Shown: positions 1-46,152 of the stretch, piece after piece | Numbering within the stretch: position 1 is the stretch's first letter | Layout: the number at the start of each line of letters is the position of its first letter | Virus record (IMG/VR): IMGVR_UViG_3300039008_000027 | Location: 1 to 46,152 of that record | Length of the DNA stretch: 46,152 nucleotides | Reading direction: 5' to 3' (one strand) | Source of the DNA: a virus | The notes under the pieces: generated by a model | Told to the model about the DNA's origin: nothing | Database searches by the model: none | Seen by the model: only the letters and a program-made list of their open reading frames with translations | Made by a program: the position numbers and the translations under genes

Positions 1-141
1 CAAGCCTCGTTTCCGGACGCGCAGACCCCCTTACATCTGAAGAAAGCTCCCTTCGAAGAGGAGTTGCCTTCTGCGGCAAACCCGATATTCTCTTCTCCGT
101 AGGGGGTCAAGCGGGTTGACCTCTCGAGGACGCCCGGCTTC
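1..141. repeat. Terminal overlap, copy A (identical to 46012..46152)
   Basis: Base-by-base comparison: caagcctcgtttccggacgcg...gacgcccggcttc occurs at both window ends. The repeat is cut off by the window edges. Confidence 0.95.
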
Positions 142-161
142 GCCGGGATATAGGAGTAGTT

Positions 162-422
162 ATGTTAGGAGCTTTGGTTGCTTTCGGGAGTCTTTTAAAG
201 AGCGGGCTCGGGGTTTTCACGGCAGTCAGTAAGGAAAAACGGACTCGCCGGATGGAGGCCTTGAAGGCTGCATTTGGAGCCGCCCGAAATAATAAGCGGG
301 GAGTTTTCGGATGGGCGCTCGTGTTCCTGTCGTTTGCGGCAGTGCTGTATGACGTGGTAATGTCGGGCGGAGAAAACTTCGAAGTGTTGATTCAGCTGGT
401 GGCTTTGGCGCTAGGAGCGTAA
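162..422 (+). CDS. Small membrane protein, putative holin
   Basis: 86 aa with AGGAG 5 nt upstream of the ATG. Hydrophobic helices GALVAFGSLLKSGLGVFTAV and VFGWALVFLSFAAVLYDVV are separated by a basic loop. Lies two genes upstream of an M15 peptidase. Confidence 0.6.
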   Translation: MLGALVAFGSLLKSGLGVFTAVSKEKRTRRMEALKAAFGAARNNKRGVFGWALVFLSFAAVLYDVVMSGGENFEVLIQLVALALGA

Positions 423-501
423 AGCTGGTTTGAAATGTTAATTTGCAGTCTGGGGCTGCCGGCCTTCGGCCGGGAACTCCGGATTTCGCGGGGAATTTGG
501 A

Positions 502-714
502 ATGAAAATTTTAACTGTGTTATTGGTGTTAGTTTTGTCAGGGTGTTCTGTGATGACTCCTTGGGTCGACGAAGGTGGTGAGGAACTGGCCTATCGGGTA
601 GACCAGTATTGTGACGAAGTGGACGGCTCGGTTCGGGAGATGTTCCGGGAGAGCATTAACAAGAACCTGAAGGATGGCCGGAAAGTTGTCGTAGAATGCG
701 GAGACGAACTATGA
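502..714 (+). CDS. Lipoprotein (lipobox LSGC), lysis-cassette accessory or spanin-like
   Basis: 70 aa. N-terminus MKILTVLLVLVLSGC is a signal peptide plus lipobox. Stop overlaps the start of the peptidase gene (ATGA). Confidence 0.6.
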   Translation: MKILTVLLVLVLSGCSVMTPWVDEGGEELAYRVDQYCDEVDGSVREMFRESINKNLKDGRKVVVECGDEL

Positions 715-1040
715 TTATAAAGCTGAAGAAAGGAGTTAGTGTGAAAGGGATTAAGCCGGAAATGGCAATCGCAGTCCCGATAATCGCGGGGGTGTGGGAA
801 CAGTTCGGCGTGGGAGAGCTGGTGATTACTAGTGCCTGCGACGGGAAGCATTCCGAGGGGAGCTTGCATTATCGCGGGTATGCCTTCGACTTGCGGATTT
901 GGAGCTTTAAGAAGGACGAACTGGAGAGTGTTAAGGAGGCTTTGTGTATGGCGCTTAACGGCGTCCCTGACAATTCTTCGGGGGATTGGGATGTATGTCT
1001 GGAGAAGACTCACATACATCTGGAGTTCGACCCTTCGTAG
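711..1040 (+). CDS. Peptidase M15-type cell-wall hydrolase (endolysin)
   Basis: H-x6-D (SLHYRGYAFD) plus C-terminal HIHLE matches the zinc-ligand pattern of VanY/T5-type L-alanoyl-D-glutamate peptidases. Track ORF is 696..1040; ATG 711 is coupled to the upstream stop. Confidence 0.7.
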   Translation: MIIKLKKGVSVKGIKPEMAIAVPIIAGVWEQFGVGELVITSACDGKHSEGSLHYRGYAFDLRIWSFKKDELESVKEALCMALNGVPDNSSGDWDVCLEKTHIHLEFDPS

Positions 1041-1110
1041 GGCGCGGCCTAAAGGTACCAGAACGCAAAGCTACCTGAAATGCGGCTAAGTCGGGAAACC
1101 CCTTCAGGGG

Positions 1111-1139
1111 TTGACAAGCAGGGGCGGGCGGCCTAAAGA
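1111..1139 (+). promoter_or_regulatory. Sigma70-like promoter candidate (TTGACA-N17-TAAAGA)
   Basis: Perfect -35 at 1111-1116, a 17-nt spacer and a weak -10 at 1134-1139, inside a non-coding GC-rich island. Confidence 0.3.
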
Positions 1140-1307
1140 ATTTCCCGGGCGGACGGCTTGCCGGACGACAGGGTTTAAATTCGGCCGCTGCCCCCGATTG
1201 TCACCGACTGGTGCAGCCCCTAGGCTGCAAGCTAATGAAAGGTTTTGATGATGTGTGAAATGGGGTTAATTTGGGGCTGTGTGGGTATATGTGCGGCTTT
1301 ATGGTGG

Positions 1308-1336
1308 GGGTGATGCAATTGCATTGCCCTTTTTTT
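1308..1336 (+). terminator. Intrinsic terminator
   Basis: gggtgatgcaattgcattgccc hairpin (contains the 12-bp palindrome atgcaattgcat) followed by a T7 run. Confidence 0.55.
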
Positions 1337-1387
1337 ATGCCCGTTAGAAGGCCGTAGAAGGGGCTGGAGAGCTGTTAAGAACTTGTT

Positions 1388-1651
1388 ATGATGGTTGTTA
1401 ATAGGTTGTTATGCGGGTGTTATATGTTAGATATTTGGTATTTCCTGACAGCCACTGGCCTTACGATAGTCTATGGGATAGTTATTATTGTGCTTATCCT
1501 GTGGGAGATGGTGAGTAATAAGACTGCTATTAAGCTGGTTAATGTGTTGGTTACTTTGGGAACTGCGCTGGTTGTCTGGGTTATGGTAGTTATGATTTTG
1601 GATTGGTGGGGGTATTGTTATGGAACTTTCCGTTGCTGGGTCTGGCGTTAG
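1388..1651 (+). CDS. Hypothetical multi-pass membrane protein
   Basis: 87 aa, very hydrophobic (2-3 helices), no clear RBS. Overlaps the next ORF by 32 nt. Start uncertain (1388/1391/1424). Confidence 0.35.
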   Translation: MMVVNRLLCGCYMLDIWYFLTATGLTIVYGIVIIVLILWEMVSNKTAIKLVNVLVTLGTALVVWVMVVMILDWWGYCYGTFRCWVWR

Positions 1652-1904
1652 TGAGGCCGCTAGAGTTAACGAGAACCAGAGTGGTTTTAAAGTTACTCTG
1701 ATTGGGTTGGCGCAAAATAGTTTTGACGGCACTTGGACTGTGCAGTATAGCCCTAACGGGGAAGACTGGCTGAATCATGAGGATATGACTCAGATTAGTG
1801 GTAATAAGACAGGGGATTTGTTCTTTGCAATCCGCTGGATTCGACTGAAAACTGAAGGTGCTTCGACAGGGGATGTAATGTTGCACGTGATTCAGGGGGC
1901 TTAG
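1620..1904 (+). CDS. Hypothetical protein upstream of the tail-fibre genes
   Basis: 94 aa with a G-rich RBS. Ends 1 nt before the next gene start. No recognisable motif. Confidence 0.55.
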   Translation: MELSVAGSGVSEAARVNENQSGFKVTLIGLAQNSFDGTWTVQYSPNGEDWLNHEDMTQISGNKTGDLFFAIRWIRLKTEGASTGDVMLHVIQGA

Positions 1905-1905
1905 T

Positions 1906-3276
1906 ATGAGTGTTGGTATTGGTACAGGTATTGGATTTCCCGATAAACCCGCGAATGGACAGCCAGGGACGGCAGCTCCACATATCACGGGAGTGGTGTT
2001 TGATAAGGCGGTGACGGGCGGCAATCAGTATAAGATGCAGTACAGTGATGGTACTGAATATACGTTTGTGGTGCCTGAACAGGATGTGGATTTTAGCCAT
2101 CTGGCCGAAGGAAGTATTCCTGCGTTTCGAAAAGTGCAAGGAATGCTGGTGGATAGCGGGGTTAAGGTTAATGGGCAGTCCATTGACTTTGGCGCAGATA
2201 CCCTGAGTTTTGGCTCGCACACGATGAAAGCCTTAGGGGAGAATGTTGGTTTCACCAATAAGGTAACTGGAGTTACGTACGTACCGCTTTGGCAGGAGTA
2301 TGGGTCTAATAAAAGTACTGGGTATATTCGAGCTATCGGGTCGAAGGAAAGTGTGACTCGACAGGCTGATACGAGTGAAGTTATTATTAATCCTGACTTT
2401 AAGACTCAGATTAATAATGATGAGATGGTGCATCAGATAAGAGTGTCTTTTAATGAGGCTACTCCTGGGGGCATAGAGGCTCTTATTTATGCTAATAATA
2501 GTCCGCTGGTGCATGTCGAAGCTAAGCAAGATATGCCGAGAGGACGGCAGACTATTTCCTTTTCGCCTGGGTTTGACTTGAAAAAAGATATTGAATATCG
2601 AGTTGTTATTCGGCGGTTGGACGGGCAAGATTTGAAGCTGAAAGGTAAGAGTGGATTTCCGTTCTTGCAAGTGGTTCGGAGTACTTGGGTTGATTTGGTG
2701 GTTGCTGACCAGAAGTGGGTAGAGCAACACTTTGTGAGTATTCAGGATTTTAATAAAGTGCAGACTGCTTTGACGGATGCGCAGGCTTTGTTGAAGCAGT
2801 TGCAGACAGCTCAGGGTGGTATGCAGGGCGACCAAGCTACGCAGAAGAATGAGCTGGGCGCTTTAGAGAAGAGGGTTGATGGTAAGTTGTGGACTATTCC
2901 TGACATTGTTGCGCAGTTGAAGAAACTGGGTTACAGACCAGCCGCGAATACAGGAGGCCCGAATACTCCTACGAGCCAGACTAGTGCGTATGCTCTTTTC
3001 CAAGCGGATGCTACTTCGCCTCCGACACTGCCGCCAGGATTGCCTGTGTACAGGGGCGGTAGAGTGCAGCTGCATAAAGACACTGATACCCCTGAATATG
3101 CGTTTATCTTCCTGCCTCCTGGGGAAGGGGGTAAGGTGGAGAAGGTTTCGGAAAGTGGCGGGCTTGCTAGTATCTGGGCTAAGGAGAGTAAGGTTTATGA
3201 TGGTAAGACCTATACGGTACTGAGGTCGCCTTACCCGTTTGTTGAGCATGATTTAACTTTATTCCTGCATGAGTAA
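1906..3276 (+). CDS. Tail-fibre-like structural protein
   Basis: 456 aa. Beta-rich N-terminal part, central coiled-coil stretch (QTALTDAQALLKQLQTAQ...ELGALEKRV), adjacent to the second fibre gene. Confidence 0.6.
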   Translation: MSVGIGTGIGFPDKPANGQPGTAAPHITGVVFDKAVTGGNQYKMQYSDGTEYTFVVPEQDVDFSHLAEGSIPAFRKVQGMLVDSGVKVNGQSIDFGADTLSFGSHTMKALGENVGFTNKVTGVTYVPLWQEYGSNKSTGYIRAIGSKESVTRQADTSEVIINPDFKTQINNDEMVHQIRVSFNEATPGGIEALIYANNSPLVHVEAKQDMPRGRQTISFSPGFDLKKDIEYRVVIRRLDGQDLKLKGKSGFPFLQVVRSTWVDLVVADQKWVEQHFVSIQDFNKVQTALTDAQALLKQLQTAQGGMQGDQATQKNELGALEKRVDGKLWTIPDIVAQLKKLGYRPAANTGGPNTPTSQTSAYALFQADATSPPTLPPGLPVYRGGRVQLHKDTDTPEYAFIFLPPGEGGKVEKVSESGGLASIWAKESKVYDGKTYTVLRSPYPFVEHDLTLFLHE

Positions 3277-3285
3277 GGATTTGAT

Positions 3286-5613
3286 ATGACTAAGATTGTA
3301 AATGGTACTCCGGTACTGGCACCGCTTACGCCAGGGATGGATACTCAGAATGTGTGGCCTACTCATAGTGCGGAGTATGGAAGAGGTGGTTTGAAGCTAG
3401 CTGCTAATGTTGCGGACAGAGATGCGATTCCGAGAGCTCGGCGTTATCAGAGTTTGGTGCTGGTTATAAAAGGAGATGATAAGTATCCTCATGCGTATTA
3501 CTGGAATGGTAAGAAAGAAGACGGCAGTGATGGTGCTTGGGTCGAAACTTATATCCCTGGTGGGTTTGTGCTGGCGGATACTGATGGTGGTTTGCCTACG
3601 CTGGTGCATACGTTGGTGTTTAGCGCTGACTTTGAAGTACAGTCTGCTGGTGACCAAGGGGGCGGTGCGTTAGTACAACTGGCTAAGAAGCAGGGAGGTT
3701 CGGGGAACGGACTGATTAGCGTTGGGACTTACGGGCAAGGACAGACGTTTAGTAAAGGGGATACTCTGGAATTGGAGTGGCCTTTGAAAGCGTGGCCAGA
3801 TGCTGACAAGGCTAAAGCTTTTCGAGTGAGCATGGATCATACGGCTTTTGAGCCTATGCACAAGCCTAGTTTCTTGGCATATCTGGGACGAGAAGAGGAA
3901 GTATCTGGTAAAGTAGCGCGGGGCGGGAAAGGTCATCGTGAGGGAACTCTTTGGTTTGATAGAATTGTCTGGCCAATGGGCGTATTCATGACCTCTAATA
4001 TGGCTGAAAAGAGCTATATGATTGAGGAAGCTGATACCCTTGACCCGAACGTGAGCGGAGGTACGGATTATCTGGTTGCGTTTCGGGCGAATATGAAAGG
4101 AACTGCTCCGAATGATGGATTTGTAAGAGCCTACTTGTATGATAAACAGGTAACTCCTTATTCTGAGAAAGGTTATTTGCTGGATAAAAACGGCGAACCT
4201 ATGGTATATGAACGGCACTATAAGCAGGGAGATAAGCTTGGTGTGCTTGAAGTTCTGGGTGTTGTGAATGCTAAAGGGCAGCGAGCATTTACGTGTCATG
4301 TGGTAGATAACTTTGTTGATGATATGGTGAATATCACTGACCCTTATGAAGGGGAGTCGGGACTGTTGATTCAGGCATTGACGAAAGATTCTATGACGGG
4401 CATGGGTTTGCTGCAATATGAGCAAGATACTCAACAGAGTTTGCACATTGGTAAGATGTATCTGGGCGTAAGCCGAATGGATATCTCTTGGTTAGTAGGG
4501 CAGGATACTCCTATGGAGTCTGGGGATGCTGCGCGGGGTATGACCCTGGCGGATGGGCTACATTTTTATAACCGGACAAAAATGAAAATGGGAGTGCAAA
4601 GTGGGCATCTTATTTTTCAGGATGATGGACGGGATATTACTGACTTTAGCTTTGGTAAGATTTTCTCAGCCGAAGAAACTCGAATGCTGCGAAGCAAGAA
4701 GATTAAAGTTTCACTGACGATTACGGATAAGGATAGTGGCTGGAACGTTGCGTTAATGAAATGGATTGGTAAACCTGATGAGTATAGTAAGGAGATTTTC
4801 AAGAGTCGTAATAATGGGAGTCCTGTCTTTGATACAAACTGGGTGAAAGTGCAGACTGGTTTTATTAGCGAAGATGTAGTTTCAGGCGACCACATGGAGG
4901 CGTTTGAGTGGGATGTTCCCGGAGATGCTAATAATTACGCAGTGATTATTTATCCGGTAGAAGCTCAGAATCCCCTGCTTTTGAAATTGGCTAAGTTTAC
5001 AGTAGACGTGAAGGAGCCTTTTGTAGGGTATGCCTTGAAAGCGCCCGTACTTTTGAACGAGAATCATCTGGTGTTTAGTGCGCAGTATAAAGAGTTTGTG
5101 CAGAACACGCAAGGTTATGCTGACTTGAGATATACGATTAATCAGAGCTGGCTTCCTATGCCTGTTGGTGAAGTTGGGAAAGGGGCTGCTGATATTTCAC
5201 TAGACCCTAGTGTGAATAAGATTCCTGGTAGTTCTGCGAAAGGAGGCGAGGGTGCTATATCTTTTCAGACGGACGGGAATGTGAGCGGGTCAGTAGATTT
5301 GCTGCTTTGGAATGAGCAGTCTAGTGATTCGACGGTTACGTTCAGACTGGTAAGAGTTGACCCAGATACAGGAGTGGTGAACGGAGATACCGGAGATATG
5401 ATTGGTGAGGGTGGGGTTAGTGTTCCTGCCGGAGCTAAGGGAGTTAACCATCGGTTTAATTTCCCAGAGACACCTGTTGAAGCAGGAGAGCGGTGGGCGT
5501 TAGTTGCAAAATCTGATAAAGCAGATGGTGCTTTTTTGCAGTGTGTTAGTGACGCGAAGCCTTTGGTTAAGATTGACCTAACCTTTAAAGAGCTGGTTAC
5601 AGCTACTCCGTAG
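3286..5613 (+). CDS. Tail fibre / receptor-binding protein
   Basis: 775 aa. N-terminal HSAEYGRGGLKLAANVADRDAIPRARRYQSLVLV resembles the conserved N-terminal module seen in many phage tail-fibre proteins. Long beta-rich C-terminus. Confidence 0.65.
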   Translation: MTKIVNGTPVLAPLTPGMDTQNVWPTHSAEYGRGGLKLAANVADRDAIPRARRYQSLVLVIKGDDKYPHAYYWNGKKEDGSDGAWVETYIPGGFVLADTDGGLPTLVHTLVFSADFEVQSAGDQGGGALVQLAKKQGGSGNGLISVGTYGQGQTFSKGDTLELEWPLKAWPDADKAKAFRVSMDHTAFEPMHKPSFLAYLGREEEVSGKVARGGKGHREGTLWFDRIVWPMGVFMTSNMAEKSYMIEEADTLDPNVSGGTDYLVAFRANMKGTAPNDGFVRAYLYDKQVTPYSEKGYLLDKNGEPMVYERHYKQGDKLGVLEVLGVVNAKGQRAFTCHVVDNFVDDMVNITDPYEGESGLLIQALTKDSMTGMGLLQYEQDTQQSLHIGKMYLGVSRMDISWLVGQDTPMESGDAARGMTLADGLHFYNRTKMKMGVQSGHLIFQDDGRDITDFSFGKIFSAEETRMLRSKKIKVSLTITDKDSGWNVALMKWIGKPDEYSKEIFKSRNNGSPVFDTNWVKVQTGFISEDVVSGDHMEAFEWDVPGDANNYAVIIYPVEAQNPLLLKLAKFTVDVKEPFVGYALKAPVLLNENHLVFSAQYKEFVQNTQGYADLRYTINQSWLPMPVGEVGKGAADISLDPSVNKIPGSSAKGGEGAISFQTDGNVSGSVDLLLWNEQSSDSTVTFRLVRVDPDTGVVNGDTGDMIGEGGVSVPAGAKGVNHRFNFPETPVEAGERWALVAKSDKADGAFLQCVSDAKPLVKIDLTFKELVTATP

Positions 5614-5626
5614 GTATGAGGGTTAA

Positions 5627-5654
5627 GGCGACAGCCCTAAATGTCGCCCTTTAT
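5627..5654 (+). terminator. Hairpin / weak intrinsic terminator after the fibre gene
   Basis: ggcgaca-gccctaaa-tgtcgcc (7-bp stem) followed by ctttat. Confidence 0.4.
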
Positions 5655-5679
5655 GAACAAGCTTTAAAGGAGCGTGAAC

Positions 5680-5853
5680 GTGAGAAAGCTTTGGCCGATG
5701 TTGCTAGTAGTGTTTTTGATTAGCGGGTGTACTGTTAAAGTGTGCGGCGATGCCGAGACTCAGTTGCAGACGGGTGATGGGCATATGCTGGAGACTCTTG
5801 TGAATGACCAGAAAGCGGAGGCGGAAGTAGATGCCAAAGCAGCTGGAGGATAA
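5680..5853 (+). CDS. Small lipoprotein (57 aa, GTG start), not in the ORF track
   Basis: AAAGGAG lies 6 nt upstream of GTG 5680. Product VRKLWPMLLVVFLISGC... has a signal peptide plus lipobox ISGC. The mature part is about 41 aa with a second Cys. Confidence 0.5.
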   Translation: MRKLWPMLLVVFLISGCTVKVCGDAETQLQTGDGHMLETLVNDQKAEAEVDAKAAGG

Positions 5854-5953
5854 GTTGAAACGAGAGGCTCGTAGAAAAGGGCTGACGGGAGATAGACGGG
5901 CAGCTTATATTTACGGGACGCTGGCACGATTAAAAAAGAATGCTGGAAAATAA
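5831..5953 (+). CDS. Small basic protein (40 aa), not in the ORF track
   Basis: GGAGG lies 9 nt upstream of ATG 5831. Product is MPKQLEDKLKREARRKGLTGDRRAAYIYGTLARLKKNAGK. Overlaps the lipoprotein ORF end by 23 nt. Confidence 0.45.
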   Translation: MPKQLEDKLKREARRKGLTGDRRAAYIYGTLARLKKNAGK

Positions 5954-6000
5954 GAGATTGTAAACCTTCAAGGGTGAGTATACAATTGTTTACATACTTG

Positions 6001-6035
6001 ATTATATAATTGAGTAATGGGAATAATTATATAAT
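6001..6035 (+). promoter_or_regulatory. Two copies of palindromic ATTATATAAT, candidate late-operon promoter(s)
   Basis: Perfect 10-mers at 6001-6010 and 6026-6035, each containing TATAAT. They sit 23-57 nt upstream of the small terminase start. No good -35 at 16-18 nt spacing. Confidence 0.45.
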
Positions 6036-6057
6036 GTTCATTCTTGGAGGTTTTTTT

Positions 6058-6573
6058 ATGAGCAAGCTGGAAGAGATTTATAAGGGAGAGGATAACGATA
6101 CTACCATGCCTGTGGTTAAGAACATGACTAAGAGTGCTTGGATAGTAATGGAAGCTATGATGCTGAACCCGAAGATTACGCAAAGGGAACTGGCTAAGTT
6201 AGCTGGGGTTAGCAGACCTTATGTGTGTCGGATTCAGAATAGCCCTGTCTTTAAACAGACGCTGAGAGAAGCTCGGATTGCAGCCGTACAAGATAGACTG
6301 GTTAATATGACTGATAAAGGCATTACCAGAGCGGAGCAGATTATTGAAGATAGTGAGAGTTCTGATAAGGATGCGTTAGCTGCGCTGAAGCTGGGCTTGA
6401 CAGCTATGGGCATGGGAGCTAATCAGGGAACTCCGGCGGGTGCAGGAGATACTAATCTGACGGTGAATCTGGGTGTTACGGCAGATATGGTAAACGAAGC
6501 GCGTGAGCGTAGTCAGAAGAAAAAGCTGATTGAAGGCACTTGCACGGAGGTCAGCGATGAGCAATCGGAGTAG
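6058..6573 (+). CDS. Small terminase subunit (HTH-containing)
   Basis: GGAGG lies 8 nt upstream of ATG 6058 (track ORF starts at 6010). Helix-turn-helix ITQRELAKLAGVSRPYVCRIQ. Position is upstream of the large terminase. Confidence 0.6.
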   Translation: MSKLEEIYKGEDNDTTMPVVKNMTKSAWIVMEAMMLNPKITQRELAKLAGVSRPYVCRIQNSPVFKQTLREARIAAVQDRLVNMTDKGITRAEQIIEDSESSDKDALAALKLGLTAMGMGANQGTPAGAGDTNLTVNLGVTADMVNEARERSQKKKLIEGTCTEVSDEQSE

Positions 6574-7045
6574 ATTTAGAAGTGCATCGGGTTGTGCAGA
6601 AGTTTGGTTTGCAGAGCCGCCCGCGTTTACGAAAGGAAAGAAGCCAAGAGGAAGTAAGAGAGCGGGCTATACTTTCGAACGAAAAGTAGGGGAACTGTTG
6701 TATAAGAAGTTCGGAGATAAAGTTTGGAGTAATGTCTGGATTGGCTATGAAGATGTGGTGTTTGGGGAGAGAGTTTGTAGTCCCGACCATTTGATTGTCG
6801 ATGTAGAGAAGGGCTGGATTACGATTGTTGAATGTAAACTGAGTCATACGAAAGACGCGTGGAGACAAATTAATGATGTATATTGGCATGTTGTGCGTAG
6901 CCTATTTCCTGGTTTTAAAGTTCGTGGCATAGAGGTCTGTAAGAACTTTGAGATGAGTGCGGAGTATCCGGTAAGGCCAAGGATTGTTTGTGGCTGGGAT
7001 GAATACTTTGAAGGCGGAGATAACGTGATGGTGTGCGGATTATGA
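6557..7045 (+). CDS. PD-(D/E)XK-type nuclease
   Basis: GGAGG lies 6 nt upstream of ATG 6557. Motif series E (TFERK) ... PD (CSPDHLIVD) ... ExK (IVECK). Stop overlaps the terminase ATG (ATGA). Confidence 0.6.
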   Translation: MSNRSRFRSASGCAEVWFAEPPAFTKGKKPRGSKRAGYTFERKVGELLYKKFGDKVWSNVWIGYEDVVFGERVCSPDHLIVDVEKGWITIVECKLSHTKDAWRQINDVYWHVVRSLFPGFKVRGIEVCKNFEMSAEYPVRPRIVCGWDEYFEGGDNVMVCGL

Positions 7046-8535
7046 GTGAACTTAGTTTAAAAGAGATTATTAGTCTGGGAGCTGAAGACTTATTGTTTTT
7101 TGGTAGAGTGTTTTTTCCAAAGACTTTTAAGAAAGCGAGTCCGGAGTTTCACGAGGAGATTGCGGAGCTGATTGACGGCCCTGATAACGGACAGGCTGCA
7201 GTATTCAGGGGCGGCGCAAAGACTACGGTAACAAGGGTTGCGTGCGCTAAGAAAGCTAGTTACGGAGAGACGAATGTAACTCTGGTAGTGGGTAAGGGTC
7301 AAGACCATGCGATTAAAACTATCCGCTGGATTCAGAATCAGGTAGAGAATAATAAGAAGTGGGCTGATACTTTCCAGATTACTAAGGCGGTTAATGTCGA
7401 TACTGGTCGCCCGAAGAAATGGACGGATGAATGGATTACTATTCATAACGGAGTGCTGGGTAAGGATATACACTTTATAGCCTACGGGATTACGGGTCAG
7501 ATAAGGGGTATGAACATTGATGACTCGAGACCAGACTTTATTATCTGCGATGATATCTTGGATGATGAAAACTGCGCTACCATGGAGCAGAGGGAAAAGA
7601 TTAAGGATAGATTCTGGGGTGCTTTGATGAAGTCGCTCTGTAGGAAAGAAGAAAATCCTATGGCCAAGTGCATCATGCTCCAGACTCCAATTGACGAAGA
7701 AGATTTGTCAATGGATATCAGAAAGCTGGATAGTTGGGTAACAAAAGTTTATAGCTGCTTTAAGGAAGATGGGAACAGTGCTTGGGAAGAACAGTTTAGT
7801 CTAGAGAGTCTGAAGAAAGAGAAAGCTGAATTTGTTCAAATGAATAAGTTGAGTGTTTGGATGCGGGAGATGGAAGTTAAGCCGACAGCGGCGGAGCTAA
7901 AGTTATTCCGGCCTGAATGGTTGCAGACTTATGATATGCTGCCCGAACATCCGATGTTTATTTTGAGTGTTGACCCGACACCGCCGCCAAGCGAGAAGAT
8001 TCAAAGAGACCCGCAGAAACTGGATGATGCGGTAGTAATGATTACAGCTTTCTTTCAGAAGAAGTTTTATGTGGTGGAGTATTATCAGACTAAGAGTCCG
8101 CAAACTACGGAGTTGGTTAGTAAGATATTTGAATTTTTCCTGAAGTATCGTCCGACTTTTGTCGGGGTTGAAACGCACCTTTTTCAAAGAACTGTTAAGA
8201 CGGAAGTGGAAAAGGAGATGGCAATTCGCGGGGTGTTCTTTACGATTGTTCCTGTTGAGGATAAGAGGAATAAGTTTGTAAGGATTAAAGATACCTTGCA
8301 GGGTCTGGCAAGTCAGGGCAGGTTGTTTGCGCTGGCGACGCACATAGAACTGCATAGTCAGTTTAAAGACTACCCTCAGGTAAAACATGATGACTTGTTG
8401 GATGCGCTGAGTATTGCTACAATGTTAATTAATCCGGCATTACTTGCTGCAGGAAATGTTTACGAAGGCGAGTATGAAGTTATAGCGGAAGATGAATCTG
8501 GTTATGAAGCTCTTGAATTTGGAGGATGCCCTTAA
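7042..8535 (+). CDS. terL: Large terminase subunit
   Basis: Deviant Walker A FRGGAKTT, Walker B DFIICDDILDDE, nuclease-domain Asp motifs (ILSVDPT, KHDDLLDAL). Track start is GTG 7033; ATG 7042 is coupled to the upstream stop. Confidence 0.9.
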   Translation: MSELSLKEIISLGAEDLLFFGRVFFPKTFKKASPEFHEEIAELIDGPDNGQAAVFRGGAKTTVTRVACAKKASYGETNVTLVVGKGQDHAIKTIRWIQNQVENNKKWADTFQITKAVNVDTGRPKKWTDEWITIHNGVLGKDIHFIAYGITGQIRGMNIDDSRPDFIICDDILDDENCATMEQREKIKDRFWGALMKSLCRKEENPMAKCIMLQTPIDEEDLSMDIRKLDSWVTKVYSCFKEDGNSAWEEQFSLESLKKEKAEFVQMNKLSVWMREMEVKPTAAELKLFRPEWLQTYDMLPEHPMFILSVDPTPPPSEKIQRDPQKLDDAVVMITAFFQKKFYVVEYYQTKSPQTTELVSKIFEFFLKYRPTFVGVETHLFQRTVKTEVEKEMAIRGVFFTIVPVEDKRNKFVRIKDTLQGLASQGRLFALATHIELHSQFKDYPQVKHDDLLDALSIATMLINPALLAAGNVYEGEYEVIAEDESGYEALEFGGCP

Positions 8536-10502
8536 TGTTGGGAATGAAAATAAAGTATGATGCTACAAGCTCGGGTAAACATTCCCGTATTTTGCAGGCT
8601 ATTTTGGATAGAGTTCGTTTGTCAGAGAGTAACATTAGTACGCACTTTGACAGGTGGCGTGAAGCCGAAAAGTATTACATGCTATATAAGGTTAAGACGG
8701 ACAAAGATAGACAAAGCGTGAAAGCCTTTACGGAAGGCGACACAGACTATACTAGTGTGGTTATGCCTTATAGCTATGCAATGTTGTTAACGGCACATAC
8801 ATACATGGTGAATGTATTCCTGAACCGTCCTAATGTGTTCCAAGTGGACGGGATTAACGGGGATGGTGTAGAGAAGGAAATGGCTCTGGAGGCTATGCTT
8901 CAATACCAGCTAAGACAGGGTGAGATGGAAGTCCCGTTATTTATTTGGTTGCTGGATGCACTGCGTTACGGTATCGGCATTACAGGGAACTACTGGTGCA
9001 ATGAAATTATTCCTCAAAGTTATATTGTGGAAGAAGAGATTATTGTTGACGGTGTTCCTACTGGTAAGACACAGAAAGTTTTGAAGTACAGGACTAAGGA
9101 AGGGTATAAAGGAAACAAGGCATTTAATGTTCTGCCTTATGATTTTCTACCTGACCCGCGAGTTCCTTATAGCAAGCTGCAAGACGGGGAGTTTGTTGGC
9201 CGGAAGTTTAAGATTTCCTGGAACGAACTGGTTCGTCGAGAGAAGGAAGGTGTTTACTTTAACGTAGACCAGTGCCGGAATTTGTTAGGACAGGCTGTTC
9301 GGTCAGAGGACAGACACTCGTCTATGCAAGATAGTCAGGTGATGCCGGGAGTTACTACTAACCCGAAAGGTCTGAAGACTGGTGACGTGAATGCAATTGA
9401 GTTAATTGTTGAACTCGTTCCTGAAGAGTGGGGATTAAGTGAAGGCGTCTATCCAGAGAAATGGGTATTTACAGTTGTTGAGAAAAAGATAATTGTAGGC
9501 TGCCAACCACTGGGCTATTTGCATAATAAGTTCCCTTATCACGTATTGGAAGCTGAAGCAGATGGTTATAAGCAAGAGAGTCGTGGTTTGCTGGAAGTTG
9601 GTAAGCCGATGAATGACATTCTTACTTGGCTGTTTGATACGCACATGTACAACAAGAGACAAGTTATTAATAATCAGTTTGTTGTTGACCCGTCACGGGT
9701 GGTGATGAAAGACCTGCAAAGCAAAAGACCTGGTAAGACTATTCGTTTGAAGCCTACTGCGTATGGGCAGGATGTAAGAAGCTTGATTAGCCAATTGCCT
9801 GTGAGTGATGTGACTATGCAGAACTATAGCGATGGTCAGATTGTTGAGCAGCAGATGCAAAGAACGCTGGGTATTAATGATGATATTTCAGGACGAAGTT
9901 CTCCGACCTCAAGAAGGAGTGCTACGGAGTTCCGAGGTACTACAAGTCAGTCGGCTAATAGACTGGCGAATACCGCGTATTACTTTAGTATCACGGGCTG
10001 GCGGAGTCTTGCAAAGTGTATGATTGGAAGCACTCAGCAAATGTATACAACCGAGATGAAAGTTAAGGTTGCTGGAGACAATATAAAGGGTGCGGAATCA
10101 ATCACCGTGAACCCAGATGACATCGCAGGAAATTTTGACATTACGCCCGTAGATGGTACTATGCCAATAGATAGAATGGCACAAGCCCAGTTTTGGATGC
10201 AAGTGCTACAATTCACTGCGATGGATCCAGAGCTGCAAATGCAGTACCGTCGTTCAGATATCTTTAGCTACATGGCGCGGTTGGCTGGCCTTAAAGGTAT
10301 TGATAAGTTTAAGATGCAAGTAATCGGAGACGATGAGTTGCTTGCAATGCTGAAAGCTCAAATGGTTAACGGAGGTGGTAATGGACAGCAAGCAGGAGCA
10401 ACAGCTGGAGGAGGCGTTGGAAATCAAACGCCAGCAGCAGCAGGAGCTGAAGACCTTGTTGGAGCTTCCGGGCTTCAAGCTCTTCTCCAATCTGGTGGAT
10501 GA
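8526..10502 (+). CDS. Portal protein
   Basis: 658-aa ORF directly after the large terminase, with typical size and position. Start is 8526 or ATG 8535 (9 nt after GGAGG). No motif-level proof. Confidence 0.8.
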   Translation: MPLMLGMKIKYDATSSGKHSRILQAILDRVRLSESNISTHFDRWREAEKYYMLYKVKTDKDRQSVKAFTEGDTDYTSVVMPYSYAMLLTAHTYMVNVFLNRPNVFQVDGINGDGVEKEMALEAMLQYQLRQGEMEVPLFIWLLDALRYGIGITGNYWCNEIIPQSYIVEEEIIVDGVPTGKTQKVLKYRTKEGYKGNKAFNVLPYDFLPDPRVPYSKLQDGEFVGRKFKISWNELVRREKEGVYFNVDQCRNLLGQAVRSEDRHSSMQDSQVMPGVTTNPKGLKTGDVNAIELIVELVPEEWGLSEGVYPEKWVFTVVEKKIIVGCQPLGYLHNKFPYHVLEAEADGYKQESRGLLEVGKPMNDILTWLFDTHMYNKRQVINNQFVVDPSRVVMKDLQSKRPGKTIRLKPTAYGQDVRSLISQLPVSDVTMQNYSDGQIVEQQMQRTLGINDDISGRSSPTSRRSATEFRGTTSQSANRLANTAYYFSITGWRSLAKCMIGSTQQMYTTEMKVKVAGDNIKGAESITVNPDDIAGNFDITPVDGTMPIDRMAQAQFWMQVLQFTAMDPELQMQYRRSDIFSYMARLAGLKGIDKFKMQVIGDDELLAMLKAQMVNGGGNGQQAGATAGGGVGNQTPAAAGAEDLVGASGLQALLQSGG

Positions 10503-10707
10503 GCAACGGAGAAGTCGGGTTAAGGAAATCGTGGGGATGGAGGCAGATAGCCTCGATTCCCTGATAAAACTAGGCAATGCGAAAAAAGAGCTAGCGGGAA
10601 TTCAGTTTGCTGCAGCTCTCCCCCAAATGATGATTGATTCCTTAGAGGATGAAGTCAAAGAGATTTTAGATATTTTGAGAGGTGATGAAGATGAACTGGT
10701 GGATTAA
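10381..10707 (+). CDS. Hypothetical coiled-coil protein (head-assembly module)
   Basis: 108 aa with GGAGG 5 nt upstream of ATG 10381. Charged helical sequence. The first 122 nt overlap the low-complexity portal tail in another frame. Confidence 0.5.
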   Translation: MDSKQEQQLEEALEIKRQQQQELKTLLELPGFKLFSNLVDEQRRSRVKEIVGMEADSLDSLIKLGNAKKELAGIQFAAALPQMMIDSLEDEVKEILDILRGDEDELVD

Positions 10708-11614
10708 ACTACAGCAACGCGGTTTGATGGGAGAACTTAACGAGGGGTCTGACTTGGGCGGTGGTGAAACTCCTGCGGAAGAAACTCCTGTTGAGGAGAT
10801 TGATGAGCAGGATAACTTTTTAAATTCTCTGTTTGCTGACGATGAAGAAGAAGAGTTAGAGCCTGAGCCTGAGCCGGAGAAGAAACCGGAAGAAGAGCCA
10901 GAGCCAGAGAAGAAGCCAGAACCGGAAGAGAAAAAGCCAGAACCAGAACCTGAGCCAGAACCTGAGAAGAAGGTTGAGCCGGAAGAGAAGAAACCTGAGC
11001 CAGAGAAAAAGCCTGAAGAAAAGCCGGAAGAAGAACCGGAGCCAGAACCGGAAGACCTGGAAGAACAGCGTAAGCAGTATTTGGCTAGCGTAGAAAAAGA
11101 CTTTGCAATCTCGGAGGAGGATGCTAATCTTATAATAACACAGCCGGAGAAGATTCTGCCACGCCTAGCCGCAAATATTTATGACAGAGCGATGCGTGAT
11201 ACAGCTGAGATGTTCAGAAACTTCTCCGAGCAAATACCAAATATGCTGCAAGGAATTTCACAACAGCAACGTCAGGCTAGCGAAGCAGAGCAGTCATTCC
11301 TTGCAGCAAACCCAGGTATAGAAGCTATTGATAAGACTGAGCTGGAGGGTCTTATTAGTACGTTTGCTCCGTTAGTTGCACAGCAAAATCCTAACGCGAG
11401 TGCCGAAGATAAATTGAAAGCTTTAGGCCGTACTATTGCAGCGGCTAAAGGTATTTCACTTAAAGAGGTAGCACCGGAAAAAACTCCTCCGAAAGAGGAA
11501 CCGGTAAAACCTCATACGCCAGCTGCTCCAGTTAGTACTGGTGCTCAACCGCAACCTGCTCCAGCTTCTGAAGCGGATGTGTTTATTGATATGTTATTAA
11601 ACGATGATGATTAA
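10691..11614 (+). CDS. Scaffolding protein (putative)
   Basis: Lies between the portal and capsid genes. Long Pro/Glu/Lys low-complexity stretch followed by a helical C-terminal half. Start ambiguous (GTG 10682, ATG 10685/10691/10727). Confidence 0.65.
   Translation: MNWWIKLQQRGLMGELNEGSDLGGGETPAEETPVEEIDEQDNFLNSLFADDEEEELEPEPEPEKKPEEEPEPEKKPEPEEKKPEPEPEPEPEKKVEPEEKKPEPEKKPEEKPEEEPEPEPEDLEEQRKQYLASVEKDFAISEEDANLIITQPEKILPRLAANIYDRAMRDTAEMFRNFSEQIPNMLQGISQQQRQASEAEQSFLAANPGIEAIDKTELEGLISTFAPLVAQQNPNASAEDKLKALGRTIAAAKGISLKEVAPEKTPPKEEPVKPHTPAAPVSTGAQPQPAPASEADVFIDMLLNDDD
10841..11062 (+). repeat. Coding low-complexity repeat (PEPEPEKKPEE-type)
   Basis: Reiterated gagcc(a/t/g)ga(a/g)aagaa(a/g)cc units encoding EPEPEKKPEE repeats within the scaffold ORF. 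Confidence 0.8.
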
Positions 11615-11625
11615 GGAGAATACCT

Positions 11626-12825
11626 ATGGCGACTATTGCAGGTCTGCGTGGTACTGGTGACTGGGGGCCAGATGAACGCCCGAAAAACTTCCGAGAAACG
11701 ATTCTGTTTCTGGAGCCAAATGGTCAAGCACCTCTTCAAGCTCTGTTGAGTAAGATGGGCTCGGAATCGACGGATGACCCAGAGTTTAGCTGGTGGGAAG
11801 AAAAGTTAACTCACAATCGCGTGCAGGTTAACGGTGCTTTGAATGGCGTGGCAACTGCCTTGGTCGTGGATTCTGGTGCGTTGCAGGCAGTTAAAGGCGA
11901 CATGTATATCGTCGAGTCTGCTGGTGGTATGTGGGCTAACGAGATTGTGTTTATTGACGCAGACCCAACCTCGGATACAGCGCTTACTATCAAGCGTGGT
12001 TTTGCAGGTACAACTGCTGCAGCAATTGCTGATAACGCTTATCTGACTAAGATTGGTAATGCGTTTGCAGAAGGTACGTTGTCTCCTAAAGCGACAACTC
12101 GTAACCCGACCAAACTTAAAAACTTCTGCCAAATCTTTAAGACCACTTACGAGATTACAGAGACGGCGAAGGTTACTAAGTCTCGTACCGGCCCGGTTCT
12201 GGAAAAAGATAAAAAGCGTAAGATGTTTGATATCATGCGTGATATGGAGATGGCGTCTATTTACGGTCGTCCTTCTGAAACGCTTGGTGAAAACAAAAAA
12301 CCTCTGCGTACTACCGCGGGTCTGTTGAACTTCATCACTACGCACAGAACTAACTTTGGTTCAGGCGGTGGTAAAGTTGCGTGGAATGAAGATAACCTGA
12401 TTGACTTCTTCTCGCAGGTGTTTGACTACGACGGTATGGGTGCGGGTAACCAGCGTCTTGCTTTCGTTGGTAACACAGGCCTTACGGCAATTAACAAGTT
12501 GGCTCGTAACTCGAACTCAACTCGTATCAACTTTGAAAAACAAGTTGCTGTTGTTTATGGTATGAACTTTACTAAGTGGGTTCTGCCGCAGGGCGAGATT
12601 TACTTCAAGACTCACCCACTGTTTAACATCCATCCTGAGTTGAGCAAAGCAATGATGGTCATTAACCCGAAAGGTATTAAAGAGCGTCCGTTGCGTAAAC
12701 TGAAGTTCAAAGATAATGTGCAGGCGCCTGATGCTGACTACCAAAAAGGTCAGTGGATTGCGGAAACTGGTTTCGAAGTTAACCACGAAGAAACCATGGC
12801 ATTTGCAGGAAACCTGGGGGGCTAA
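11626..12825 (+). CDS. Major capsid protein
   Basis: 399 aa with an AAGGAG RBS. Follows the scaffold gene and is followed by the strongest intrinsic terminator in the window. N-terminus is GLRGTGDWGPDERPKNFRETILF. Confidence 0.85.
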   Translation: MATIAGLRGTGDWGPDERPKNFRETILFLEPNGQAPLQALLSKMGSESTDDPEFSWWEEKLTHNRVQVNGALNGVATALVVDSGALQAVKGDMYIVESAGGMWANEIVFIDADPTSDTALTIKRGFAGTTAAAIADNAYLTKIGNAFAEGTLSPKATTRNPTKLKNFCQIFKTTYEITETAKVTKSRTGPVLEKDKKRKMFDIMRDMEMASIYGRPSETLGENKKPLRTTAGLLNFITTHRTNFGSGGGKVAWNEDNLIDFFSQVFDYDGMGAGNQRLAFVGNTGLTAINKLARNSNSTRINFEKQVAVVYGMNFTKWVLPQGEIYFKTHPLFNIHPELSKAMMVINPKGIKERPLRKLKFKDNVQAPDADYQKGQWIAETGFEVNHEETMAFAGNLGG

Positions 12826-12845
12826 GATAACTTGGCCTGGTGATT

Positions 12846-12876
12846 GGGAGGGGGTTCGCCTCCTCCCTTTTTTTTT
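12846..12876 (+). terminator. Intrinsic terminator after the capsid gene
   Basis: gggagggg-ttcg-cc(t)cctccc hairpin followed by a T9 run. Confidence 0.8.
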
Positions 12877-12890
12877 CTCGGAGAAAAGAT

Positions 12891-13184
12891 ATGAGTAAGT
12901 TTACGTACAGCCCAATAGACCACGGCGGTTCTTGCGCGTCTCCTCGAGACGGTGATGAGAAGGAATATCCTTCAGTTCATTTGGATATCGGCCCTGAGCA
13001 ATTGAAGGGCTTGGATGCTGGTCAGGATGTAGAGATTACAATTCGCGGTAAGCTAAAAAGTTTACGTTATGACACGGACGATAACTGGGGTACAGGTGCT
13101 TCAGTCAGTGTTTCTCTAAGAAGCTGTGAAGTCAAGGACTCGGAAGAACAATCTGTTATTGATTCCATGCTCGAAGAGGATTGA
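12891..13184 (+). CDS. Hypothetical head-associated protein
   Basis: 97 aa with a GGAGAAAAG RBS (track ORF starts at 12840, inside the terminator). Acidic C-terminus. Confidence 0.6.
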   Translation: MSKFTYSPIDHGGSCASPRDGDEKEYPSVHLDIGPEQLKGLDAGQDVEITIRGKLKSLRYDTDDNWGTGASVSVSLRSCEVKDSEEQSVIDSMLEED

Positions 13185-13185
13185 T

Positions 13186-13515
13186 ATGAACAGAGCTGAG
13201 TGGGAACTTTTGAGAAAGTTCGACAGAAAACTTTCCTATGTGGCTAAGGTATGTTCCGAAGTTGAAAACAACTCAGAGAGTATCAAGGCGCTTCGTTGTG
13301 AGATTGACGAAATGAAGGATGTTGTTACGGAGTTTCGCAAGATTCTTTTCATACGGAAGCAGGTTAGGAAGGTTTTGTTTTGGGTTCTTACTATCACATT
13401 GTCGGCAGGGATTACAACTTTTGTAACAGAAAGAACTAGTTTATACCTTCCCGCTCGTGAAGAAGGTTTGATAATTCCTTCTAAGGTGGATACAACAAAT
13501 GGCAGCTTGGGATGA
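13186..13515 (+). CDS. Hypothetical protein with a C-terminal transmembrane helix
   Basis: 109 aa. ATG lies 1 nt after the upstream stop. Coiled-coil N-terminal half and a TM segment VLFWVLTITLSAGITTFV. Confidence 0.6.
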   Translation: MNRAEWELLRKFDRKLSYVAKVCSEVENNSESIKALRCEIDEMKDVVTEFRKILFIRKQVRKVLFWVLTITLSAGITTFVTERTSLYLPAREEGLIIPSKVDTTNGSLG

Positions 13516-14326
13516 TAACACAGCTATATGGGATAATGCTTTTGGTATCTGGGATGCGACCGTATACCGGAATTCCGTAGACTTAGGAAGTCGTGTAAGA
13601 ATCTCTTCTCAAGCGGGTAATGTAATACCCCTCTCAACTTCCTTCCGTCAACGAACTTCCGTTGCTGCTTTGCATACAGCAGCTTTCCAGAGTTCGGCAT
13701 CCTTCCGACAGAAAGCTTCACTAAAAACTCTGCATAAATTAGAGTATGATTTTAAAGCTTTCTTTAATAACATCTCTTCTTTACAGGAAACTGTTAAGAC
13801 AATCGCACAAAACTCTGTTACGTTAGCACAAGCAGCTAAGGTTTCTCCGGTAGGAAATTTCTCAGCGGAAGTTTCAGCTACTATGGGAAGTGTCGGGGAC
13901 TTCACTTCTGTTGGGATAACTTCTATAGAAAAGTCTGTTACTTTTTCAGGACTTTCTAATCTTTCAGCTTCTTTTAAATGGATGTATGAAGCTGATTTAG
14001 TTTTTGATTTCTTCGCGGAAATTGATTACGAAACAGAGAATCTTCGTTACAATACTGTGGTGTTTAGTGCTCATGCAGGGATTGAACAACCCGATAGAAC
14101 TCTCGCAATGTCGGCTGATGTTACGATAGGAACGACTGCGAAGATAGCGGCTGATAATGTTTTTACAATGCGTGAGTTGGTTGAGTTCTCCGGCGAAGCA
14201 GACTATACTATTTATACTGCCTCTTGGGGACGTGAGCCCGAACTCAAAGGAGACTGGGTTCCTGAAAGCACAGTAGCGGGAAATTGGACACCGGAGAATT
14301 CTATCTCTGGTACGTGGAAAAAATAG
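13499..14326 (+). CDS. Hypothetical virion protein with internal repeats
   Basis: 275 aa with an AAGGTGGA RBS. Trp-rich repeats at both ends and tandem SFRQ[RK].S...LH repeats. Confidence 0.7.
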   Translation: MAAWDDNTAIWDNAFGIWDATVYRNSVDLGSRVRISSQAGNVIPLSTSFRQRTSVAALHTAAFQSSASFRQKASLKTLHKLEYDFKAFFNNISSLQETVKTIAQNSVTLAQAAKVSPVGNFSAEVSATMGSVGDFTSVGITSIEKSVTFSGLSNLSASFKWMYEADLVFDFFAEIDYETENLRYNTVVFSAHAGIEQPDRTLAMSADVTIGTTAKIAADNVFTMRELVEFSGEADYTIYTASWGREPELKGDWVPESTVAGNWTPENSISGTWKK

Positions 14327-14335
14327 GAGATTGAT

Positions 14336-14821
14336 ATGCAATCTATGGTAAGTCAGGCGGTAAACTTTTATCAAATAGAGTGTTTCCGTGACGGCAAAAA
14401 AATCTGGGAAGAGAATATTAAGAACCGTGTAGTTAATCAAGGACTTAACGATATCCTAGATAAGTACTTTAAAGGGGCTAGTTATTCGGCAGGTCACTTT
14501 ATGGGCTTGAAAGGTTCTGGTGTTGTAGCAGCTGGACACACTTTAGCTAGTCATTCAGGCTGGTCAGAAGTTACAGCTTACTCAGGTAACAGACAGCGTA
14601 TCCAGTTAGGTTCTGTTTCAGGACAGGCTGTTGATAACTCTGCCAATAAGTGTACTTTCCAAATTAACGGTACTGCAACTGTCGCTGGTATTTTGGTAGC
14701 TACGATTGCCAGTGGTACGAATGGTGTATTGTTTGGTGCAGCCGACTTCCCGTCAGAGCGTAATGTGTTGTCGGGCGATACACTGATTGTTACTGTAACC
14801 TTTACTCAGCAGAGTGCTTAA
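14336..14821 (+). CDS. Hypothetical virion protein
   Basis: 161 aa with a GGAG RBS, inside the structural operon. No motif recognised. Confidence 0.7.
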   Translation: MQSMVSQAVNFYQIECFRDGKKIWEENIKNRVVNQGLNDILDKYFKGASYSAGHFMGLKGSGVVAAGHTLASHSGWSEVTAYSGNRQRIQLGSVSGQAVDNSANKCTFQINGTATVAGILVATIASGTNGVLFGAADFPSERNVLSGDTLIVTVTFTQQSA

Positions 14822-14823
14822 TT

Positions 14824-15441
14824 ATGACTAAAGACCAAGTAGTTAAAATGATAGCTTTCAGACTCGGCAATGTTCGAGGAATGGATACTATCATTGAAAC
14901 TGAAATTGAGTCTACCATCAACCGGCTGGAGAATGAATCTTTCCAGCCTTGGTTCTTGTTATCGGAAAATAACGAGTTCCAAATGACGGTAGGCGAAGGT
15001 AGAGTTCCAGTTCCACGGGGTTTTCTTGCAGAGTATGATGACAGTGCTCTGTATGTTAAGACCGACAGCGGGAGCTACGACCCTTTAACTAAACTGAGTG
15101 CTGAGGAGGTTCGTCTTAAATACCAGAACCAACAAGGAGCTCCCGAAGGTTATGCGCTGACGAATAAATACTTCCGTGTTTATCCAGCGCCTGATAAAGA
15201 ATACCTTCTGGAACTTTTGTTCTATCGTCGTTCAGGAACTATTGAAGGCGATAACAATCCTTGGCTTGAAGAAGCTGCAGACCTTATCGTTTACGAGACA
15301 GCTTCGCATATTTTGATGGCTCGTAAAGATAAGCGTTACGTTCAGATGGAGCAACTGGCGCAGGAACAAAAAGTTCTGTTAATGCAGCGTCACGTGGCTC
15401 GTGAAGAGGCTAATCGTGAAGTAGTTATGGGAGGTGACTAA
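14824..15441 (+). CDS. Hypothetical virion protein, possible head-tail adaptor
   Basis: 205 aa. Size and position fit an adaptor. Function is inferred from order only. Confidence 0.65.
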   Translation: MTKDQVVKMIAFRLGNVRGMDTIIETEIESTINRLENESFQPWFLLSENNEFQMTVGEGRVPVPRGFLAEYDDSALYVKTDSGSYDPLTKLSAEEVRLKYQNQQGAPEGYALTNKYFRVYPAPDKEYLLELLFYRRSGTIEGDNNPWLEEAADLIVYETASHILMARKDKRYVQMEQLAQEQKVLLMQRHVAREEANREVVMGGD

Positions 15442-16103
15442 TGCCTTTAGAAACTGAAAAATCGACTATGACTCCGGATGATTTGAATGCTAACTGGCCT
15501 ACAGGGCAGGATGGTATCAAGTTCGGAGATAACCATATTCGTATCGTTAAGATTGCTGTGAAGAATTTCTATACAGCCTATGGCACTAAAATGCAGGCTA
15601 TTGACAAGAAATTCTCAGACCTCTTCGACGGGACGAAAGCGAAAGTTGCTAAGTTAGCAGACTCTGCTGAAGATGCCAAAAAGTTGGGAGGTACTCTTGC
15701 AAGTCAGTTTGCAAAGATTTCTGGGACATATGCTAACTTACGGGCGCAGGCAACTACAAAGGCTGACGTCGGCCTCGGCAGCGTACCTAACTATGGTATA
15801 ACCAGCAGTACTGATACTAATAACGGGAGTCTTTTTGCATCTGCAGCAGCTGTGTATGCAGCAGCTCGTCGAGGGCCGGGGGCTTCCACGGGCTGGAATA
15901 CCGTTGGTTCTTATGCTTTCGCGAAGTCTACTCGCTACGGTACCAGAGCGAATACCACTATAGCAGGTCGTGAGTTACGGGCTTCTGGGGTAAACCCTAG
16001 TGTAGGTGCGGTAGCTCAAGGAGCAACTTTATCAGGAACTTGGCGTTGTATGGGTAATGCACCTAGCAGAGATTATGCTTCTTTGTTTGTACGTATTTCT
16101 TAA
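15441..16103 (+). CDS. Tail fibre / tail-attachment protein (putative)
   Basis: 220 aa. N-terminus DLNANWPTGQDGIKFGDNHIRIVKIAVKNF resembles conserved tail-fibre N-termini. 1-nt overlap with the upstream gene. Confidence 0.6.
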   Translation: MPLETEKSTMTPDDLNANWPTGQDGIKFGDNHIRIVKIAVKNFYTAYGTKMQAIDKKFSDLFDGTKAKVAKLADSAEDAKKLGGTLASQFAKISGTYANLRAQATTKADVGLGSVPNYGITSSTDTNNGSLFASAAAVYAAARRGPGASTGWNTVGSYAFAKSTRYGTRANTTIAGRELRASGVNPSVGAVAQGATLSGTWRCMGNAPSRDYASLFVRIS

Positions 16104-16115
16104 CAGGATTTAATT

Positions 16116-16388
16116 ATGAAACTTCAACAACCTAAAACTTATAACGTAGACCGCTCTAACAAACTAACTCTTACTAATATCTCAGATATGCAGTATGCAG
16201 AAGAAGATAAATCCTCTGTGAATTGTACAGTGGTGTTTAAGGAGTTTCCGTTAGAACCTATGCCGTTCACTGCTGATAAGTATGATTCTATGGCTCATGG
16301 CAGAGAAATTTATAATGATATCGTCTCTGGTGAGTTCGGAGAAGTTGCGGACTATGTTCCTCCTAAGGATGAAGAAGGGGAAGTGTAA
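16116..16388 (+). CDS. Tail-fibre assembly / chaperone-like protein (putative)
   Basis: 90 aa. FTADKYDSMAHGREIYNDIVSGEFGEVADYVPP resembles the conserved core of tail-fibre assembly proteins (from memory). Confidence 0.5.
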   Translation: MKLQQPKTYNVDRSNKLTLTNISDMQYAEEDKSSVNCTVVFKEFPLEPMPFTADKYDSMAHGREIYNDIVSGEFGEVADYVPPKDEEGEV

Positions 16389-17953
16389 TGAGGGTTCGTC
16401 ATCAGATGAATCGTTTGTCAGGCTTTATGCCTGACATTTCTCCTGACCAACTTCCGCCCGATGCTTCTTCATACTCGGAAAACATGAAGGAAGAGCTGAA
16501 TGGTTGGCAGAAAAGCGATGGTTTAAAAGAAACGTTTCTGGAGCCTGGGAATGAAAAGAATTATTTGTTCTTCTTCTCCCCAGCGGAAGGGGATGACCGT
16601 TGGTTTATAGCTGGCTCTACTGGTATAGTTTATTATCAGGGAAAAAACAAACTAGAGGCCACTCGTGATACTGGGGCTTACTCAGCTGCCGGGCAGTTTA
16701 ACTGGAAAGGTCTGGATTTTAACGGGATTATCTGCTTTAATAACGCAGTAGATAAACTCCAATATTTTCAGGATAAAGGTAAGTTTGCTGACGTTACGGA
16801 ACTAGATGACAAGGTACGTTTCAGGAATATAGCTAAGTATAAAGCGTATATGTTCGGACTGGGTGTAGACAGCGGAGAAGGTTTTAATGATGACGAGATT
16901 TACTGGAGTCATCCCGCAGACCCTGGTACTTTACCTGCTAGCTGGGATTTTGCAAACCCTGCTGTGGATGCGGGTAAGACTTATCTGCCAAGTACAGGTT
17001 ATGTAGTAGATGCTCTTGAGCTTGGAGAGACTTTCTTTATTTATAAGAATGATTCTACTTGGACGTGTCGTTTTATCGGAGGACAGTTTGTATTCTCCTT
17101 TAATGAGAAATGGTCAAGTCAGGGTTGTCTTGCGCAAGGATGTGTCACTGAGTTTGAGGGTAATCACTTTGTGGTGACTCAGACTGACATTGTTGTTCAC
17201 AATGGTGTTTCTTCGAATTCTGTGGCGCATAGAAAGGTTAAAGAATTTTTCTTTAATGATATATCCCGCGAATTTTTTGACCGCGCATTCGTTGTTAAAA
17301 GGCCGGATACGCACGAAATATTTGTGTTTTACCCATCCGTAGATTCAGCAGACGGCTCGATTGATAAAGCTCTTGTATGGGACTGGGTAAACAAGGATTG
17401 GGAACTTCGCCTGATGCCAAACATTACCCATGCCTCAGTGGGCAGTGCTTTGCCTGAGACTACAAGTTCTTGGGACTTGGCAGATACAATCTGGGATAGA
17501 GAAGGTAGCTGGCGTTTGGAAGGTGACTCCCGTGTCTTTGCCCCTGCGATGTATCTTGGTATGCGGGACAGAGATAACATTGGAACTATCTCCACAGATG
17601 GCCTTATGTTTGGACAGCCTTTAAAAGCAGTCTGGGAACGGAAAGATATAACTCTCGGGAGGATGACAAGAGATGGGGTTGTTGTTCAGAATTACGAGAA
17701 CTATAAGACAATCTCAGAAATAACTTTCGACGTAGAAACTACTGAGAACTTTCAGGTCTTTATCGGAACTCGAGATTACCTAAATGATTCTGTTATCTGG
17801 GAAGATTACGGTACGTTCGAGCCCGGGCAACGGAGGACGTTAGATTTAATCCTGACTACAGGGTTCTTATCTATTCGCCTGGAAACTGAAGCATCTGCTT
17901 TGAGGCTTCGTAATTTGCATATAGAGTTTGAAGTTGGGGGAGAGATTATCTAA
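16388..17953 (+). CDS. Large tail protein (candidate nozzle / tail tubular protein)
   Basis: 521 aa, the largest ORF of the tail module. Coupled to both neighbours by 1-nt overlaps. Confidence 0.65.
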   Translation: MRVRHQMNRLSGFMPDISPDQLPPDASSYSENMKEELNGWQKSDGLKETFLEPGNEKNYLFFFSPAEGDDRWFIAGSTGIVYYQGKNKLEATRDTGAYSAAGQFNWKGLDFNGIICFNNAVDKLQYFQDKGKFADVTELDDKVRFRNIAKYKAYMFGLGVDSGEGFNDDEIYWSHPADPGTLPASWDFANPAVDAGKTYLPSTGYVVDALELGETFFIYKNDSTWTCRFIGGQFVFSFNEKWSSQGCLAQGCVTEFEGNHFVVTQTDIVVHNGVSSNSVAHRKVKEFFFNDISREFFDRAFVVKRPDTHEIFVFYPSVDSADGSIDKALVWDWVNKDWELRLMPNITHASVGSALPETTSSWDLADTIWDREGSWRLEGDSRVFAPAMYLGMRDRDNIGTISTDGLMFGQPLKAVWERKDITLGRMTRDGVVVQNYENYKTISEITFDVETTENFQVFIGTRDYLNDSVIWEDYGTFEPGQRRTLDLILTTGFLSIRLETEASALRLRNLHIEFEVGGEII

Positions 17954-18243
17954 TGTATACTTTCGTAGAAACACCTGCGGATGTACGGGATTTACCGGAG
18001 TATTTAAGAAAGACTCTTTTAGAAATAGAGGACGCTCTTAACACTCCGGAGATTTTTGTATCCGAACATTTCACTACAAAGGAGTCTTCCGTAAATACTC
18101 GTTTAAAAAGAGAAGGACTTCAGGTATGGGATTCAACTTCTAAGAAACCGGTATGGGCAACCGGAAAAGCTCCAGAAGATGACTGGATTTTTGGTGACGG
18201 GACAGTAGCCTACTCGCCAGTATCAAGTATAATCAAACCATAG
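17953..18243 (+). CDS. Hypothetical virion protein
   Basis: 96 aa. Start overlaps the upstream stop by 1 nt. Confidence 0.65.
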   Translation: MYTFVETPADVRDLPEYLRKTLLEIEDALNTPEIFVSEHFTTKESSVNTRLKREGLQVWDSTSKKPVWATGKAPEDDWIFGDGTVAYSPVSSIIKP

Positions 18244-18256
18244 CAAGGGGGTTATT

Positions 18257-18664
18257 ATGCTTTATCCAGTTTCACCATGCGATGTTCCTAGAGTCTGGGA
18301 TGCTATTGGAGAACATCTTAAAAAATCTTTTGATAAAAGTCCGATACCAATCCCAGAGGAGAAAGTTTATCTTGAAGTAGCTGAAGATAGAATGAAACTT
18401 TTTCTCCTAACGGAAGGGACGAAAATGAAGGGCATGGTTTTATTCAGAATTGAAGACCATTTCGGTACTAAAGTCCTGAACTCTTTTGCACTATCATGCG
18501 ACTCCGATTATGGAGAACTTGAGCAAGATATGGAACAAGCCTTAGAGATAGCTAAACTTTTAGGCTGTTCTCATTTGATAGGTTATGGGCGGCGGGGCTT
18601 TTCAAAAACTCTACCGTTGTTAGGTTTTAAACATTTACAAACCGTAATGGTTAAAGAGGTGTAA
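18257..18664 (+). CDS. GNAT-like acetyltransferase fold (weak)
   Basis: 135 aa. Alternating beta/alpha pattern and C-terminal LGCSHLIGYGRRGFSKTLPLLGF resemble GNAT proteins. No canonical R/Q-x-x-G-x-G/A motif seen. Confidence 0.4.
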   Translation: MLYPVSPCDVPRVWDAIGEHLKKSFDKSPIPIPEEKVYLEVAEDRMKLFLLTEGTKMKGMVLFRIEDHFGTKVLNSFALSCDSDYGELEQDMEQALEIAKLLGCSHLIGYGRRGFSKTLPLLGFKHLQTVMVKEV

Positions 18665-18665
18665 C

Positions 18666-19529
18666 ATGAGTGGAGGCGGCTCACAAACCACCACTACAAC
18701 AGCAACTCCCTGGGCGGGAGCGCAGCCTTATTTAGAGCAGTTATTAGGGCAAGCGGCTGACGTAGCTGGGCAAGACATTGACTACGCAAAACCCTATGTA
18801 GGAATGTCTGACGAACAGAGAAACTTATTGGAACAGTTGCAAGGATATTATGCACCTGAAGGGCAGTACGCGCAAAGCGTGGCTCAACAGCAGGACGTAA
18901 TTTCACAGATGTTACAAGCCCCTGGGCAAGTGGCAACTGACCCTGTTGTTCAGAGTCTTGTGGAGCAAGCTCAAAAAGGACTTGGCACACAGCTGACAGA
19001 AACCGTCTTGCCGCAAATCCGGTCGGGCGCAACGGCTGCAGGTCAGTACGGTTCAACCCGACAGGGCGTAGCTGAAGGCGTGGCGGCAGGTAAAACAGCT
19101 GAAGCGCAATCGCAAGCGGCCACCAGTATTTATGGGCAAGCTTATCAAGATGCTTTGCGACGACAGATGCAAGGCCTCGCAATGGCTCCTCAAGTTTCGG
19201 AGATGGGCAAAGCCGGTATTCAAACAGGCTTACAAATCCAAGACGTACTACGCGGAGAAGAAACCGGAGCTGCGGAAGCGGAGTATGCAAGAAGAACCCA
19301 AGCTCCTTGGGCTGGCCTAGAGAAGTGGGCTTCCCTTCTTTATCCAGCAGCAGGCATGGGAGGCACTACTACAGCAACTGGGCCAGGTCGAGGTATGTTC
19401 TCGAGACTGTTGGGTGGTGCTACAACAGGACTCGGCGCTTACTCAGCTCTTGCGGGCATGGGTGGTAAAGCTGCTGGTATGGCAACCCCAGCTGGTATGG
19501 GCTTAGGCCTGTTATCGCTATTAGCATAA
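18666..19529 (+). CDS. Internal virion / ejection protein (Gly/Ala/Gln-rich)
   Basis: 287 aa. Low complexity with a hydrophobic Gly-rich C-terminus (GMATPAGMGLGLLSLLA). Position precedes the giant protein. Confidence 0.6.
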   Translation: MSGGGSQTTTTTATPWAGAQPYLEQLLGQAADVAGQDIDYAKPYVGMSDEQRNLLEQLQGYYAPEGQYAQSVAQQQDVISQMLQAPGQVATDPVVQSLVEQAQKGLGTQLTETVLPQIRSGATAAGQYGSTRQGVAEGVAAGKTAEAQSQAATSIYGQAYQDALRRQMQGLAMAPQVSEMGKAGIQTGLQIQDVLRGEETGAAEAEYARRTQAPWAGLEKWASLLYPAAGMGGTTTATGPGRGMFSRLLGGATTGLGAYSALAGMGGKAAGMATPAGMGLGLLSLLA

Positions 19530-19538
19530 GGAGGATTT

Positions 19539-20384
19539 ATGGCTGACGGAATTTCACCAATCGGTCTTGCGGGTACTGGAATCCCTGGACAACCGGCTGC
19601 CCCGACACCTGAGACAGGGGCGTTTGATTTCTTACAGAGTACTCCACTTGGACTCGCCCTTCTACAGAGTGGTCTTTCTATGACAAGCGGAACTCCTGCA
19701 GGACAAGCATTCAGTCAGGGCTTTGGCGTGTACCAACAACTCATGGCTCAGGAGAAGGGTTCGCAACAGCAAGAGTTTATGAACAAGCTCAGAGAACGAG
19801 AAGTTTCGGCGAAAGAAGCTCAAGTTGACATTGCGGAAACTCAGGCGGAAACGGCAGCTACTCGTGCGAAAGCTGCTCTTAAAGCTGCGGAAGTTAAACA
19901 GCCTAAAGGTGTTGATAAAGATATTTGGAAACAAGCTCTCGATACCGAGAAAGCAGGAGCCGGTCTCGATGAGTACGGTAATCCAATGCCTGTGGATGCT
20001 TCGGCTGTTTATCGCCGTTATAACTCTATGGTAACTGACGATAAGAGTAAGGCTTATATGCCTTTCGGTATGTCGGAGACAACGGCACTGATTAATGCTG
20101 CGACCAAAAACCCTGCTTATGCAGACCTTCTTTTCAGTGAAGCAGGTACGCTATATGGGGCTGATAAGGTTGGGCGATTGCAGGCTCGTTGGCAGAAACT
20201 TCAGGAGAAAAAAGCTGCTGAAGATGCTGCAAAAGCTGCGGAAGATGCGGCAGCAACTCCACCAGCGACTCCGCCGGCGGCAGCGCCTACGCCAACTCCA
20301 TTGGCTACGTACCCAACAATGCCTGTAGCACAACCTGCAGCGCCTGCTTCTTACGGGGCGTTGAGACAAATGATGGGATATTAA
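19539..20384 (+). CDS. Internal virion / ejection protein (Ala/Pro/Gln-rich)
   Basis: 281 aa. Low complexity, Ala-rich helices, AATPPATPPAAAPTPTP tract. Confidence 0.6.
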   Translation: MADGISPIGLAGTGIPGQPAAPTPETGAFDFLQSTPLGLALLQSGLSMTSGTPAGQAFSQGFGVYQQLMAQEKGSQQQEFMNKLREREVSAKEAQVDIAETQAETAATRAKAALKAAEVKQPKGVDKDIWKQALDTEKAGAGLDEYGNPMPVDASAVYRRYNSMVTDDKSKAYMPFGMSETTALINAATKNPAYADLLFSEAGTLYGADKVGRLQARWQKLQEKKAAEDAAKAAEDAAATPPATPPAAAPTPTPLATYPTMPVAQPAAPASYGALRQMMGY

Positions 20385-20386
20385 TT

Positions 20387-23300
20387 ATGGCTCTTAATGA
20401 TAGCTATTTACCGGAGGCTTCCAATGCGGAGCTTCCACAATATTTAAGGGATGTGTTAGCGGGTGCTCAAGGAGCACCTGTTCCCACTCCTGGGGCTGCT
20501 CCAATGCCAGTGCCTCAGCCTGCACTCGACCCGTTCTTAGCAGCACTCCTTCCAACGGAAGCTGCTATTGAGATTGACCCAGAATCAGGTCTCTTGATGC
20601 CTTCGGTAAAACGCGGTGCTGCACAGACATTTGCCTCCCTTGCCAACTTGGTCGGGGCGGAGGAAACTGCTGCCGAAGCAATGCAATATGCTGCGCAATT
20701 CCCGCGACAAATCCAGGACATTCAAGACGTACAGTCTCTAGCAGACCTTGGAACTTACGCCGTTGAATCGGCTGCGGAAAATGTAGCAAACATTCTCGCC
20801 ATTGGCGCGGGTGCTCTTGTTGGTTCAGTAGCGGGTGCTCCAATGGTTGTCGGCGGGGGCTTAGTAAACTTCGCTCTGCAAGCTGGTGAGTCTAAGATGT
20901 CAGTCGAGCAAGCAGGCGGCGACCCTAACTTAGTTAACGTAGGTATCCCAGCTGCTCTTAATACAGCCATCGATACTTTCTCTATTGCTAAGATTGCAAA
21001 GAAAGCTGGTGTGTTGAAGGAAGTTGTTGAGCATCTGGACGAAGCCGCGGAAATCTCAGGACTGGGCGCGCGTATTAAACGTGGGGTTCGTACTGGTACG
21101 GAAGCTTTCGCCCTCGAAGGTTCTACGGAAGTTATCCAGAACTACAACAACTTAGTAGCCGCGAAATTGTCCACTGACAAAACTATCCGCGAAGCACTAA
21201 CTCTTCAAGGCGAGGATGTTGATGACCTGATTAACGCATTCGCAGCAGGCGGTCTGGGAGCAGCTACTACAGCTGGCCCTCTGGCTACAGTTTTCACTGG
21301 TAAAAAGGTAAGTGAATCTGCAGACCAAGGTTCTAACGCAGCGCCTGTACAGCCTACGGAAGCCGACCCTAACCCACTCACGGGTGAACCTACTCAAGCG
21401 CAGCCAACACCTGCTCCGCCGGAAGGAACTCCTGATATTGACGATACCGACTTCACGCAGGAGTTCGGGGATGCTAACGAAGACCCCGTGGAACTAGACC
21501 CTGATAATGAAGTCGAGCAGCTTAAAGCTGAGATTGAACGTCGTAGAGTTTACTTGGAGGCTGGTCAAACAGAAGCCCCGTTCCGAGCACAAGCTCGTCG
21601 TGACCCTGCTTATCTTTCAAGAAAAGACCAGTTGAGCACAGGTGATGACCCGACATTCCGGCAGCCTATGCCTTCTCGTTTCTGGGAAGATAAAACTTAC
21701 ACAGCCCTCGGCGAAGAGAGTACTGTATTCAGCTCTATTGTTGCGGATACTCCAGAGGTTACGACTACAGCAAACTATCGGAAACGTTTCACGGAAACTG
21801 AACAGTATGCTATTGCCGATTACATCGAGATTCTGCGTACAAGCTTCATGCCAGATGCTCCAATTATTATCGGGCATCAAGGAGACTTCTCAGGCTCGCG
21901 CTCCTCTTCTACTATGGCGTCAATGTCGCCCGTGGAAATCGAGGGACGTAACGCCTACATTATGGAAGTTAACCCTGCAGGTATGGCGCGTATAGCACAA
22001 GCCGTAGGCGTAGAACGTAACACTCTCTTGTACGAAACAGTTGCCCATGAGTTTGGTCACGCACTTTCTGCTGAGCAGTTTAAGCGTGAAAACAACCAGA
22101 CACAATCTGCAATCTACGGAGAATATCAGCAGTGGGTAGACACTACCTCGAAGAAAACTATGCGGGAATTCATCCTAGATAGATTCCCTCCAGTATCGGG
22201 TAAGTACTATCTGGATAACATTCCGCAAGAACTTCTGGAAGTTCCATTCATGGAAGCCGCCCGTGAAATCGGATGGACAGGTTCGAAACTCCGCTATCAC
22301 CTTTCTTTCGAGGAATATGCTGCGGATAACATGGCTAAGTTTGTCGCCCGTGATGCTAAGCTGGCGAATCAGGTTTCCAAGGAAACTAAAGGTTACTGGA
22401 CTAAAGCTATTGATACGTTCCTGAAAATATTCAGAACTATCTCTAAGTTCTTACCACAACCTAAGTTCAAAGCGTGGGTTGAAAAAGTTCGGATGGACAA
22501 GGCACTTGAACTACTCCTTGATGTTCCGCTTGCTTCCCAGCAGATTGTGGATGACTTAGGCGAGTTTATTGATTTGGACATTAATAAATTGCGGGACAAT
22601 CTAAATTATAAAATGTCCGATGGTGTCAGGATGAATGAAACCGCAGGGACAATTCTGCAGGACGCCCAGCAACTTGAGGCACTGCGACGGAACTATCGTG
22701 TATCAACTGGCTTTACTCGTAAGGTAGCCGGACGATTCCTCACGCCCGCGCAAATTGCAGAACGTTACAACATCCCTCAAGCGAAAGCTTACATGGAACG
22801 AGTATACGACTACTACCAGACTAAGATGCGTGGTATCTCGAAAGCTGACTCCATTGCTAAAACCTGGATGGATTTACCGGAAGCTCAGTCTGACGCATTC
22901 GGCAAGTTCCTTTACGCAATCTCCGAGAAGTCTGATGAACTGCAACGTCGTCTAACTCCCGAAGAAATGGCAGTCTTTCGTGAAGAGTTTGGCATCACAG
23001 ATGAAACGGCAACTCTCTACGGAGAAATGGATACATCTTTCCAAGAGATTCTATCTCGTTTAGAGACTTCTATTCTGAAAGATATCGCTCGTTCGTACAC
23101 AAATAACCCTGGGCGTTTTGTTGAGGAATACCAGGCCGCGCAAACTATGGGCGACAAAACTCTGGTAATTACTTCCTACGGTGTCGAGGATTATGCAGGT
23201 TTCCTAAACGAGCTTCAGAAAGCAGAGAAAAGTTTCGACGCACTGCGTAACAAGAACTATTTCCCTCGTATGCGGTTTGGAGATTTCACTATTACAGTGA

Positions 23301-25438
23301 AGCGTAAATACCTGAAAGGAGAGAAAGCCCGTGAAACAACAGCTGAATTCCTAACCTTCGAAAGTAAGAAGGAACGGGATAAGATGCTTGAACAGTATTT
23401 GAAGGATTACTCAGATGATATTCAAAACGGTACAGTGGATGTTATTGGCTCTAAGCTTGACGACACTACTCGTAGTCTTTATGGTATGCCTCAACTGGTT
23501 GTGGATAGAATTGCTAATTCACTCCGTAGTGCGGAAGGAACAGGGCTTACTGCTGACCAAGAGAGAGCAATCGCGGATATCGCTCTTGACCTAAGCCCAG
23601 GCAAACGCTACTTACGTCATATGCAGCACCGGAAGAATACAGCAGGATTCTCCACTGAAGCAATGCGTACATACGCAGCCTATATGAGTAACGCTTCAAA
23701 CCATCTCGCGCGTGTTGAGCATACGGCGGATATGGCTGCGTCACTCCGCGACTTGCGACAAGCTCAGAAAGGAATGGCTGGTGACGTGACTGACCTCGCT
23801 GAACTAGACTCGTATTACACAGACCATTTCAAGTATCTGCTTAACCCAGAGAACGATTGGACAAAACTTCGGGCGTTCGGTTTCCTTTGGTATCTCGGAG
23901 CTAACCCTAAGTCTGCACTTGTCAACACAACGCAGTTGCCGATGGTTACATACCCATTCCTAGCTTCTCGTTACGGCGACACCCGAACAGTCTCGTCCCT
24001 AGCAAAAGCTTTGAAAGACGTAACCGCGCACTTTACTCTGAAGAAAAAGTATTCTGAAGAGGAGCAGCGTTTGCTTGACCGTGGTGTTCAGGAAGGTTGG
24101 ATTGACGAGAGTATGGCATCTGACCTTGCAGGTATCTCTGAAGGTACAGCTTTGCAACGTATCCTGCCTACGAACAAAGCGCACAAAGTTATGAATAACA
24201 TTAACTACTATGGAGGTTTCTTATTCTCGATTGCTGAAAAATACAATCGTCAGGTTACCGCATTAGCTGCGTTCCGTTTGCACATGAAGGACACCGGAGA
24301 TTTCGAGGCCTCGCACAGAGCTGCGAAAGATGCGGTACATAAATCTCAGTTTGAATACGCGAAGTACAATCGACCTGAGTTTATGCGTGGTAAGAAGTCA
24401 GCCTTCTTCCTGTTCTATAACTATACGCAGCAGTTCATGTACATGGCTTTTGCTGGTGGGGGTAAAAGAGAGGACAAGCAAACAGCTATTCGTATGTGGG
24501 GTATGCTCCTTCTACTAGCTGGTGTACAAGGTTTGCCTATGGCAGAGTACGTACTATCAACACTGGATTTGTTCGGTACGCAAGCGAAGAGATTCTTTGG
24601 TATGCAGAACCCAGAAGTTAACGTGCGCCGTGACTTACGCGAGTTGTTTGATGACCTTGGAATGAACCCAGACCTAATGATGCACGGGACTGGTCGTTAC
24701 CTTGGCGCCGGCCCTCTGAAACTACTTGAGTTATTTGGAGCGCCTGTTCCGAACCTTGACATTACAGGCTCGCTTTCTATGGGTGAACCGCTTCCAGGCT
24801 TCCGTGTGAATGACCTGAAAGGCGACCCTTCTGAAATGGCTGGTCAGCTTCTGCTTAACGGACTCGGCCCGATACCTAACATTGCACTAGGGATGTGGGA
24901 TGCGGTGTCCAGTACAGACCCTGACAAGTGGAAGAACTTTGAGAAGGCGTTACCAATCGCCCTCAAGAATGTCTCGAAAGCGTCTCGATATGCAACCCGC
25001 GAAATGGAAACCTCGCGAGGTGGTGCTGAGTTCCTTCCGTACGATGGGAACAACCCATACGAGATGGGTGAGATAATCGGTCAAGCAATGGGCTTTACGT
25101 CCACCCGTCTCGCCCAGAAACGTGAGATGTACGGTGAGCAAATACAATCATCAATGTATTGGTCAGCCCGCCGCTCGTTGCTTCTGGAACGGTATGCGTA
25201 CGCGACTAAGACAAGGGACAAGGAAGCCCGCGTTCAGGCGCTTCAGGCAATCCGCGATTTCAACAAGTCGCTAACGGAACCTGCACTCAAGCCTTACAAA
25301 ATCTCAGGGCCGAGTATGGCGCGTTCACTCAAGGTGAAGATGAGAGTTCTCCAAAGGAGGGAAAGAGGTATTCCAACAGCAGACCGTGACCGTCTAATCT
25401 ACAGTGATATTGAGAAACTTTACATGGGAGAAGAATAG
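20387..25438 (+). CDS. Giant internal/ejection protein with zincin HEXXH motif and PLxRFG-like motif
   Basis: 1683 aa, the last gene of the structural arm. HEFGH at aa 554-558 (nt 22046-22060), YFPRMRFGDF (nt 23264-23281), and hydrophobic segments in the C-terminal third (LWYLGANPKSALV, MWGMLLLLAGVQGLP). Confidence 0.75.
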   Translation: MALNDSYLPEASNAELPQYLRDVLAGAQGAPVPTPGAAPMPVPQPALDPFLAALLPTEAAIEIDPESGLLMPSVKRGAAQTFASLANLVGAEETAAEAMQYAAQFPRQIQDIQDVQSLADLGTYAVESAAENVANILAIGAGALVGSVAGAPMVVGGGLVNFALQAGESKMSVEQAGGDPNLVNVGIPAALNTAIDTFSIAKIAKKAGVLKEVVEHLDEAAEISGLGARIKRGVRTGTEAFALEGSTEVIQNYNNLVAAKLSTDKTIREALTLQGEDVDDLINAFAAGGLGAATTAGPLATVFTGKKVSESADQGSNAAPVQPTEADPNPLTGEPTQAQPTPAPPEGTPDIDDTDFTQEFGDANEDPVELDPDNEVEQLKAEIERRRVYLEAGQTEAPFRAQARRDPAYLSRKDQLSTGDDPTFRQPMPSRFWEDKTYTALGEESTVFSSIVADTPEVTTTANYRKRFTETEQYAIADYIEILRTSFMPDAPIIIGHQGDFSGSRSSSTMASMSPVEIEGRNAYIMEVNPAGMARIAQAVGVERNTLLYETVAHEFGHALSAEQFKRENNQTQSAIYGEYQQWVDTTSKKTMREFILDRFPPVSGKYYLDNIPQELLEVPFMEAAREIGWTGSKLRYHLSFEEYAADNMAKFVARDAKLANQVSKETKGYWTKAIDTFLKIFRTISKFLPQPKFKAWVEKVRMDKALELLLDVPLASQQIVDDLGEFIDLDINKLRDNLNYKMSDGVRMNETAGTILQDAQQLEALRRNYRVSTGFTRKVAGRFLTPAQIAERYNIPQAKAYMERVYDYYQTKMRGISKADSIAKTWMDLPEAQSDAFGKFLYAISEKSDELQRRLTPEEMAVFREEFGITDETATLYGEMDTSFQEILSRLETSILKDIARSYTNNPGRFVEEYQAAQTMGDKTLVITSYGVEDYAGFLNELQKAEKSFDALRNKNYFPRMRFGDFTITVKRKYLKGEKARETTAEFLTFESKKERDKMLEQYLKDYSDDIQNGTVDVIGSKLDDTTRSLYGMPQLVVDRIANSLRSAEGTGLTADQERAIADIALDLSPGKRYLRHMQHRKNTAGFSTEAMRTYAAYMSNASNHLARVEHTADMAASLRDLRQAQKGMAGDVTDLAELDSYYTDHFKYLLNPENDWTKLRAFGFLWYLGANPKSALVNTTQLPMVTYPFLASRYGDTRTVSSLAKALKDVTAHFTLKKKYSEEEQRLLDRGVQEGWIDESMASDLAGISEGTALQRILPTNKAHKVMNNINYYGGFLFSIAEKYNRQVTALAAFRLHMKDTGDFEASHRAAKDAVHKSQFEYAKYNRPEFMRGKKSAFFLFYNYTQQFMYMAFAGGGKREDKQTAIRMWGMLLLLAGVQGLPMAEYVLSTLDLFGTQAKRFFGMQNPEVNVRRDLRELFDDLGMNPDLMMHGTGRYLGAGPLKLLELFGAPVPNLDITGSLSMGEPLPGFRVNDLKGDPSEMAGQLLLNGLGPIPNIALGMWDAVSSTDPDKWKNFEKALPIALKNVSKASRYATREMETSRGGAEFLPYDGNNPYEMGEIIGQAMGFTSTRLAQKREMYGEQIQSSMYWSARRSLLLERYAYATKTRDKEARVQALQAIRDFNKSLTEPALKPYKISGPSMARSLKVKMRVLQRRERGIPTADRDRLIYSDIEKLYMGEE

Positions 25439-25444
25439 AGAAAA

Positions 25445-25470
25445 GGGGGCGAAAGCCCCCTCTTTATTTT
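25445..25470. terminator. Bidirectional intrinsic terminator between the convergent arms
   Basis: gggggc-gaaa-gccccc hairpin flanked by aaaa (left) and tctttatttt (right). Lies between the stops at 25438 (+) and 25464 (-). Confidence 0.75.
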
Positions 25471-26750
25471 GCAAGTGAATTTATCTTTTCTAAATCCTCG
25501 TCACTGGCTGTATGTTCAGCACCGTTCAACAATCTCTCCGTCGGTCGTATCACATTCCCGTTAGCGCGTACAACATTGTCAAAGAAACCTGCGGCAACAC
25601 CAGCATCTATCGCCCGCGAAATTGCGTCATACCCCATGCGAGTTGACAGCTTGTAAATAAGCTCACTACGCAACATGCCTTTCGGATATCCAGCAACAAC
25701 AAGCTTAACAATCTGAAGACTTCCCGCGTCTTTATCATCCGTGATTGTATTAAATACTTTCAGCATGTTTTGTTCTGAATAACTCAGTAAAGCTAATGCG
25801 GTCTGTAAATGCGCTCGCGTAATAATCTTGCTATCACTCTCCGAGGCGCTTAGACACATCGCAACTTTGTGCATATGAGTTTGCTTACGTGCTGCGTAAC
25901 CCGCTAATACGTCAGACCTTAGATGTTCGTCAGGAGTAGTATTATGTTTCTTATACCATTCCTCGCCGAAAGCTTTAGCGTCATCGTCCAGCTTAAACTC
26001 CCCACTAATCTGACTGATACGAATCAAGTCCTCGACCAAACGTTTCTTTCTAACCGCATGGTTTTTTGGCACGTAATCCGCAGGGTACGCAACCAATTTC
26101 TGTTTATTTTCTGCATACACAAAGATACCCCTCGAGGTAAAGCCACCGCCAATCGCATAACGAGGCATACTTTGTGCAACCCAACTCGGTGTGGTACATC
26201 CTATCAGGTTAAGCCAAGCACCTTCTGCTTTCTGCTCCCCGCCACCGACCGTCCTTCTAACTATCGGCTTGTCCTTCGCATCCCAGATATCAACTATCGT
26301 ATCAATCATCTCAGAGTTATTGAAGTCCAAGAATGTACCCAACTCAGAAGCTTCCACAGTTAAACAACTCTGCTTAATCTTCTTACCACTTACCTTAACT
26401 GTTTCTTCCACCTCCATAAAATTACTGAAGAGTGCCTGCCATGTACAACTGCTCGGCCCGAAGTTTACTCCAGGAACTTGCCGAAGCAAGTCCGTTCCCA
26501 CACCACTCGTCGTAGACTTTGATACAATCCCAGGAGGTGCTACAAAGATAATAAAGCAGTTAGGCTTCCAGCGGAAGTAACCCATATCTATGTAACACTT
26601 CCCTCGCAACGCACCCGCGATAATACTAATCGCAGTCCACATATGATACTCACGAGGCGCTTCCATATGTTCAGTGTATTTGACGTATCCCTGAAGAAAG
26701 TTACCATAGTTCCTTTCTCCTTTCATCAAATCCTTAACATCGAACTTCAT
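25464..26750 (-). CDS. DUF3987-like P-loop ATPase, candidate replicative helicase
   Basis: 428 aa. Deviant Walker A FVAPPGIVSKSTT, Walker-B-like LTVEASELG, LNLIGCTTP and GGGFTSRGIF blocks as remembered for DUF3987-type phage/plasmid helicases. Confidence 0.55.
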   Translation of the reverse strand: MKFDVKDLMKGERNYGNFLQGYVKYTEHMEAPREYHMWTAISIIAGALRGKCYIDMGYFRWKPNCFIIFVAPPGIVSKSTTSGVGTDLLRQVPGVNFGPSSCTWQALFSNFMEVEETVKVSGKKIKQSCLTVEASELGTFLDFNNSEMIDTIVDIWDAKDKPIVRRTVGGGEQKAEGAWLNLIGCTTPSWVAQSMPRYAIGGGFTSRGIFVYAENKQKLVAYPADYVPKNHAVRKKRLVEDLIRISQISGEFKLDDDAKAFGEEWYKKHNTTPDEHLRSDVLAGYAARKQTHMHKVAMCLSASESDSKIITRAHLQTALALLSYSEQNMLKVFNTITDDKDAGSLQIVKLVVAGYPKGMLRSELIYKLSTRMGYDAISRAIDAGVAAGFFDNVVRANGNVIRPTERLLNGAEHTASDEDLEKINSLAK

Positions 26751-26751
26751 T

Positions 26752-27717
26752 CTAATCCTCCAAAGGTTCGCCTGTTTCCCAGGAGTAGGGTTTTACCCGA
26801 CCATAAGAGAGCTCGGAAACTTCCGGACTCCCTAACCCGATGATGAGCGGGTCGTCGTAGGGTATCTTGACTAGCATACACTCCCTGACTTCAGGAAGCA
26901 AGAACTTTAAATCTTTCTTCCGTATCTGCATCACCAGTGAATCGTGTACCTGAAAAGCTGCTTTAATATAATCCGACTTCCTGATATTACTAATAACCCC
27001 TTTCTTGAACAGCTTCGTTATACGATGCCCTGCCTCTCCCTGTTCCCAGTACCGAACATCCGAGTATCTGTTCCCATTAATCTCCCTTTCAATGTTCATC
27101 CATCCCTGGTTAATCACATTCCCAACAGTACTCTGGGGCACCCAAGCCTGCGCTTCAGCAAGTGTGTTATGGTCAATACGTCCAAGAAATCTCCGCTTGA
27201 ATCCAAACTTGTTCTCGACATATCCACGTCCATAGACTTCCTCTTCAGTCCGCTTATGCCAGTCAACAATCTCGGGGTTAAGTTTGAACCATGTATCAAT
27301 GAAGTCCTGGGCATCTGCAACCGTACAGTCGAGCGCCTTCGCCAAGGTGGGCGCAGTAGTCCTGTAGTTAGTGGCATGTGCGCCAGCCTTGAGCGGCTTC
27401 CTCCATTGGTCTTTTGCCTTGACCATAATGACGCCCCCATCGAGGTGCGTCTCGTACCGTTCAACGGTCTCCCCTTTAATACCCTCGTAGAAAGCAAAAG
27501 CGTTTTCGGAGTGAAAGTCCAGCGCTGGGTCATGAAATATATCCTTCAATCTTTGACAGCCAGATTCCCATGCCACAACCTGAGCATCCGCCTGTTCCAA
27601 GTCCACATCTACATACACGTACCCTGGGTCAGGTACAAAAAGATTCTTAATGTTCGGGAGCTTACAGTCAAAGCCGTAAGTCTTCTCCATATAACTCATC
27701 TTCCCCATCTTACCCAT
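26752..27717 (-). CDS. Family A DNA polymerase, C-terminal part (palm/fingers)
   Basis: Motif A VDVDLEQADAQVVA, motif B KAGAHATNYRTTAPTLA, motif C QVHDSLV. Overlaps the upstream part by 8 nt. Confidence 0.85.
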   Translation of the reverse strand: MGKMGKMSYMEKTYGFDCKLPNIKNLFVPDPGYVYVDVDLEQADAQVVAWESGCQRLKDIFHDPALDFHSENAFAFYEGIKGETVERYETHLDGGVIMVKAKDQWRKPLKAGAHATNYRTTAPTLAKALDCTVADAQDFIDTWFKLNPEIVDWHKRTEEEVYGRGYVENKFGFKRRFLGRIDHNTLAEAQAWVPQSTVGNVINQGWMNIEREINGNRYSDVRYWEQGEAGHRITKLFKKGVISNIRKSDYIKAAFQVHDSLVMQIRKKDLKFLLPEVRECMLVKIPYDDPLIIGLGSPEVSELSYGRVKPYSWETGEPLED

Positions 27718-29419
27718 CTCCTTTCGGTAGGTTCTGCAAGTTCAGGCCGAAGTCAAACACATCACCTGTACTCGCCAATCGTGTAGTACTCGTACCAGCT
27801 AACTTATACATACTTCTCAAGTAATCGTCGAAGTCCGGCACACCTGTCAGGAACGTATCGTAGAACACCCGCATACTCCGGTACATACTAATGCATTCGC
27901 ACAGAGGTTTAAGTATCGGCTCCCTTTGAGCAATAACACTCAACGCATTATCATCAGTACTCGGAACCCACATCTTCTGAGCATTCTTCTTAGTCACAAC
28001 CGGCTGATTAAGTACACCGTAAAACAAATCTTTCAGCTGCGTAGGACTCCGGTAGTACGCTGTCTTAGGATGTCTCGGATAAAGTTCAGGCGGAACTACC
28101 GTCTCCATGAAATCCTCCAAGACTTTCATCTTAGTTTCCAGTTCCTTCCGCTGCTTACGACGTTCATCCCAATCGTACAGATTCCCTCTCAGCATAACCT
28201 TCAAAAGATTCTGCCACATACCATATTGGAATACCCAGCCTTTTTCCATTTCCATAGCTGGGATAACTTCATCCATCAAAACATTCGCTGCGTCCAGAGT
28301 CTTACAACAGTCCTTACCGTTATACAGCAAATAGTTATCCCAACTTTCTTCAGTCGGCTCCCACTTGTCGTCATCTTCCCCGTGACTTTCGTCCTTCCAG
28401 TACTGATGATACTCACAATAGATACTACTGATAACGTGCAACGCCTTCGGAATATCTGTCGTGAAACAACAGTGGTGAGCTATCATTGTATCAGTCCATA
28501 CATGACTTCTAACCCCCCAATGACGGGCGAGGTACTGCGCATCATAGTGATAGTTCTGACCCGCGACTCTAACATTGCGATGCTCGAGTATACTCTTGCA
28601 AAGAGAGACCACTTTGATTTCAGTAGCTTCGGAGAAATAGGGTTCCCAGTTGGGTCTAATAAAGGGAACGACAACAGCGTCTCTGTCTGTCCAGGCAAAT
28701 CCAATTGTACCAATGTAGAATCGTTTTCGAGTTTCGATATCAACTCCGAGTCTGACTTCTTCCCCACCGTCCAGTCGTCCCAAGAGCCACTGAAGTTTTT
28801 CAATTGCCTCATCTTCAGTCGGGTTAATGAGAATATTCCAAGCGGGGTCTGGCCACCCACCTTGCTCAATGCACTCGTCAATTCGAGAAAGGTCTCTTGA
28901 TACAAGATAGCGTAACTGTGTTTGCTTAAATACTCGGGCTGGGGAATGGGTAGGGAGTACTGGTATGGAGACCACACCATCCTCATAGTATTCCATTGAA
29001 CCTCGGAAATCGTCAATGCCGGATTCGCCGAGTACCCCGAAGAGAGCTCCTTCACCAAGAGCGATAATACACTTGGGACGTAGGGACTGAATTTCACCAT
29101 GTAACACCTCTATATAATCCATGAAACCGTGAGTGATATACTTCCCTTTATACTCTACGGCATCGCCTTTCTTAGCTGCGGTCTTAGTCATATAGCAGTT
29201 CTTGATATCATTCTTTGGAGGAATTTCTTTGTACGCATAAGTAGCCGCACACTCCTTTAACTGGATACCAACCTTAATCAACTGCCTTTGCAACTCCAGA
29301 CCGAACCCACTACGGAACGGAATCCCGCTAGGAAAGTCCTTGCTATTCGGCCTCTCCCCTACCAACAGAATCCCGTTCCAGTTTTCTTTCGGAACATATA
29401 ACTTAATAGTCTCTGCCAT
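27710..29419 (-). CDS. Family A DNA polymerase, N-terminal part (UDG-like domain + 3'-5' exonuclease + thumb)
   Basis: N-terminus VGERPNSKDFPSGIPFRSGFGLEL and PVLPTHSPARVF resemble family-4 UDG motifs. Exo-like GVDIET. Ends in TTRLASTG..LNLQNLPKGDG, the pre-motif-A LQNIP block. Confidence 0.8.
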   Translation of the reverse strand: MAETIKLYVPKENWNGILLVGERPNSKDFPSGIPFRSGFGLELQRQLIKVGIQLKECAATYAYKEIPPKNDIKNCYMTKTAAKKGDAVEYKGKYITHGFMDYIEVLHGEIQSLRPKCIIALGEGALFGVLGESGIDDFRGSMEYYEDGVVSIPVLPTHSPARVFKQTQLRYLVSRDLSRIDECIEQGGWPDPAWNILINPTEDEAIEKLQWLLGRLDGGEEVRLGVDIETRKRFYIGTIGFAWTDRDAVVVPFIRPNWEPYFSEATEIKVVSLCKSILEHRNVRVAGQNYHYDAQYLARHWGVRSHVWTDTMIAHHCCFTTDIPKALHVISSIYCEYHQYWKDESHGEDDDKWEPTEESWDNYLLYNGKDCCKTLDAANVLMDEVIPAMEMEKGWVFQYGMWQNLLKVMLRGNLYDWDERRKQRKELETKMKVLEDFMETVVPPELYPRHPKTAYYRSPTQLKDLFYGVLNQPVVTKKNAQKMWVPSTDDNALSVIAQREPILKPLCECISMYRSMRVFYDTFLTGVPDFDDYLRSMYKLAGTSTTRLASTGDVFDFGLNLQNLPKGDG

Positions 29420-29454
29420 TACCCATAAAGCAGGGCTTTCGCCCTGCCCCTCCG

Positions 29455-29937
29455 TTACTTCTGTTCAGAACCTTCTTGGCTATTGCCAGTCAGTACCGCG
29501 CCACACTTGCTAGGTACTGCCATTACAATCGAGTTAAACTCTTCCTGCAACATCTTGATAATAGCTGGGTCATCTTCCACTACCAAGTCACCGGCTTTAA
29601 TCTGCAACTCTTTAAACTTCTCTCGCTTAAAGTCAACCGCCTTACGGTGGTCATGGTTCGGGCGCATAATCAGCAGGGTATATTTAATACCGTACTTCTT
29701 CAGCCAGCGAATCGTCTCTTCCCTGCAAACTTCGCTACGTCCTGTCACCACATAGATAGCATGTCCTGAATGCCAGTAGATATGATGAATCATTTCCCAC
29801 ACAGGACTTATCAGAGTATCGCCTTCGCAAGCTTTATTAAACTCAGCCCACTGTTCAGTCGAGCTCTTATCTTCCGGAATCAGATGCTGACGCCAAGTGT
29901 TATCTGCAACTGAACCATCCAAGTCTAAAACAATCAT
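29455..29937 (-). CDS. HAD-superfamily phosphatase (nucleotidase / PNK-phosphatase-like)
   Basis: 160 aa. Motif I VLDLDGSVAD, motif II VVTGR, Lys and terminal EDD motifs in HAD order. Confidence 0.65.
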   Translation of the reverse strand: MIVLDLDGSVADNTWRQHLIPEDKSSTEQWAEFNKACEGDTLISPVWEMIHHIYWHSGHAIYVVTGRSEVCREETIRWLKKYGIKYTLLIMRPNHDHRKAVDFKREKFKELQIKAGDLVVEDDPAIIKMLQEEFNSIVMAVPSKCGAVLTGNSQEGSEQK

Positions 29938-31301
29938 CCAATCTTCTCCATCTTACGGAGGTCTGCTTCGACCATCCACTTCTCGTTTAATTCCCAGGCG
30001 TGTACAATACAGCCCAACGTATTTGCTGCCGGAAGAATTGGGAAACTACCTGCATTGAAATCCAATACCATGTCTCCCGGATTCGCACTACGCTTCAGCA
30101 AGTCTAGATAAAACTCCGGCGGTTTACCTGCTGCGTGAACATGCCCTGTAACTTGCGGTACGTTAATCAGGTCGTGATAAATCTGCGTAGTTTTCTTATC
30201 TCCCTTATACGCAAACATCACATACTCTGTAGTATAGCGAGGGCCGTGCTCGGGTTTAGGGATACTCCCGATATTCCCTTTATACCAAACAAGGGGACGA
30301 GCCCAGACAGTCCAACCAGCTTCGGCGAATCGAGTTCGCAATCCCTTGATTCTCGAAGGTTTCGTGTTACCCTGTTTAACCTCATAGAAGTCAAAGAATC
30401 TATTAATGTCGCAGCAGAGATACAAGGCCGCATCATCTTTGGCCACTCGATACAATTCATCCGGCATGATGGAGAACATTCTATCCCAGTTCTCCCATGA
30501 GTCATCATACTCGTGATGACTTCCTTTATTGTACTGGGCTCGCTGGAACATATGCATGTCGTCTGCGTTAATACCATAGATTGGGTCAGAGCAGATAACG
30601 TCATAAGTTCCATCGGAGATCTCTTTGATGAGTTCGCAGCAATCTCCATTCTTAATAGTGTGCTCGCTAGCGACGTCTTTGAATTGTTCTGAAAGTTTTT
30701 CACGTTTCTTCCGCTCCATATCTTTCTTAATAATTCTATCCGCCTCACTCGCAGACTTCGCCTTAGCCACACGCTCATCGTCAGCATACTCTTCACGCAG
30801 CGAAGCCATGTCCACTTTGTTCTTAGTATCATACACCTTACCCTGACTCGGCTCTTCAATGCCCTGCGCCCGCAACATTTCTTCAGCCACTTCCTTATGG
30901 CTAACCTTCTTACCACCTGCCTTCAGCTCAGCCATGCGTTTAATCTTCAGGATAGCTTTATCCTTCTGTTGCCAAGTCAAGTCTAGACGAAGCGCATTCT
31001 CCAGCAACTCAGCTTCCTGTGCTAGAATCTCATCGCACTCGTCTATAGTGGTATATGGAATGCAGCCGACCGGAACTTCAGCTCCGTCACACTTAAACGT
31101 CTCTCCGTTCTTGTACAGAAAGGCCGCTGCCTTGGTACGTGACTCGCCTGCAACCAGAGTTGCGTGGTCATCTCGAAGGACAATCGGGTGAAGCAGCCCG
31201 ACCTTAAGAATCCCTGCTGCGAGTTGCTTGCAATGTGCCTCTGGAACTTCATCACGTTGACGCCCCTCGATTACAATCTTATCCAGTTCAATATACTTCA
31301 T
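29934..31301 (-). CDS. ParB-like N-terminal domain fused to a DNA methyltransferase (N6-A/N4-C, beta class)
   Basis: 455 aa. ParB-type IVIEGRQRDE...LLHPIVL...LVAGESRTKAA. Motif IV variant SDPIYG followed by C-terminal motif I VLDFNAGSF. Confidence 0.75.
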   Translation of the reverse strand: MKYIELDKIVIEGRQRDEVPEAHCKQLAAGILKVGLLHPIVLRDDHATLVAGESRTKAAAFLYKNGETFKCDGAEVPVGCIPYTTIDECDEILAQEAELLENALRLDLTWQQKDKAILKIKRMAELKAGGKKVSHKEVAEEMLRAQGIEEPSQGKVYDTKNKVDMASLREEYADDERVAKAKSASEADRIIKKDMERKKREKLSEQFKDVASEHTIKNGDCCELIKEISDGTYDVICSDPIYGINADDMHMFQRAQYNKGSHHEYDDSWENWDRMFSIMPDELYRVAKDDAALYLCCDINRFFDFYEVKQGNTKPSRIKGLRTRFAEAGWTVWARPLVWYKGNIGSIPKPEHGPRYTTEYVMFAYKGDKKTTQIYHDLINVPQVTGHVHAAGKPPEFYLDLLKRSANPGDMVLDFNAGSFPILPAANTLGCIVHAWELNEKWMVEADLRKMEKIG

Positions 31302-31825
31302 TACTCTTTACCTTCTTCCAACGCTTTACCAGCTGCAAGAATACCGTCATCAGTAATACCCGTCGAACCGAAACCTGCTTCACCACGCTCCGTCTCGTCC
31401 AGTACTTCAACAACTTCAAACTCTGCTCTCACCACCGGAGCAATAACGAACTGAGCAACCCGGTCTCCCTGCTTAACAACGAAAGCTTCCGTCGGATGCT
31501 CATTAGTTAACGAGACTTTAATCTCGCCTCGGTAGTCGGCGTCAATTGTTCCGTGGAAACCGCGTACTCGGTCTTTAAACCACATACCCGAGCGACTACG
31601 AACTTGTCCCTCAAAACCCACTGGCAACGCCACGGCGATTCCTGTAGCGATATCCACAGATTGCCCAGGCATAATAGCAACGGACTCAATAGAACGTAAA
31701 TCGCAACCAGCTGCCAGTTCCGACTTATACTCAGGAATAACGGTGATGCCTTCCGGCCAGCTCGCATCGTTGTATGCAGCGCGAGCACCATCTGTTTCTT
31801 GAATTTTAATTTGCTGGACATTCAT
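31301..31825 (-). CDS. dut: dUTPase (trimeric type)
   Basis: AAGCDLRS, GTIDADYRGEI, GDRVAQ and RGEAGFGSTG motifs. ATG 31825 is preferred over track start 31837 (GGAG RBS). Confidence 0.9.
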   Translation of the reverse strand: MNVQQIKIQETDGARAAYNDASWPEGITVIPEYKSELAAGCDLRSIESVAIMPGQSVDIATGIAVALPVGFEGQVRSRSGMWFKDRVRGFHGTIDADYRGEIKVSLTNEHPTEAFVVKQGDRVAQFVIAPVVRAEFEVVEVLDETERGEAGFGSTGITDDGILAAGKALEEGKE

Positions 31826-31851
31826 ATAATACTCCAATATTTTTTAATGAG

Positions 31852-31883
31852 AAAAAAAAAGGGAAGGGAAAAATCCCCTCCCC
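31852..31883 (-). terminator. Intrinsic terminator after the SSB gene
   Basis: The minus strand reads GGGGAGGG-GATTTTT-CCCTTCCC followed by a T9 run. Confidence 0.7.
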
Positions 31884-31915
31884 TTTATAGGACTTGCTAA
31901 CCTACGCTAACAATA

Positions 31916-32401
31916 TTACTCTTCGTCTTCGTCGTCACCCGCTGGGTTGTACACACCGGAACAAACTGCATACGGGTCGCCGTCATTGTTGAACTGGTGT
32001 TTAACACGGAAGCCAACTGGCGCGCCTTTCATATCCATTGGACTCCAGGCTTCGTCGCTGTTCTGGCCACAAGCCTGACGAAGTTTACCAAGCTTGATGT
32101 TCTTACCTTCTGAAACATCCAGATTACCGTTGTCATCCAAATCCAGGAACTCTTCCCAACGAACCTGCGGCTCTTGGTCATCACCCAGCTTCATATCTGC
32201 CGCTACGTTAGGGTCAGTGTTGATGATGATAGCCTGCAGACGAACCCACAATTTACCAGACTCTTTAGCAGTACCTGAAGTAATTTTCAGGTCTTTAATC
32301 TGACCTTCATCCCAATCACCTTCAGGGTGTGGAACACGTTTAGTGTCCAGTTTAGCTTCAACAGTTTGTTGTAGGAATGAATCAGCATTAAATTTAGCCA
32401 T
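31916..32401 (-). CDS. Single-stranded DNA-binding protein (T7 gp2.5-like)
   Basis: 161 aa with an acidic C-terminal tail AGDDEDEE. Sits between the recombination and replication genes and is flanked by its own terminator. Confidence 0.65.
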   Translation of the reverse strand: MAKFNADSFLQQTVEAKLDTKRVPHPEGDWDEGQIKDLKITSGTAKESGKLWVRLQAIIINTDPNVAADMKLGDDQEPQVRWEEFLDLDDNGNLDVSEGKNIKLGKLRQACGQNSDEAWSPMDMKGAPVGFRVKHQFNNDGDPYAVCSGVYNPAGDDEDEE

Positions 32402-32481
32402 GATATATACTCTCTATGTTACGCACTACGTGCTTAGGTTAAACGCCTCTCGGCTTGAAAAAACTTTTTAAAACTTAAAAC

Positions 32482-32787
32482 TTACTGAAGGGTTACGCCT
32501 TCGTCGTCGTCCAGCGCCACACTATAAATAGCTGCTTCATTTACCAGAACGAACGCATAAGGTTCGCCCTCGCTGAAGTGACTATCCATAACCATGCCCG
32601 CTCCAAATCGGACTGTTCGGTTAATCAGCTTCTTGCCTTCCCGAACAAGTTGTCCACATGATACAACCACGCCTTGAGGCTCGATACTATTTTGTCCGCC
32701 TCCAACAAGCGCGATACCACCTTCACTTACTTCAGGGTTGCGAATGCGAATCATTACATTCGCTCCCCATGCTGCAAACTTACTCAT
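32482..32787 (-). CDS. GroES/Cpn10-like small beta-barrel protein (putative co-chaperonin)
   Basis: 101 aa from ATG 32787. VMIRIRNPEVSEGGIALVGGGQNSIEPQGVVVSCG aligns by eye to GroES [27 protein letters not shown], and the C-terminal strand pattern is similar. Confidence 0.5.
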   Translation of the reverse strand: MSKFAAWGANVMIRIRNPEVSEGGIALVGGGQNSIEPQGVVVSCGQLVREGKKLINRTVRFGAGMVMDSHFSEGEPYAFVLVNEAAIYSVALDDDEGVTLQ

Positions 32788-33652
32788 CAACTTCCTCTGC
32801 TTTCGCATAACGACTTGCCCACTTCTCGACAAGAGGAACAAAGTCAGGTTTTAATTTAGAAGAACGCTGCAGGTTACGTGTCTTGAGCTGCATGTTCTTC
32901 GCCTCCGTAGACCAGCTAAACTTACTACCCTCATCCGTCGCCAGAACAACATCCGAGAAGTGTTTACCAAAGTCATACGTATTCTTATTACCCAGCACTT
33001 TAGGGTACTTGTAAATACGTCCCTCAACCTCATCCTTATTAAGTTCCAGATGAGCAACCAATACAAACATAGCCGTCAGACTATTAACACACTGGTTAAT
33101 GAAACGCATCTCCGCATCCATCGCGATACCCCAGTCCGCAATTGTCTTAACTGGTTTCGCACCAACAACTAAGTCCATACACATAGTGTTGATACCACTC
33201 AGCCCGTCAATTACCAGACAACGGTCATTGCCCCACTCCGTTGCGTTACCATAGCTCACGCCATGCTGGTCAACAAAGTCCTCACACAAGCCAATCAGGT
33301 CAATCATCTGTTGATACTTCTGATTGTCAATACCTTTCTCGCCCTGCATATCCTTCTGAGTGCTGCGGTTAATAGTCTTGGCAATCTTCTTCAGGCTACC
33401 AAAACCTGGGCTACCCGCACTAACACGAGCCCAATGCAACTTGTCCATCGGAGCTTCTGTTTCAATACAAGCTTCCAGCAAACTTTCTTTACCCTGCTCG
33501 GTAAAGATAACGAAAACTTCCAGACCCGCCTTCAACAGACTCGCAAGCGCATAAGTTTTACCCGCGCCAGGCTGTCCCATCAGCAATACCTTCGGAGCTT
33601 CTTCATTCTCCGGTACGCCCTTAAATAAAACAGCTTCTTTAGCTTCACTCAT
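32780..33652 (-). CDS. RecA-fold / AAA_24-like ATPase (Sak4-like recombination protein)
   Basis: Walker A MGQPGAGKTY, Walker B CLVIDGLSG. ATG 33652 with a GGAGAG RBS (track start TTG 33670). Confidence 0.65.
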   Translation of the reverse strand: MSEAKEAVLFKGVPENEEAPKVLLMGQPGAGKTYALASLLKAGLEVFVIFTEQGKESLLEACIETEAPMDKLHWARVSAGSPGFGSLKKIAKTINRSTQKDMQGEKGIDNQKYQQMIDLIGLCEDFVDQHGVSYGNATEWGNDRCLVIDGLSGINTMCMDLVVGAKPVKTIADWGIAMDAEMRFINQCVNSLTAMFVLVAHLELNKDEVEGRIYKYPKVLGNKNTYDFGKHFSDVVLATDEGSKFSWSTEAKNMQLKTRNLQRSSKLKPDFVPLVEKWASRYAKAEEVDE

Positions 33653-33710
33653 TCCAAACTCTCCAATCAATCACATTAAATAATGTGGTACGTTGTAAAT
33701 GATATAATGT

Positions 33711-33739
33711 ATAGTACAACGCACCTCCCTTACTCGCAA
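33711..33739 (-). promoter_or_regulatory. Sigma70-like promoter (TTGCGA-N17-TACTAT) on the minus strand
   Basis: -35 is the reverse complement of 33734-33739 and -10 of 33711-33716. Overlaps a 9/10 copy of ATTATATAAT (atgatataat, 33699-33708). Confidence 0.4.
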
Positions 33740-33742
33740 GAA

Positions 33743-33955
33743 TTATTTCTTACTCTGCTTACGGATATTACGTCTCCGTCTGGCTTCACGTTTCTGTTGA
33801 GCAGTCCCGCTTTTCTTGCCCCCATTCCCTTTACTTACCACTCGGCAGAACTGACCAGTCGCATGATTATAACCCACATCCACAGGACGCTGCACCGTAT
33901 TCAAACCCAGGGTTGCAGCCAACGCTGCGAGGATACCTTTACTTGTACCAAACAT
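33743..33955 (-). CDS. Small hypothetical protein with a basic C-terminus
   Basis: 70 aa from ATG 33955 (GGAG RBS, just after the upstream stop). Hydrophobic N-terminus, tail KKSGTAQQKREARRRRNIRKQSKK. Confidence 0.5.
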   Translation of the reverse strand: MFGTSKGILAALAATLGLNTVQRPVDVGYNHATGQFCRVVSKGNGGKKSGTAQQKREARRRRNIRKQSKK

Positions 33956-33956
33956 A

Positions 33957-34367
33957 TTATAAATCTCCAGTTTTCTTAGAACCAATTGACAGGAAAGTTC
34001 CTTCTGAAACCATGTCACTCCCGTCTCTGAACACCGCTGGCTCTACCATACCTTCAAGCCAGTAATCATACATCAAGCAGAAGTCGTGCTTGTAAACACC
34101 TTCACTCCACTCAATACCAAACCTATCAATGTAAGGAGTCTCTCGAATAAAGAGACCGCCTCCATGTTCTCGACATACATGGTTCGTAGTCGAGTGTCTC
34201 ACGGGATAAATAGCCTTAACCAGAACCTTGCCCCAAACCTTCCCGCAGATAGGGCAGAACAGATGTGTGTGCCCAGGTTTCCAGAACGCAGCCGAGTCGT
34301 AAGTAATCTCAGCAGTTCCTATCTGTTCATCTCCAACAAACACATCCGCAGGCACACACTTCTTCAT
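33957..34367 (-). CDS. Hypothetical Cys/His-rich protein
   Basis: 136 aa from ATG 34367 (AAGGAGG RBS 8 nt upstream). CPICGK...HVCREH suggests zinc binding. Confidence 0.6.
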   Translation of the reverse strand: MKKCVPADVFVGDEQIGTAEITYDSAAFWKPGHTHLFCPICGKVWGKVLVKAIYPVRHSTTNHVCREHGGGLFIRETPYIDRFGIEWSEGVYKHDFCLMYDYWLEGMVEPAVFRDGSDMVSEGTFLSIGSKKTGDL

Positions 34368-34380
34368 GGCTTGCGCCTCC

Positions 34381-34707
34381 TTAATTATTGTTGAAAACCT
34401 TACAGAGCTTAGCGCGAGTCCACTTAGACTCGTAGTCCTTGTAAGAATCTTCAGTTGTAAATCGAATGGTACGAACAAACTGAAGCTCTCCATTCCAGCG
34501 ATGCTCATACTGAATTGAAAACCCATCTATGCGATGCTTTACTCCGAGTACGTCTAACAAATCCTTGGTTTTACGCCGCAGATACTCACAATCAAAAACA
34601 CCGTTAGGAGTTATTACAATGTAAGTATTAGTTTCCTTGTCGTTAAACATATCATCGAGAAGTTTTACTAACATTCGAGTAGTTGCACCTGTGTTACGTT
34701 TACTCAT
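34381..34707 (-). CDS. Hypothetical protein
   Basis: 108 aa. Start lies 1 nt after the upstream stop. No motif recognised. Confidence 0.65.
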   Translation of the reverse strand: MSKRNTGATTRMLVKLLDDMFNDKETNTYIVITPNGVFDCEYLRRKTKDLLDVLGVKHRIDGFSIQYEHRWNGELQFVRTIRFTTEDSYKDYESKWTRAKLCKVFNNN

Positions 34708-34708
34708 G

Positions 34709-35722
34709 TTATAAATCCTCCACTCTTACTACCGGACTATTCTCAGGGTCTTTAGGATTCCAGACACGAATCGGCATACTCGCTAAGATTTTATGCTGGA
34801 ACTTACTGCGGCAAACCTCGGTGAACTTGCATCCACCATATGCAGCACACCCGTCTGCGAGGTCATACCCCCACTGATTCGATTCCCAAGCTGCCACCAT
34901 CTTGGCAAAGTCGCCATTGACTTGCTGCCACCAAAGCTCAAGTAGGTATTCCGGAAAGGATACTGGAACCTCCATATGCTTAATTGTGGTTTTAAGAATG
35001 CCCGTACCACGAGCGATAACACCGATTGCTGGAATGCCAAGCAGCTTACGGGCGGCATATGTATATCCAAGAAACTGCGCTCGCATGTCCCATTGCCGTG
35101 CCCAACTGGTGCCAAGACTGGTAGTTGTCTTGTCATCCCCCAGCCAGATAGACCCGTCTCTATTTTCCACGTAATCAAATCGGAAGCTATATAACAGTGG
35201 CTTCCCTGTTGTAGGGTGACACACATCCAACTCGAGAACTCCCCCGAGCTCAGAGGCTGGTTCTCCCAGGTGATAATACATTTTCCCTCGGGCAAGTTTA
35301 GGATGATACTCCGTCCAGTAATCAAGAAAAGCTGACACAAGTCTGTCGCACGACTTAGGACTGTCCTTCCAACCGTCCGAAGCCTCTCGCTGCTCATCGT
35401 ATCCATAATGCTCGATAAGAGCCACGATTCCCTTATCCAAGGCTCGCTCATAGTTTTTATAATCCCCCGACTCTTTGGTGAAGAAAGATTTTCTGAAAGC
35501 ATCATGCCCTGCTGCATACGCACCGCCCGCAACTAAGTGAATGCTGTCAGTACCCGTCGCACGGCAAAGAAAGTGCTCATTAAAGCAGCTTCTCTCGCAC
35601 TTGCGAAACGCACTTCTCAGCGTATTGTCAACAGTCTCCGGAAACGGAGGGCGGTTTTTGCCCTCCATAAAACTCCGAACACTATTACTTTTTAAAAAGT
35701 CACAACGTTCTTGAGCTTCCAT
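34709..35722 (-). CDS. PD-(D/E)XK exonuclease with Cas4-like Fe-S cysteines
   Basis: 337 aa. N-terminal Cys (RKCERSCF) plus C-terminal CAAYGGCKFTEVC. Nuclease core DYVENRDGSIWLGDDKTT. Confidence 0.7.
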   Translation of the reverse strand: MEAQERCDFLKSNSVRSFMEGKNRPPFPETVDNTLRSAFRKCERSCFNEHFLCRATGTDSIHLVAGGAYAAGHDAFRKSFFTKESGDYKNYERALDKGIVALIEHYGYDEQREASDGWKDSPKSCDRLVSAFLDYWTEYHPKLARGKMYYHLGEPASELGGVLELDVCHPTTGKPLLYSFRFDYVENRDGSIWLGDDKTTTSLGTSWARQWDMRAQFLGYTYAARKLLGIPAIGVIARGTGILKTTIKHMEVPVSFPEYLLELWWQQVNGDFAKMVAAWESNQWGYDLADGCAAYGGCKFTEVCRSKFQHKILASMPIRVWNPKDPENSPVVRVEDL

Positions 35723-36006
35723 TACAGACTCCCCAAAATCCCTGACAGCAAAGAGTCAGTATCCACCTTCTTAGCTTTCTTAGGTGCTGCTCTCTTAGCT
35801 GGCGCTTTCTTCTTAGCATGTGAAGCCTGAGCCTCACGTCCGTACATCACACGAATCTTTTTCAAGTTCTCTGCCAACTCTTCAGCCGGAATAGCTTCCC
35901 CGTTGGCAATACGTCTCCGGCAGTCGATGAGAGTCTTGCGACTCTCCTCCATCTGTTCCGGTGAAAACTTTTGATTCAGAATGTCATCAACATCTATCTG
36001 ACTCAC
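35722..36006 (-). CDS. Hypothetical protein with a Lys-rich tail and terminal LL peptide
   Basis: 94 aa. Ends in KKAPAKRAAPKKAKKVDTDSLLSGILGSL. Coupled to both neighbours. Confidence 0.65.
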   Translation of the reverse strand: MSQIDVDDILNQKFSPEQMEESRKTLIDCRRRIANGEAIPAEELAENLKKIRVMYGREAQASHAKKKAPAKRAAPKKAKKVDTDSLLSGILGSL

Positions 36007-36224
36007 AGTTCCATCTCCAATATTTCATTAAGTAGTTCATCGCTAATTGCTTCGCGCTCTCTCAAGTCCCGCGCAATTAACTTCTCCAAGTACAGGCGCA
36101 TACTACCGTACTGAATGCGCCCAGGTTTCATAGGGTCTTCGAGAAGGCTGAACACCTTCTCCCCTAAGTCTTCACGAACCCGAACCAGACCCAAAGTCTT
36201 AGTCGGGGTAGTCTGCTTGGCCAT
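36003..36224 (-). CDS. Hypothetical small protein
   Basis: 73 aa, with 4-nt and 1-nt overlaps to its neighbours. Confidence 0.6.
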   Translation of the reverse strand: MAKQTTPTKTLGLVRVREDLGEKVFSLLEDPMKPGRIQYGSMRLYLEKLIARDLREREAISDELLNEILEMEL

Positions 36225-37651
36225 TAACCCTCCCCAGATATATGTACCAGTTTAAACATTGCCCGTGTCTGCGCAACATACTTCAAGTTCATTTCCTGCT
36301 GCATTTGCGCTTCCGTCTTAGCATATTTACTAGGCATTAGCTCAGGCATCAAGATAACAACCACACTCGCTTCCAAACCTTTCGCACCGTGTACAGTACT
36401 CAGCGTAACACCGTACCGCGAGTTCATCATAAGCTCCAGCTTACTAATAATCTCCCCGACACTAGTACACTCTTTCTGAAGCATCCAAAGACAGTTAAAC
36501 TTATCTTCTTCTCTTTCCAGAACGCCCCACTTACATTTCTTCGTAAGCTCTGCTTCTTGCTTTTTCCACCATTCCGTCAGTCTTTCACGGAACTCTGGAA
36601 TGTCATCAGTCTTAAACGCTTTCACAAAGCGCTGCATCATCGCCGGAAACTTACCAGTCATCTTGAATGGCGTACGTTGTTTCAGCAACTTCAAAGCTAC
36701 TCCAAACAACGGAGCATTTTGACGACAGATAATCATATCGTTCTCGCTCGTAAAGTCCATCAGTTTATCCGGAGTATGATGCTCCACATAACCATCCGGC
36801 GCGCCAGGTCGTGCTTTAAAGTGAGGAACAATCTCACGCGCCAGCTTAGCAACATTCTCCGGACAACGCCAGCTAATGCTCATCGTATACTGATGACAAC
36901 CAAACATAGTCTTAATGTCCGGCATACTATTCGAGCCCGCCCCGCGGAAACCATAAATAGCCTGATAACTGTCACCCACTGCGATAACACGGTTAGCCAT
37001 TTCATTCAACAGAGCTAACTGCACACCGTTCGTATCCTGCGCTTCATCCACAAACACAGTATGATAACGGTGCATCGACCAGCCACGTTCCTTAATAAAC
37101 TTCAGCGTCATATACAGCATGTCATCAAAATCAACATCCTGCAGATTACGCTCATTAGCTCTCAGAATCTGACGAGCCGCAATACAAATCGCTTCATTCT
37201 CAACTTCTTCAGAAACAATATCATAATTCTCTCGAAGCTCTTCAAAAATCTCCGGCTTAGCAGGCTCAAAGATACCTACACCTGCGTTCTTCGCAACACT
37301 CACCAGGCGAGCAACTTCCGGCTTGGCACTCCCAACACCTTCGGTAATCTTATCCAGCAAATCATAACTCTTATACTGATTCACCTTCGCGCCTCTCGGC
37401 AGTCGCTCTTTCAAGAACTGCCAGCACACGCTATGGAACGTACTTGCCTGGCAATGTTCAGGCAGCTTATTACTCAACTCCTGAACAATCTTCTTGTTAA
37501 AGGCAAGAAAGATACTGTTGCTCGGCACGCTTTGCGCTGCTTCAACAATCACACTCGTCTTACCAGACCCTGCAACACTTTCAATAATCAGGTTATCTTC
37601 TGTGTTTGCCACTCCGTTCAAAATCGCTTGTTGCTCATCTGACCACATCAT
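36224..37651 (-). CDS. UvrD/PcrA-type SF1 DNA helicase
   Basis: Motif I ESVAGSGKTS, motif II VFVDEAQDTN, motif III VGDSYQAIYGFRGA, motif V/VI TVHGAKGLEA ... YVAQTRA. Confidence 0.9.
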   Translation of the reverse strand: MMWSDEQQAILNGVANTEDNLIIESVAGSGKTSVIVEAAQSVPSNSIFLAFNKKIVQELSNKLPEHCQASTFHSVCWQFLKERLPRGAKVNQYKSYDLLDKITEGVGSAKPEVARLVSVAKNAGVGIFEPAKPEIFEELRENYDIVSEEVENEAICIAARQILRANERNLQDVDFDDMLYMTLKFIKERGWSMHRYHTVFVDEAQDTNGVQLALLNEMANRVIAVGDSYQAIYGFRGAGSNSMPDIKTMFGCHQYTMSISWRCPENVAKLAREIVPHFKARPGAPDGYVEHHTPDKLMDFTSENDMIICRQNAPLFGVALKLLKQRTPFKMTGKFPAMMQRFVKAFKTDDIPEFRERLTEWWKKQEAELTKKCKWGVLEREEDKFNCLWMLQKECTSVGEIISKLELMMNSRYGVTLSTVHGAKGLEASVVVILMPELMPSKYAKTEAQMQQEMNLKYVAQTRAMFKLVHISGEG

Positions 37652-38073
37652 TGTACATTTCCTCTTAATTTAACCATTATTGGTTTCAGTTTTTCTAAAG
37701 TGTTAGGCTCAATCAACTTATCAGCGCATTCAAATGCGAGCCACTCACGACGCTCTCGCCTCGCCTCAAGTTCCATCTTACTATATTCCAGAACAGAATC
37801 CTGCAATTCCACATGAAGCTGCCCGACATTAATCAGAGCATCCTTCAAAAACTCCCTCACACACCCAGGAACACCCAACACCAACTCTTCCTGCGGATGC
37901 TCCAACTGCGCCAGCGTACCCAAAATAACACATGCTGACGGTGGATGCCCTACCCCAATTTCCTGAGCAAGACGAGGAAGCAATCCATCAACACCTCCCA
38001 TTGTCGAGATAACCTGCAACATGCAAATCGACTCACTCAAAACCTTCTGCTCTTCTCTATTTAACACGACCAT
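37648..38073 (-). CDS. Hypothetical protein
   Basis: 141 aa with a GAGG RBS. Overlaps its neighbours by 17 and 4 nt. Confidence 0.65.
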   Translation of the reverse strand: MVVLNREEQKVLSESICMLQVISTMGGVDGLLPRLAQEIGVGHPPSACVILGTLAQLEHPQEELVLGVPGCVREFLKDALINVGQLHVELQDSVLEYSKMELEARRERREWLAFECADKLIEPNTLEKLKPIMVKLRGNVQ

Positions 38074-38260
38074 TTTTTAACCTCGCATATCCGGCAACTA
38101 AACATCTATTCACAGCATACTGCTTTGTCTCATTGTAAGCAGCTCTCGCATCCTTGCACATATCCTGCACTGCCTTATTAGGCACATACACTGACTGATA
38201 AACCGAAAAGCTAATCGCAAACAACACAAACATTAACATAGGAAACAAAAACTTTTTCAT
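38057..38260 (-). CDS. Small signal-anchored / secreted protein
   Basis: 67 aa. N-terminus MKKFLFPMLMFVLFAISFSVY is a signal or anchor sequence. ATGA coupling with the upstream gene. Confidence 0.6.
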   Translation of the reverse strand: MKKFLFPMLMFVLFAISFSVYQSVYVPNKAVQDMCKDARAAYNETKQYAVNRCLVAGYARLKNGRVK

Positions 38261-38745
38261 TTCTTCTCTCCAAACACCGCTTCAAGCAGCGCATCAACTT
38301 CGCCTTCACTCACAGGCTCAATACTATCCAAGGCATCTTGACTTACAACCGTCTTAATCTCGCCTTCCAAGAAACACTCTTCGCAATTGGCAACAGTGCT
38401 GGTATGTTCAACCATTTCTCTCGGCGCTTGCAAATCCTCTTCATCAATAAAGCGCGTTTGCAGTTTGTTACCGTGCTTATCAACTTTCTCGCAAAGCACA
38501 TGCTTGTTAACATGTCTGTGCTCACGCCCGCAACACATACAAACTGTAGTATTCACAATCAAAACCAGCCGTGTAGTTTTCAAGCTCGGCTTATTCAAAC
38601 GAGGAGTTGCTATGGCTTCATCCATCAGCGTTTTTTCTTTCTTCTTCTTCTTCTCTTTACCCGCGTCCTCAAGAGCCACGCCTTTATCCAAGTTAGTCAG
38701 AAGATTACCAAGCAGCGCATTCACATCAACTTTTTTCTTAGCCAT
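38257..38745 (-). CDS. Hypothetical zinc-ribbon protein
   Basis: 162 aa. CMCCGREH...NCEECF Cys pairs. N-terminus MAKKKVDVNALLGNLL and a poly-Lys tract. Confidence 0.65.
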   Translation of the reverse strand: MAKKKVDVNALLGNLLTNLDKGVALEDAGKEKKKKKEKTLMDEAIATPRLNKPSLKTTRLVLIVNTTVCMCCGREHRHVNKHVLCEKVDKHGNKLQTRFIDEEDLQAPREMVEHTSTVANCEECFLEGEIKTVVSQDALDSIEPVSEGEVDALLEAVFGEKK

Positions 38746-38912
38746 TACTTGTTCTCCTTCTTACTCATTTTCAAAAGTTCTTCCACCATCATTGCCATAT
38801 CTTCTGGCAAAAGCTCAACAGAACCCTGGATTTGACTGCCTTTGTACTGAGTGATAACCCACTTACCATTCTTCAGCACCCAGCTTGCTGTCTTAGTCTG
38901 AAATGTTTTCAT
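38745..38912 (-). CDS. Small hypothetical protein (55 aa), not in the ORF track
   Basis: GAGGAA RBS 6 nt upstream of ATG 38912. Product is MKTFQTKTASWVLKNGKWVITQYKGSQIQGSVELLPEDMAMMVEELLKMSKKENK. Its stop overlaps the next ATG (TAATG). Confidence 0.55.
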   Translation of the reverse strand: MKTFQTKTASWVLKNGKWVITQYKGSQIQGSVELLPEDMAMMVEELLKMSKKENK

Positions 38913-39002
38913 AACAATTCCTCGTTTGCCCCCTCACTCATTCGCACCAGTGAAGGATAAGTCTGTGTGGTGCGCCACATTATAAAATGTCACTTTACAC
39001 GA

Positions 39003-39031
39003 ATTATATAATATATTCCCTACACTCGCAA
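39003..39031 (-). promoter_or_regulatory. Sigma70-like promoter (TTGCGA-N17-TATAAT) on the minus strand
   Basis: -35 is the reverse complement of 39026-39031 and -10 of 39003-39008, inside a perfect ATTATATAAT (39003-39012). Lies about 90 nt upstream of ATG 38912. Confidence 0.6.
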
Positions 39032-39035
39032 CCCT

Positions 39036-39464
39036 TTAAAGCGCCTCCAAAAGTTTGTCAAGCAGCCCCTTCTCCTTAGGCTGCAAGTGCAAAAAAGGTT
39101 TTAAAAACTCTGGCTCCCCTTCTTCCCAGGTCAAGCGTTGTCCCAACTTCCAGGCTTCCTTCACCCTTTCTATAAAATCCTCCTTGTGAATACGAATTTC
39201 TTGCTGGTCAAACAGCGGACTCATATTCGCAGCAAACGGCAACGTATCACACGCCTCCCACAAATGACACTCCACTTCCAGCCCCATCTCTTGAACAAAG
39301 TGCAGATACCATTGCCCTTGCTCCCAACACAACAAACTAAAGTGCTCTTCGTCCTTAAACAACGCAAGCACTGCCAAACCAAACTCTCCCTTCCACTCTT
39401 TAGGAATATACGCAGCAGCCCATTCTGCTCTATCTGCCAGTTTAAACATAATAAAAAACCCCAT
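39036..39464 (-). CDS. Hypothetical protein
   Basis: 142 aa (or 137 aa from ATG 39449). No clear RBS. Trp-rich. C-terminus is KGLLDKLLEAL. Confidence 0.55.
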   Translation of the reverse strand: MGFFIMFKLADRAEWAAAYIPKEWKGEFGLAVLALFKDEEHFSLLCWEQGQWYLHFVQEMGLEVECHLWEACDTLPFAANMSPLFDQQEIRIHKEDFIERVKEAWKLGQRLTWEEGEPEFLKPFLHLQPKEKGLLDKLLEAL

Positions 39465-39517
39465 GCAGTTAAATTACACCATAAGCATAACACAACTGCA
39501 CGGGGCTCGATACTACT

Positions 39518-39676
39518 TTAATCTTTCTTGCCATACCGCTCCGGATTAGGTTTCAAACTTATCCCAGTTTTCTTCCTCGAAGCTTTGACAATCTCTTCCA
39601 GACTCTTACAATCACCAAAATCCTGCAAGAAATTCTTTCGCCAATATTCTGGCACATGCCTTGACACACTTCCCAT
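39518..39676 (-). CDS. Small basic hypothetical protein (52 aa)
   Basis: AGGAGGAAGTGT precedes ATG 39676 (track ORF starts at 39745). Product is MGSVSRHVPEYWRKNFLQDFGDCKSLEEIVKASRKKTGISLKPNPERYGKKD. Confidence 0.55.
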   Translation of the reverse strand: MGSVSRHVPEYWRKNFLQDFGDCKSLEEIVKASRKKTGISLKPNPERYGKKD

Positions 39677-39686
39677 ACACTTCCTC

Positions 39687-39920
39687 CTATATAGAGTCCA
39701 AAAAGGTTGTAAGATATTGCAACTCTTTATCAATGCCCTCAGCATCTAGCAAGGGAACTCTGTCATGAGCTTCTTCCATGCCTTCTTGCTCAACGCCCTG
39801 GGAATTCACAAAACCTCTTTCAAAAGCATCTTCCAGGCTCATAGCACCTCGCGCAAAATCTTCTCGAGCGCACTCTTCTTCCACAACTTGCTGTAGAAAG
39901 TAATCAGCCATTTCTCCCAT
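39687..39920 (-). CDS. Small acidic hypothetical protein (77 aa)
   Basis: GGGAGGAAGTGT precedes ATG 39920. Strongly acidic (many E/D) with no Cys-pair motifs. Confidence 0.6.
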   Translation of the reverse strand: MGEMADYFLQQVVEEECAREDFARGAMSLEDAFERGFVNSQGVEQEGMEEAHDRVPLLDAEGIDKELQYLTTFLDSI

Positions 39921-40082
39921 ACACTTCCTCCCGTTGAATCAGCAATTTAACAATCGCTGTCGCGATTGAAATTCCGGTCGAGGCGGGACTAGCTTCCCCG
40001 CGAACGCCGTTAAGAGCCTGTCGTCGGCGAGCCGCCGCCATGCCAAACGTAGCGCCCGCGAAAAAGCTCGTCTATCCGCCTC

Positions 40083-40955
40083 TTATTCAACTACCTTCAA
40101 TCCCAGCTTTTCAGCTTGTTGCTTGATACGCTTCTTCTCATAAGCCTGGTTCTTTTCTTCCTGGGCTTTCTGCTCGGCGGCCTTCTCTTCCAGATACTTA
40201 GTTTCCTTCTCTGGCAAAGTAACACCCGCCTCCTGCATCTCCCGCAAAACCCGCACATGCCAGTGGTGTCCGGTCTTACCCATCTTCTCCAGGTACTCTT
40301 CCAGACGTTTAACACAATCTTCTTTCGTCCGGCCAATTACGCAGTGTTTCGTATCACCGCTATCATCCGAGTACTTGTGCAAACACCAGTCGAAGAAATC
40401 CACCCACTTCCCTTCACGTTTCTCCGTCTGAATGCTGACCATCCGCATCCCGTAATCTCCCTTCAGCTCGCTAACCTTGCAAAGCTCAAAGCCGCCGTAC
40501 CCTCCCCAGCCCGCGACCCAGAGGTCAACGCCCTCCACGAAGTCACACAAATACTCCAGCTGAGGGAACTTCTTGCTAACCCCTTCTAGCCGCTTCTTCA
40601 AGGCCTCCGTATCCTTCACCAAAGCCGCCCGCTCATTTCGTGACTTATCCGCCAGCCCTTTCCAGTACTCGGCTTGCTGCTTAGCCCGCGCAATATCCTC
40701 GTCCAGATACTTCGGTACAAGTTGCTTCGGCTTCTCCGTCCACAGCTCATCCTTGCTATAAACCACGAACTGACCCGTGCCTTCCAGCTCCTCCCCGCAA
40801 GGTTCACCGTTATAATCCTGCGTCCAGCTCAGTCCCAACACTTCAACCAGAACCTCACCGTTACCCAAGTCCCTGTCAAACCCGAAACACAGCCCTCTCT
40901 TATCGAAGACCTCAGCCCCCACTTTCAACTCACCTTTAAACTCACTCAGTTTCAT
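40083..40955 (-). CDS. Hypothetical protein with a central and C-terminal coiled coil
   Basis: 290 aa. ATGA coupling to the upstream micro-ORF. No motif recognised. Confidence 0.7.
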   Translation of the reverse strand: MKLSEFKGELKVGAEVFDKRGLCFGFDRDLGNGEVLVEVLGLSWTQDYNGEPCGEELEGTGQFVVYSKDELWTEKPKQLVPKYLDEDIARAKQQAEYWKGLADKSRNERAALVKDTEALKKRLEGVSKKFPQLEYLCDFVEGVDLWVAGWGGYGGFELCKVSELKGDYGMRMVSIQTEKREGKWVDFFDWCLHKYSDDSGDTKHCVIGRTKEDCVKRLEEYLEKMGKTGHHWHVRVLREMQEAGVTLPEKETKYLEEKAAEQKAQEEKNQAYEKKRIKQQAEKLGLKVVE

Positions 40956-41062
40956 TCCTTATCTCCTAACATGTAACCTACTCCAAAGCAGAAACATACA
41001 GTTCCCGCCCAAACCCAAAACAAATGCCAGACATTAACTGTCACCAGATACTCTGTCACCAT
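40952..41062 (-). CDS. Micro membrane protein (36 aa), not in the ORF track
   Basis: Product is MVTEYLVTVNVWHLFWVWAGTVCFCFGVGYMLGDKE. The start overlaps the upstream stop (ATGGTGA) and the stop overlaps the downstream start (ATGA). Confidence 0.5.
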   Translation of the reverse strand: MVTEYLVTVNVWHLFWVWAGTVCFCFGVGYMLGDKE

Positions 41063-41415
41063 TTATCCTCCAGCCTCTCAACGTCAGCTTCTAAATCCCG
41101 AACCTGCCCCCTTAGGGTATCAGCCTCTTCCCGCGCTTCTTCCAGCTCCTTCTCCAATTCTTCAATCGCAGTCTGTGAGTCCTCGCCCCAAGAACGTAGC
41201 TGGCTATTCGCATCGCGAATCTCTTCCATCCGTTGTTCCCAGACCGTCCAATCAAACTCCTCCCAAGCTCCGTGCAGATTCTTCAGCTGCTCCACCGAAC
41301 ACTCATCAAACTCTGTCGCACAGTCCACATTATACGCCAGCGCTTCAACTTCATCCTTGCAAGCATCTACCAGAGGACACGTATACCCAACAGGCTCGCC
41401 CGTGATTCTACTCAC
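41056..41415 (-). CDS. Hypothetical acidic coiled-coil protein
   Basis: 119 aa with a GTG start and AGGAG 7 nt upstream. C-terminal half is a heptad-like EELEKELEEAREEADTLRGQV. Confidence 0.65.
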   Translation of the reverse strand: MSRITGEPVGYTCPLVDACKDEVEALAYNVDCATEFDECSVEQLKNLHGAWEEFDWTVWEQRMEEIRDANSQLRSWGEDSQTAIEELEKELEEAREEADTLRGQVRDLEADVERLEDKW

Positions 41416-41548
41416 TGCCTTTCTCCTCTCTCAAAAGTTCTCTAAACCCGCCAAACGCCAGGAATAGACCCACCGCAGTTAGAATACCCTGGTCATAACC
41501 CACCAGAGCAATCCCCGCCCAGAAACAAATAACACCCACAGCCTTCAT
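41408..41548 (-). CDS. Micro membrane protein (46 aa), not in the ORF track
   Basis: Product is MKAVGVICFWAGIALVGYDQGILTAVGLFLAFGGFRELLREEKGSE (two hydrophobic helices). ATG lies 3 nt after the upstream stop. The end overlaps the next GTG start. Confidence 0.5.
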   Translation of the reverse strand: MKAVGVICFWAGIALVGYDQGILTAVGLFLAFGGFRELLREEKGSE

Positions 41549-41551
41549 CTC

Positions 41552-41794
41552 CTACTCCCCGGCGAAGCCGGCCGCCCCAGCGGTCAAGCTAGCAGCTTTC
41601 ACAGCTCTCAGCTCAGGTTTATTTTCCACACAGGTCGGACAAATGTGGGAGCTCGGAAAACCGTCAACCTCACTTACCCACCACCCGCTACTTTCAAGCC
41701 TGGCATTTGCGGCTTCTTCATCGAGCGCCCAAATCTTCTCAGCATCCCCGCCACAATTCTGGTCACACACAACTAAAAACAGCTTCTTAAACAT
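41552..41794 (-). CDS. Hypothetical Cys-rich small protein
   Basis: 80 aa from ATG 41794 (GGGAG RBS; track start 41833). CDQNCGG ... HICPTC suggests a zinc ribbon. Confidence 0.55.
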   Translation of the reverse strand: MFKKLFLVVCDQNCGGDAEKIWALDEEAANARLESSGWWVSEVDGFPSSHICPTCVENKPELRAVKAASLTAGAAGFAGE

Positions 41795-41853
41795 ATCCAA
41801 TCTCCCGCCGAAGGCGGCTGCCCCAGGACTCAACCCAAGGCGAAGCCCCCAGC

Positions 41854-42546
41854 TTATACTCTATCAGCAGCCTCATCATTATTCAACTCTGGGTTAAAAC
41901 GTCCCAGAATATAATCAGGCCTTCTTTGGTCTGGTTGCGGGCAGGCTGCGGTAATACGCCAACCCTTCCCTAACTGAACTTGCAACTCATCCGAGCAACA
42001 ATCTTCAAGCAGCATAATATCATTATACGTACTCAGTGCCTGGCCTGGCATATGGACTTCACACCGCTGGTTATATTGGTCGCCTTCCTTCTGCACAACC
42101 ATCGCGCCCTTATCGCCCACCGTCTGAAAAGCACTGCTTGCATTCAGCGTCTTTTTAACAACCTGCTCAACTCTCAGCCCTTTGTCAACTTCCAGCATCT
42201 TCAGGTACACATCATCCGTAACCCAAACCGAGTCTCCTTCGCCTTCCAGCAATGGCCGACTCTCCCACTTCTTGTTTTCACTTTCCTTTGTCTCGCCTTC
42301 CGGTCTTTCCACCAGCTCGGCCAAATCAAAATCCGGCAAGAACTCCGCTAGCTTCTCAACTTTCTTGCGCTCCCGCAAATACTCATCATAGTGCCCATAA
42401 CTACCCGTACGCAGTTCCAGCTTAAACAATCTTATAACTAAATCTTCCACACTAACTCCTTCCCCCGCCATTCGGCGAAGTTTTTCTCCAAATAATCGGT
42501 TGTCCGCAGCAATCACTTTCCTCAAAAGTAACCCTGCCCCAACCAT
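41854..42546 (-). CDS. Hypothetical protein
   Basis: 230 aa from 42546, or 205 aa from ATG 42471. Neither start has a strong RBS. No motif recognised. Confidence 0.6.
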   Translation of the reverse strand: MVGAGLLLRKVIAADNRLFGEKLRRMAGEGVSVEDLVIRLFKLELRTGSYGHYDEYLRERKKVEKLAEFLPDFDLAELVERPEGETKESENKKWESRPLLEGEGDSVWVTDDVYLKMLEVDKGLRVEQVVKKTLNASSAFQTVGDKGAMVVQKEGDQYNQRCEVHMPGQALSTYNDIMLLEDCCSDELQVQLGKGWRITAACPQPDQRRPDYILGRFNPELNNDEAADRV

Positions 42547-42652
42547 CTTCGTACCAGTCCGCGTTCACTTCACACTCTTTCCGGCAAGCTTGGCAAACTG
42601 GAACATCACCGCGTTCAATCTTCTCTCTGAAAACCTTCTGGGATGCCGTCAT
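42452..42652 (-). CDS. Small Cys-rich hypothetical protein (66 aa)
   Basis: GGAG lies 7 nt upstream of ATG 42652 (track ORF 42452..42775). CQACRKEC ... CCG. Overlaps both neighbours. Confidence 0.45.
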   Translation of the reverse strand: MTASQKVFREKIERGDVPVCQACRKECEVNADWYEDGWGRVTFEESDCCGQPIIWRKTSPNGGGRS

Positions 42653-42992
42653 ACAATGTCTCCGCAAATTCCAGCAATTCACTTTCCAGGCGCGCCTTTT
42701 CTTGCACCTGAGCTTCCAAAGCGACAAGCAATGCAAACTTTTGAACCAAATCCAGCACACCAGACCCGTTCTCAATCCCTAACCCCGCAAGAGTATGGTT
42801 CGGATTGTTGCCAATCTGCACATCCTTACACTCCCCGAAGAAAGTACCACAACTCTTACCCGCAAACTGGTGGTCACCTCCACAAACATGTCTTTTATCA
42901 CGAGGAAACATAGCCCAAACTTTCTGGTACGCTTCCTGCCCTACTTTCGCAGCCTTCGCGTCGATTCTGCTTTGTAAACTAGCTAATTCCAT
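42615..42992 (-). CDS. Hypothetical protein
   Basis: 125 aa with a GGCGGAGG RBS. Lies directly downstream of an ATTATATAAT motif. Confidence 0.65.
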   Translation of the reverse strand: MELASLQSRIDAKAAKVGQEAYQKVWAMFPRDKRHVCGGDHQFAGKSCGTFFGECKDVQIGNNPNHTLAGLGIENGSGVLDLVQKFALLVALEAQVQEKARLESELLEFAETLYDGIPEGFQRED

Positions 42993-43017
42993 TTTAAACC
43001 TCCGCCCAAATGGGCAT

Positions 43018-43027
43018 ATTATATAAT
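43018..43027 (-). promoter_or_regulatory. ATTATATAAT motif, candidate -10 element for the gene starting at 42992
   Basis: Perfect palindromic 10-mer 26 nt upstream of ATG 42992, in the 52-nt gap after the first early gene. Confidence 0.4.
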
Positions 43028-43044
43028 TGAAAACTCAACGAATG

Positions 43045-43512
43045 TTATAATTCGTCAACCTCGTCCAAATCGAAATCCCCGAGAACATCCTTCATGAAGT
43101 CTCCCGTAAGTTCGGGTTCTAAATCATTCTTCGGAGAACCCTCAACCTCCACTGGAGCTTTATCGAAGTCATCCAGCCCCGCCAATGAAGCTTCTGCGGC
43201 TTCAATCATTGGATTACGCTCCGTAGCCGCGTTAACAAAGCGTAGCGTCTTACCTTCCAGCTTAATTTTCGTCTCCTTATGGACACGAAACAATTCCTGA
43301 TAACCAATGGGGTCATCAGTTCTTTCCGCAGGAGTCATCTTCGCAATCTTACGTTCCAGTGCCTTACCGAAGCCGTAACACTGAAGACGGAAGTTGCTCG
43401 CTTCCCGCTTATACTTAAACTCGATTTCGTGAATTTCCGGCACTGAGCCGAGTTTACGGTACAGGCGGAAGAATACGCCCGAATAAGTTTCTATGTTTTT
43501 AGGTGTTGGCAT
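43045..43512 (-). CDS. First gene of the leftward early operon, hypothetical (acidic tail)
   Basis: 155 aa from ATG 43512 (AAGGAG 5 nt upstream; track start 43542). C-terminus is GDFMKDVLGDFDLDEVDEL. Confidence 0.65.
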   Translation of the reverse strand: MPTPKNIETYSGVFFRLYRKLGSVPEIHEIEFKYKREASNFRLQCYGFGKALERKIAKMTPAERTDDPIGYQELFRVHKETKIKLEGKTLRFVNAATERNPMIEAAEASLAGLDDFDKAPVEVEGSPKNDLEPELTGDFMKDVLGDFDLDEVDEL

Positions 43513-43557
43513 ATATGCTCCTTCATCAGAATAAATATTCACTTCTATTACGATTTG

Positions 43558-43586
43558 ATTGTATCCATCTCCTAGCGAGTGGGCAA
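43558..43586 (-). promoter_or_regulatory. Sigma70-like early promoter (TTGCCC-N17-TACAAT), minus strand
   Basis: -35 is the reverse complement of 43581-43586 and -10 of 43558-43563, with exact 17-nt spacing. Lies about 45 nt upstream of ATG 43512, next to the iteron arm. Confidence 0.55.
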
Positions 43587-43600
43587 ATTAAATTATCTCT

Positions 43601-43829
43601 CGGAAACGGGTAAATAACCATTTACCCCGATACTACCCCGATATTACCCCGATTGCTAGCAAATCGATGAGGGGGTGATACCCATGTATAGCTAAGTGTA
43701 TGTTTTATATATATTTTTTTTTAATACATACCTACTCATACGCCCATGAGTCACCCCTACCTGCTCGCCCTAGCAATCGGGGTAATATCGGGGTTACAAC
43801 GGGGATAATAAATATTTGCCCCGTTTACC
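43601..43829. promoter_or_regulatory. Dyad-symmetric iteron element with an AT-rich core (candidate origin/operator)
   Basis: TACCCCGAT x3 at 43623/43634/43645 (11-bp period) is mirrored by ATCGGGGTA-like x3 at 43776/43787/43798. A 25-nt perfect inverted repeat is present. The nested pairs GGGGTGA/TCACCCC and GTATGT/ACATAC share the same centre at 43714/43715. Confidence 0.8.
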
Positions 43830-43957
43830 TTATGGCGAAAAGGTGGCCTATATAATGACCGCGCGCGTATGCGCGATAGCACAATATTTATTCAACTCGC
43901 AAGCCTTTTCTTTTAACCCGAAGAAAAAACTTTTTTCATATCCGAAGCTAAAAGCGC

Positions 43958-43986
43958 TTGCTCCCTCGCTTGGTTAAAAGTATTAT
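43958..43986 (+). promoter_or_regulatory. Sigma70-like promoter candidate (TTGCTC-N17-TATTAT), plus strand
   Basis: 17-nt spacing. Lies about 85 nt upstream of ATG 44070. Confidence 0.4.
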
Positions 43987-44069
43987 TGTTTATGTAGGGC
44001 AATGAAGCCCAAGAGTTTTTATTTTATTCACCAGCGGCAAAGCCGCATCCCAGAAAAGAGAGATTTATT

Positions 44070-44603
44070 ATGGCTCGTAAACAATTTAATTTTGTAGTAT
44101 CCGGCACAGCAGTAGTTGTTCAACGTCTGACTTATGCAGACCCAGACGCTCCAGCGGTAGTTGCTGAAGAAAAGACTTTCGCAGTAGCCGACGTTCCAGC
44201 TGAGCTTACCAATGGCGAAGGTGTTGTTTCACTGGCAGCATACGGCCTATCCCAGGTTCTTCAAGACCGCGTGTCAAGCTGTGACGCTGACGAAAAACTT
44301 GAAGCTATGGAGAAGGTGTTCGGCAACCTGGTAGACGGCAAGTGGAAAGAAGCTCGTCAGTCAACTGGTGCAACGAAGAAAGCTGCTATCGACCCATTCT
44401 TCGCGAAAGGTTTCTCTCTGTTCCTGCAAGGTCAGGGCAAAGATGTTACCGCAGAGCAGGCTACTATCATCCTGCAAGGTCTGGATGCAGACCAGCGCAA
44501 AGCACTGCGTACCAATGACGACATTAAGGCGTTCATTGAGAAAGCTAAAGAAGAAGCAACCGCTTCTGTTGCAGACCTTGACCTATCTTCACTGCTAGGC
44601 TAA
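44070..44603 (+). CDS. Hypothetical protein, paralogue 1 of a diverged pair
   Basis: 177 aa. Shares SLAAYGLS..LQDR, FFA.GF, GKDVT.EQAT.ILQG, QRKALR and the terminal LDL.SLLG with the 45297..45863 product. Confidence 0.8.
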   Translation: MARKQFNFVVSGTAVVVQRLTYADPDAPAVVAEEKTFAVADVPAELTNGEGVVSLAAYGLSQVLQDRVSSCDADEKLEAMEKVFGNLVDGKWKEARQSTGATKKAAIDPFFAKGFSLFLQGQGKDVTAEQATIILQGLDADQRKALRTNDDIKAFIEKAKEEATASVADLDLSSLLG

Positions 44604-44610
44604 GGTAAAT

Positions 44611-44641
44611 GGGAGGGTGAATGTCCTCCCTTGCTATTGTT
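44611..44641 (+). terminator. Hairpin / weak terminator after paralogue 1
   Basis: gggagg-gtgaatgt-cctccc followed by ttgctattgtt. Confidence 0.45.
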
Positions 44642-44716
44642 CTCAATAGTTGGCCACGAGAGTGGCGTTGTTTATCCTGATTGGGGCGTAAGCCCTTTAG
44701 AAAGTTTCTTTTTCAG

Positions 44717-44749
44717 CCCCTGCTCGTTTTGAGTGGGGGTTTTTTTTTT
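44717..44749 (+). terminator. Intrinsic terminator
   Basis: cccc..ctc-gtttt-gag..gggg hairpin followed by a T10 run. Confidence 0.65.
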
Positions 44750-44817
44750 CACCAAGACGAAGTCTTGGAGGGATTCATTTTAGTCTCGGTGATTTGGGAA
44801 GGTTTTGGAGGGGATAG

Positions 44818-44827
44818 ATTATATAAT
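44818..44827 (+). promoter_or_regulatory. ATTATATAAT motif, candidate -10 element for the 69-aa gene
   Basis: Perfect 10-mer 91 nt upstream of ATG 44918. A second TATAAT sits at 44847-44852. Confidence 0.4.
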
Positions 44828-44917
44828 GTGATTCGGCTCGCAATTTTATAATGTGGTATAGACAAGCTGGCTAAATGTGCTAAGGTTGGAGGGTGTTAAA
44901 CAAACGAGGACAAAAAC

Positions 44918-45127
44918 ATGACGGGAAAATTTGAATACGTGAATGGCGCGGAAATGGCAACGGCTGTGGCGGTGGTAATAAAGAATATAGAAAACCTTTG
45001 TTATTATGACCTGCAAACAATGCAAGATGTCGCCATAGCTTACGGCAAGAATAGCGGAAGCGAGGAAGAAAAAGCCATATGGAAGGCACTGGAAGATATG
45101 ACGCAAAAAGAAATTTGCAAAAAGTAG
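44918..45127 (+). CDS. Small hypothetical protein (69 aa)
   Basis: GAGGA RBS 8 nt upstream. Its last 7 codons are duplicated 43 nt downstream. Confidence 0.6.
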   Translation: MTGKFEYVNGAEMATAVAVVIKNIENLCYYDLQTMQDVAIAYGKNSGSEEEKAIWKALEDMTQKEICKK

Positions 45128-45169
45128 AGGGCTGGCCGCGATAGCGGGAAAAGAAATTTGCAAAAAGTA
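45106..45169 (+). repeat. 21-bp direct repeat (aaaagaaatttgcaaaaagta) flanking a 22-bp GC-rich insert
   Basis: Copies at 45106-45126 and 45149-45169, separated by gagggctggccgcgatagcggg. Confidence 0.9.
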
Positions 45170-45296
45170 AAATAAAAGCTGGACAAGGGGACAAAGTTCC
45201 CCTATTATTCACGGTGTAGGGAGCGAAGTCGCTTTCTACCAGCCCTTGAAAAGGGCGGTTTGTAAACAAAACTATTAGCATAAAGGATAACAACTT

Positions 45297-45863
45297 ATGA
45301 AAACTAAAAACGTATTTACCCTAACAAGCGATTCAGTAGAAATGAAAGTTATGGACGTGACTAACCCTGATGAGCACAAGGAGCTTGCCAAGCACGAGTT
45401 TGACGTGACCGCCATCCCCGTGATTTTGGAGGACGGTGAACAAGCAAGCAAGAGTCTGGCGGCTTATGGCCTATCAAGACTGATGCAAGACCGCTGCTCG
45501 GACTTTACCGATAGCAAGCTAGGGGATGTTTGCGCGACTGCGGCCGAAGTGGCGAAGGCGAGACTGGAAGCGTATCAGGCGGTGTTTGACACGTTAGCGG
45601 GCGGTCAATTCAGGGCAAGAAGGGCGACTTCGAAAGCGGGCGCAAGTGTTGACGCCTTCTTCGCGAGTGGCTTTGCGGCCTTCTGTAAGGCGAATGGGAA
45701 GGACGTTACGCCCGAACAAGCTACGGTTATCTTGCAGGGTATGTCGGGAGAGCAGCGCAAGGCACTACGCGCGGATGACCGGATTAAGCCATTCATCGCG
45801 GAGGCGAGGGAAGCGGCAAGGACTGCGGTAGACGGGTTAGACTTGGAGTCCTTGCTTGGTTAA
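45297..45863 (+). CDS. Hypothetical protein, paralogue 2 of the pair
   Basis: 188 aa with an AAGGA RBS. Homologous to the 44070..44603 product, with visibly more GC-rich codon usage. Confidence 0.8.
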   Translation: MKTKNVFTLTSDSVEMKVMDVTNPDEHKELAKHEFDVTAIPVILEDGEQASKSLAAYGLSRLMQDRCSDFTDSKLGDVCATAAEVAKARLEAYQAVFDTLAGGQFRARRATSKAGASVDAFFASGFAAFCKANGKDVTPEQATVILQGMSGEQRKALRADDRIKPFIAEAREAARTAVDGLDLESLLG

Positions 45864-45885
45864 AAGACAAACGAAGTTTGTCGGA

Positions 45886-45912
45886 GCCGTTCCATTGTGG
45901 AGCGGCTTTTTT
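45886..45912 (+). terminator. Intrinsic terminator after paralogue 2
   Basis: gccgttcca-ttg-tggagcggc (9-bp stem including one G-T pair) followed by a T6 run. Confidence 0.7.
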
Positions 45913-46011
45913 ACGTCCGAAGGACGCGGGATGCTCGCGTGCGTGCGAGTGGGTGCTTCGGGTGAGGGGGGTGGGGTTTCCCCCCGAGGGGTGGGGACGG
46001 CGCAGTGGTTT

Positions 46012-46152
46012 CAAGCCTCGTTTCCGGACGCGCAGACCCCCTTACATCTGAAGAAAGCTCCCTTCGAAGAGGAGTTGCCTTCTGCGGCAAACCCGATATT
46101 CTCTTCTCCGTAGGGGGTCAAGCGGGTTGACCTCTCGAGGACGCCCGGCTTC
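46012..46152. repeat. Terminal overlap, copy B (identical to 1..141)
   Basis: Same 141-nt string as the window start. Confidence 0.95.

Follow-up and report, generated by a model that had tools for sequence, protein, structure and literature searches.

SaPI origins consist of 6-12 short iterons, half of which lie on each side of a central AT-rich region and run in the opposite direction to the other half, and these iterons are bound by the C-terminal winged helix of an MCM-like, self-loading Rep helicase (PMC9371898). Among known architectures this is the closest to the locus described here, and the origins of iteron plasmids come second. Iteron-plasmid origins of the pPS10, pSC101, P1, F and R6K type have winged-helix Rep initiators and helically phased direct repeats beside an AT-rich unwinding element, and the motif recurs as an inverted repeat next to the promoter of the neighbouring initiator gene, where it serves autoregulation. 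In archaeal oriC (inverted ORB elements flanking a DUE) and in the core origins of SV40 and papillomaviruses, initiator sites are arranged in dyad around an A/T-rich tract, and two MCM or SF3 hexamers are loaded head to head. Short-repeat clusters are also found on both sides of a central cut region in P1 pac, where two such clusters of Dam-methylated palindromic hexamers flank the cleavage region, and in the T7 concatemer junction. To our knowledge, origins are known for very few tailed phages beyond the classical models, and for none that uses an MCM-like DUF3987 helicase. DUF3987 proteins have been proposed as phage replicative helicases with a C-terminal wHTH, and one is encoded by the Cluster O mycobacteriophage Corndog (PMC4889955). 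Cluster O phages carry a 39-nt A/T tract with sets of repeats between divergent operons, regarded as a possible origin by the authors who described it (PMC4351075).

The window analysed here, by which we mean the whole stretch of 46,152 nucleotides, contains a mirror-symmetric set of short repeats of about 220 bp that surrounds the most easily melted spot of the ~46-kb phage genome. All features of this element listed in a preliminary description of the window were recovered, coordinates included, and the 527-bp gap in which it had been placed is correct if the leftward ORF begins at GTG 43542; counted from the conserved ATG 43512, the gap is 557 bp. The features of the element and its borders are as follows.

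43558..43586, minus strand: PL, the leftward sigma-70-like promoter of the 155-aa gene, found by a promoter scan (TTGCCC at 43586-43581, 17-bp spacer, TACAAT at 43563-43558)
43604..43627: region containing the left outer flipped unit AAACGGGTA (43604-12)
43608-43627: local palindrome GGGTAAAT-N4-ATTTACCC, formed by the left outer flipped unit and the first direct unit, about 22 bp from the -35 of PL
43623..43653, plus strand: left arm, three TACCCCGAT units with an 11-bp period
43653..43662: 10-bp palindrome TTGCTAGCAA at the left arm's inner boundary, with CTAG at 43656-59
43671..43678: left inner G box GGGGGTGA, whose dyad partner is the right inner C box
43691..43702, plus strand: block GCTAAGTGTATG that adjoins the core
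43703..43726: A/T-only core of 24 nt, with T9 at 43714-43722, a candidate DNA unwinding element
43751..43757: right inner C box TCACCCC
43770..43806, minus strand: right arm, inverted relative to the left arm, with CTAG at its boundary (43770-73) followed by ATCGGGGTA, ATCGGGGTT and AACGGGGAT with an 11-bp period
43798..43826: region containing the right outer flipped unit GCCCCGTTT (43818-26), which forms with the third right-arm unit the local palindrome AACGGGGATAATA-N2-TATTTGCCCCGTT
43849..43875, plus strand: conserved box TATATAAT-GACCGCGCGCGTATGCGCG, right of the element
43958..43986, plus strand: PR, a rightward sigma-70-like promoter (TTGCTC-17-TATTAT) upstream of the phrog_28928 gene, read by eye

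The unit TACCCCGAT is present in four exact copies, three on the plus strand (43623-31, 43634-42 and 43645-53) and one on the minus strand (43776-84); all are inside 160 bp and none is found elsewhere in the genome, the chance expectation for an exact 9-mer being about 0.35 (46 kb, both strands). A copy with one mismatch is found at 43787-95, and CCCCGTT occurs at 43798-804 (minus strand) and 43819-825 (plus strand). What is looked for in an origin, namely multiple short repeats with near-helical spacing at one locus, is seen here in the form of three units per arm, exact or nearly so, to which a flipped outer unit is added. The two arms (43608-43659 and 43770-43821), with their internal period of 11 bp, are 52 nt each, lie 110 nt apart and are complementary at 42 of the 52 positions, perfectly so in the innermost 25 nt. 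They form the longest inverted repeat and the top dyad in the whole window, and the dyad score of 27 compares with 8.6 +/- 1.0 (maximum 12) for 60 mononucleotide shuffles of the intergenic region. In the window and in the relatives L003, L004 and L006, each arm has CTAG without variation at its inner boundary; L017 has CTAG on the right and CCAG on the left. A counterpart of the left outer palindrome (G-run, A/T spacer, C-run) is present in the same four relatives.

Two further inverted pairs, GGGGTGA (43672-78) with TCACCCC (43751-57) and GTATGT (43698-703) with ACATAC (43726-31), lie on the symmetry centre at 43714.5, and the 24-nt pure A/T run is centred on this dyad with an offset of 0.0. 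This run is the longest of the genome, the runner-up being 16 nt, and 43700-43729 is the least stable duplex of the genome in 20-, 30- and 40-bp windows, about 4 SD off the mean; an A/T-rich, low-stability segment adjoining the repeats, as looked for in an origin, is present at the very centre. The 7-mer GCTAAGT, which is not unique in these genomes, adjoins the core in L003, L004, L017 and the Microcystis phage Mel-JY34, and the full 12-mer GCTAAGTGTATG is common to the window, L003 and L017 only.

The preliminary description had suggested checking the conservation of the repeat, and the layout and the symmetry of the arms proved to be kept in 12 relatives while the sequence of the repeat varies. 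All 12 share the plan of opposed arms, G/C boxes and an A/T core at the centre, and the position of the element between the same conserved flanks is also fixed in 12/12. Of the 12 tabulated loci, 11 have G or C runs of 4 nt or more on the flanks of the core, and in every one of the 12 an A/T run of 17-35 nt lies no more than 11 nt from the dyad centre, some phages having a run of T there and others a run of A. Such a core, conserved by composition and not by sequence, is what an unwinding element would be expected to look like. The 11-bp repeat period is found in 10/12 family members, and in two Vibrio-type relatives 7-bp A-tract repeats replace the 11-bp C-tract units. The repeat variants (CCCCGAT, CCCCAAG, CCCCTCATCC, CCCCGCATT, CCCTGATGG and TTTTTTA) differ among relatives in such a way that both arms and all units change in concert. 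This concerted change indicates a co-evolving, phage-encoded binding protein as the probable reader of the arms, and not a host factor or an RNA.

Searches for more distant relatives gave little. The Vibrio phage vB_VspS_VS-ABTNL-3 is the sole, distant DNA match among GenBank phages, which include no close DNA relative; IMG/VR scans with two flanking proteins gave no match, and a scan of IMG/VR with an alignment query gave one distant locus (L002) without a divergent gap. A search of 185,579 representative bacterial and archaeal genomes returned no relative and hence no hint of a prophage or plasmid state, and the plasmid collection yielded just a capsid match with 25% identity. Polaromonas phage Tiera has no comparable dyad and no terminal repeat in its record. 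In the literature on the Vibrio phage, Mel-JY34, the ends of PaP2 and 119X, and the N4 origin, nothing was found about this element.

No protein of the window had been considered an obvious iteron binder in the preliminary description; this statement should be amended: two winged-helix candidates are present.

43045..43512, minus strand: gpL1, 155 aa, with a basic N-terminal domain of winged-helix-like topology and an acidic tail, a candidate iteron binder or initiator
25464..26750, minus strand: DUF3987 / MCM-like AAA+ helicase, 428 aa, with a C-terminal winged helix (residues 340-404), the second candidate iteron binder

A homologue of gpL1 is the first or second leftward gene beside the element in 11/11 loci examined, being second in L009, where it lies behind a shorter paralogue. 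It is also the first gene downstream of the element in Mel-JY34, where element, promoter and gpL1 gene stay together as a cassette away from the strand switch; this cassette resembles one of an origin plus its initiator. The topology of gpL1 is alpha1-beta1-alpha2-alpha3-beta2-beta3, and all homologues have a basic domain (pI 8.7-9.8) and an acidic tail. Judged by its identity of only 57% between the window and L003, compared with 90% for the neighbouring protein, gpL1 is fast-evolving. It belongs to no family in Pfam or PHROGs, and an all-against-all HMMER search with it collected only 7 proteins. A Foldseek search of PDB and BFVD with the gpL1 model gave nothing significant (best PDB E = 0.23), the weak matches being ArsR/HlyU/BlaI winged-helix repressors (E >= 0.23), and gp57 of 119X has no detectable relation to gpL1.

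The AF2 model of the helicase (pLDDT 91) matches MCM in Foldseek with E ~1e-8 and probability 1.0, and homologues number more than 2,800 at E <= 1e-20. Its C-terminal winged helix is far more divergent than the core (60, 51, 43 and 22% identity versus 79, 78, 68 and 57%). The recognition helix has 82% and 76% identity in two phages that share the innermost unit of the window and 41% in two that do not, a comparison of four phages that is confounded by phylogeny.

These data allow a comparison with the known systems. As in SaPI origins, two inverted sets of 3+1 units lie around an A/T core, iterons in opposed orientation, two or more per side, being found in the window and in 12/12 relatives, and the phage encodes an MCM-like helicase whose fast-evolving C-terminal winged helix is, on the basis of the model, a candidate reader of the units. 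Unlike SaPI origins, which lie immediately downstream of rep and have repeats of 5-6 nt, the element has gpL1 as its neighbour and the helicase gene 17 kb away, and its units are 9 nt with an 11-bp period and are accompanied by extra G/C boxes; furthermore, a profile search of PDB with the helicase sequence detected no similarity to any solved structure. With iteron plasmids the window shares the phased repeats, the A/T tract, the palindrome beside PL and the adjacent gene for a small, basic, winged-helix-like protein. However, the asymmetry of plasmid origins, which have a single array next to the unwinding element, contrasts with the two arms of the element in the window; Rep has two winged-helix domains and is twice the size of gpL1, and gpL1 matches no Rep family. 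The dyad symmetry around an A/T tract is common to the window, archaeal oriC and the SV40 and papillomavirus origins, but the initiators of the latter are Orc1/Cdc6, large T antigen and E1, these systems are archaeal or come from eukaryotic viruses, and their sequences are unrelated to that of the window. Cluster O phages are alike in having an A/T tract with repeats between divergent operons and, at least in Corndog, a DUF3987 helicase; they differ in that their repeats are described on one side of the tract, again with no sequence relationship, and their origin is likewise a proposal.

The best-supported reading of the element is that it may be the replication origin of the phage, to which we give slightly less than an even chance. 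This reading has been strengthened considerably by the relatives, because they show a conserved architecture, co-evolving repeats and a compositional A/T core. In each arm, a phage-encoded winged-helix protein would bind four units in helical phase, three of them direct and one flipped, so that two protein-coated arms would face one another over a spacer of about 110 bp. The centre of the spacer, the 24-nt A/T-only tract between G/C boxes, would then melt, and the MCM-like DUF3987 replicative helicase would be loaded for bidirectional synthesis. The binder could be gpL1, acting as a small initiator that autoregulates itself via the palindrome beside its own promoter; alternatively or additionally, it could be the C-terminal winged helix of the helicase itself, as in SaPI Rep, and possibly both proteins take part. 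Weighing against an origin are the linkage of gpL1, which fits an autoregulatory operator equally well, the gpL1 fold, for which no significant structural match was obtained, the distance of 17 kb to the helicase gene, unlike SaPI rep, and the 7-bp A-tract repeats of the two Vibrio-type relatives.

A broader proposal built on the origin reading, which we put forward as speculative and rather unlikely in its entirety, is that there is a family of tailed phages whose dyad origin loads an MCM-like (DUF3987) helicase as two opposed hexamers without an ORC- or DnaA-type loader, guided by its own hypervariable winged helix and by gpL1 as a small adaptor with a winged helix and an acidic tail. Iterons and reader would co-evolve rapidly enough to render the origins phage-specific, and in relatives with terminal repeats the element would set the start of the repeat, coupling initiation to the formation of ends. 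If the element is an origin, it provides a compact, sequence-defined substrate of about 220 bp together with two small proteins as candidate readers, a natural series of no fewer than seven repeat specificities for studying the loading of a bacterial-virus relative of MCM, and a route to predicting origins in a large group of uncultured phage genomes of ~41-48 kb.

The element could instead serve only in gene regulation. PL and the rightward promoters would then be repressed or activated by gpL1, or by a different early protein, acting at a large operator or enhancer whose two arms might be looped over the bendable A/T core. We consider this possible but unlikely. Its location is suggestive, with the left arm 18-75 bp upstream of the -35 of PL, the outermost units forming local palindromes beside PL and beside the TATATAAT box, gpL1 as the first early gene, and element, promoter and gpL1 gene still linked in Mel-JY34; the arms are nevertheless upstream of the promoters without overlapping the -35 or -10 of PL or PR. 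On the left, 22 bp separate the end of the outer palindrome from the -35 of PL, and PR is 130 bp from the right arm. An operator also needs no A/T-only, least-stable centre conserved in composition only. A master operator had been offered in the preliminary description as an alternative to an origin, and it is now the weaker of the two, because the arm motif occurs at a single locus and at no other promoter. Another motif, the palindrome ATTATATAAT, occurs in pairs with a distance of 24-25 bp at four intergenic sites and as a single copy at a fifth, and this spread makes it look like the distributed regulatory signal of the genome. The placement of the element between divergent early promoters, claimed at the same time, holds for the window and its 12 close relatives and not beyond them: in Mel-JY34, and for the similarly built elements of 119X and Kuura, it lies within the early-gene strand, 1-2 kb from the strand switch, which also speaks against a regulatory role.

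Another explanation is that the element marks a genome end or packaging site. In this case the arms would be recognised by an accessory protein or by the small terminase itself, cleavage would take place close to the centre or to one arm's inner edge, and the element would mark the boundary of a direct terminal repeat in the concatemer; it could also be an origin-like primer site used in duplicating the terminal repeat. The same anatomy could be explained by such a role, because a terminal-repeat boundary in Caulobacter phage Kuura and breaks in the records of PaP2 and 119X fall within similar elements; we judge it improbable for the window, though worth serious attention. The Kuura element consists, in our reading, of four GGGCAGT units, G boxes, an A12 core and inverted ACTGCCC units, and the 606-bp terminal repeat, whose ends were set with PhageTerm (PMC9959647), starts at 43208, between the core (43141-52) and the right arm and 56 nt from the A12 core. 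The PaP2 and 119X records, which are separate submissions, break no more than about 7 bp apart at the centre of their C-run/G-run dyad, but their starts may simply have been made co-linear. Moreover, Kuura, PaP2 and 119X are distant from the window (only 27-30% identity of the major capsid protein), and their elements are alike in architecture and not in sequence.

Nearer to the window, the contigs of three relatives (L005, L007 and L008) end within the element. The breaks are at three positions, one in the inner left unit and two at sites 4 nt apart in an A21 run, and contigs of the same or related phages (L004, L006, L009 and the window) read straight through, so that the breaks look like assembly failures at a homopolymer or inverted repeat. 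Distant relatives of the large terminase of the window are mainly N4-like podoviruses, in which DNA is packaged with short terminal repeats, and repeat clusters on both sides of a centre recall P1 pac and other terminase recognition regions. On the other hand, the element of the window lies neither in nor beside terS (6010-6573), which is 8.3 kb downstream of it; in Kuura, 119X and Mel-JY34, 1-2 kb separate the element from terS. The Vibrio phage record has its position 1 in a sequence homologous to about 128-147 of the window, at the edge of the 141-nt terminal overlap of the window contig itself and 2.4 kb to the right of the element; if this coincidence reflects a physical end, the phages of this family do not have their terminus at the element. 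If the element nevertheless marks a genome end, it would define the packaging signal of the same phage group, and either outcome would help to annotate and engineer these phages.

We rejected as very improbable the idea that base pairing, in a long hairpin of RNA or single-stranded DNA or in a cruciform, is what the arms are selected for in place of protein binding. The region folds far better than its shuffles (-53.1 kcal/mol, z = -9.6, DNA parameters), a trivial result because the inverted repeat itself produces it, and the complementarity of the arms, kept across relatives of differing sequence, is accompanied by mismatches without wobble bias on either strand (32 and 29 versus 92 others, near the random 1:1:4). 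A stem does not need repeats of 11 bp inside the arms, extrusion of a cruciform is disfavoured by a loop of 110 nt, PL and PR point away from the element and therefore no promoter transcribing it was found, and Rfam gave no match in the element. Least probable of all is a role in mobility or recombination, with the element as an insertion of the MITE type, as an attP that has arm-type integrase sites or as the target of a protelomerase. We discarded this even though terminal inverted repeats ~220 bp apart recall lambda attP (~240 bp, inverted sets of arm sites), because the element is fixed in position between the same flanks in 12/12 relatives, its dyad centre is non-palindromic (the T9 run), and the representative genomes mentioned above hold no relative. 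In addition, the scanned ORFs of 90 aa or more at 1-12.8 kb and 20.4-46 kb, on either side of the presumed head and tail genes (12.8-20.4 kb), included no recognisable integrase, transposase or protelomerase, several of their products being without any match. An array for a host factor (IHF, Fis or DnaA) was also rejected, since the repeats vary between close relatives and no DnaA box was seen on reading the sequence, the latter being one more difference from iteron plasmids.

Several minor observations concern the surroundings of the element and the protein next to it. The cumulative GC-skew minimum lies at 43-44 kb, which speaks for an origin but is fully confounded with the coding-strand switch. 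The product of 43045-43512, gpL1, had also been proposed as a test protein in the preliminary description. A possible leftward promoter reading into the element (TTGCGA, 43903-43898) was dropped, as it has no convincing -10. PR was missed by the promoter scan because its -35 matches at just 3/6 positions; its pattern of TTGCnC, an invariant 17-bp spacer and TAATAT or TATTAT is kept in L001, L003, L004, L006, L007 and L017. A counterpart of PL (TTGCnn-17-TAATAT) is found at the same place in L003 and L004. The TATATAAT-GACCGCGCGCGTATGCGCG box is kept in L003, L004, L006 and L017 and was also read in L001, L007 and L012 and, inverted, in L010.

All of the sequence features that the preliminary description listed for the element were found, with unchanged coordinates. 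The two arms (43608-43659 and 43770-43821, with 110 nt between them) are complementary at 42 of 52 positions, the innermost 25 nt perfectly, and the element is both the longest inverted repeat and the top dyad genome-wide, with a dyad score of 27 versus 8.6 +/- 1.0 in shuffles. The exact 9-mer TACCCCGAT has four copies, all at the element only, while about 0.35 are expected in the window. The repeat units have a period of 11 bp; the outer end of each arm is a flipped unit, which forms a local palindrome with the neighbouring unit, and the inner end is CTAG. The inner G box and C box and the GTATGT/ACATAC pair have the common axis 43714.5, from which the A/T-only tract of 24 nt at 43703-43726 is offset by zero. 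This tract is the longest A/T run of the genome and has its lowest duplex stability at 20-40-bp windows, about 4 SD off the mean. It is confirmed that the element is far beyond chance. As the best-supported mechanism, we tentatively propose a dyad-symmetric iteron-plus-DUE replication origin, the reader of which would be a phage winged-helix protein. The anatomy is unusually clean and open to direct test, and nothing so far contradicts established principles; the element joins a known kind of system, not a new kind.

The assembly closes circularly at about 46,011 bp, bases 1-141 of the window being identical to 46012-46152, and a close relative of this tailed phage was not found in GenBank. 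The element is inside the sole divergent gap of the genome, 43543-44069, and the genes are arranged as follows.

44070, across the contig junction, to 25438, + strand: gene set including two phrog_28928 paralogues, two large function-unknown proteins, terS, terL, portal, capsid and a 1683-aa protein
44070-44603 and 45297-45863, + strand: phrog_28928 paralogue pair, 177 and 188 aa, 45% identical
1906-3276 and 3286-5613, + strand: two neighbouring large ORFs of 456 and 775 aa, located after the phrog_28928 paralogues and before terS
20387-25438, + strand: 1683-aa protein, end of the structural module
43542 down to 25464, - strand: small early genes, UvrD-like helicase, exonuclease, Sak4, dUTPase, ParB-methylase, polynucleotide kinase, split family-A DNA polymerase and DUF3987 protein
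43045-43512, - strand: gpL1, first leftward gene, 155 aa counted from the conserved ATG

Both phrog_28928 paralogues have the C-terminal acidic tail D-L-D-L-x-S-L-L-G, and the pair is retained in most relatives with downstream sequence available and is not evident in the relative L009. The 456- and 775-aa ORFs have matches only to function-unknown PHROGs (phrog_22875; phrog_10818, a 1496-aa profile); neither Pfam nor a PDB sequence search gave a match. The C-terminal 700 residues of the 1683-aa protein have matches among giant virion-protein PHROGs, DarB-like antirestriction included, so this protein is possibly one that is ejected.

Relatives were found via the phrog_28928 protein right of the element as a graded metagenome series, 44-90% identical, and their loci were fetched. 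All 12 loci with an intact gap have a common layout: a leftward promoter, TTGCnn-17-TAATAT, an arm made of roughly three units and an outer flipped one, the inner boundary, a G/C-run box, the A/T core, a second box, the inverted arm and conserved rightward signals. The dyad scores of the relatives are 18-38 versus null maxima of 11-14. Ten of the 12 loci have a period of 11 bp, and the two Vibrio-type phages, with arms (TTTTTTA)3, have one of 7 bp; the core, a T run or an A run depending on the phage, is in every locus 17-35 nt of pure A/T at most 11 nt from the dyad centre. The unit sequence is phage-specific (CCCCGAT, CCCCAAG, CCCCCACAC, CCCCTCATCC, CCCCGCATT, CCCTGATGG and TTTTTTA), and within a single phage the units of an arm are alike and both arms are alike. 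In L003, the closest relative (neighbouring protein 90% identical), two outer units are altered in both arms and the innermost unit is kept. The preliminary description had proposed conservation of the repeat in relatives as a check; plan and dyad symmetry are kept in 12/12 loci, but the repeat sequence is not. Since units and arms change in concert, this indicates a phage-encoded reader, the specificity of which would drift together with its sites, and by sequence comparison the element is a conserved, fast-co-evolving, predicted protein-binding structure of a poorly known phage group.

The first candidate reader is gpL1. Its homologue, though divergent, occupies the first leftward position in all relatives (the second in L009), and identity between the window and L003 is 57%, that of the neighbouring protein in the same pair being 90%. 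The gpL1 family is tiny (7 proteins among 1.8 billion), with no Pfam and no PHROG match. The AlphaFold2 model is confident over residues 10-100, where the predicted order alpha1-beta1-alpha2-alpha3-beta2-beta3 is that of a winged helix; Foldseek gave no significant match to the model. The domain is basic (pI 8.7-9.8) in all homologues, and the tail is strongly acidic in all full-length homologues but one. In L009, a shorter paralogue of 89 aa (2187-2456, - strand) precedes the gpL1 gene (1725-2183, - strand) and aligns to the gpL1 N-terminal domain, without the acidic tail.

The second candidate is the DUF3987 protein, encoded at 25464-26750 on the - strand. Kazlauskas et al. assigned DUF3987 proteins to SF6, as MCM-like replicative helicases of phages that carry a wHTH at the C-terminus (PMC4889955), and helicase activity has been demonstrated for a PriCT-DUF3987 protein (PMC11724360). 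The model of the window protein has high quality (pLDDT 91, pTM 0.89), matches MCM subunits (probability 1.0, E about 1e-8) and has a predicted canonical winged helix at the C-terminus, residues 340-404, which is far more divergent than the protein core. The recognition helix is 82% and 76% identical in two phages sharing the window's innermost unit CCCCGATT-CTAG and 41% identical in two phages without it. This is consistent with co-variation of recognition helix and repeat unit in four genomes, confounded by relatedness.

The closest described architecture is the SaPI origin, in which 6-12 short iterons are split evenly across a central AT-rich region, at least two per side and in opposite directions. 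The element has this architecture but not the position, because the helicase gene is 17 kb distant. Iteron-plasmid origins are similar in having phased repeats with an unwinding element and an adjacent small winged-helix gene with an inverted repeat next to its promoter, but they are without dyad symmetry, and gpL1, unlike their initiators, is not a Rep. Cluster O mycobacteriophages, one of which, Corndog, encodes a DUF3987 helicase (PMC4889955), have a similar AT-rich tract with flanking repeats between divergent operons, which was suggested without test as an origin (PMC4351075). In the PLE satellite, an origin inferred from repeats in a divergent-operon non-coding gap was validated by coverage and genetics (PMC7145576).

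A wider phage group was found via the capsid protein. In Microcystis phage Mel-JY34 (capsid 49% identical), the top dyad genome-wide (44129-44291, arms 28 nt, spacer 107 nt, T9 core) is outside the divergent gap (42095-42493), about 1.7 kb into the early strand, and is directly followed by a TTGACA-17-TATGGT promoter and a gpL1 homologue (BLASTP E = 5e-5). Because this dyad precedes a gpL1 homologue away from the gap, the element travels with gpL1, not with the strand switch. Such an arrangement fits an origin-initiator cassette or an autoregulated gene; it speaks against any function that depends on divergent transcription. In Pseudomonas phage 119X (L022; capsid 27.7% identical), there is a larger repeat region (43180-43365 plus 1-170), spanning both ends of the database record, with CTATCCCC units to one side and ATAGGGG units to the other; inverted CAAGGTAGG arrays lie outside these. 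Both 119X and PaP2 (L024/L025) have a larger two-layer form of the plan, the outer CAAGGTAGG arrays with a 10-bp period and the inner CTATCCCC and ATAGGGG units enclosing TTATATAAGTGTATAG. For PaP2-like phages, a temperate or pseudolysogenic, episomal lifestyle has been reported (PMC3652863, PMC13348215). Caulobacter phage Kuura (capsid 29.8% identical) has four GGGCAGT units, G boxes, an A12 core (43141-52) and inverted ACTGCCC units, which on inspection read as the same kind of plan, absent from the top ranks of the dyad scan.

A function in forming genome ends, as a packaging or terminal-repeat boundary, seems unlikely, and is nevertheless a serious rival or additional function because of evidence from Kuura, Shea and the large terminase of the window. 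The 606-bp direct terminal repeat of Kuura, set with PhageTerm (PMC9959647), starts at 43208, between core and right arm of its similarly built element, and Shea, a PaP2-like phage, is terminally redundant at its ends and is maintained as an episome (PMC13348215). The records of 119X and PaP2, separate submissions, break at most about 7 bp from each other within their repeat region. The window large terminase has its distant relatives mainly in N4-like phages, which have short terminal repeats. Against this, three relative contigs end inside the element at differing places (the inner left unit and two positions in the A21 run), which suggests that assembly failed at a homopolymer or inverted repeat, and other contigs read through. 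In L005, position 1 is at the innermost left unit, in L007 and L008 in the A21-25 run of the core, 4 nt apart, and in L013 at a palindrome lying 125 bp beyond the right arm; all four breaks probably stem from assembly at a homopolymer or inverted repeat, physical ends being still conceivable. Furthermore, terS is 8.3 kb away, and position 1 of a Vibrio phage record is homologous to window ~128-147, which is 2.4 kb right of the element and is where the terminal overlap of the window contig itself has its edge. For the family of the window, this evidence against a terminus is not decisive. A hairpin is present at this edge.

128-156 and 41549-41577, once per strand: GC-rich hairpin CCCGGCTTCGCCGGG, then a ribosome-binding site

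Position 1 of the Vibrio phage record (MF497422.1) is homologous to the hairpin copy at 128-147, which also marks the edge of the 141-nt overlap, and this break, common to two independent assemblies, may be a physical genome end.

That the element is purely an operator is improbable, since the iteron motif is restricted to its locus, the arms are upstream of the core promoters without overlap, and such a role leaves the unwinding-element-like centre unexplained. Origin, genome-end and operator functions need not exclude one another. Not the iteron but a 10-bp palindrome looks like the distributed transcription signal of this genome, with five copies in the window versus ~0.05-0.1 expected.

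6001-6035, 33675-33708, 38979-39012, 43018-43027 and 44818-44852: ATTATATAAT sites

All are upstream of genes, on either strand, and four of five intergenic sites have a near-copy partner 24-25 bp away, with G usually next. The paired motif is also present in four relatives (L003, L004, L014 and L017); it flanks the dyad element in L014 and also in L009, where one side has a near-copy. It is probably a separate promoter or operator class.

Single-strand folding of the element region is far better than that of shuffles (z = -9.6), but this says little for pairing because any inverted repeat scores so. Selection for pairing is countered by the non-complementary arm positions of 12 phages, which have no G-T excess on either strand (32 and 29 G-T pairs versus 92 others), by the within-arm periodicity, useless in a stem, and by PL and PR, the flanking leftward and rightward promoters, which are both directed outward; Rfam gave no match in the element. 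Because of these four points, the arms are treated as predicted protein-binding sites. Chance, a host-factor array and a recent insertion are ruled out by the concerted change of units and arms across relatives.

Further signals lie beside the element.

43571-43586 and 43958-43973: extended -35 common to PL and PR, TTGCYC-N-CTCGCTWGG, 16 nt, 81% complementary
43849-43936: conserved blocks right of the element, TATATAAT-GACCGCGCGCGTATGCGCG, CTCGCAAG and AAGAAAAAACTTTTTT

PL and PR share the extended -35 region, which suggests that both belong to one promoter class or carry the site of one regulator. The TATATAAT-GACCGCGCGCGTATGCGCG block is inverted in the relative L010 (2780-2815) and therefore behaves as an orientation-independent module. 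It may be bound by a protein or form a small unit of transcription; the Kuura terminal repeat, with its right boundary TGTATA/ATGG, offers an analogy for a third possibility, a cleavage site.

Follow-up and report, generated by a model that had tools for sequence, protein, structure and literature searches.

Two paralogous genes at the end of a phage genome

The window analysed here is a stretch of viral DNA of 46,152 nucleotides. Close to its end lie two related genes, each in a transcription unit of its own, and the question they raise is whether they are accessory cargo or part of the core of the phage, and what they do there. A sequence-only reading of the region had favoured moron-like, anti-defence cargo.

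Gene A, here called the major paralogue (44070..44603, + strand), encodes a protein of 177 residues with a pI of 4.7. Gene B, the minor paralogue (45297..45863, + strand), encodes 188 residues with a pI of 5.2. Both were identified as open reading frames, by BLASTP and by PHROG profile, and A was also modelled with AF2. BLASTP aligns the two over their full length with 42% identity and 59% positives (E 8e-31), which bears out the homology and the coordinates of the sequence-only reading; all of the common blocks that it listed were found, including the LDL(S/E)SLLG ends. The identity is unevenly distributed, being 24% over the N-terminal 53 residues (the divergence noted earlier), 48% in the core, 57% in the C-terminal domain and 78% in the tail. 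Both proteins are acidic overall, with a net charge of -7 for A and -5 for B. As had been remarked, gene B is the more GC-rich (0.54 versus 0.49, and 0.60 versus 0.42 for GC3).

Protein A consists of an N-terminal beta domain, six helices and a C-terminal tail, ADLDLSSLLG. Protein B has a 14-residue insertion after the YGLS..QDR helix, a G-x-F in place of G-x-W, and the tail GLDLESLLG. A comparison by segment marks gene B of the window as a mosaic, with an A-like C-terminal domain, and the G-x-W (A-type) and G-x-F (B-type) signatures are common to marine and freshwater lineages. A and B are true diverged paralogues that go back to an ancient duplication.

Distribution and synteny

Chance can be dismissed as the source of the pair, as both proteins match PHROG 28928, a family annotated as of unknown function: A with an E-value of 5.9e-58 (residues 1-176 on profile positions 1-198 of 199) and B over its full length at 2e-55. 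The same profile is matched by 119 of 125 diverse relatives. The family comprises 357 clusters at E<=1e-3 among 1.84 billion representative proteins, and its single match among 185,579 cellular genomes is on a phage-like MAG contig. Its named members are PVS_50 and PVS_51 of Vibrio phage vB_VspS_VS-ABTNL-3, a phage in which the same two-gene arrangement lies at the same end of the genome as in the window, and the more distant XAI96502 and XAI96444 of Microcystis phage Mel-JY34. ABTNL-3 was the sole match when 50,697 phage records were searched by megablast and tblastn, the Mel-JY34 members being detected by HMM only; a search of the literature on these two phages found no functional or proteomic data. 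The family is absent from phage 119X, from the first 8.5 kb of Caulobacter phage Kuura, and from a Desulfofustis phage, whose annotated 'RecBCD inhibitor' at the equivalent position is unrelated.

It is of interest that hmmsearch finds exactly two copies in all 15 independent loci with enough flanking sequence. The two-copy loci are the window, ABTNL-3, Mel-JY34 and, in our numbering, L002/3, L004, L007, L008, L009, L010/11, L012, L017-L021 and L025; they span marine Vibrio-type, freshwater and Microcystis phages and one MAG contig. The pair has a constant location, with the beginning of the early/replication arm on one side and terS/terL on the other, and relatives differ solely in the genes inserted between A and B. 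In the window this slot holds a variable cargo ORF of 69 residues with a GAGGA ribosome-binding site (44918..45127, + strand), whose 3' end recurs as a direct repeat of 38 nt (45089-45126 and 45132-45169) and which has no match in Pfam, PHROG or PADLOC. Elsewhere it holds unrelated genes, of 62 and 59 residues in L002, 187 in L004 and 176 in L007.

A moron is expected to have its own promoter and terminator, which both genes do, and to vary in its presence among syntenic relatives, which they do not (15/15 loci). The variation in copy number that the sequence-only reading had suggested looking for was thus not found, and its view of the pair as moron-like anti-defence cargo fails because the pair is invariant across very distant phages; the part that varies is the genes between. 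A and B are an obligate pair and a core module of a podovirus group, and the place of a true moron is taken by the variable gene between them. It follows that host takeover, if it is their role, must be a conserved core function and not that of accessory cargo. More generally, a unit with its own promoter and terminator near the end of a genome need not be cargo.

Neighbouring elements

Upstream of gene A is an inverted repeat of iterons (43608..43821, unstranded), with about three copies of ACCCCGAT-type units of 11-12 nt in each arm and an AT-rich spacer of 110 nt between the arms. The early leftward promoter lies on one side of it and the gene A promoter on the other. L002, L020 and L021 have the same architecture, with iterons of lineage-specific sequence, upstream of their A copy, and L024 and L007 show a weaker version. 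On the other side of the pair is the genome "junction", where positions 46012-46152 repeat positions 1-141 exactly (141 nt).

The first gene of the early arm (43045..43542, - strand) encodes p165, a 165-residue protein with an acidic tail, GDFDLDEVDEL, and no family match in Pfam, PHROG or NCBIfam. In all lineages examined, a gene of this 'P-x-N-Y-x-x-F' type adjoins the A and B copies or lies between them, and p165 is a candidate for an iteron-binding or initiator partner. The replication proteins of the phage include the two halves of PolA (27710-29419 and 26752-27717), a primase, a UvrD-like helicase, Sak4 and an exonuclease. A scan of ORFs of at least 100 residues revealed no recognisable SSB or initiator; we suspect an acidic-tailed ORF next to Sak4 (31916-32401), which likewise has no family match, of being the SSB.

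Transcription units and codon usage

Each gene has a promoter and an intrinsic terminator of its own, in agreement with the earlier description of separate units that point away from the early operon. The sigma70-like promoter of gene A (43958..43986, + strand) consists of TTGCTC, a 17-nt spacer and TATTAT, followed by a conserved start region, A(T/C)AT(G/A)TAGGG. An upstream alignment of six relatives shows conservation of the two hexamers, their spacing and the block that follows, and the pattern has no other match within the window. That of gene B (45180..45208, + strand) is TGGACA, 17 nt and TATTAT (10/12 matches), with an AT-rich stretch upstream, and its position is kept among relatives. 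Two conserved promoters of sigma70 type make it plausible that the unmodified RNA polymerase of the host transcribes the genes as immediate-early, as the sequence-only reading had supposed. The promoter spacer of gene A overlaps one side of a 17-nt match between 43964-43980 and 45850-45866. A fossil third copy of the gene was considered as its source and rejected, the upstream ORF being unlike the family by eye.

Folding places the terminators at the sites read earlier from the sequence (44717-49 and 45886-912). The one after gene A (44715..44751, + strand) has a GC-rich stem of 11-12 bp, 44715-44741, followed by a U10 run (dG -19.3 kcal/mol, z -3.8), and is among the strongest terminator calls, together with those after the acidic-tailed ORF by Sak4, after the capsid gene, at about 1306 and at the arm junction. 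The one after gene B (45883..45914, + strand), which is supported by folding, has a 12-bp stem, 45883-45908, and a U6 run (dG -24.8 kcal/mol, z -5.4). Upstream of its terminator, the 3' UTR of gene A contains three hairpins in tandem (44611..44666, + strand; dG -27.1 kcal/mol, z -3.8), which may stabilise the mRNA. An Rfam scan of the region, hairpins included, gave no family at gathering score, and a tRNA scan of the A/B region gave nothing above threshold.

The two genes differ markedly in codon usage. Measured with an optimal-codon set from general gamma-proteobacterial knowledge, which may differ from that of the host, gene A has a fraction of optimal codons of 0.73, the maximum of the genome, against 0.67 for the acidic-tailed ORF by Sak4 and 0.58 for the capsid gene; gene B has 0.41, with 0.22 rare codons. 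Gene A is thus codon-optimised as for a protein needed in stoichiometric amounts, while gene B is ordinary. The asymmetry is systematic, A being the more optimised in 8/8 lineages, and accounts for the higher GC content of B. The sequence-only reading had offered an old duplication or a separate acquisition as the origin of the pair. The former stands, and the latter is disfavoured by this asymmetry and by the mosaic structure of B. A difference in GC content between paralogues can therefore mirror expression level and not foreign origin.

Structure prediction and profile searches

The AF2 model of A has a pLDDT of 95.2. Foldseek searches with two models against PDB found no relative; the model of A gave a best E of 0.086, TM<=0.24 and no SSB, and a search with one model against BFVD returned family members only (4 at E<=1e-3). 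The structures that did recur belong to the XRCC4/XLF/SAS-6 superfamily, which is characterised by an N-terminal beta-sandwich head and a coiled-coil stalk, and are non-significant (E 0.15-0.9, probability 0.03-0.69, TM 0.11-0.24), and Cas9, ribosomal and alpha-crystallin matches were set aside at TM<=0.24. An assignment of A/B as the phage SSB was rejected, the OB fold being absent.

Sequence profiles gave a similar result. In Pfam, 125 members yielded no consistent family at E<=0.01, only 10 unrelated families with one member each, all weak. Five diverse members had no match at E<=0.1 in NCBIfam, nor in PADLOC, whose library models defence and not anti-defence proteins, and PDB sequence searches with A, B and diverse relatives gave nothing. 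The best match from Pfam, NCBIfam, PADLOC and PDB sequences together was TcpA at E 0.003, below its cutoff. The JGI name of the 188-residue protein, Orotidine-5'-phosphate decarboxylase, is a spurious label with no Pfam or NCBIfam match. The family that the sequence-only reading did not recognise is thus PHROG 28928. A and B form a phage-only family, with a fold that is confidently predicted and, as modelled, matches no other.

These searches bear on two alternatives. The first is that the proteins are virion-associated, as decoration or cement or as internal, ejected components, with A in high copy and B a vertex or minor protein; T4 gp23 and gp24 are the model of major/minor virion paralogues, and such a logic would fit the A>B asymmetry. 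The codon bias of A exceeds that of the capsid gene and, in the lineage of the window, the pair reads in the same direction as the genes for lysis, packaging and virion structure, which follow just downstream of it. Against this, no similarity to capsid, decoration or tail folds was found in PDB or BFVD, and the pair is always found outside the portal-capsid-tail block. Its orientation in L019, L025 and Mel-JY34 is that of the early, replication genes instead, and L018, L020 and L021 have one of the two copies inverted. The genes are monocistronic units with full -35/-10 promoters, and an acidic 310-residue scaffold-like gene already precedes the capsid gene. We consider a virion role improbable.

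The second is an architectural transcription regulator or nucleoprotein switch, in which A and B would coat or bend the iteron region that separates the divergent early and rightward promoters, and so set the early-to-late programme, with the abundant histone-like protein p6 of phi29 as functional analogue. The pair constantly adjoins inverted iteron arms of lineage-dependent sequence, which the variable N-terminal beta domains could read; it stands at a divergent promoter region, and its codon bias suggests that A is abundant. But neither Pfam nor Foldseek against PDB detected an HTH, an RHH or any other DNA-binding fold, and the p165-type protein is an equal or better candidate for recognising the iterons. 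Such a switch would also leave the peptide described below, as found on replication proteins, unexplained. We regard it as unlikely, and it overlaps with a replication-accessory role rather than excluding one.

A terminal peptide shared with replication-module proteins

The C-terminal peptide of A and B is an acidic, amphipathic, family-conserved [VI]-D-L-x-[DS]-L-[LF], and the consensus for the family tail is [DE]-[LVI]-D-L-[SDG]-[DS]-L-[LF]. In A the tail is modelled at a pLDDT of 92 despite its coil state. It tolerates C-terminal extensions in the family, so the extreme C-terminus is not required, and a mimic of the SSB tip was rejected on this ground. The bacterial sliding-clamp binding motif has the consensus QL[SD]LF or QLxLxL; the tail is not a canonical motif of this kind, as it has no Gln and carries an acidic residue where the motif needs Leu.

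The same peptide occurs at the termini of other proteins of the same genomes, namely a 94-residue protein, Zn-ribbon proteins, and some orthologues of the helicase and primase, although it is not kept in all orthologues of the last two. The 94-residue protein (35722..36006, - strand) is small and helical, and is encoded between a UvrD-like helicase and an exonuclease. It bears peptides of the tail type at both ends, IDVDDIL at the N-terminus and KKVDTDSLL at the C-terminus, and its orthologues in ABTNL-3, L002, L017, L019 and L021 retain a C-terminal V-D-L-D-D-L-L. When its family was aligned with A/B using hhalign, the 11-residue tail aligned and nothing else, and a domain-level homology to the C-terminal domain of A/B was therefore rejected. 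A strict form of the pattern is found 4 times in the window, where 0.34 would be expected; L017 and L019 have 3 occurrences each, with expectations of 0.08 and 0.17. It has none in the family-negative 119X and Desulfofustis phage, and none in Mel-JY34, although this phage is family-positive; a relaxed form shows modest terminal enrichment. The tail of A/B is thus a conserved acidic-hydrophobic peptide, found also on proteins of the replication module, with a putative role in docking.

A third alternative has to be weighed here, namely that A is made in bulk as an immediate-early decoy, conserved among these phages, whose D-L-x-x-L-L tail titrates a conserved hub of the host, such as a factor in replication, division or transcription whose normal ligands are amphipathic acidic peptides. 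The host process would be shut down, or the hub handed to the phage. The D-phi-x-x-phi-phi tail presumably resembles generic docking peptides of bacteria, such as the FtsZ C-terminal peptide or the SSB tip, which would count in favour. Promoters usable by unmodified host RNA polymerase, the extreme codon optimisation of A (as fits a stoichiometric inhibitor), the acidity of both proteins, and a location at the genome end or arm junction, like that of T7 gene 0.3, are all consistent with it. However, genes of this kind are usually patchy and turn over fast, whereas the pair is invariant and of fixed synteny across Vibrio, Microcystis and freshwater hosts. A decoy gives no reason for the constant retention of two paralogues expressed at opposite levels, or for the presence of the peptide on replication-module proteins of the phage itself. 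No known inhibitor family was matched, and PADLOC, with its defence-only models, gave no match either. We think such a decoy rather unlikely.

Proposed role in replication

On the basis of these observations, we hypothesise that A and B are an abundant major/minor accessory or hub of origin-proximal replication that docks through its terminal peptide, and we give this a probability of roughly 0.35. The two proteins would be the major and minor subunits of a non-enzymatic accessory protein that belongs to the early replication module close to the origin. A would accumulate early, B being its specialised partner, and they would assemble on or near the adjacent iterons, or on replicating DNA. The contact with DNA may be made by a conserved Y/W/R/K surface (YGLxKxLQDRxS, GxW, R96). 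The terminal peptide would serve as a docking motif for a common partner, probably a replisome or recombination hub of the phage or the host, as the same peptide is found on replication-module proteins. Alternatively, the body of A/B could provide a groove that receives these peptides, including its own tail. Several points weigh against the accessory role: both proteins are acidic, no OB fold or other known DNA-binding fold was detected, the peptide is not kept in all primase and helicase orthologues, its terminal enrichment is modest with the relaxed pattern, and the strict pattern has no hit in Mel-JY34. In addition, an abundant A carrying the docking peptide of the replication enzymes could compete with them instead of cooperating, and the acidic-tailed ORF at 31916-32401 may already fill the role of SSB.

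A bolder form of the proposal, which we hold to be rather doubtful, makes A/B a replication organiser of new fold. A would form a polymer or oligomer on an iteron origin specific to the lineage, with B nucleating or capping it, and the assembly would act as a hub through a conserved groove for D-L-x-x-L-L peptides. Their own tails in this groove might drive self-assembly or auto-inhibition, and the groove might also take the terminal peptides of the helicase, the primase, and the Zn-ribbon and exonuclease-associated proteins. A replication and recombination hub wired by short linear motifs would then replace the clamp- or SSB-centred hubs of the model phages.

If the pair is indeed a replication hub, it would represent a way of wiring replisome and origin in a small phage that is new at the level of the fold, resting on a short docking peptide recognisable directly in the sequence. 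A PHROG that counts hundreds of aquatic members would thereby receive a function, as would several orphan genes nearby. ABTNL-3 with Vibrio splendidus is one cultured system for the pair.

Comparison with known systems

The entry for PHROG 28928 has no function, structure or remark on an obligate pair, and the functional reading inferred here is new. Parallels can be drawn with three phage systems. Like Ocr, the product of T7 gene 0.3, A and B are acidic, are encoded in stand-alone units near a genome end, and are likely to be expressed early and strongly. Ocr and morons are accessory and patchy, whereas A and B are universal core genes; their net charge is only -7 and -5, and they match neither Ocr nor any other Pfam family.

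The p6 protein of phi29 is a small, acidic and extremely abundant early histone-like protein of about 100 residues, encoded by a single gene, that works both at origins of replication and at the switch between early and late promoters. A and B differ from it in having no detectable homology (Pfam, 125 members), and DNA binding by them is putative.

The third parallel is with the T7 replisome, in which the gp4 helicase-primase has an acidic tail similar to and interchangeable with that of gp2.5, binding the same polymerase surface. The ssDNA-binding protein gp2.5 is an abundant and acidic accessory protein; its acidic C-terminal tail contacts DNA polymerase and helicase, and this acidic/hydrophobic tail folds back on its own body or on the dimer partner (PMC10359462). 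Unlike gp2.5, A and B have no OB fold, nor any similarity to it in sequence or fold, and they are two paralogues outside the replication operon where gp2.5 is a single gene. The T7 tail is a run of acidic residues that ends in an aromatic, whereas the motif of A/B is an aliphatic D-L-x-x-L-L and not necessarily at the extreme C-terminus. The likeness lies in the arrangement: as with gp2.5 and gp4, A/B and several proteins of the replication module share one terminal peptide.

Sequence and predicted structure of the two proteins

The genes at 44070–44603 (+, gene A) and 45297–45863 (+, gene B) are present as open reading frames for 177 and 188 residues. The sequence-only reading described their products as homologous, with several shared blocks and a common LDL(S/E)SLLG terminus, and all of these are found in the sequence. 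The two proteins are 42% identical end to end (E 8e-31), and the identity climbs from the N-terminus to the C-terminus: 24% over the N-terminal 53 residues, 48% in the core, 57% in the C-terminal domain and 78% in the tail.

Both proteins belong to PHROG 28928, of unknown function. The failure to recognise the family from the sequence alone is borne out, as no known family was found beyond this unannotated PHROG. Pfam gives no credible match for the pair or for 125 diverse relatives, NCBIfam and PADLOC give none for five diverse members, and no PDB sequence matches the family profiles. The JGI name for B, orotidine-5'-phosphate decarboxylase (P0023), is backed by no Pfam or NCBIfam profile; it is spurious, and is an annotation error that is able to propagate.

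An AlphaFold2 model generated from a 125-sequence alignment is very confident (pLDDT 95.2, pTM 0.64). It predicts an N-terminal β meander (residues 4–38) followed by six helices, with a loop (89–108) that bears the conserved G90, W92 and R96. The tail (169–177) is modelled as coil, yet has a pLDDT of about 92. The fold is confidently predicted and has no match in the PDB or among the viral models searched: Foldseek, with this and an earlier model, found no relative in the PDB (best E 0.086, all TM ≤ 0.24), and in BFVD it returned family members only. The most conserved features are the helix YG[LIV]xKxLQDR[TS]S, a G-x-W/F turn, and a C-terminal peptide with the consensus [DE]-[LVI]-D-L-[SDG]-[DS]-L-[LF], usually at the C-terminus or a few residues from it.

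Distribution and conservation of the pair

A and B form an obligate and ancient two-paralogue module. Among GenBank phages, close homologues occur only in Vibrio phage vB_VspS_VS-ABTNL-3 (ABTNL-3; PVS_50 and PVS_51), at the equivalent genome end. Metagenomic relatives were collected by identity and by pattern and searched with the family HMM, and loci with enough flanking DNA were counted. Exactly two family members are present in each: the window, ABTNL-3, loci L002/L003, L004, L007, L008 and L009, the distant freshwater loci L010/L011 and L012, Microcystis phage Mel-JY34, IMG/VR contigs L017–L021, and L025, a phage-like MAG contig. The family comprises 357 clusters (50% identity) at E ≤ 1e-3, with lengths of 150–200 residues throughout, and is all but absent from 185,579 cellular genomes.

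The two copies are in tandem in most loci, convergent in L018, L020 and L021, and point the same way as the replication genes in L019, L025 and Mel-JY34. Their position is constant, where the start of the early arm borders on terS/terL, and never within the structural block; that they are a major and a minor virion-associated protein seems to us very unlikely.

The region between A and B is variable, holding a 69-residue ORF in the window, ORFs of 62 and 59 residues in L002, and one of 187 or 176 residues in L004 and L007 respectively. It is therefore this slot, rather than the pair, that behaves like a moron site. The pair had been read as moron-like anti-defence cargo, for which copy-number variation might be looked for among relatives. 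The survey found two copies at a constant position wherever the flank suffices, and a slot that varies, and so does not support that reading. That the pair is a conserved decoy for host takeover is an alternative that is unlikely but still to be given some weight. In the window, the 3' end of the slot ORF (44918–45127) is doubled as a 38-nt direct repeat (45089–45169) ending AAATTTGCAAAAAGTA, and relatives have a similar AAATT(A)ATTTGCAAA element upstream of the B promoter; the repeat resembles the footprint of an insertion at a moron hotspot.

The suggestion of an old duplication holds. A and B copies fall in separate clades in the Vibrio-type lineage, and the freshwater lineage has the same type signatures: G-x-W in A, and in B G-x-F together with the insertion that follows the QDR helix. 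The N-terminal and core region of window B is 53–55% identical to other B copies and 34–35% to A copies, while its C-terminal domain (residues 109–168) is 55–57% identical to A copies and only 38–48% to other B copies. This indicates that window B is a mosaic, produced in this sublineage by gene conversion from A, and the A-derived domain accounts for the strong C-terminal similarity that was first noticed. A 17-nt match (16/17) joins 43964–43980, in the A promoter spacer, to 45850–45866, covering the last B codons, the stop and AAAAG. The chance expectation for such matches in the region is about 0.01, and this one may represent a scar left by recombination or a regulatory element common to both sites.

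Transcription signals and codon usage

Each gene has the signals of an independent σ70-type transcription unit. For the predicted promoter of A (43958–43986, +; TTGCTC, 17 nt, TATTAT), six relatives conserve the two hexamers and their spacing as well as an ATRTAGGG block downstream; that of B (45180–45208, +; TGGACA, 17 nt, TATTAT; score 10/12) is conserved in position. As had been proposed, a strong intrinsic terminator lies downstream of each gene, at 44715–44741 with U10 (+, z −3.8) for A and at 45883–45908 with U6 (+, z −5.4, supported by folding) for B. Three tandem hairpins (44611–44666; ΔG −27 kcal/mol, z −3.8) lie between the A stop codon and its terminator. They match no Rfam family, the best overlapping match being the L20 leader (44542–44642; 33 bits against a gathering score of 59).

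By a general gamma-proteobacterial optimal-codon set, possibly not that of the host, the fraction of optimal codons is 0.73 in A, the top of the genome (ENC 39), 0.67 in an acidic-tailed ORF one gene from Sak4 (31916–32401, −), 0.58 in the capsid gene and 0.41 in B, which also has the highest rare-codon fraction (0.22) among ORFs longer than 100 codons. A is thus geared to very high expression, and B is not. The strongest intrinsic terminators follow A, ORF 31916–32401 and the capsid gene, with others at ~1306 and at the arm junction.

B is indeed richer in GC than A, as noted from the sequence (0.54 against 0.49; GC3 0.60 against 0.42). However, A exceeds B in optimal codons in all eight lineages tested, freshwater included. 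The asymmetry is therefore a property of the system, with a major and a minor paralogue, and explains the GC difference, which does not support a separate acquisition.

ORF 31916–32401 encodes 161 residues with an acidic GDDEDEE tail. Its codon optimisation is second only to that of A, no gene of the genome has a lower ENC, and it has its own strong terminator (31886–31858). It has no Pfam, PHROG or NCBIfam match; judged by eye, it is a possible phage SSB.

Genome organisation and iterons

The layout was obtained from PHROG and Pfam scans. On the plus strand, the pair is followed by the genome junction, small ORFs that we read as holin-like, an endolysin candidate, tail-fibre-like genes, terminase genes and the structural block, ending at 25438. 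The endolysin candidate is putatively M15-like from motifs read by eye and had no family match in these scans. The packaging and structural genes run from an HTH small-terminase-like gene through terL, portal, an acidic scaffold-like gene, capsid and tail genes to a 1683-residue protein. The early arm (25464–43542, −) encodes a DUF3987 primase, a split PolA, polynucleotide kinase, a ParB-methyltransferase, dUTPase, Sak4, a PD-(D/E)XK-type exonuclease, a UvrD-like helicase and orphan early genes.

Capsid identities of 81% to ABTNL-3, 49% to Mel-JY34 and 27% to 119X group the phage with the first two, the Fredfastierviridae-like podoviruses (e.g. 119X) being more distant. An exact 141-nt repeat (1–141 and 46012–46152; genome ~46.0 kb) may stem from overlap in a circular assembly or constitute a short direct terminal repeat; the linear ABTNL-3 record stops at the equivalent place, ~400 bp 3' of gene B.

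The family-A polymerase occupies two ORFs (26752–27717 and 27710–29419, −; L024 24872–28006); ABTNL-3 has an extra 184-residue ORF (PVS_28) between the halves. The C-terminal half of the 1683-residue protein (20387–25438, +) matches DarB-like antirestriction and giant virion-protein PHROGs, and it is probably an ejected multifunctional protein. Two large tail-fibre-like ORFs of 456 and 775 residues (1906–5613, +; PHROG 10818/22875, function unknown) give way to shorter, different genes in ABTNL-3 and L002; this stretch, with lysis genes on one side and packaging genes on the other, is a host-range cassette.

The module is constantly beside iteron repeats and the first early gene. That gene (43045–43542, −) encodes a 165-residue protein with an N-terminal P-x-N-Y-x-x-F signature and an acidic tail, and in the loci examined it always adjoins or sits between the two family copies. 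Between the early and rightward arms of the window is an inverted repeat (43608–43821) of 11–12-nt iterons round an AT-rich spacer. Similar regions occur in L002 (9520–9743), L020 (9679–9874), L021 (9705–9893) and L024 (40650–40801); in the window and the first three of these, the DNA beside A has two inverted arms of 2–3 iterons each, and ABTNL-3 and L007 have weaker repeats there. The iteron sequences differ by lineage (ACCCCGAT..., ATCCCCCACAC, AACCCCTAAAA, CCCACATAAG). Conserved architecture with lineage-specific sequence implies a co-evolving sequence-specific binding protein; candidates are the 165-residue protein and A and B themselves, through their variable N-terminal domains. The pair might also act on the divergent promoters as an architectural transcription switch; this is unlikely and carries little weight, and overlaps with the replication role proposed below.

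A terminal peptide shared with replication proteins

The acidic amphipathic terminal peptide of A and B is conserved, and is also found on proteins of the replication module. In the window, a 94-residue helical protein encoded between the helicase and the exonuclease (35722–36006, −) begins with IDVDDIL and ends with KKVDTDSLL, and its orthologues in ABTNL-3, L002, L017, L019 and L021 keep a C-terminal K-V-D-L-D-D-L-L. Zn-ribbon proteins of other loci carry the peptide at the N-terminus, twice in L018. It is on an N-terminal extension of the UvrD-like helicase in L017, with MDMDKLI in L019 and L025, and the first residues of the window primase are MKFDVKDLM; some orthologues of the primase and the helicase lack these instances.

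A strict pattern was found 4 times in the window (0.34 expected from shuffling), 3 times in L017 (0.08 expected) and 3 times in L019 (0.17 expected), with zero hits in the family-negative relatives 119X and a Desulfofustis phage; with a looser pattern limited to termini, enrichment is just moderate. In a profile–profile comparison of the 94-residue family with A/B, only the 11-residue tail aligns, so that what is shared is a short linear motif and not ancestry.

Discussion

We hypothesise that A, assisted by B in a minor role, serves as an abundant non-enzymatic accessory or hub for replication and recombination near the origin, which docks via D-L-x-x-L-L or receives such peptides. We give this a probability of roughly one in three, and what the alternatives leave over belongs to something else. 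A and B would dock to a shared partner through the peptide; alternatively, a groove of A/B itself would take up the peptides of other proteins. For phage biologists, the interest lies in a universal and highly expressed module whose predicted fold is unmatched and whose peptide network is readable; its function is a matter of inference, and the phage group includes a cultured member.

The gp4 helicase-primase of T7 has an interchangeable tail. The acidic tail of T7 gp2.5 contacts the polymerase, the helicase and also its own body (PMC10359462). T7 gp2.5 is thus a functional precedent for the docking proposed for the A/B tail.
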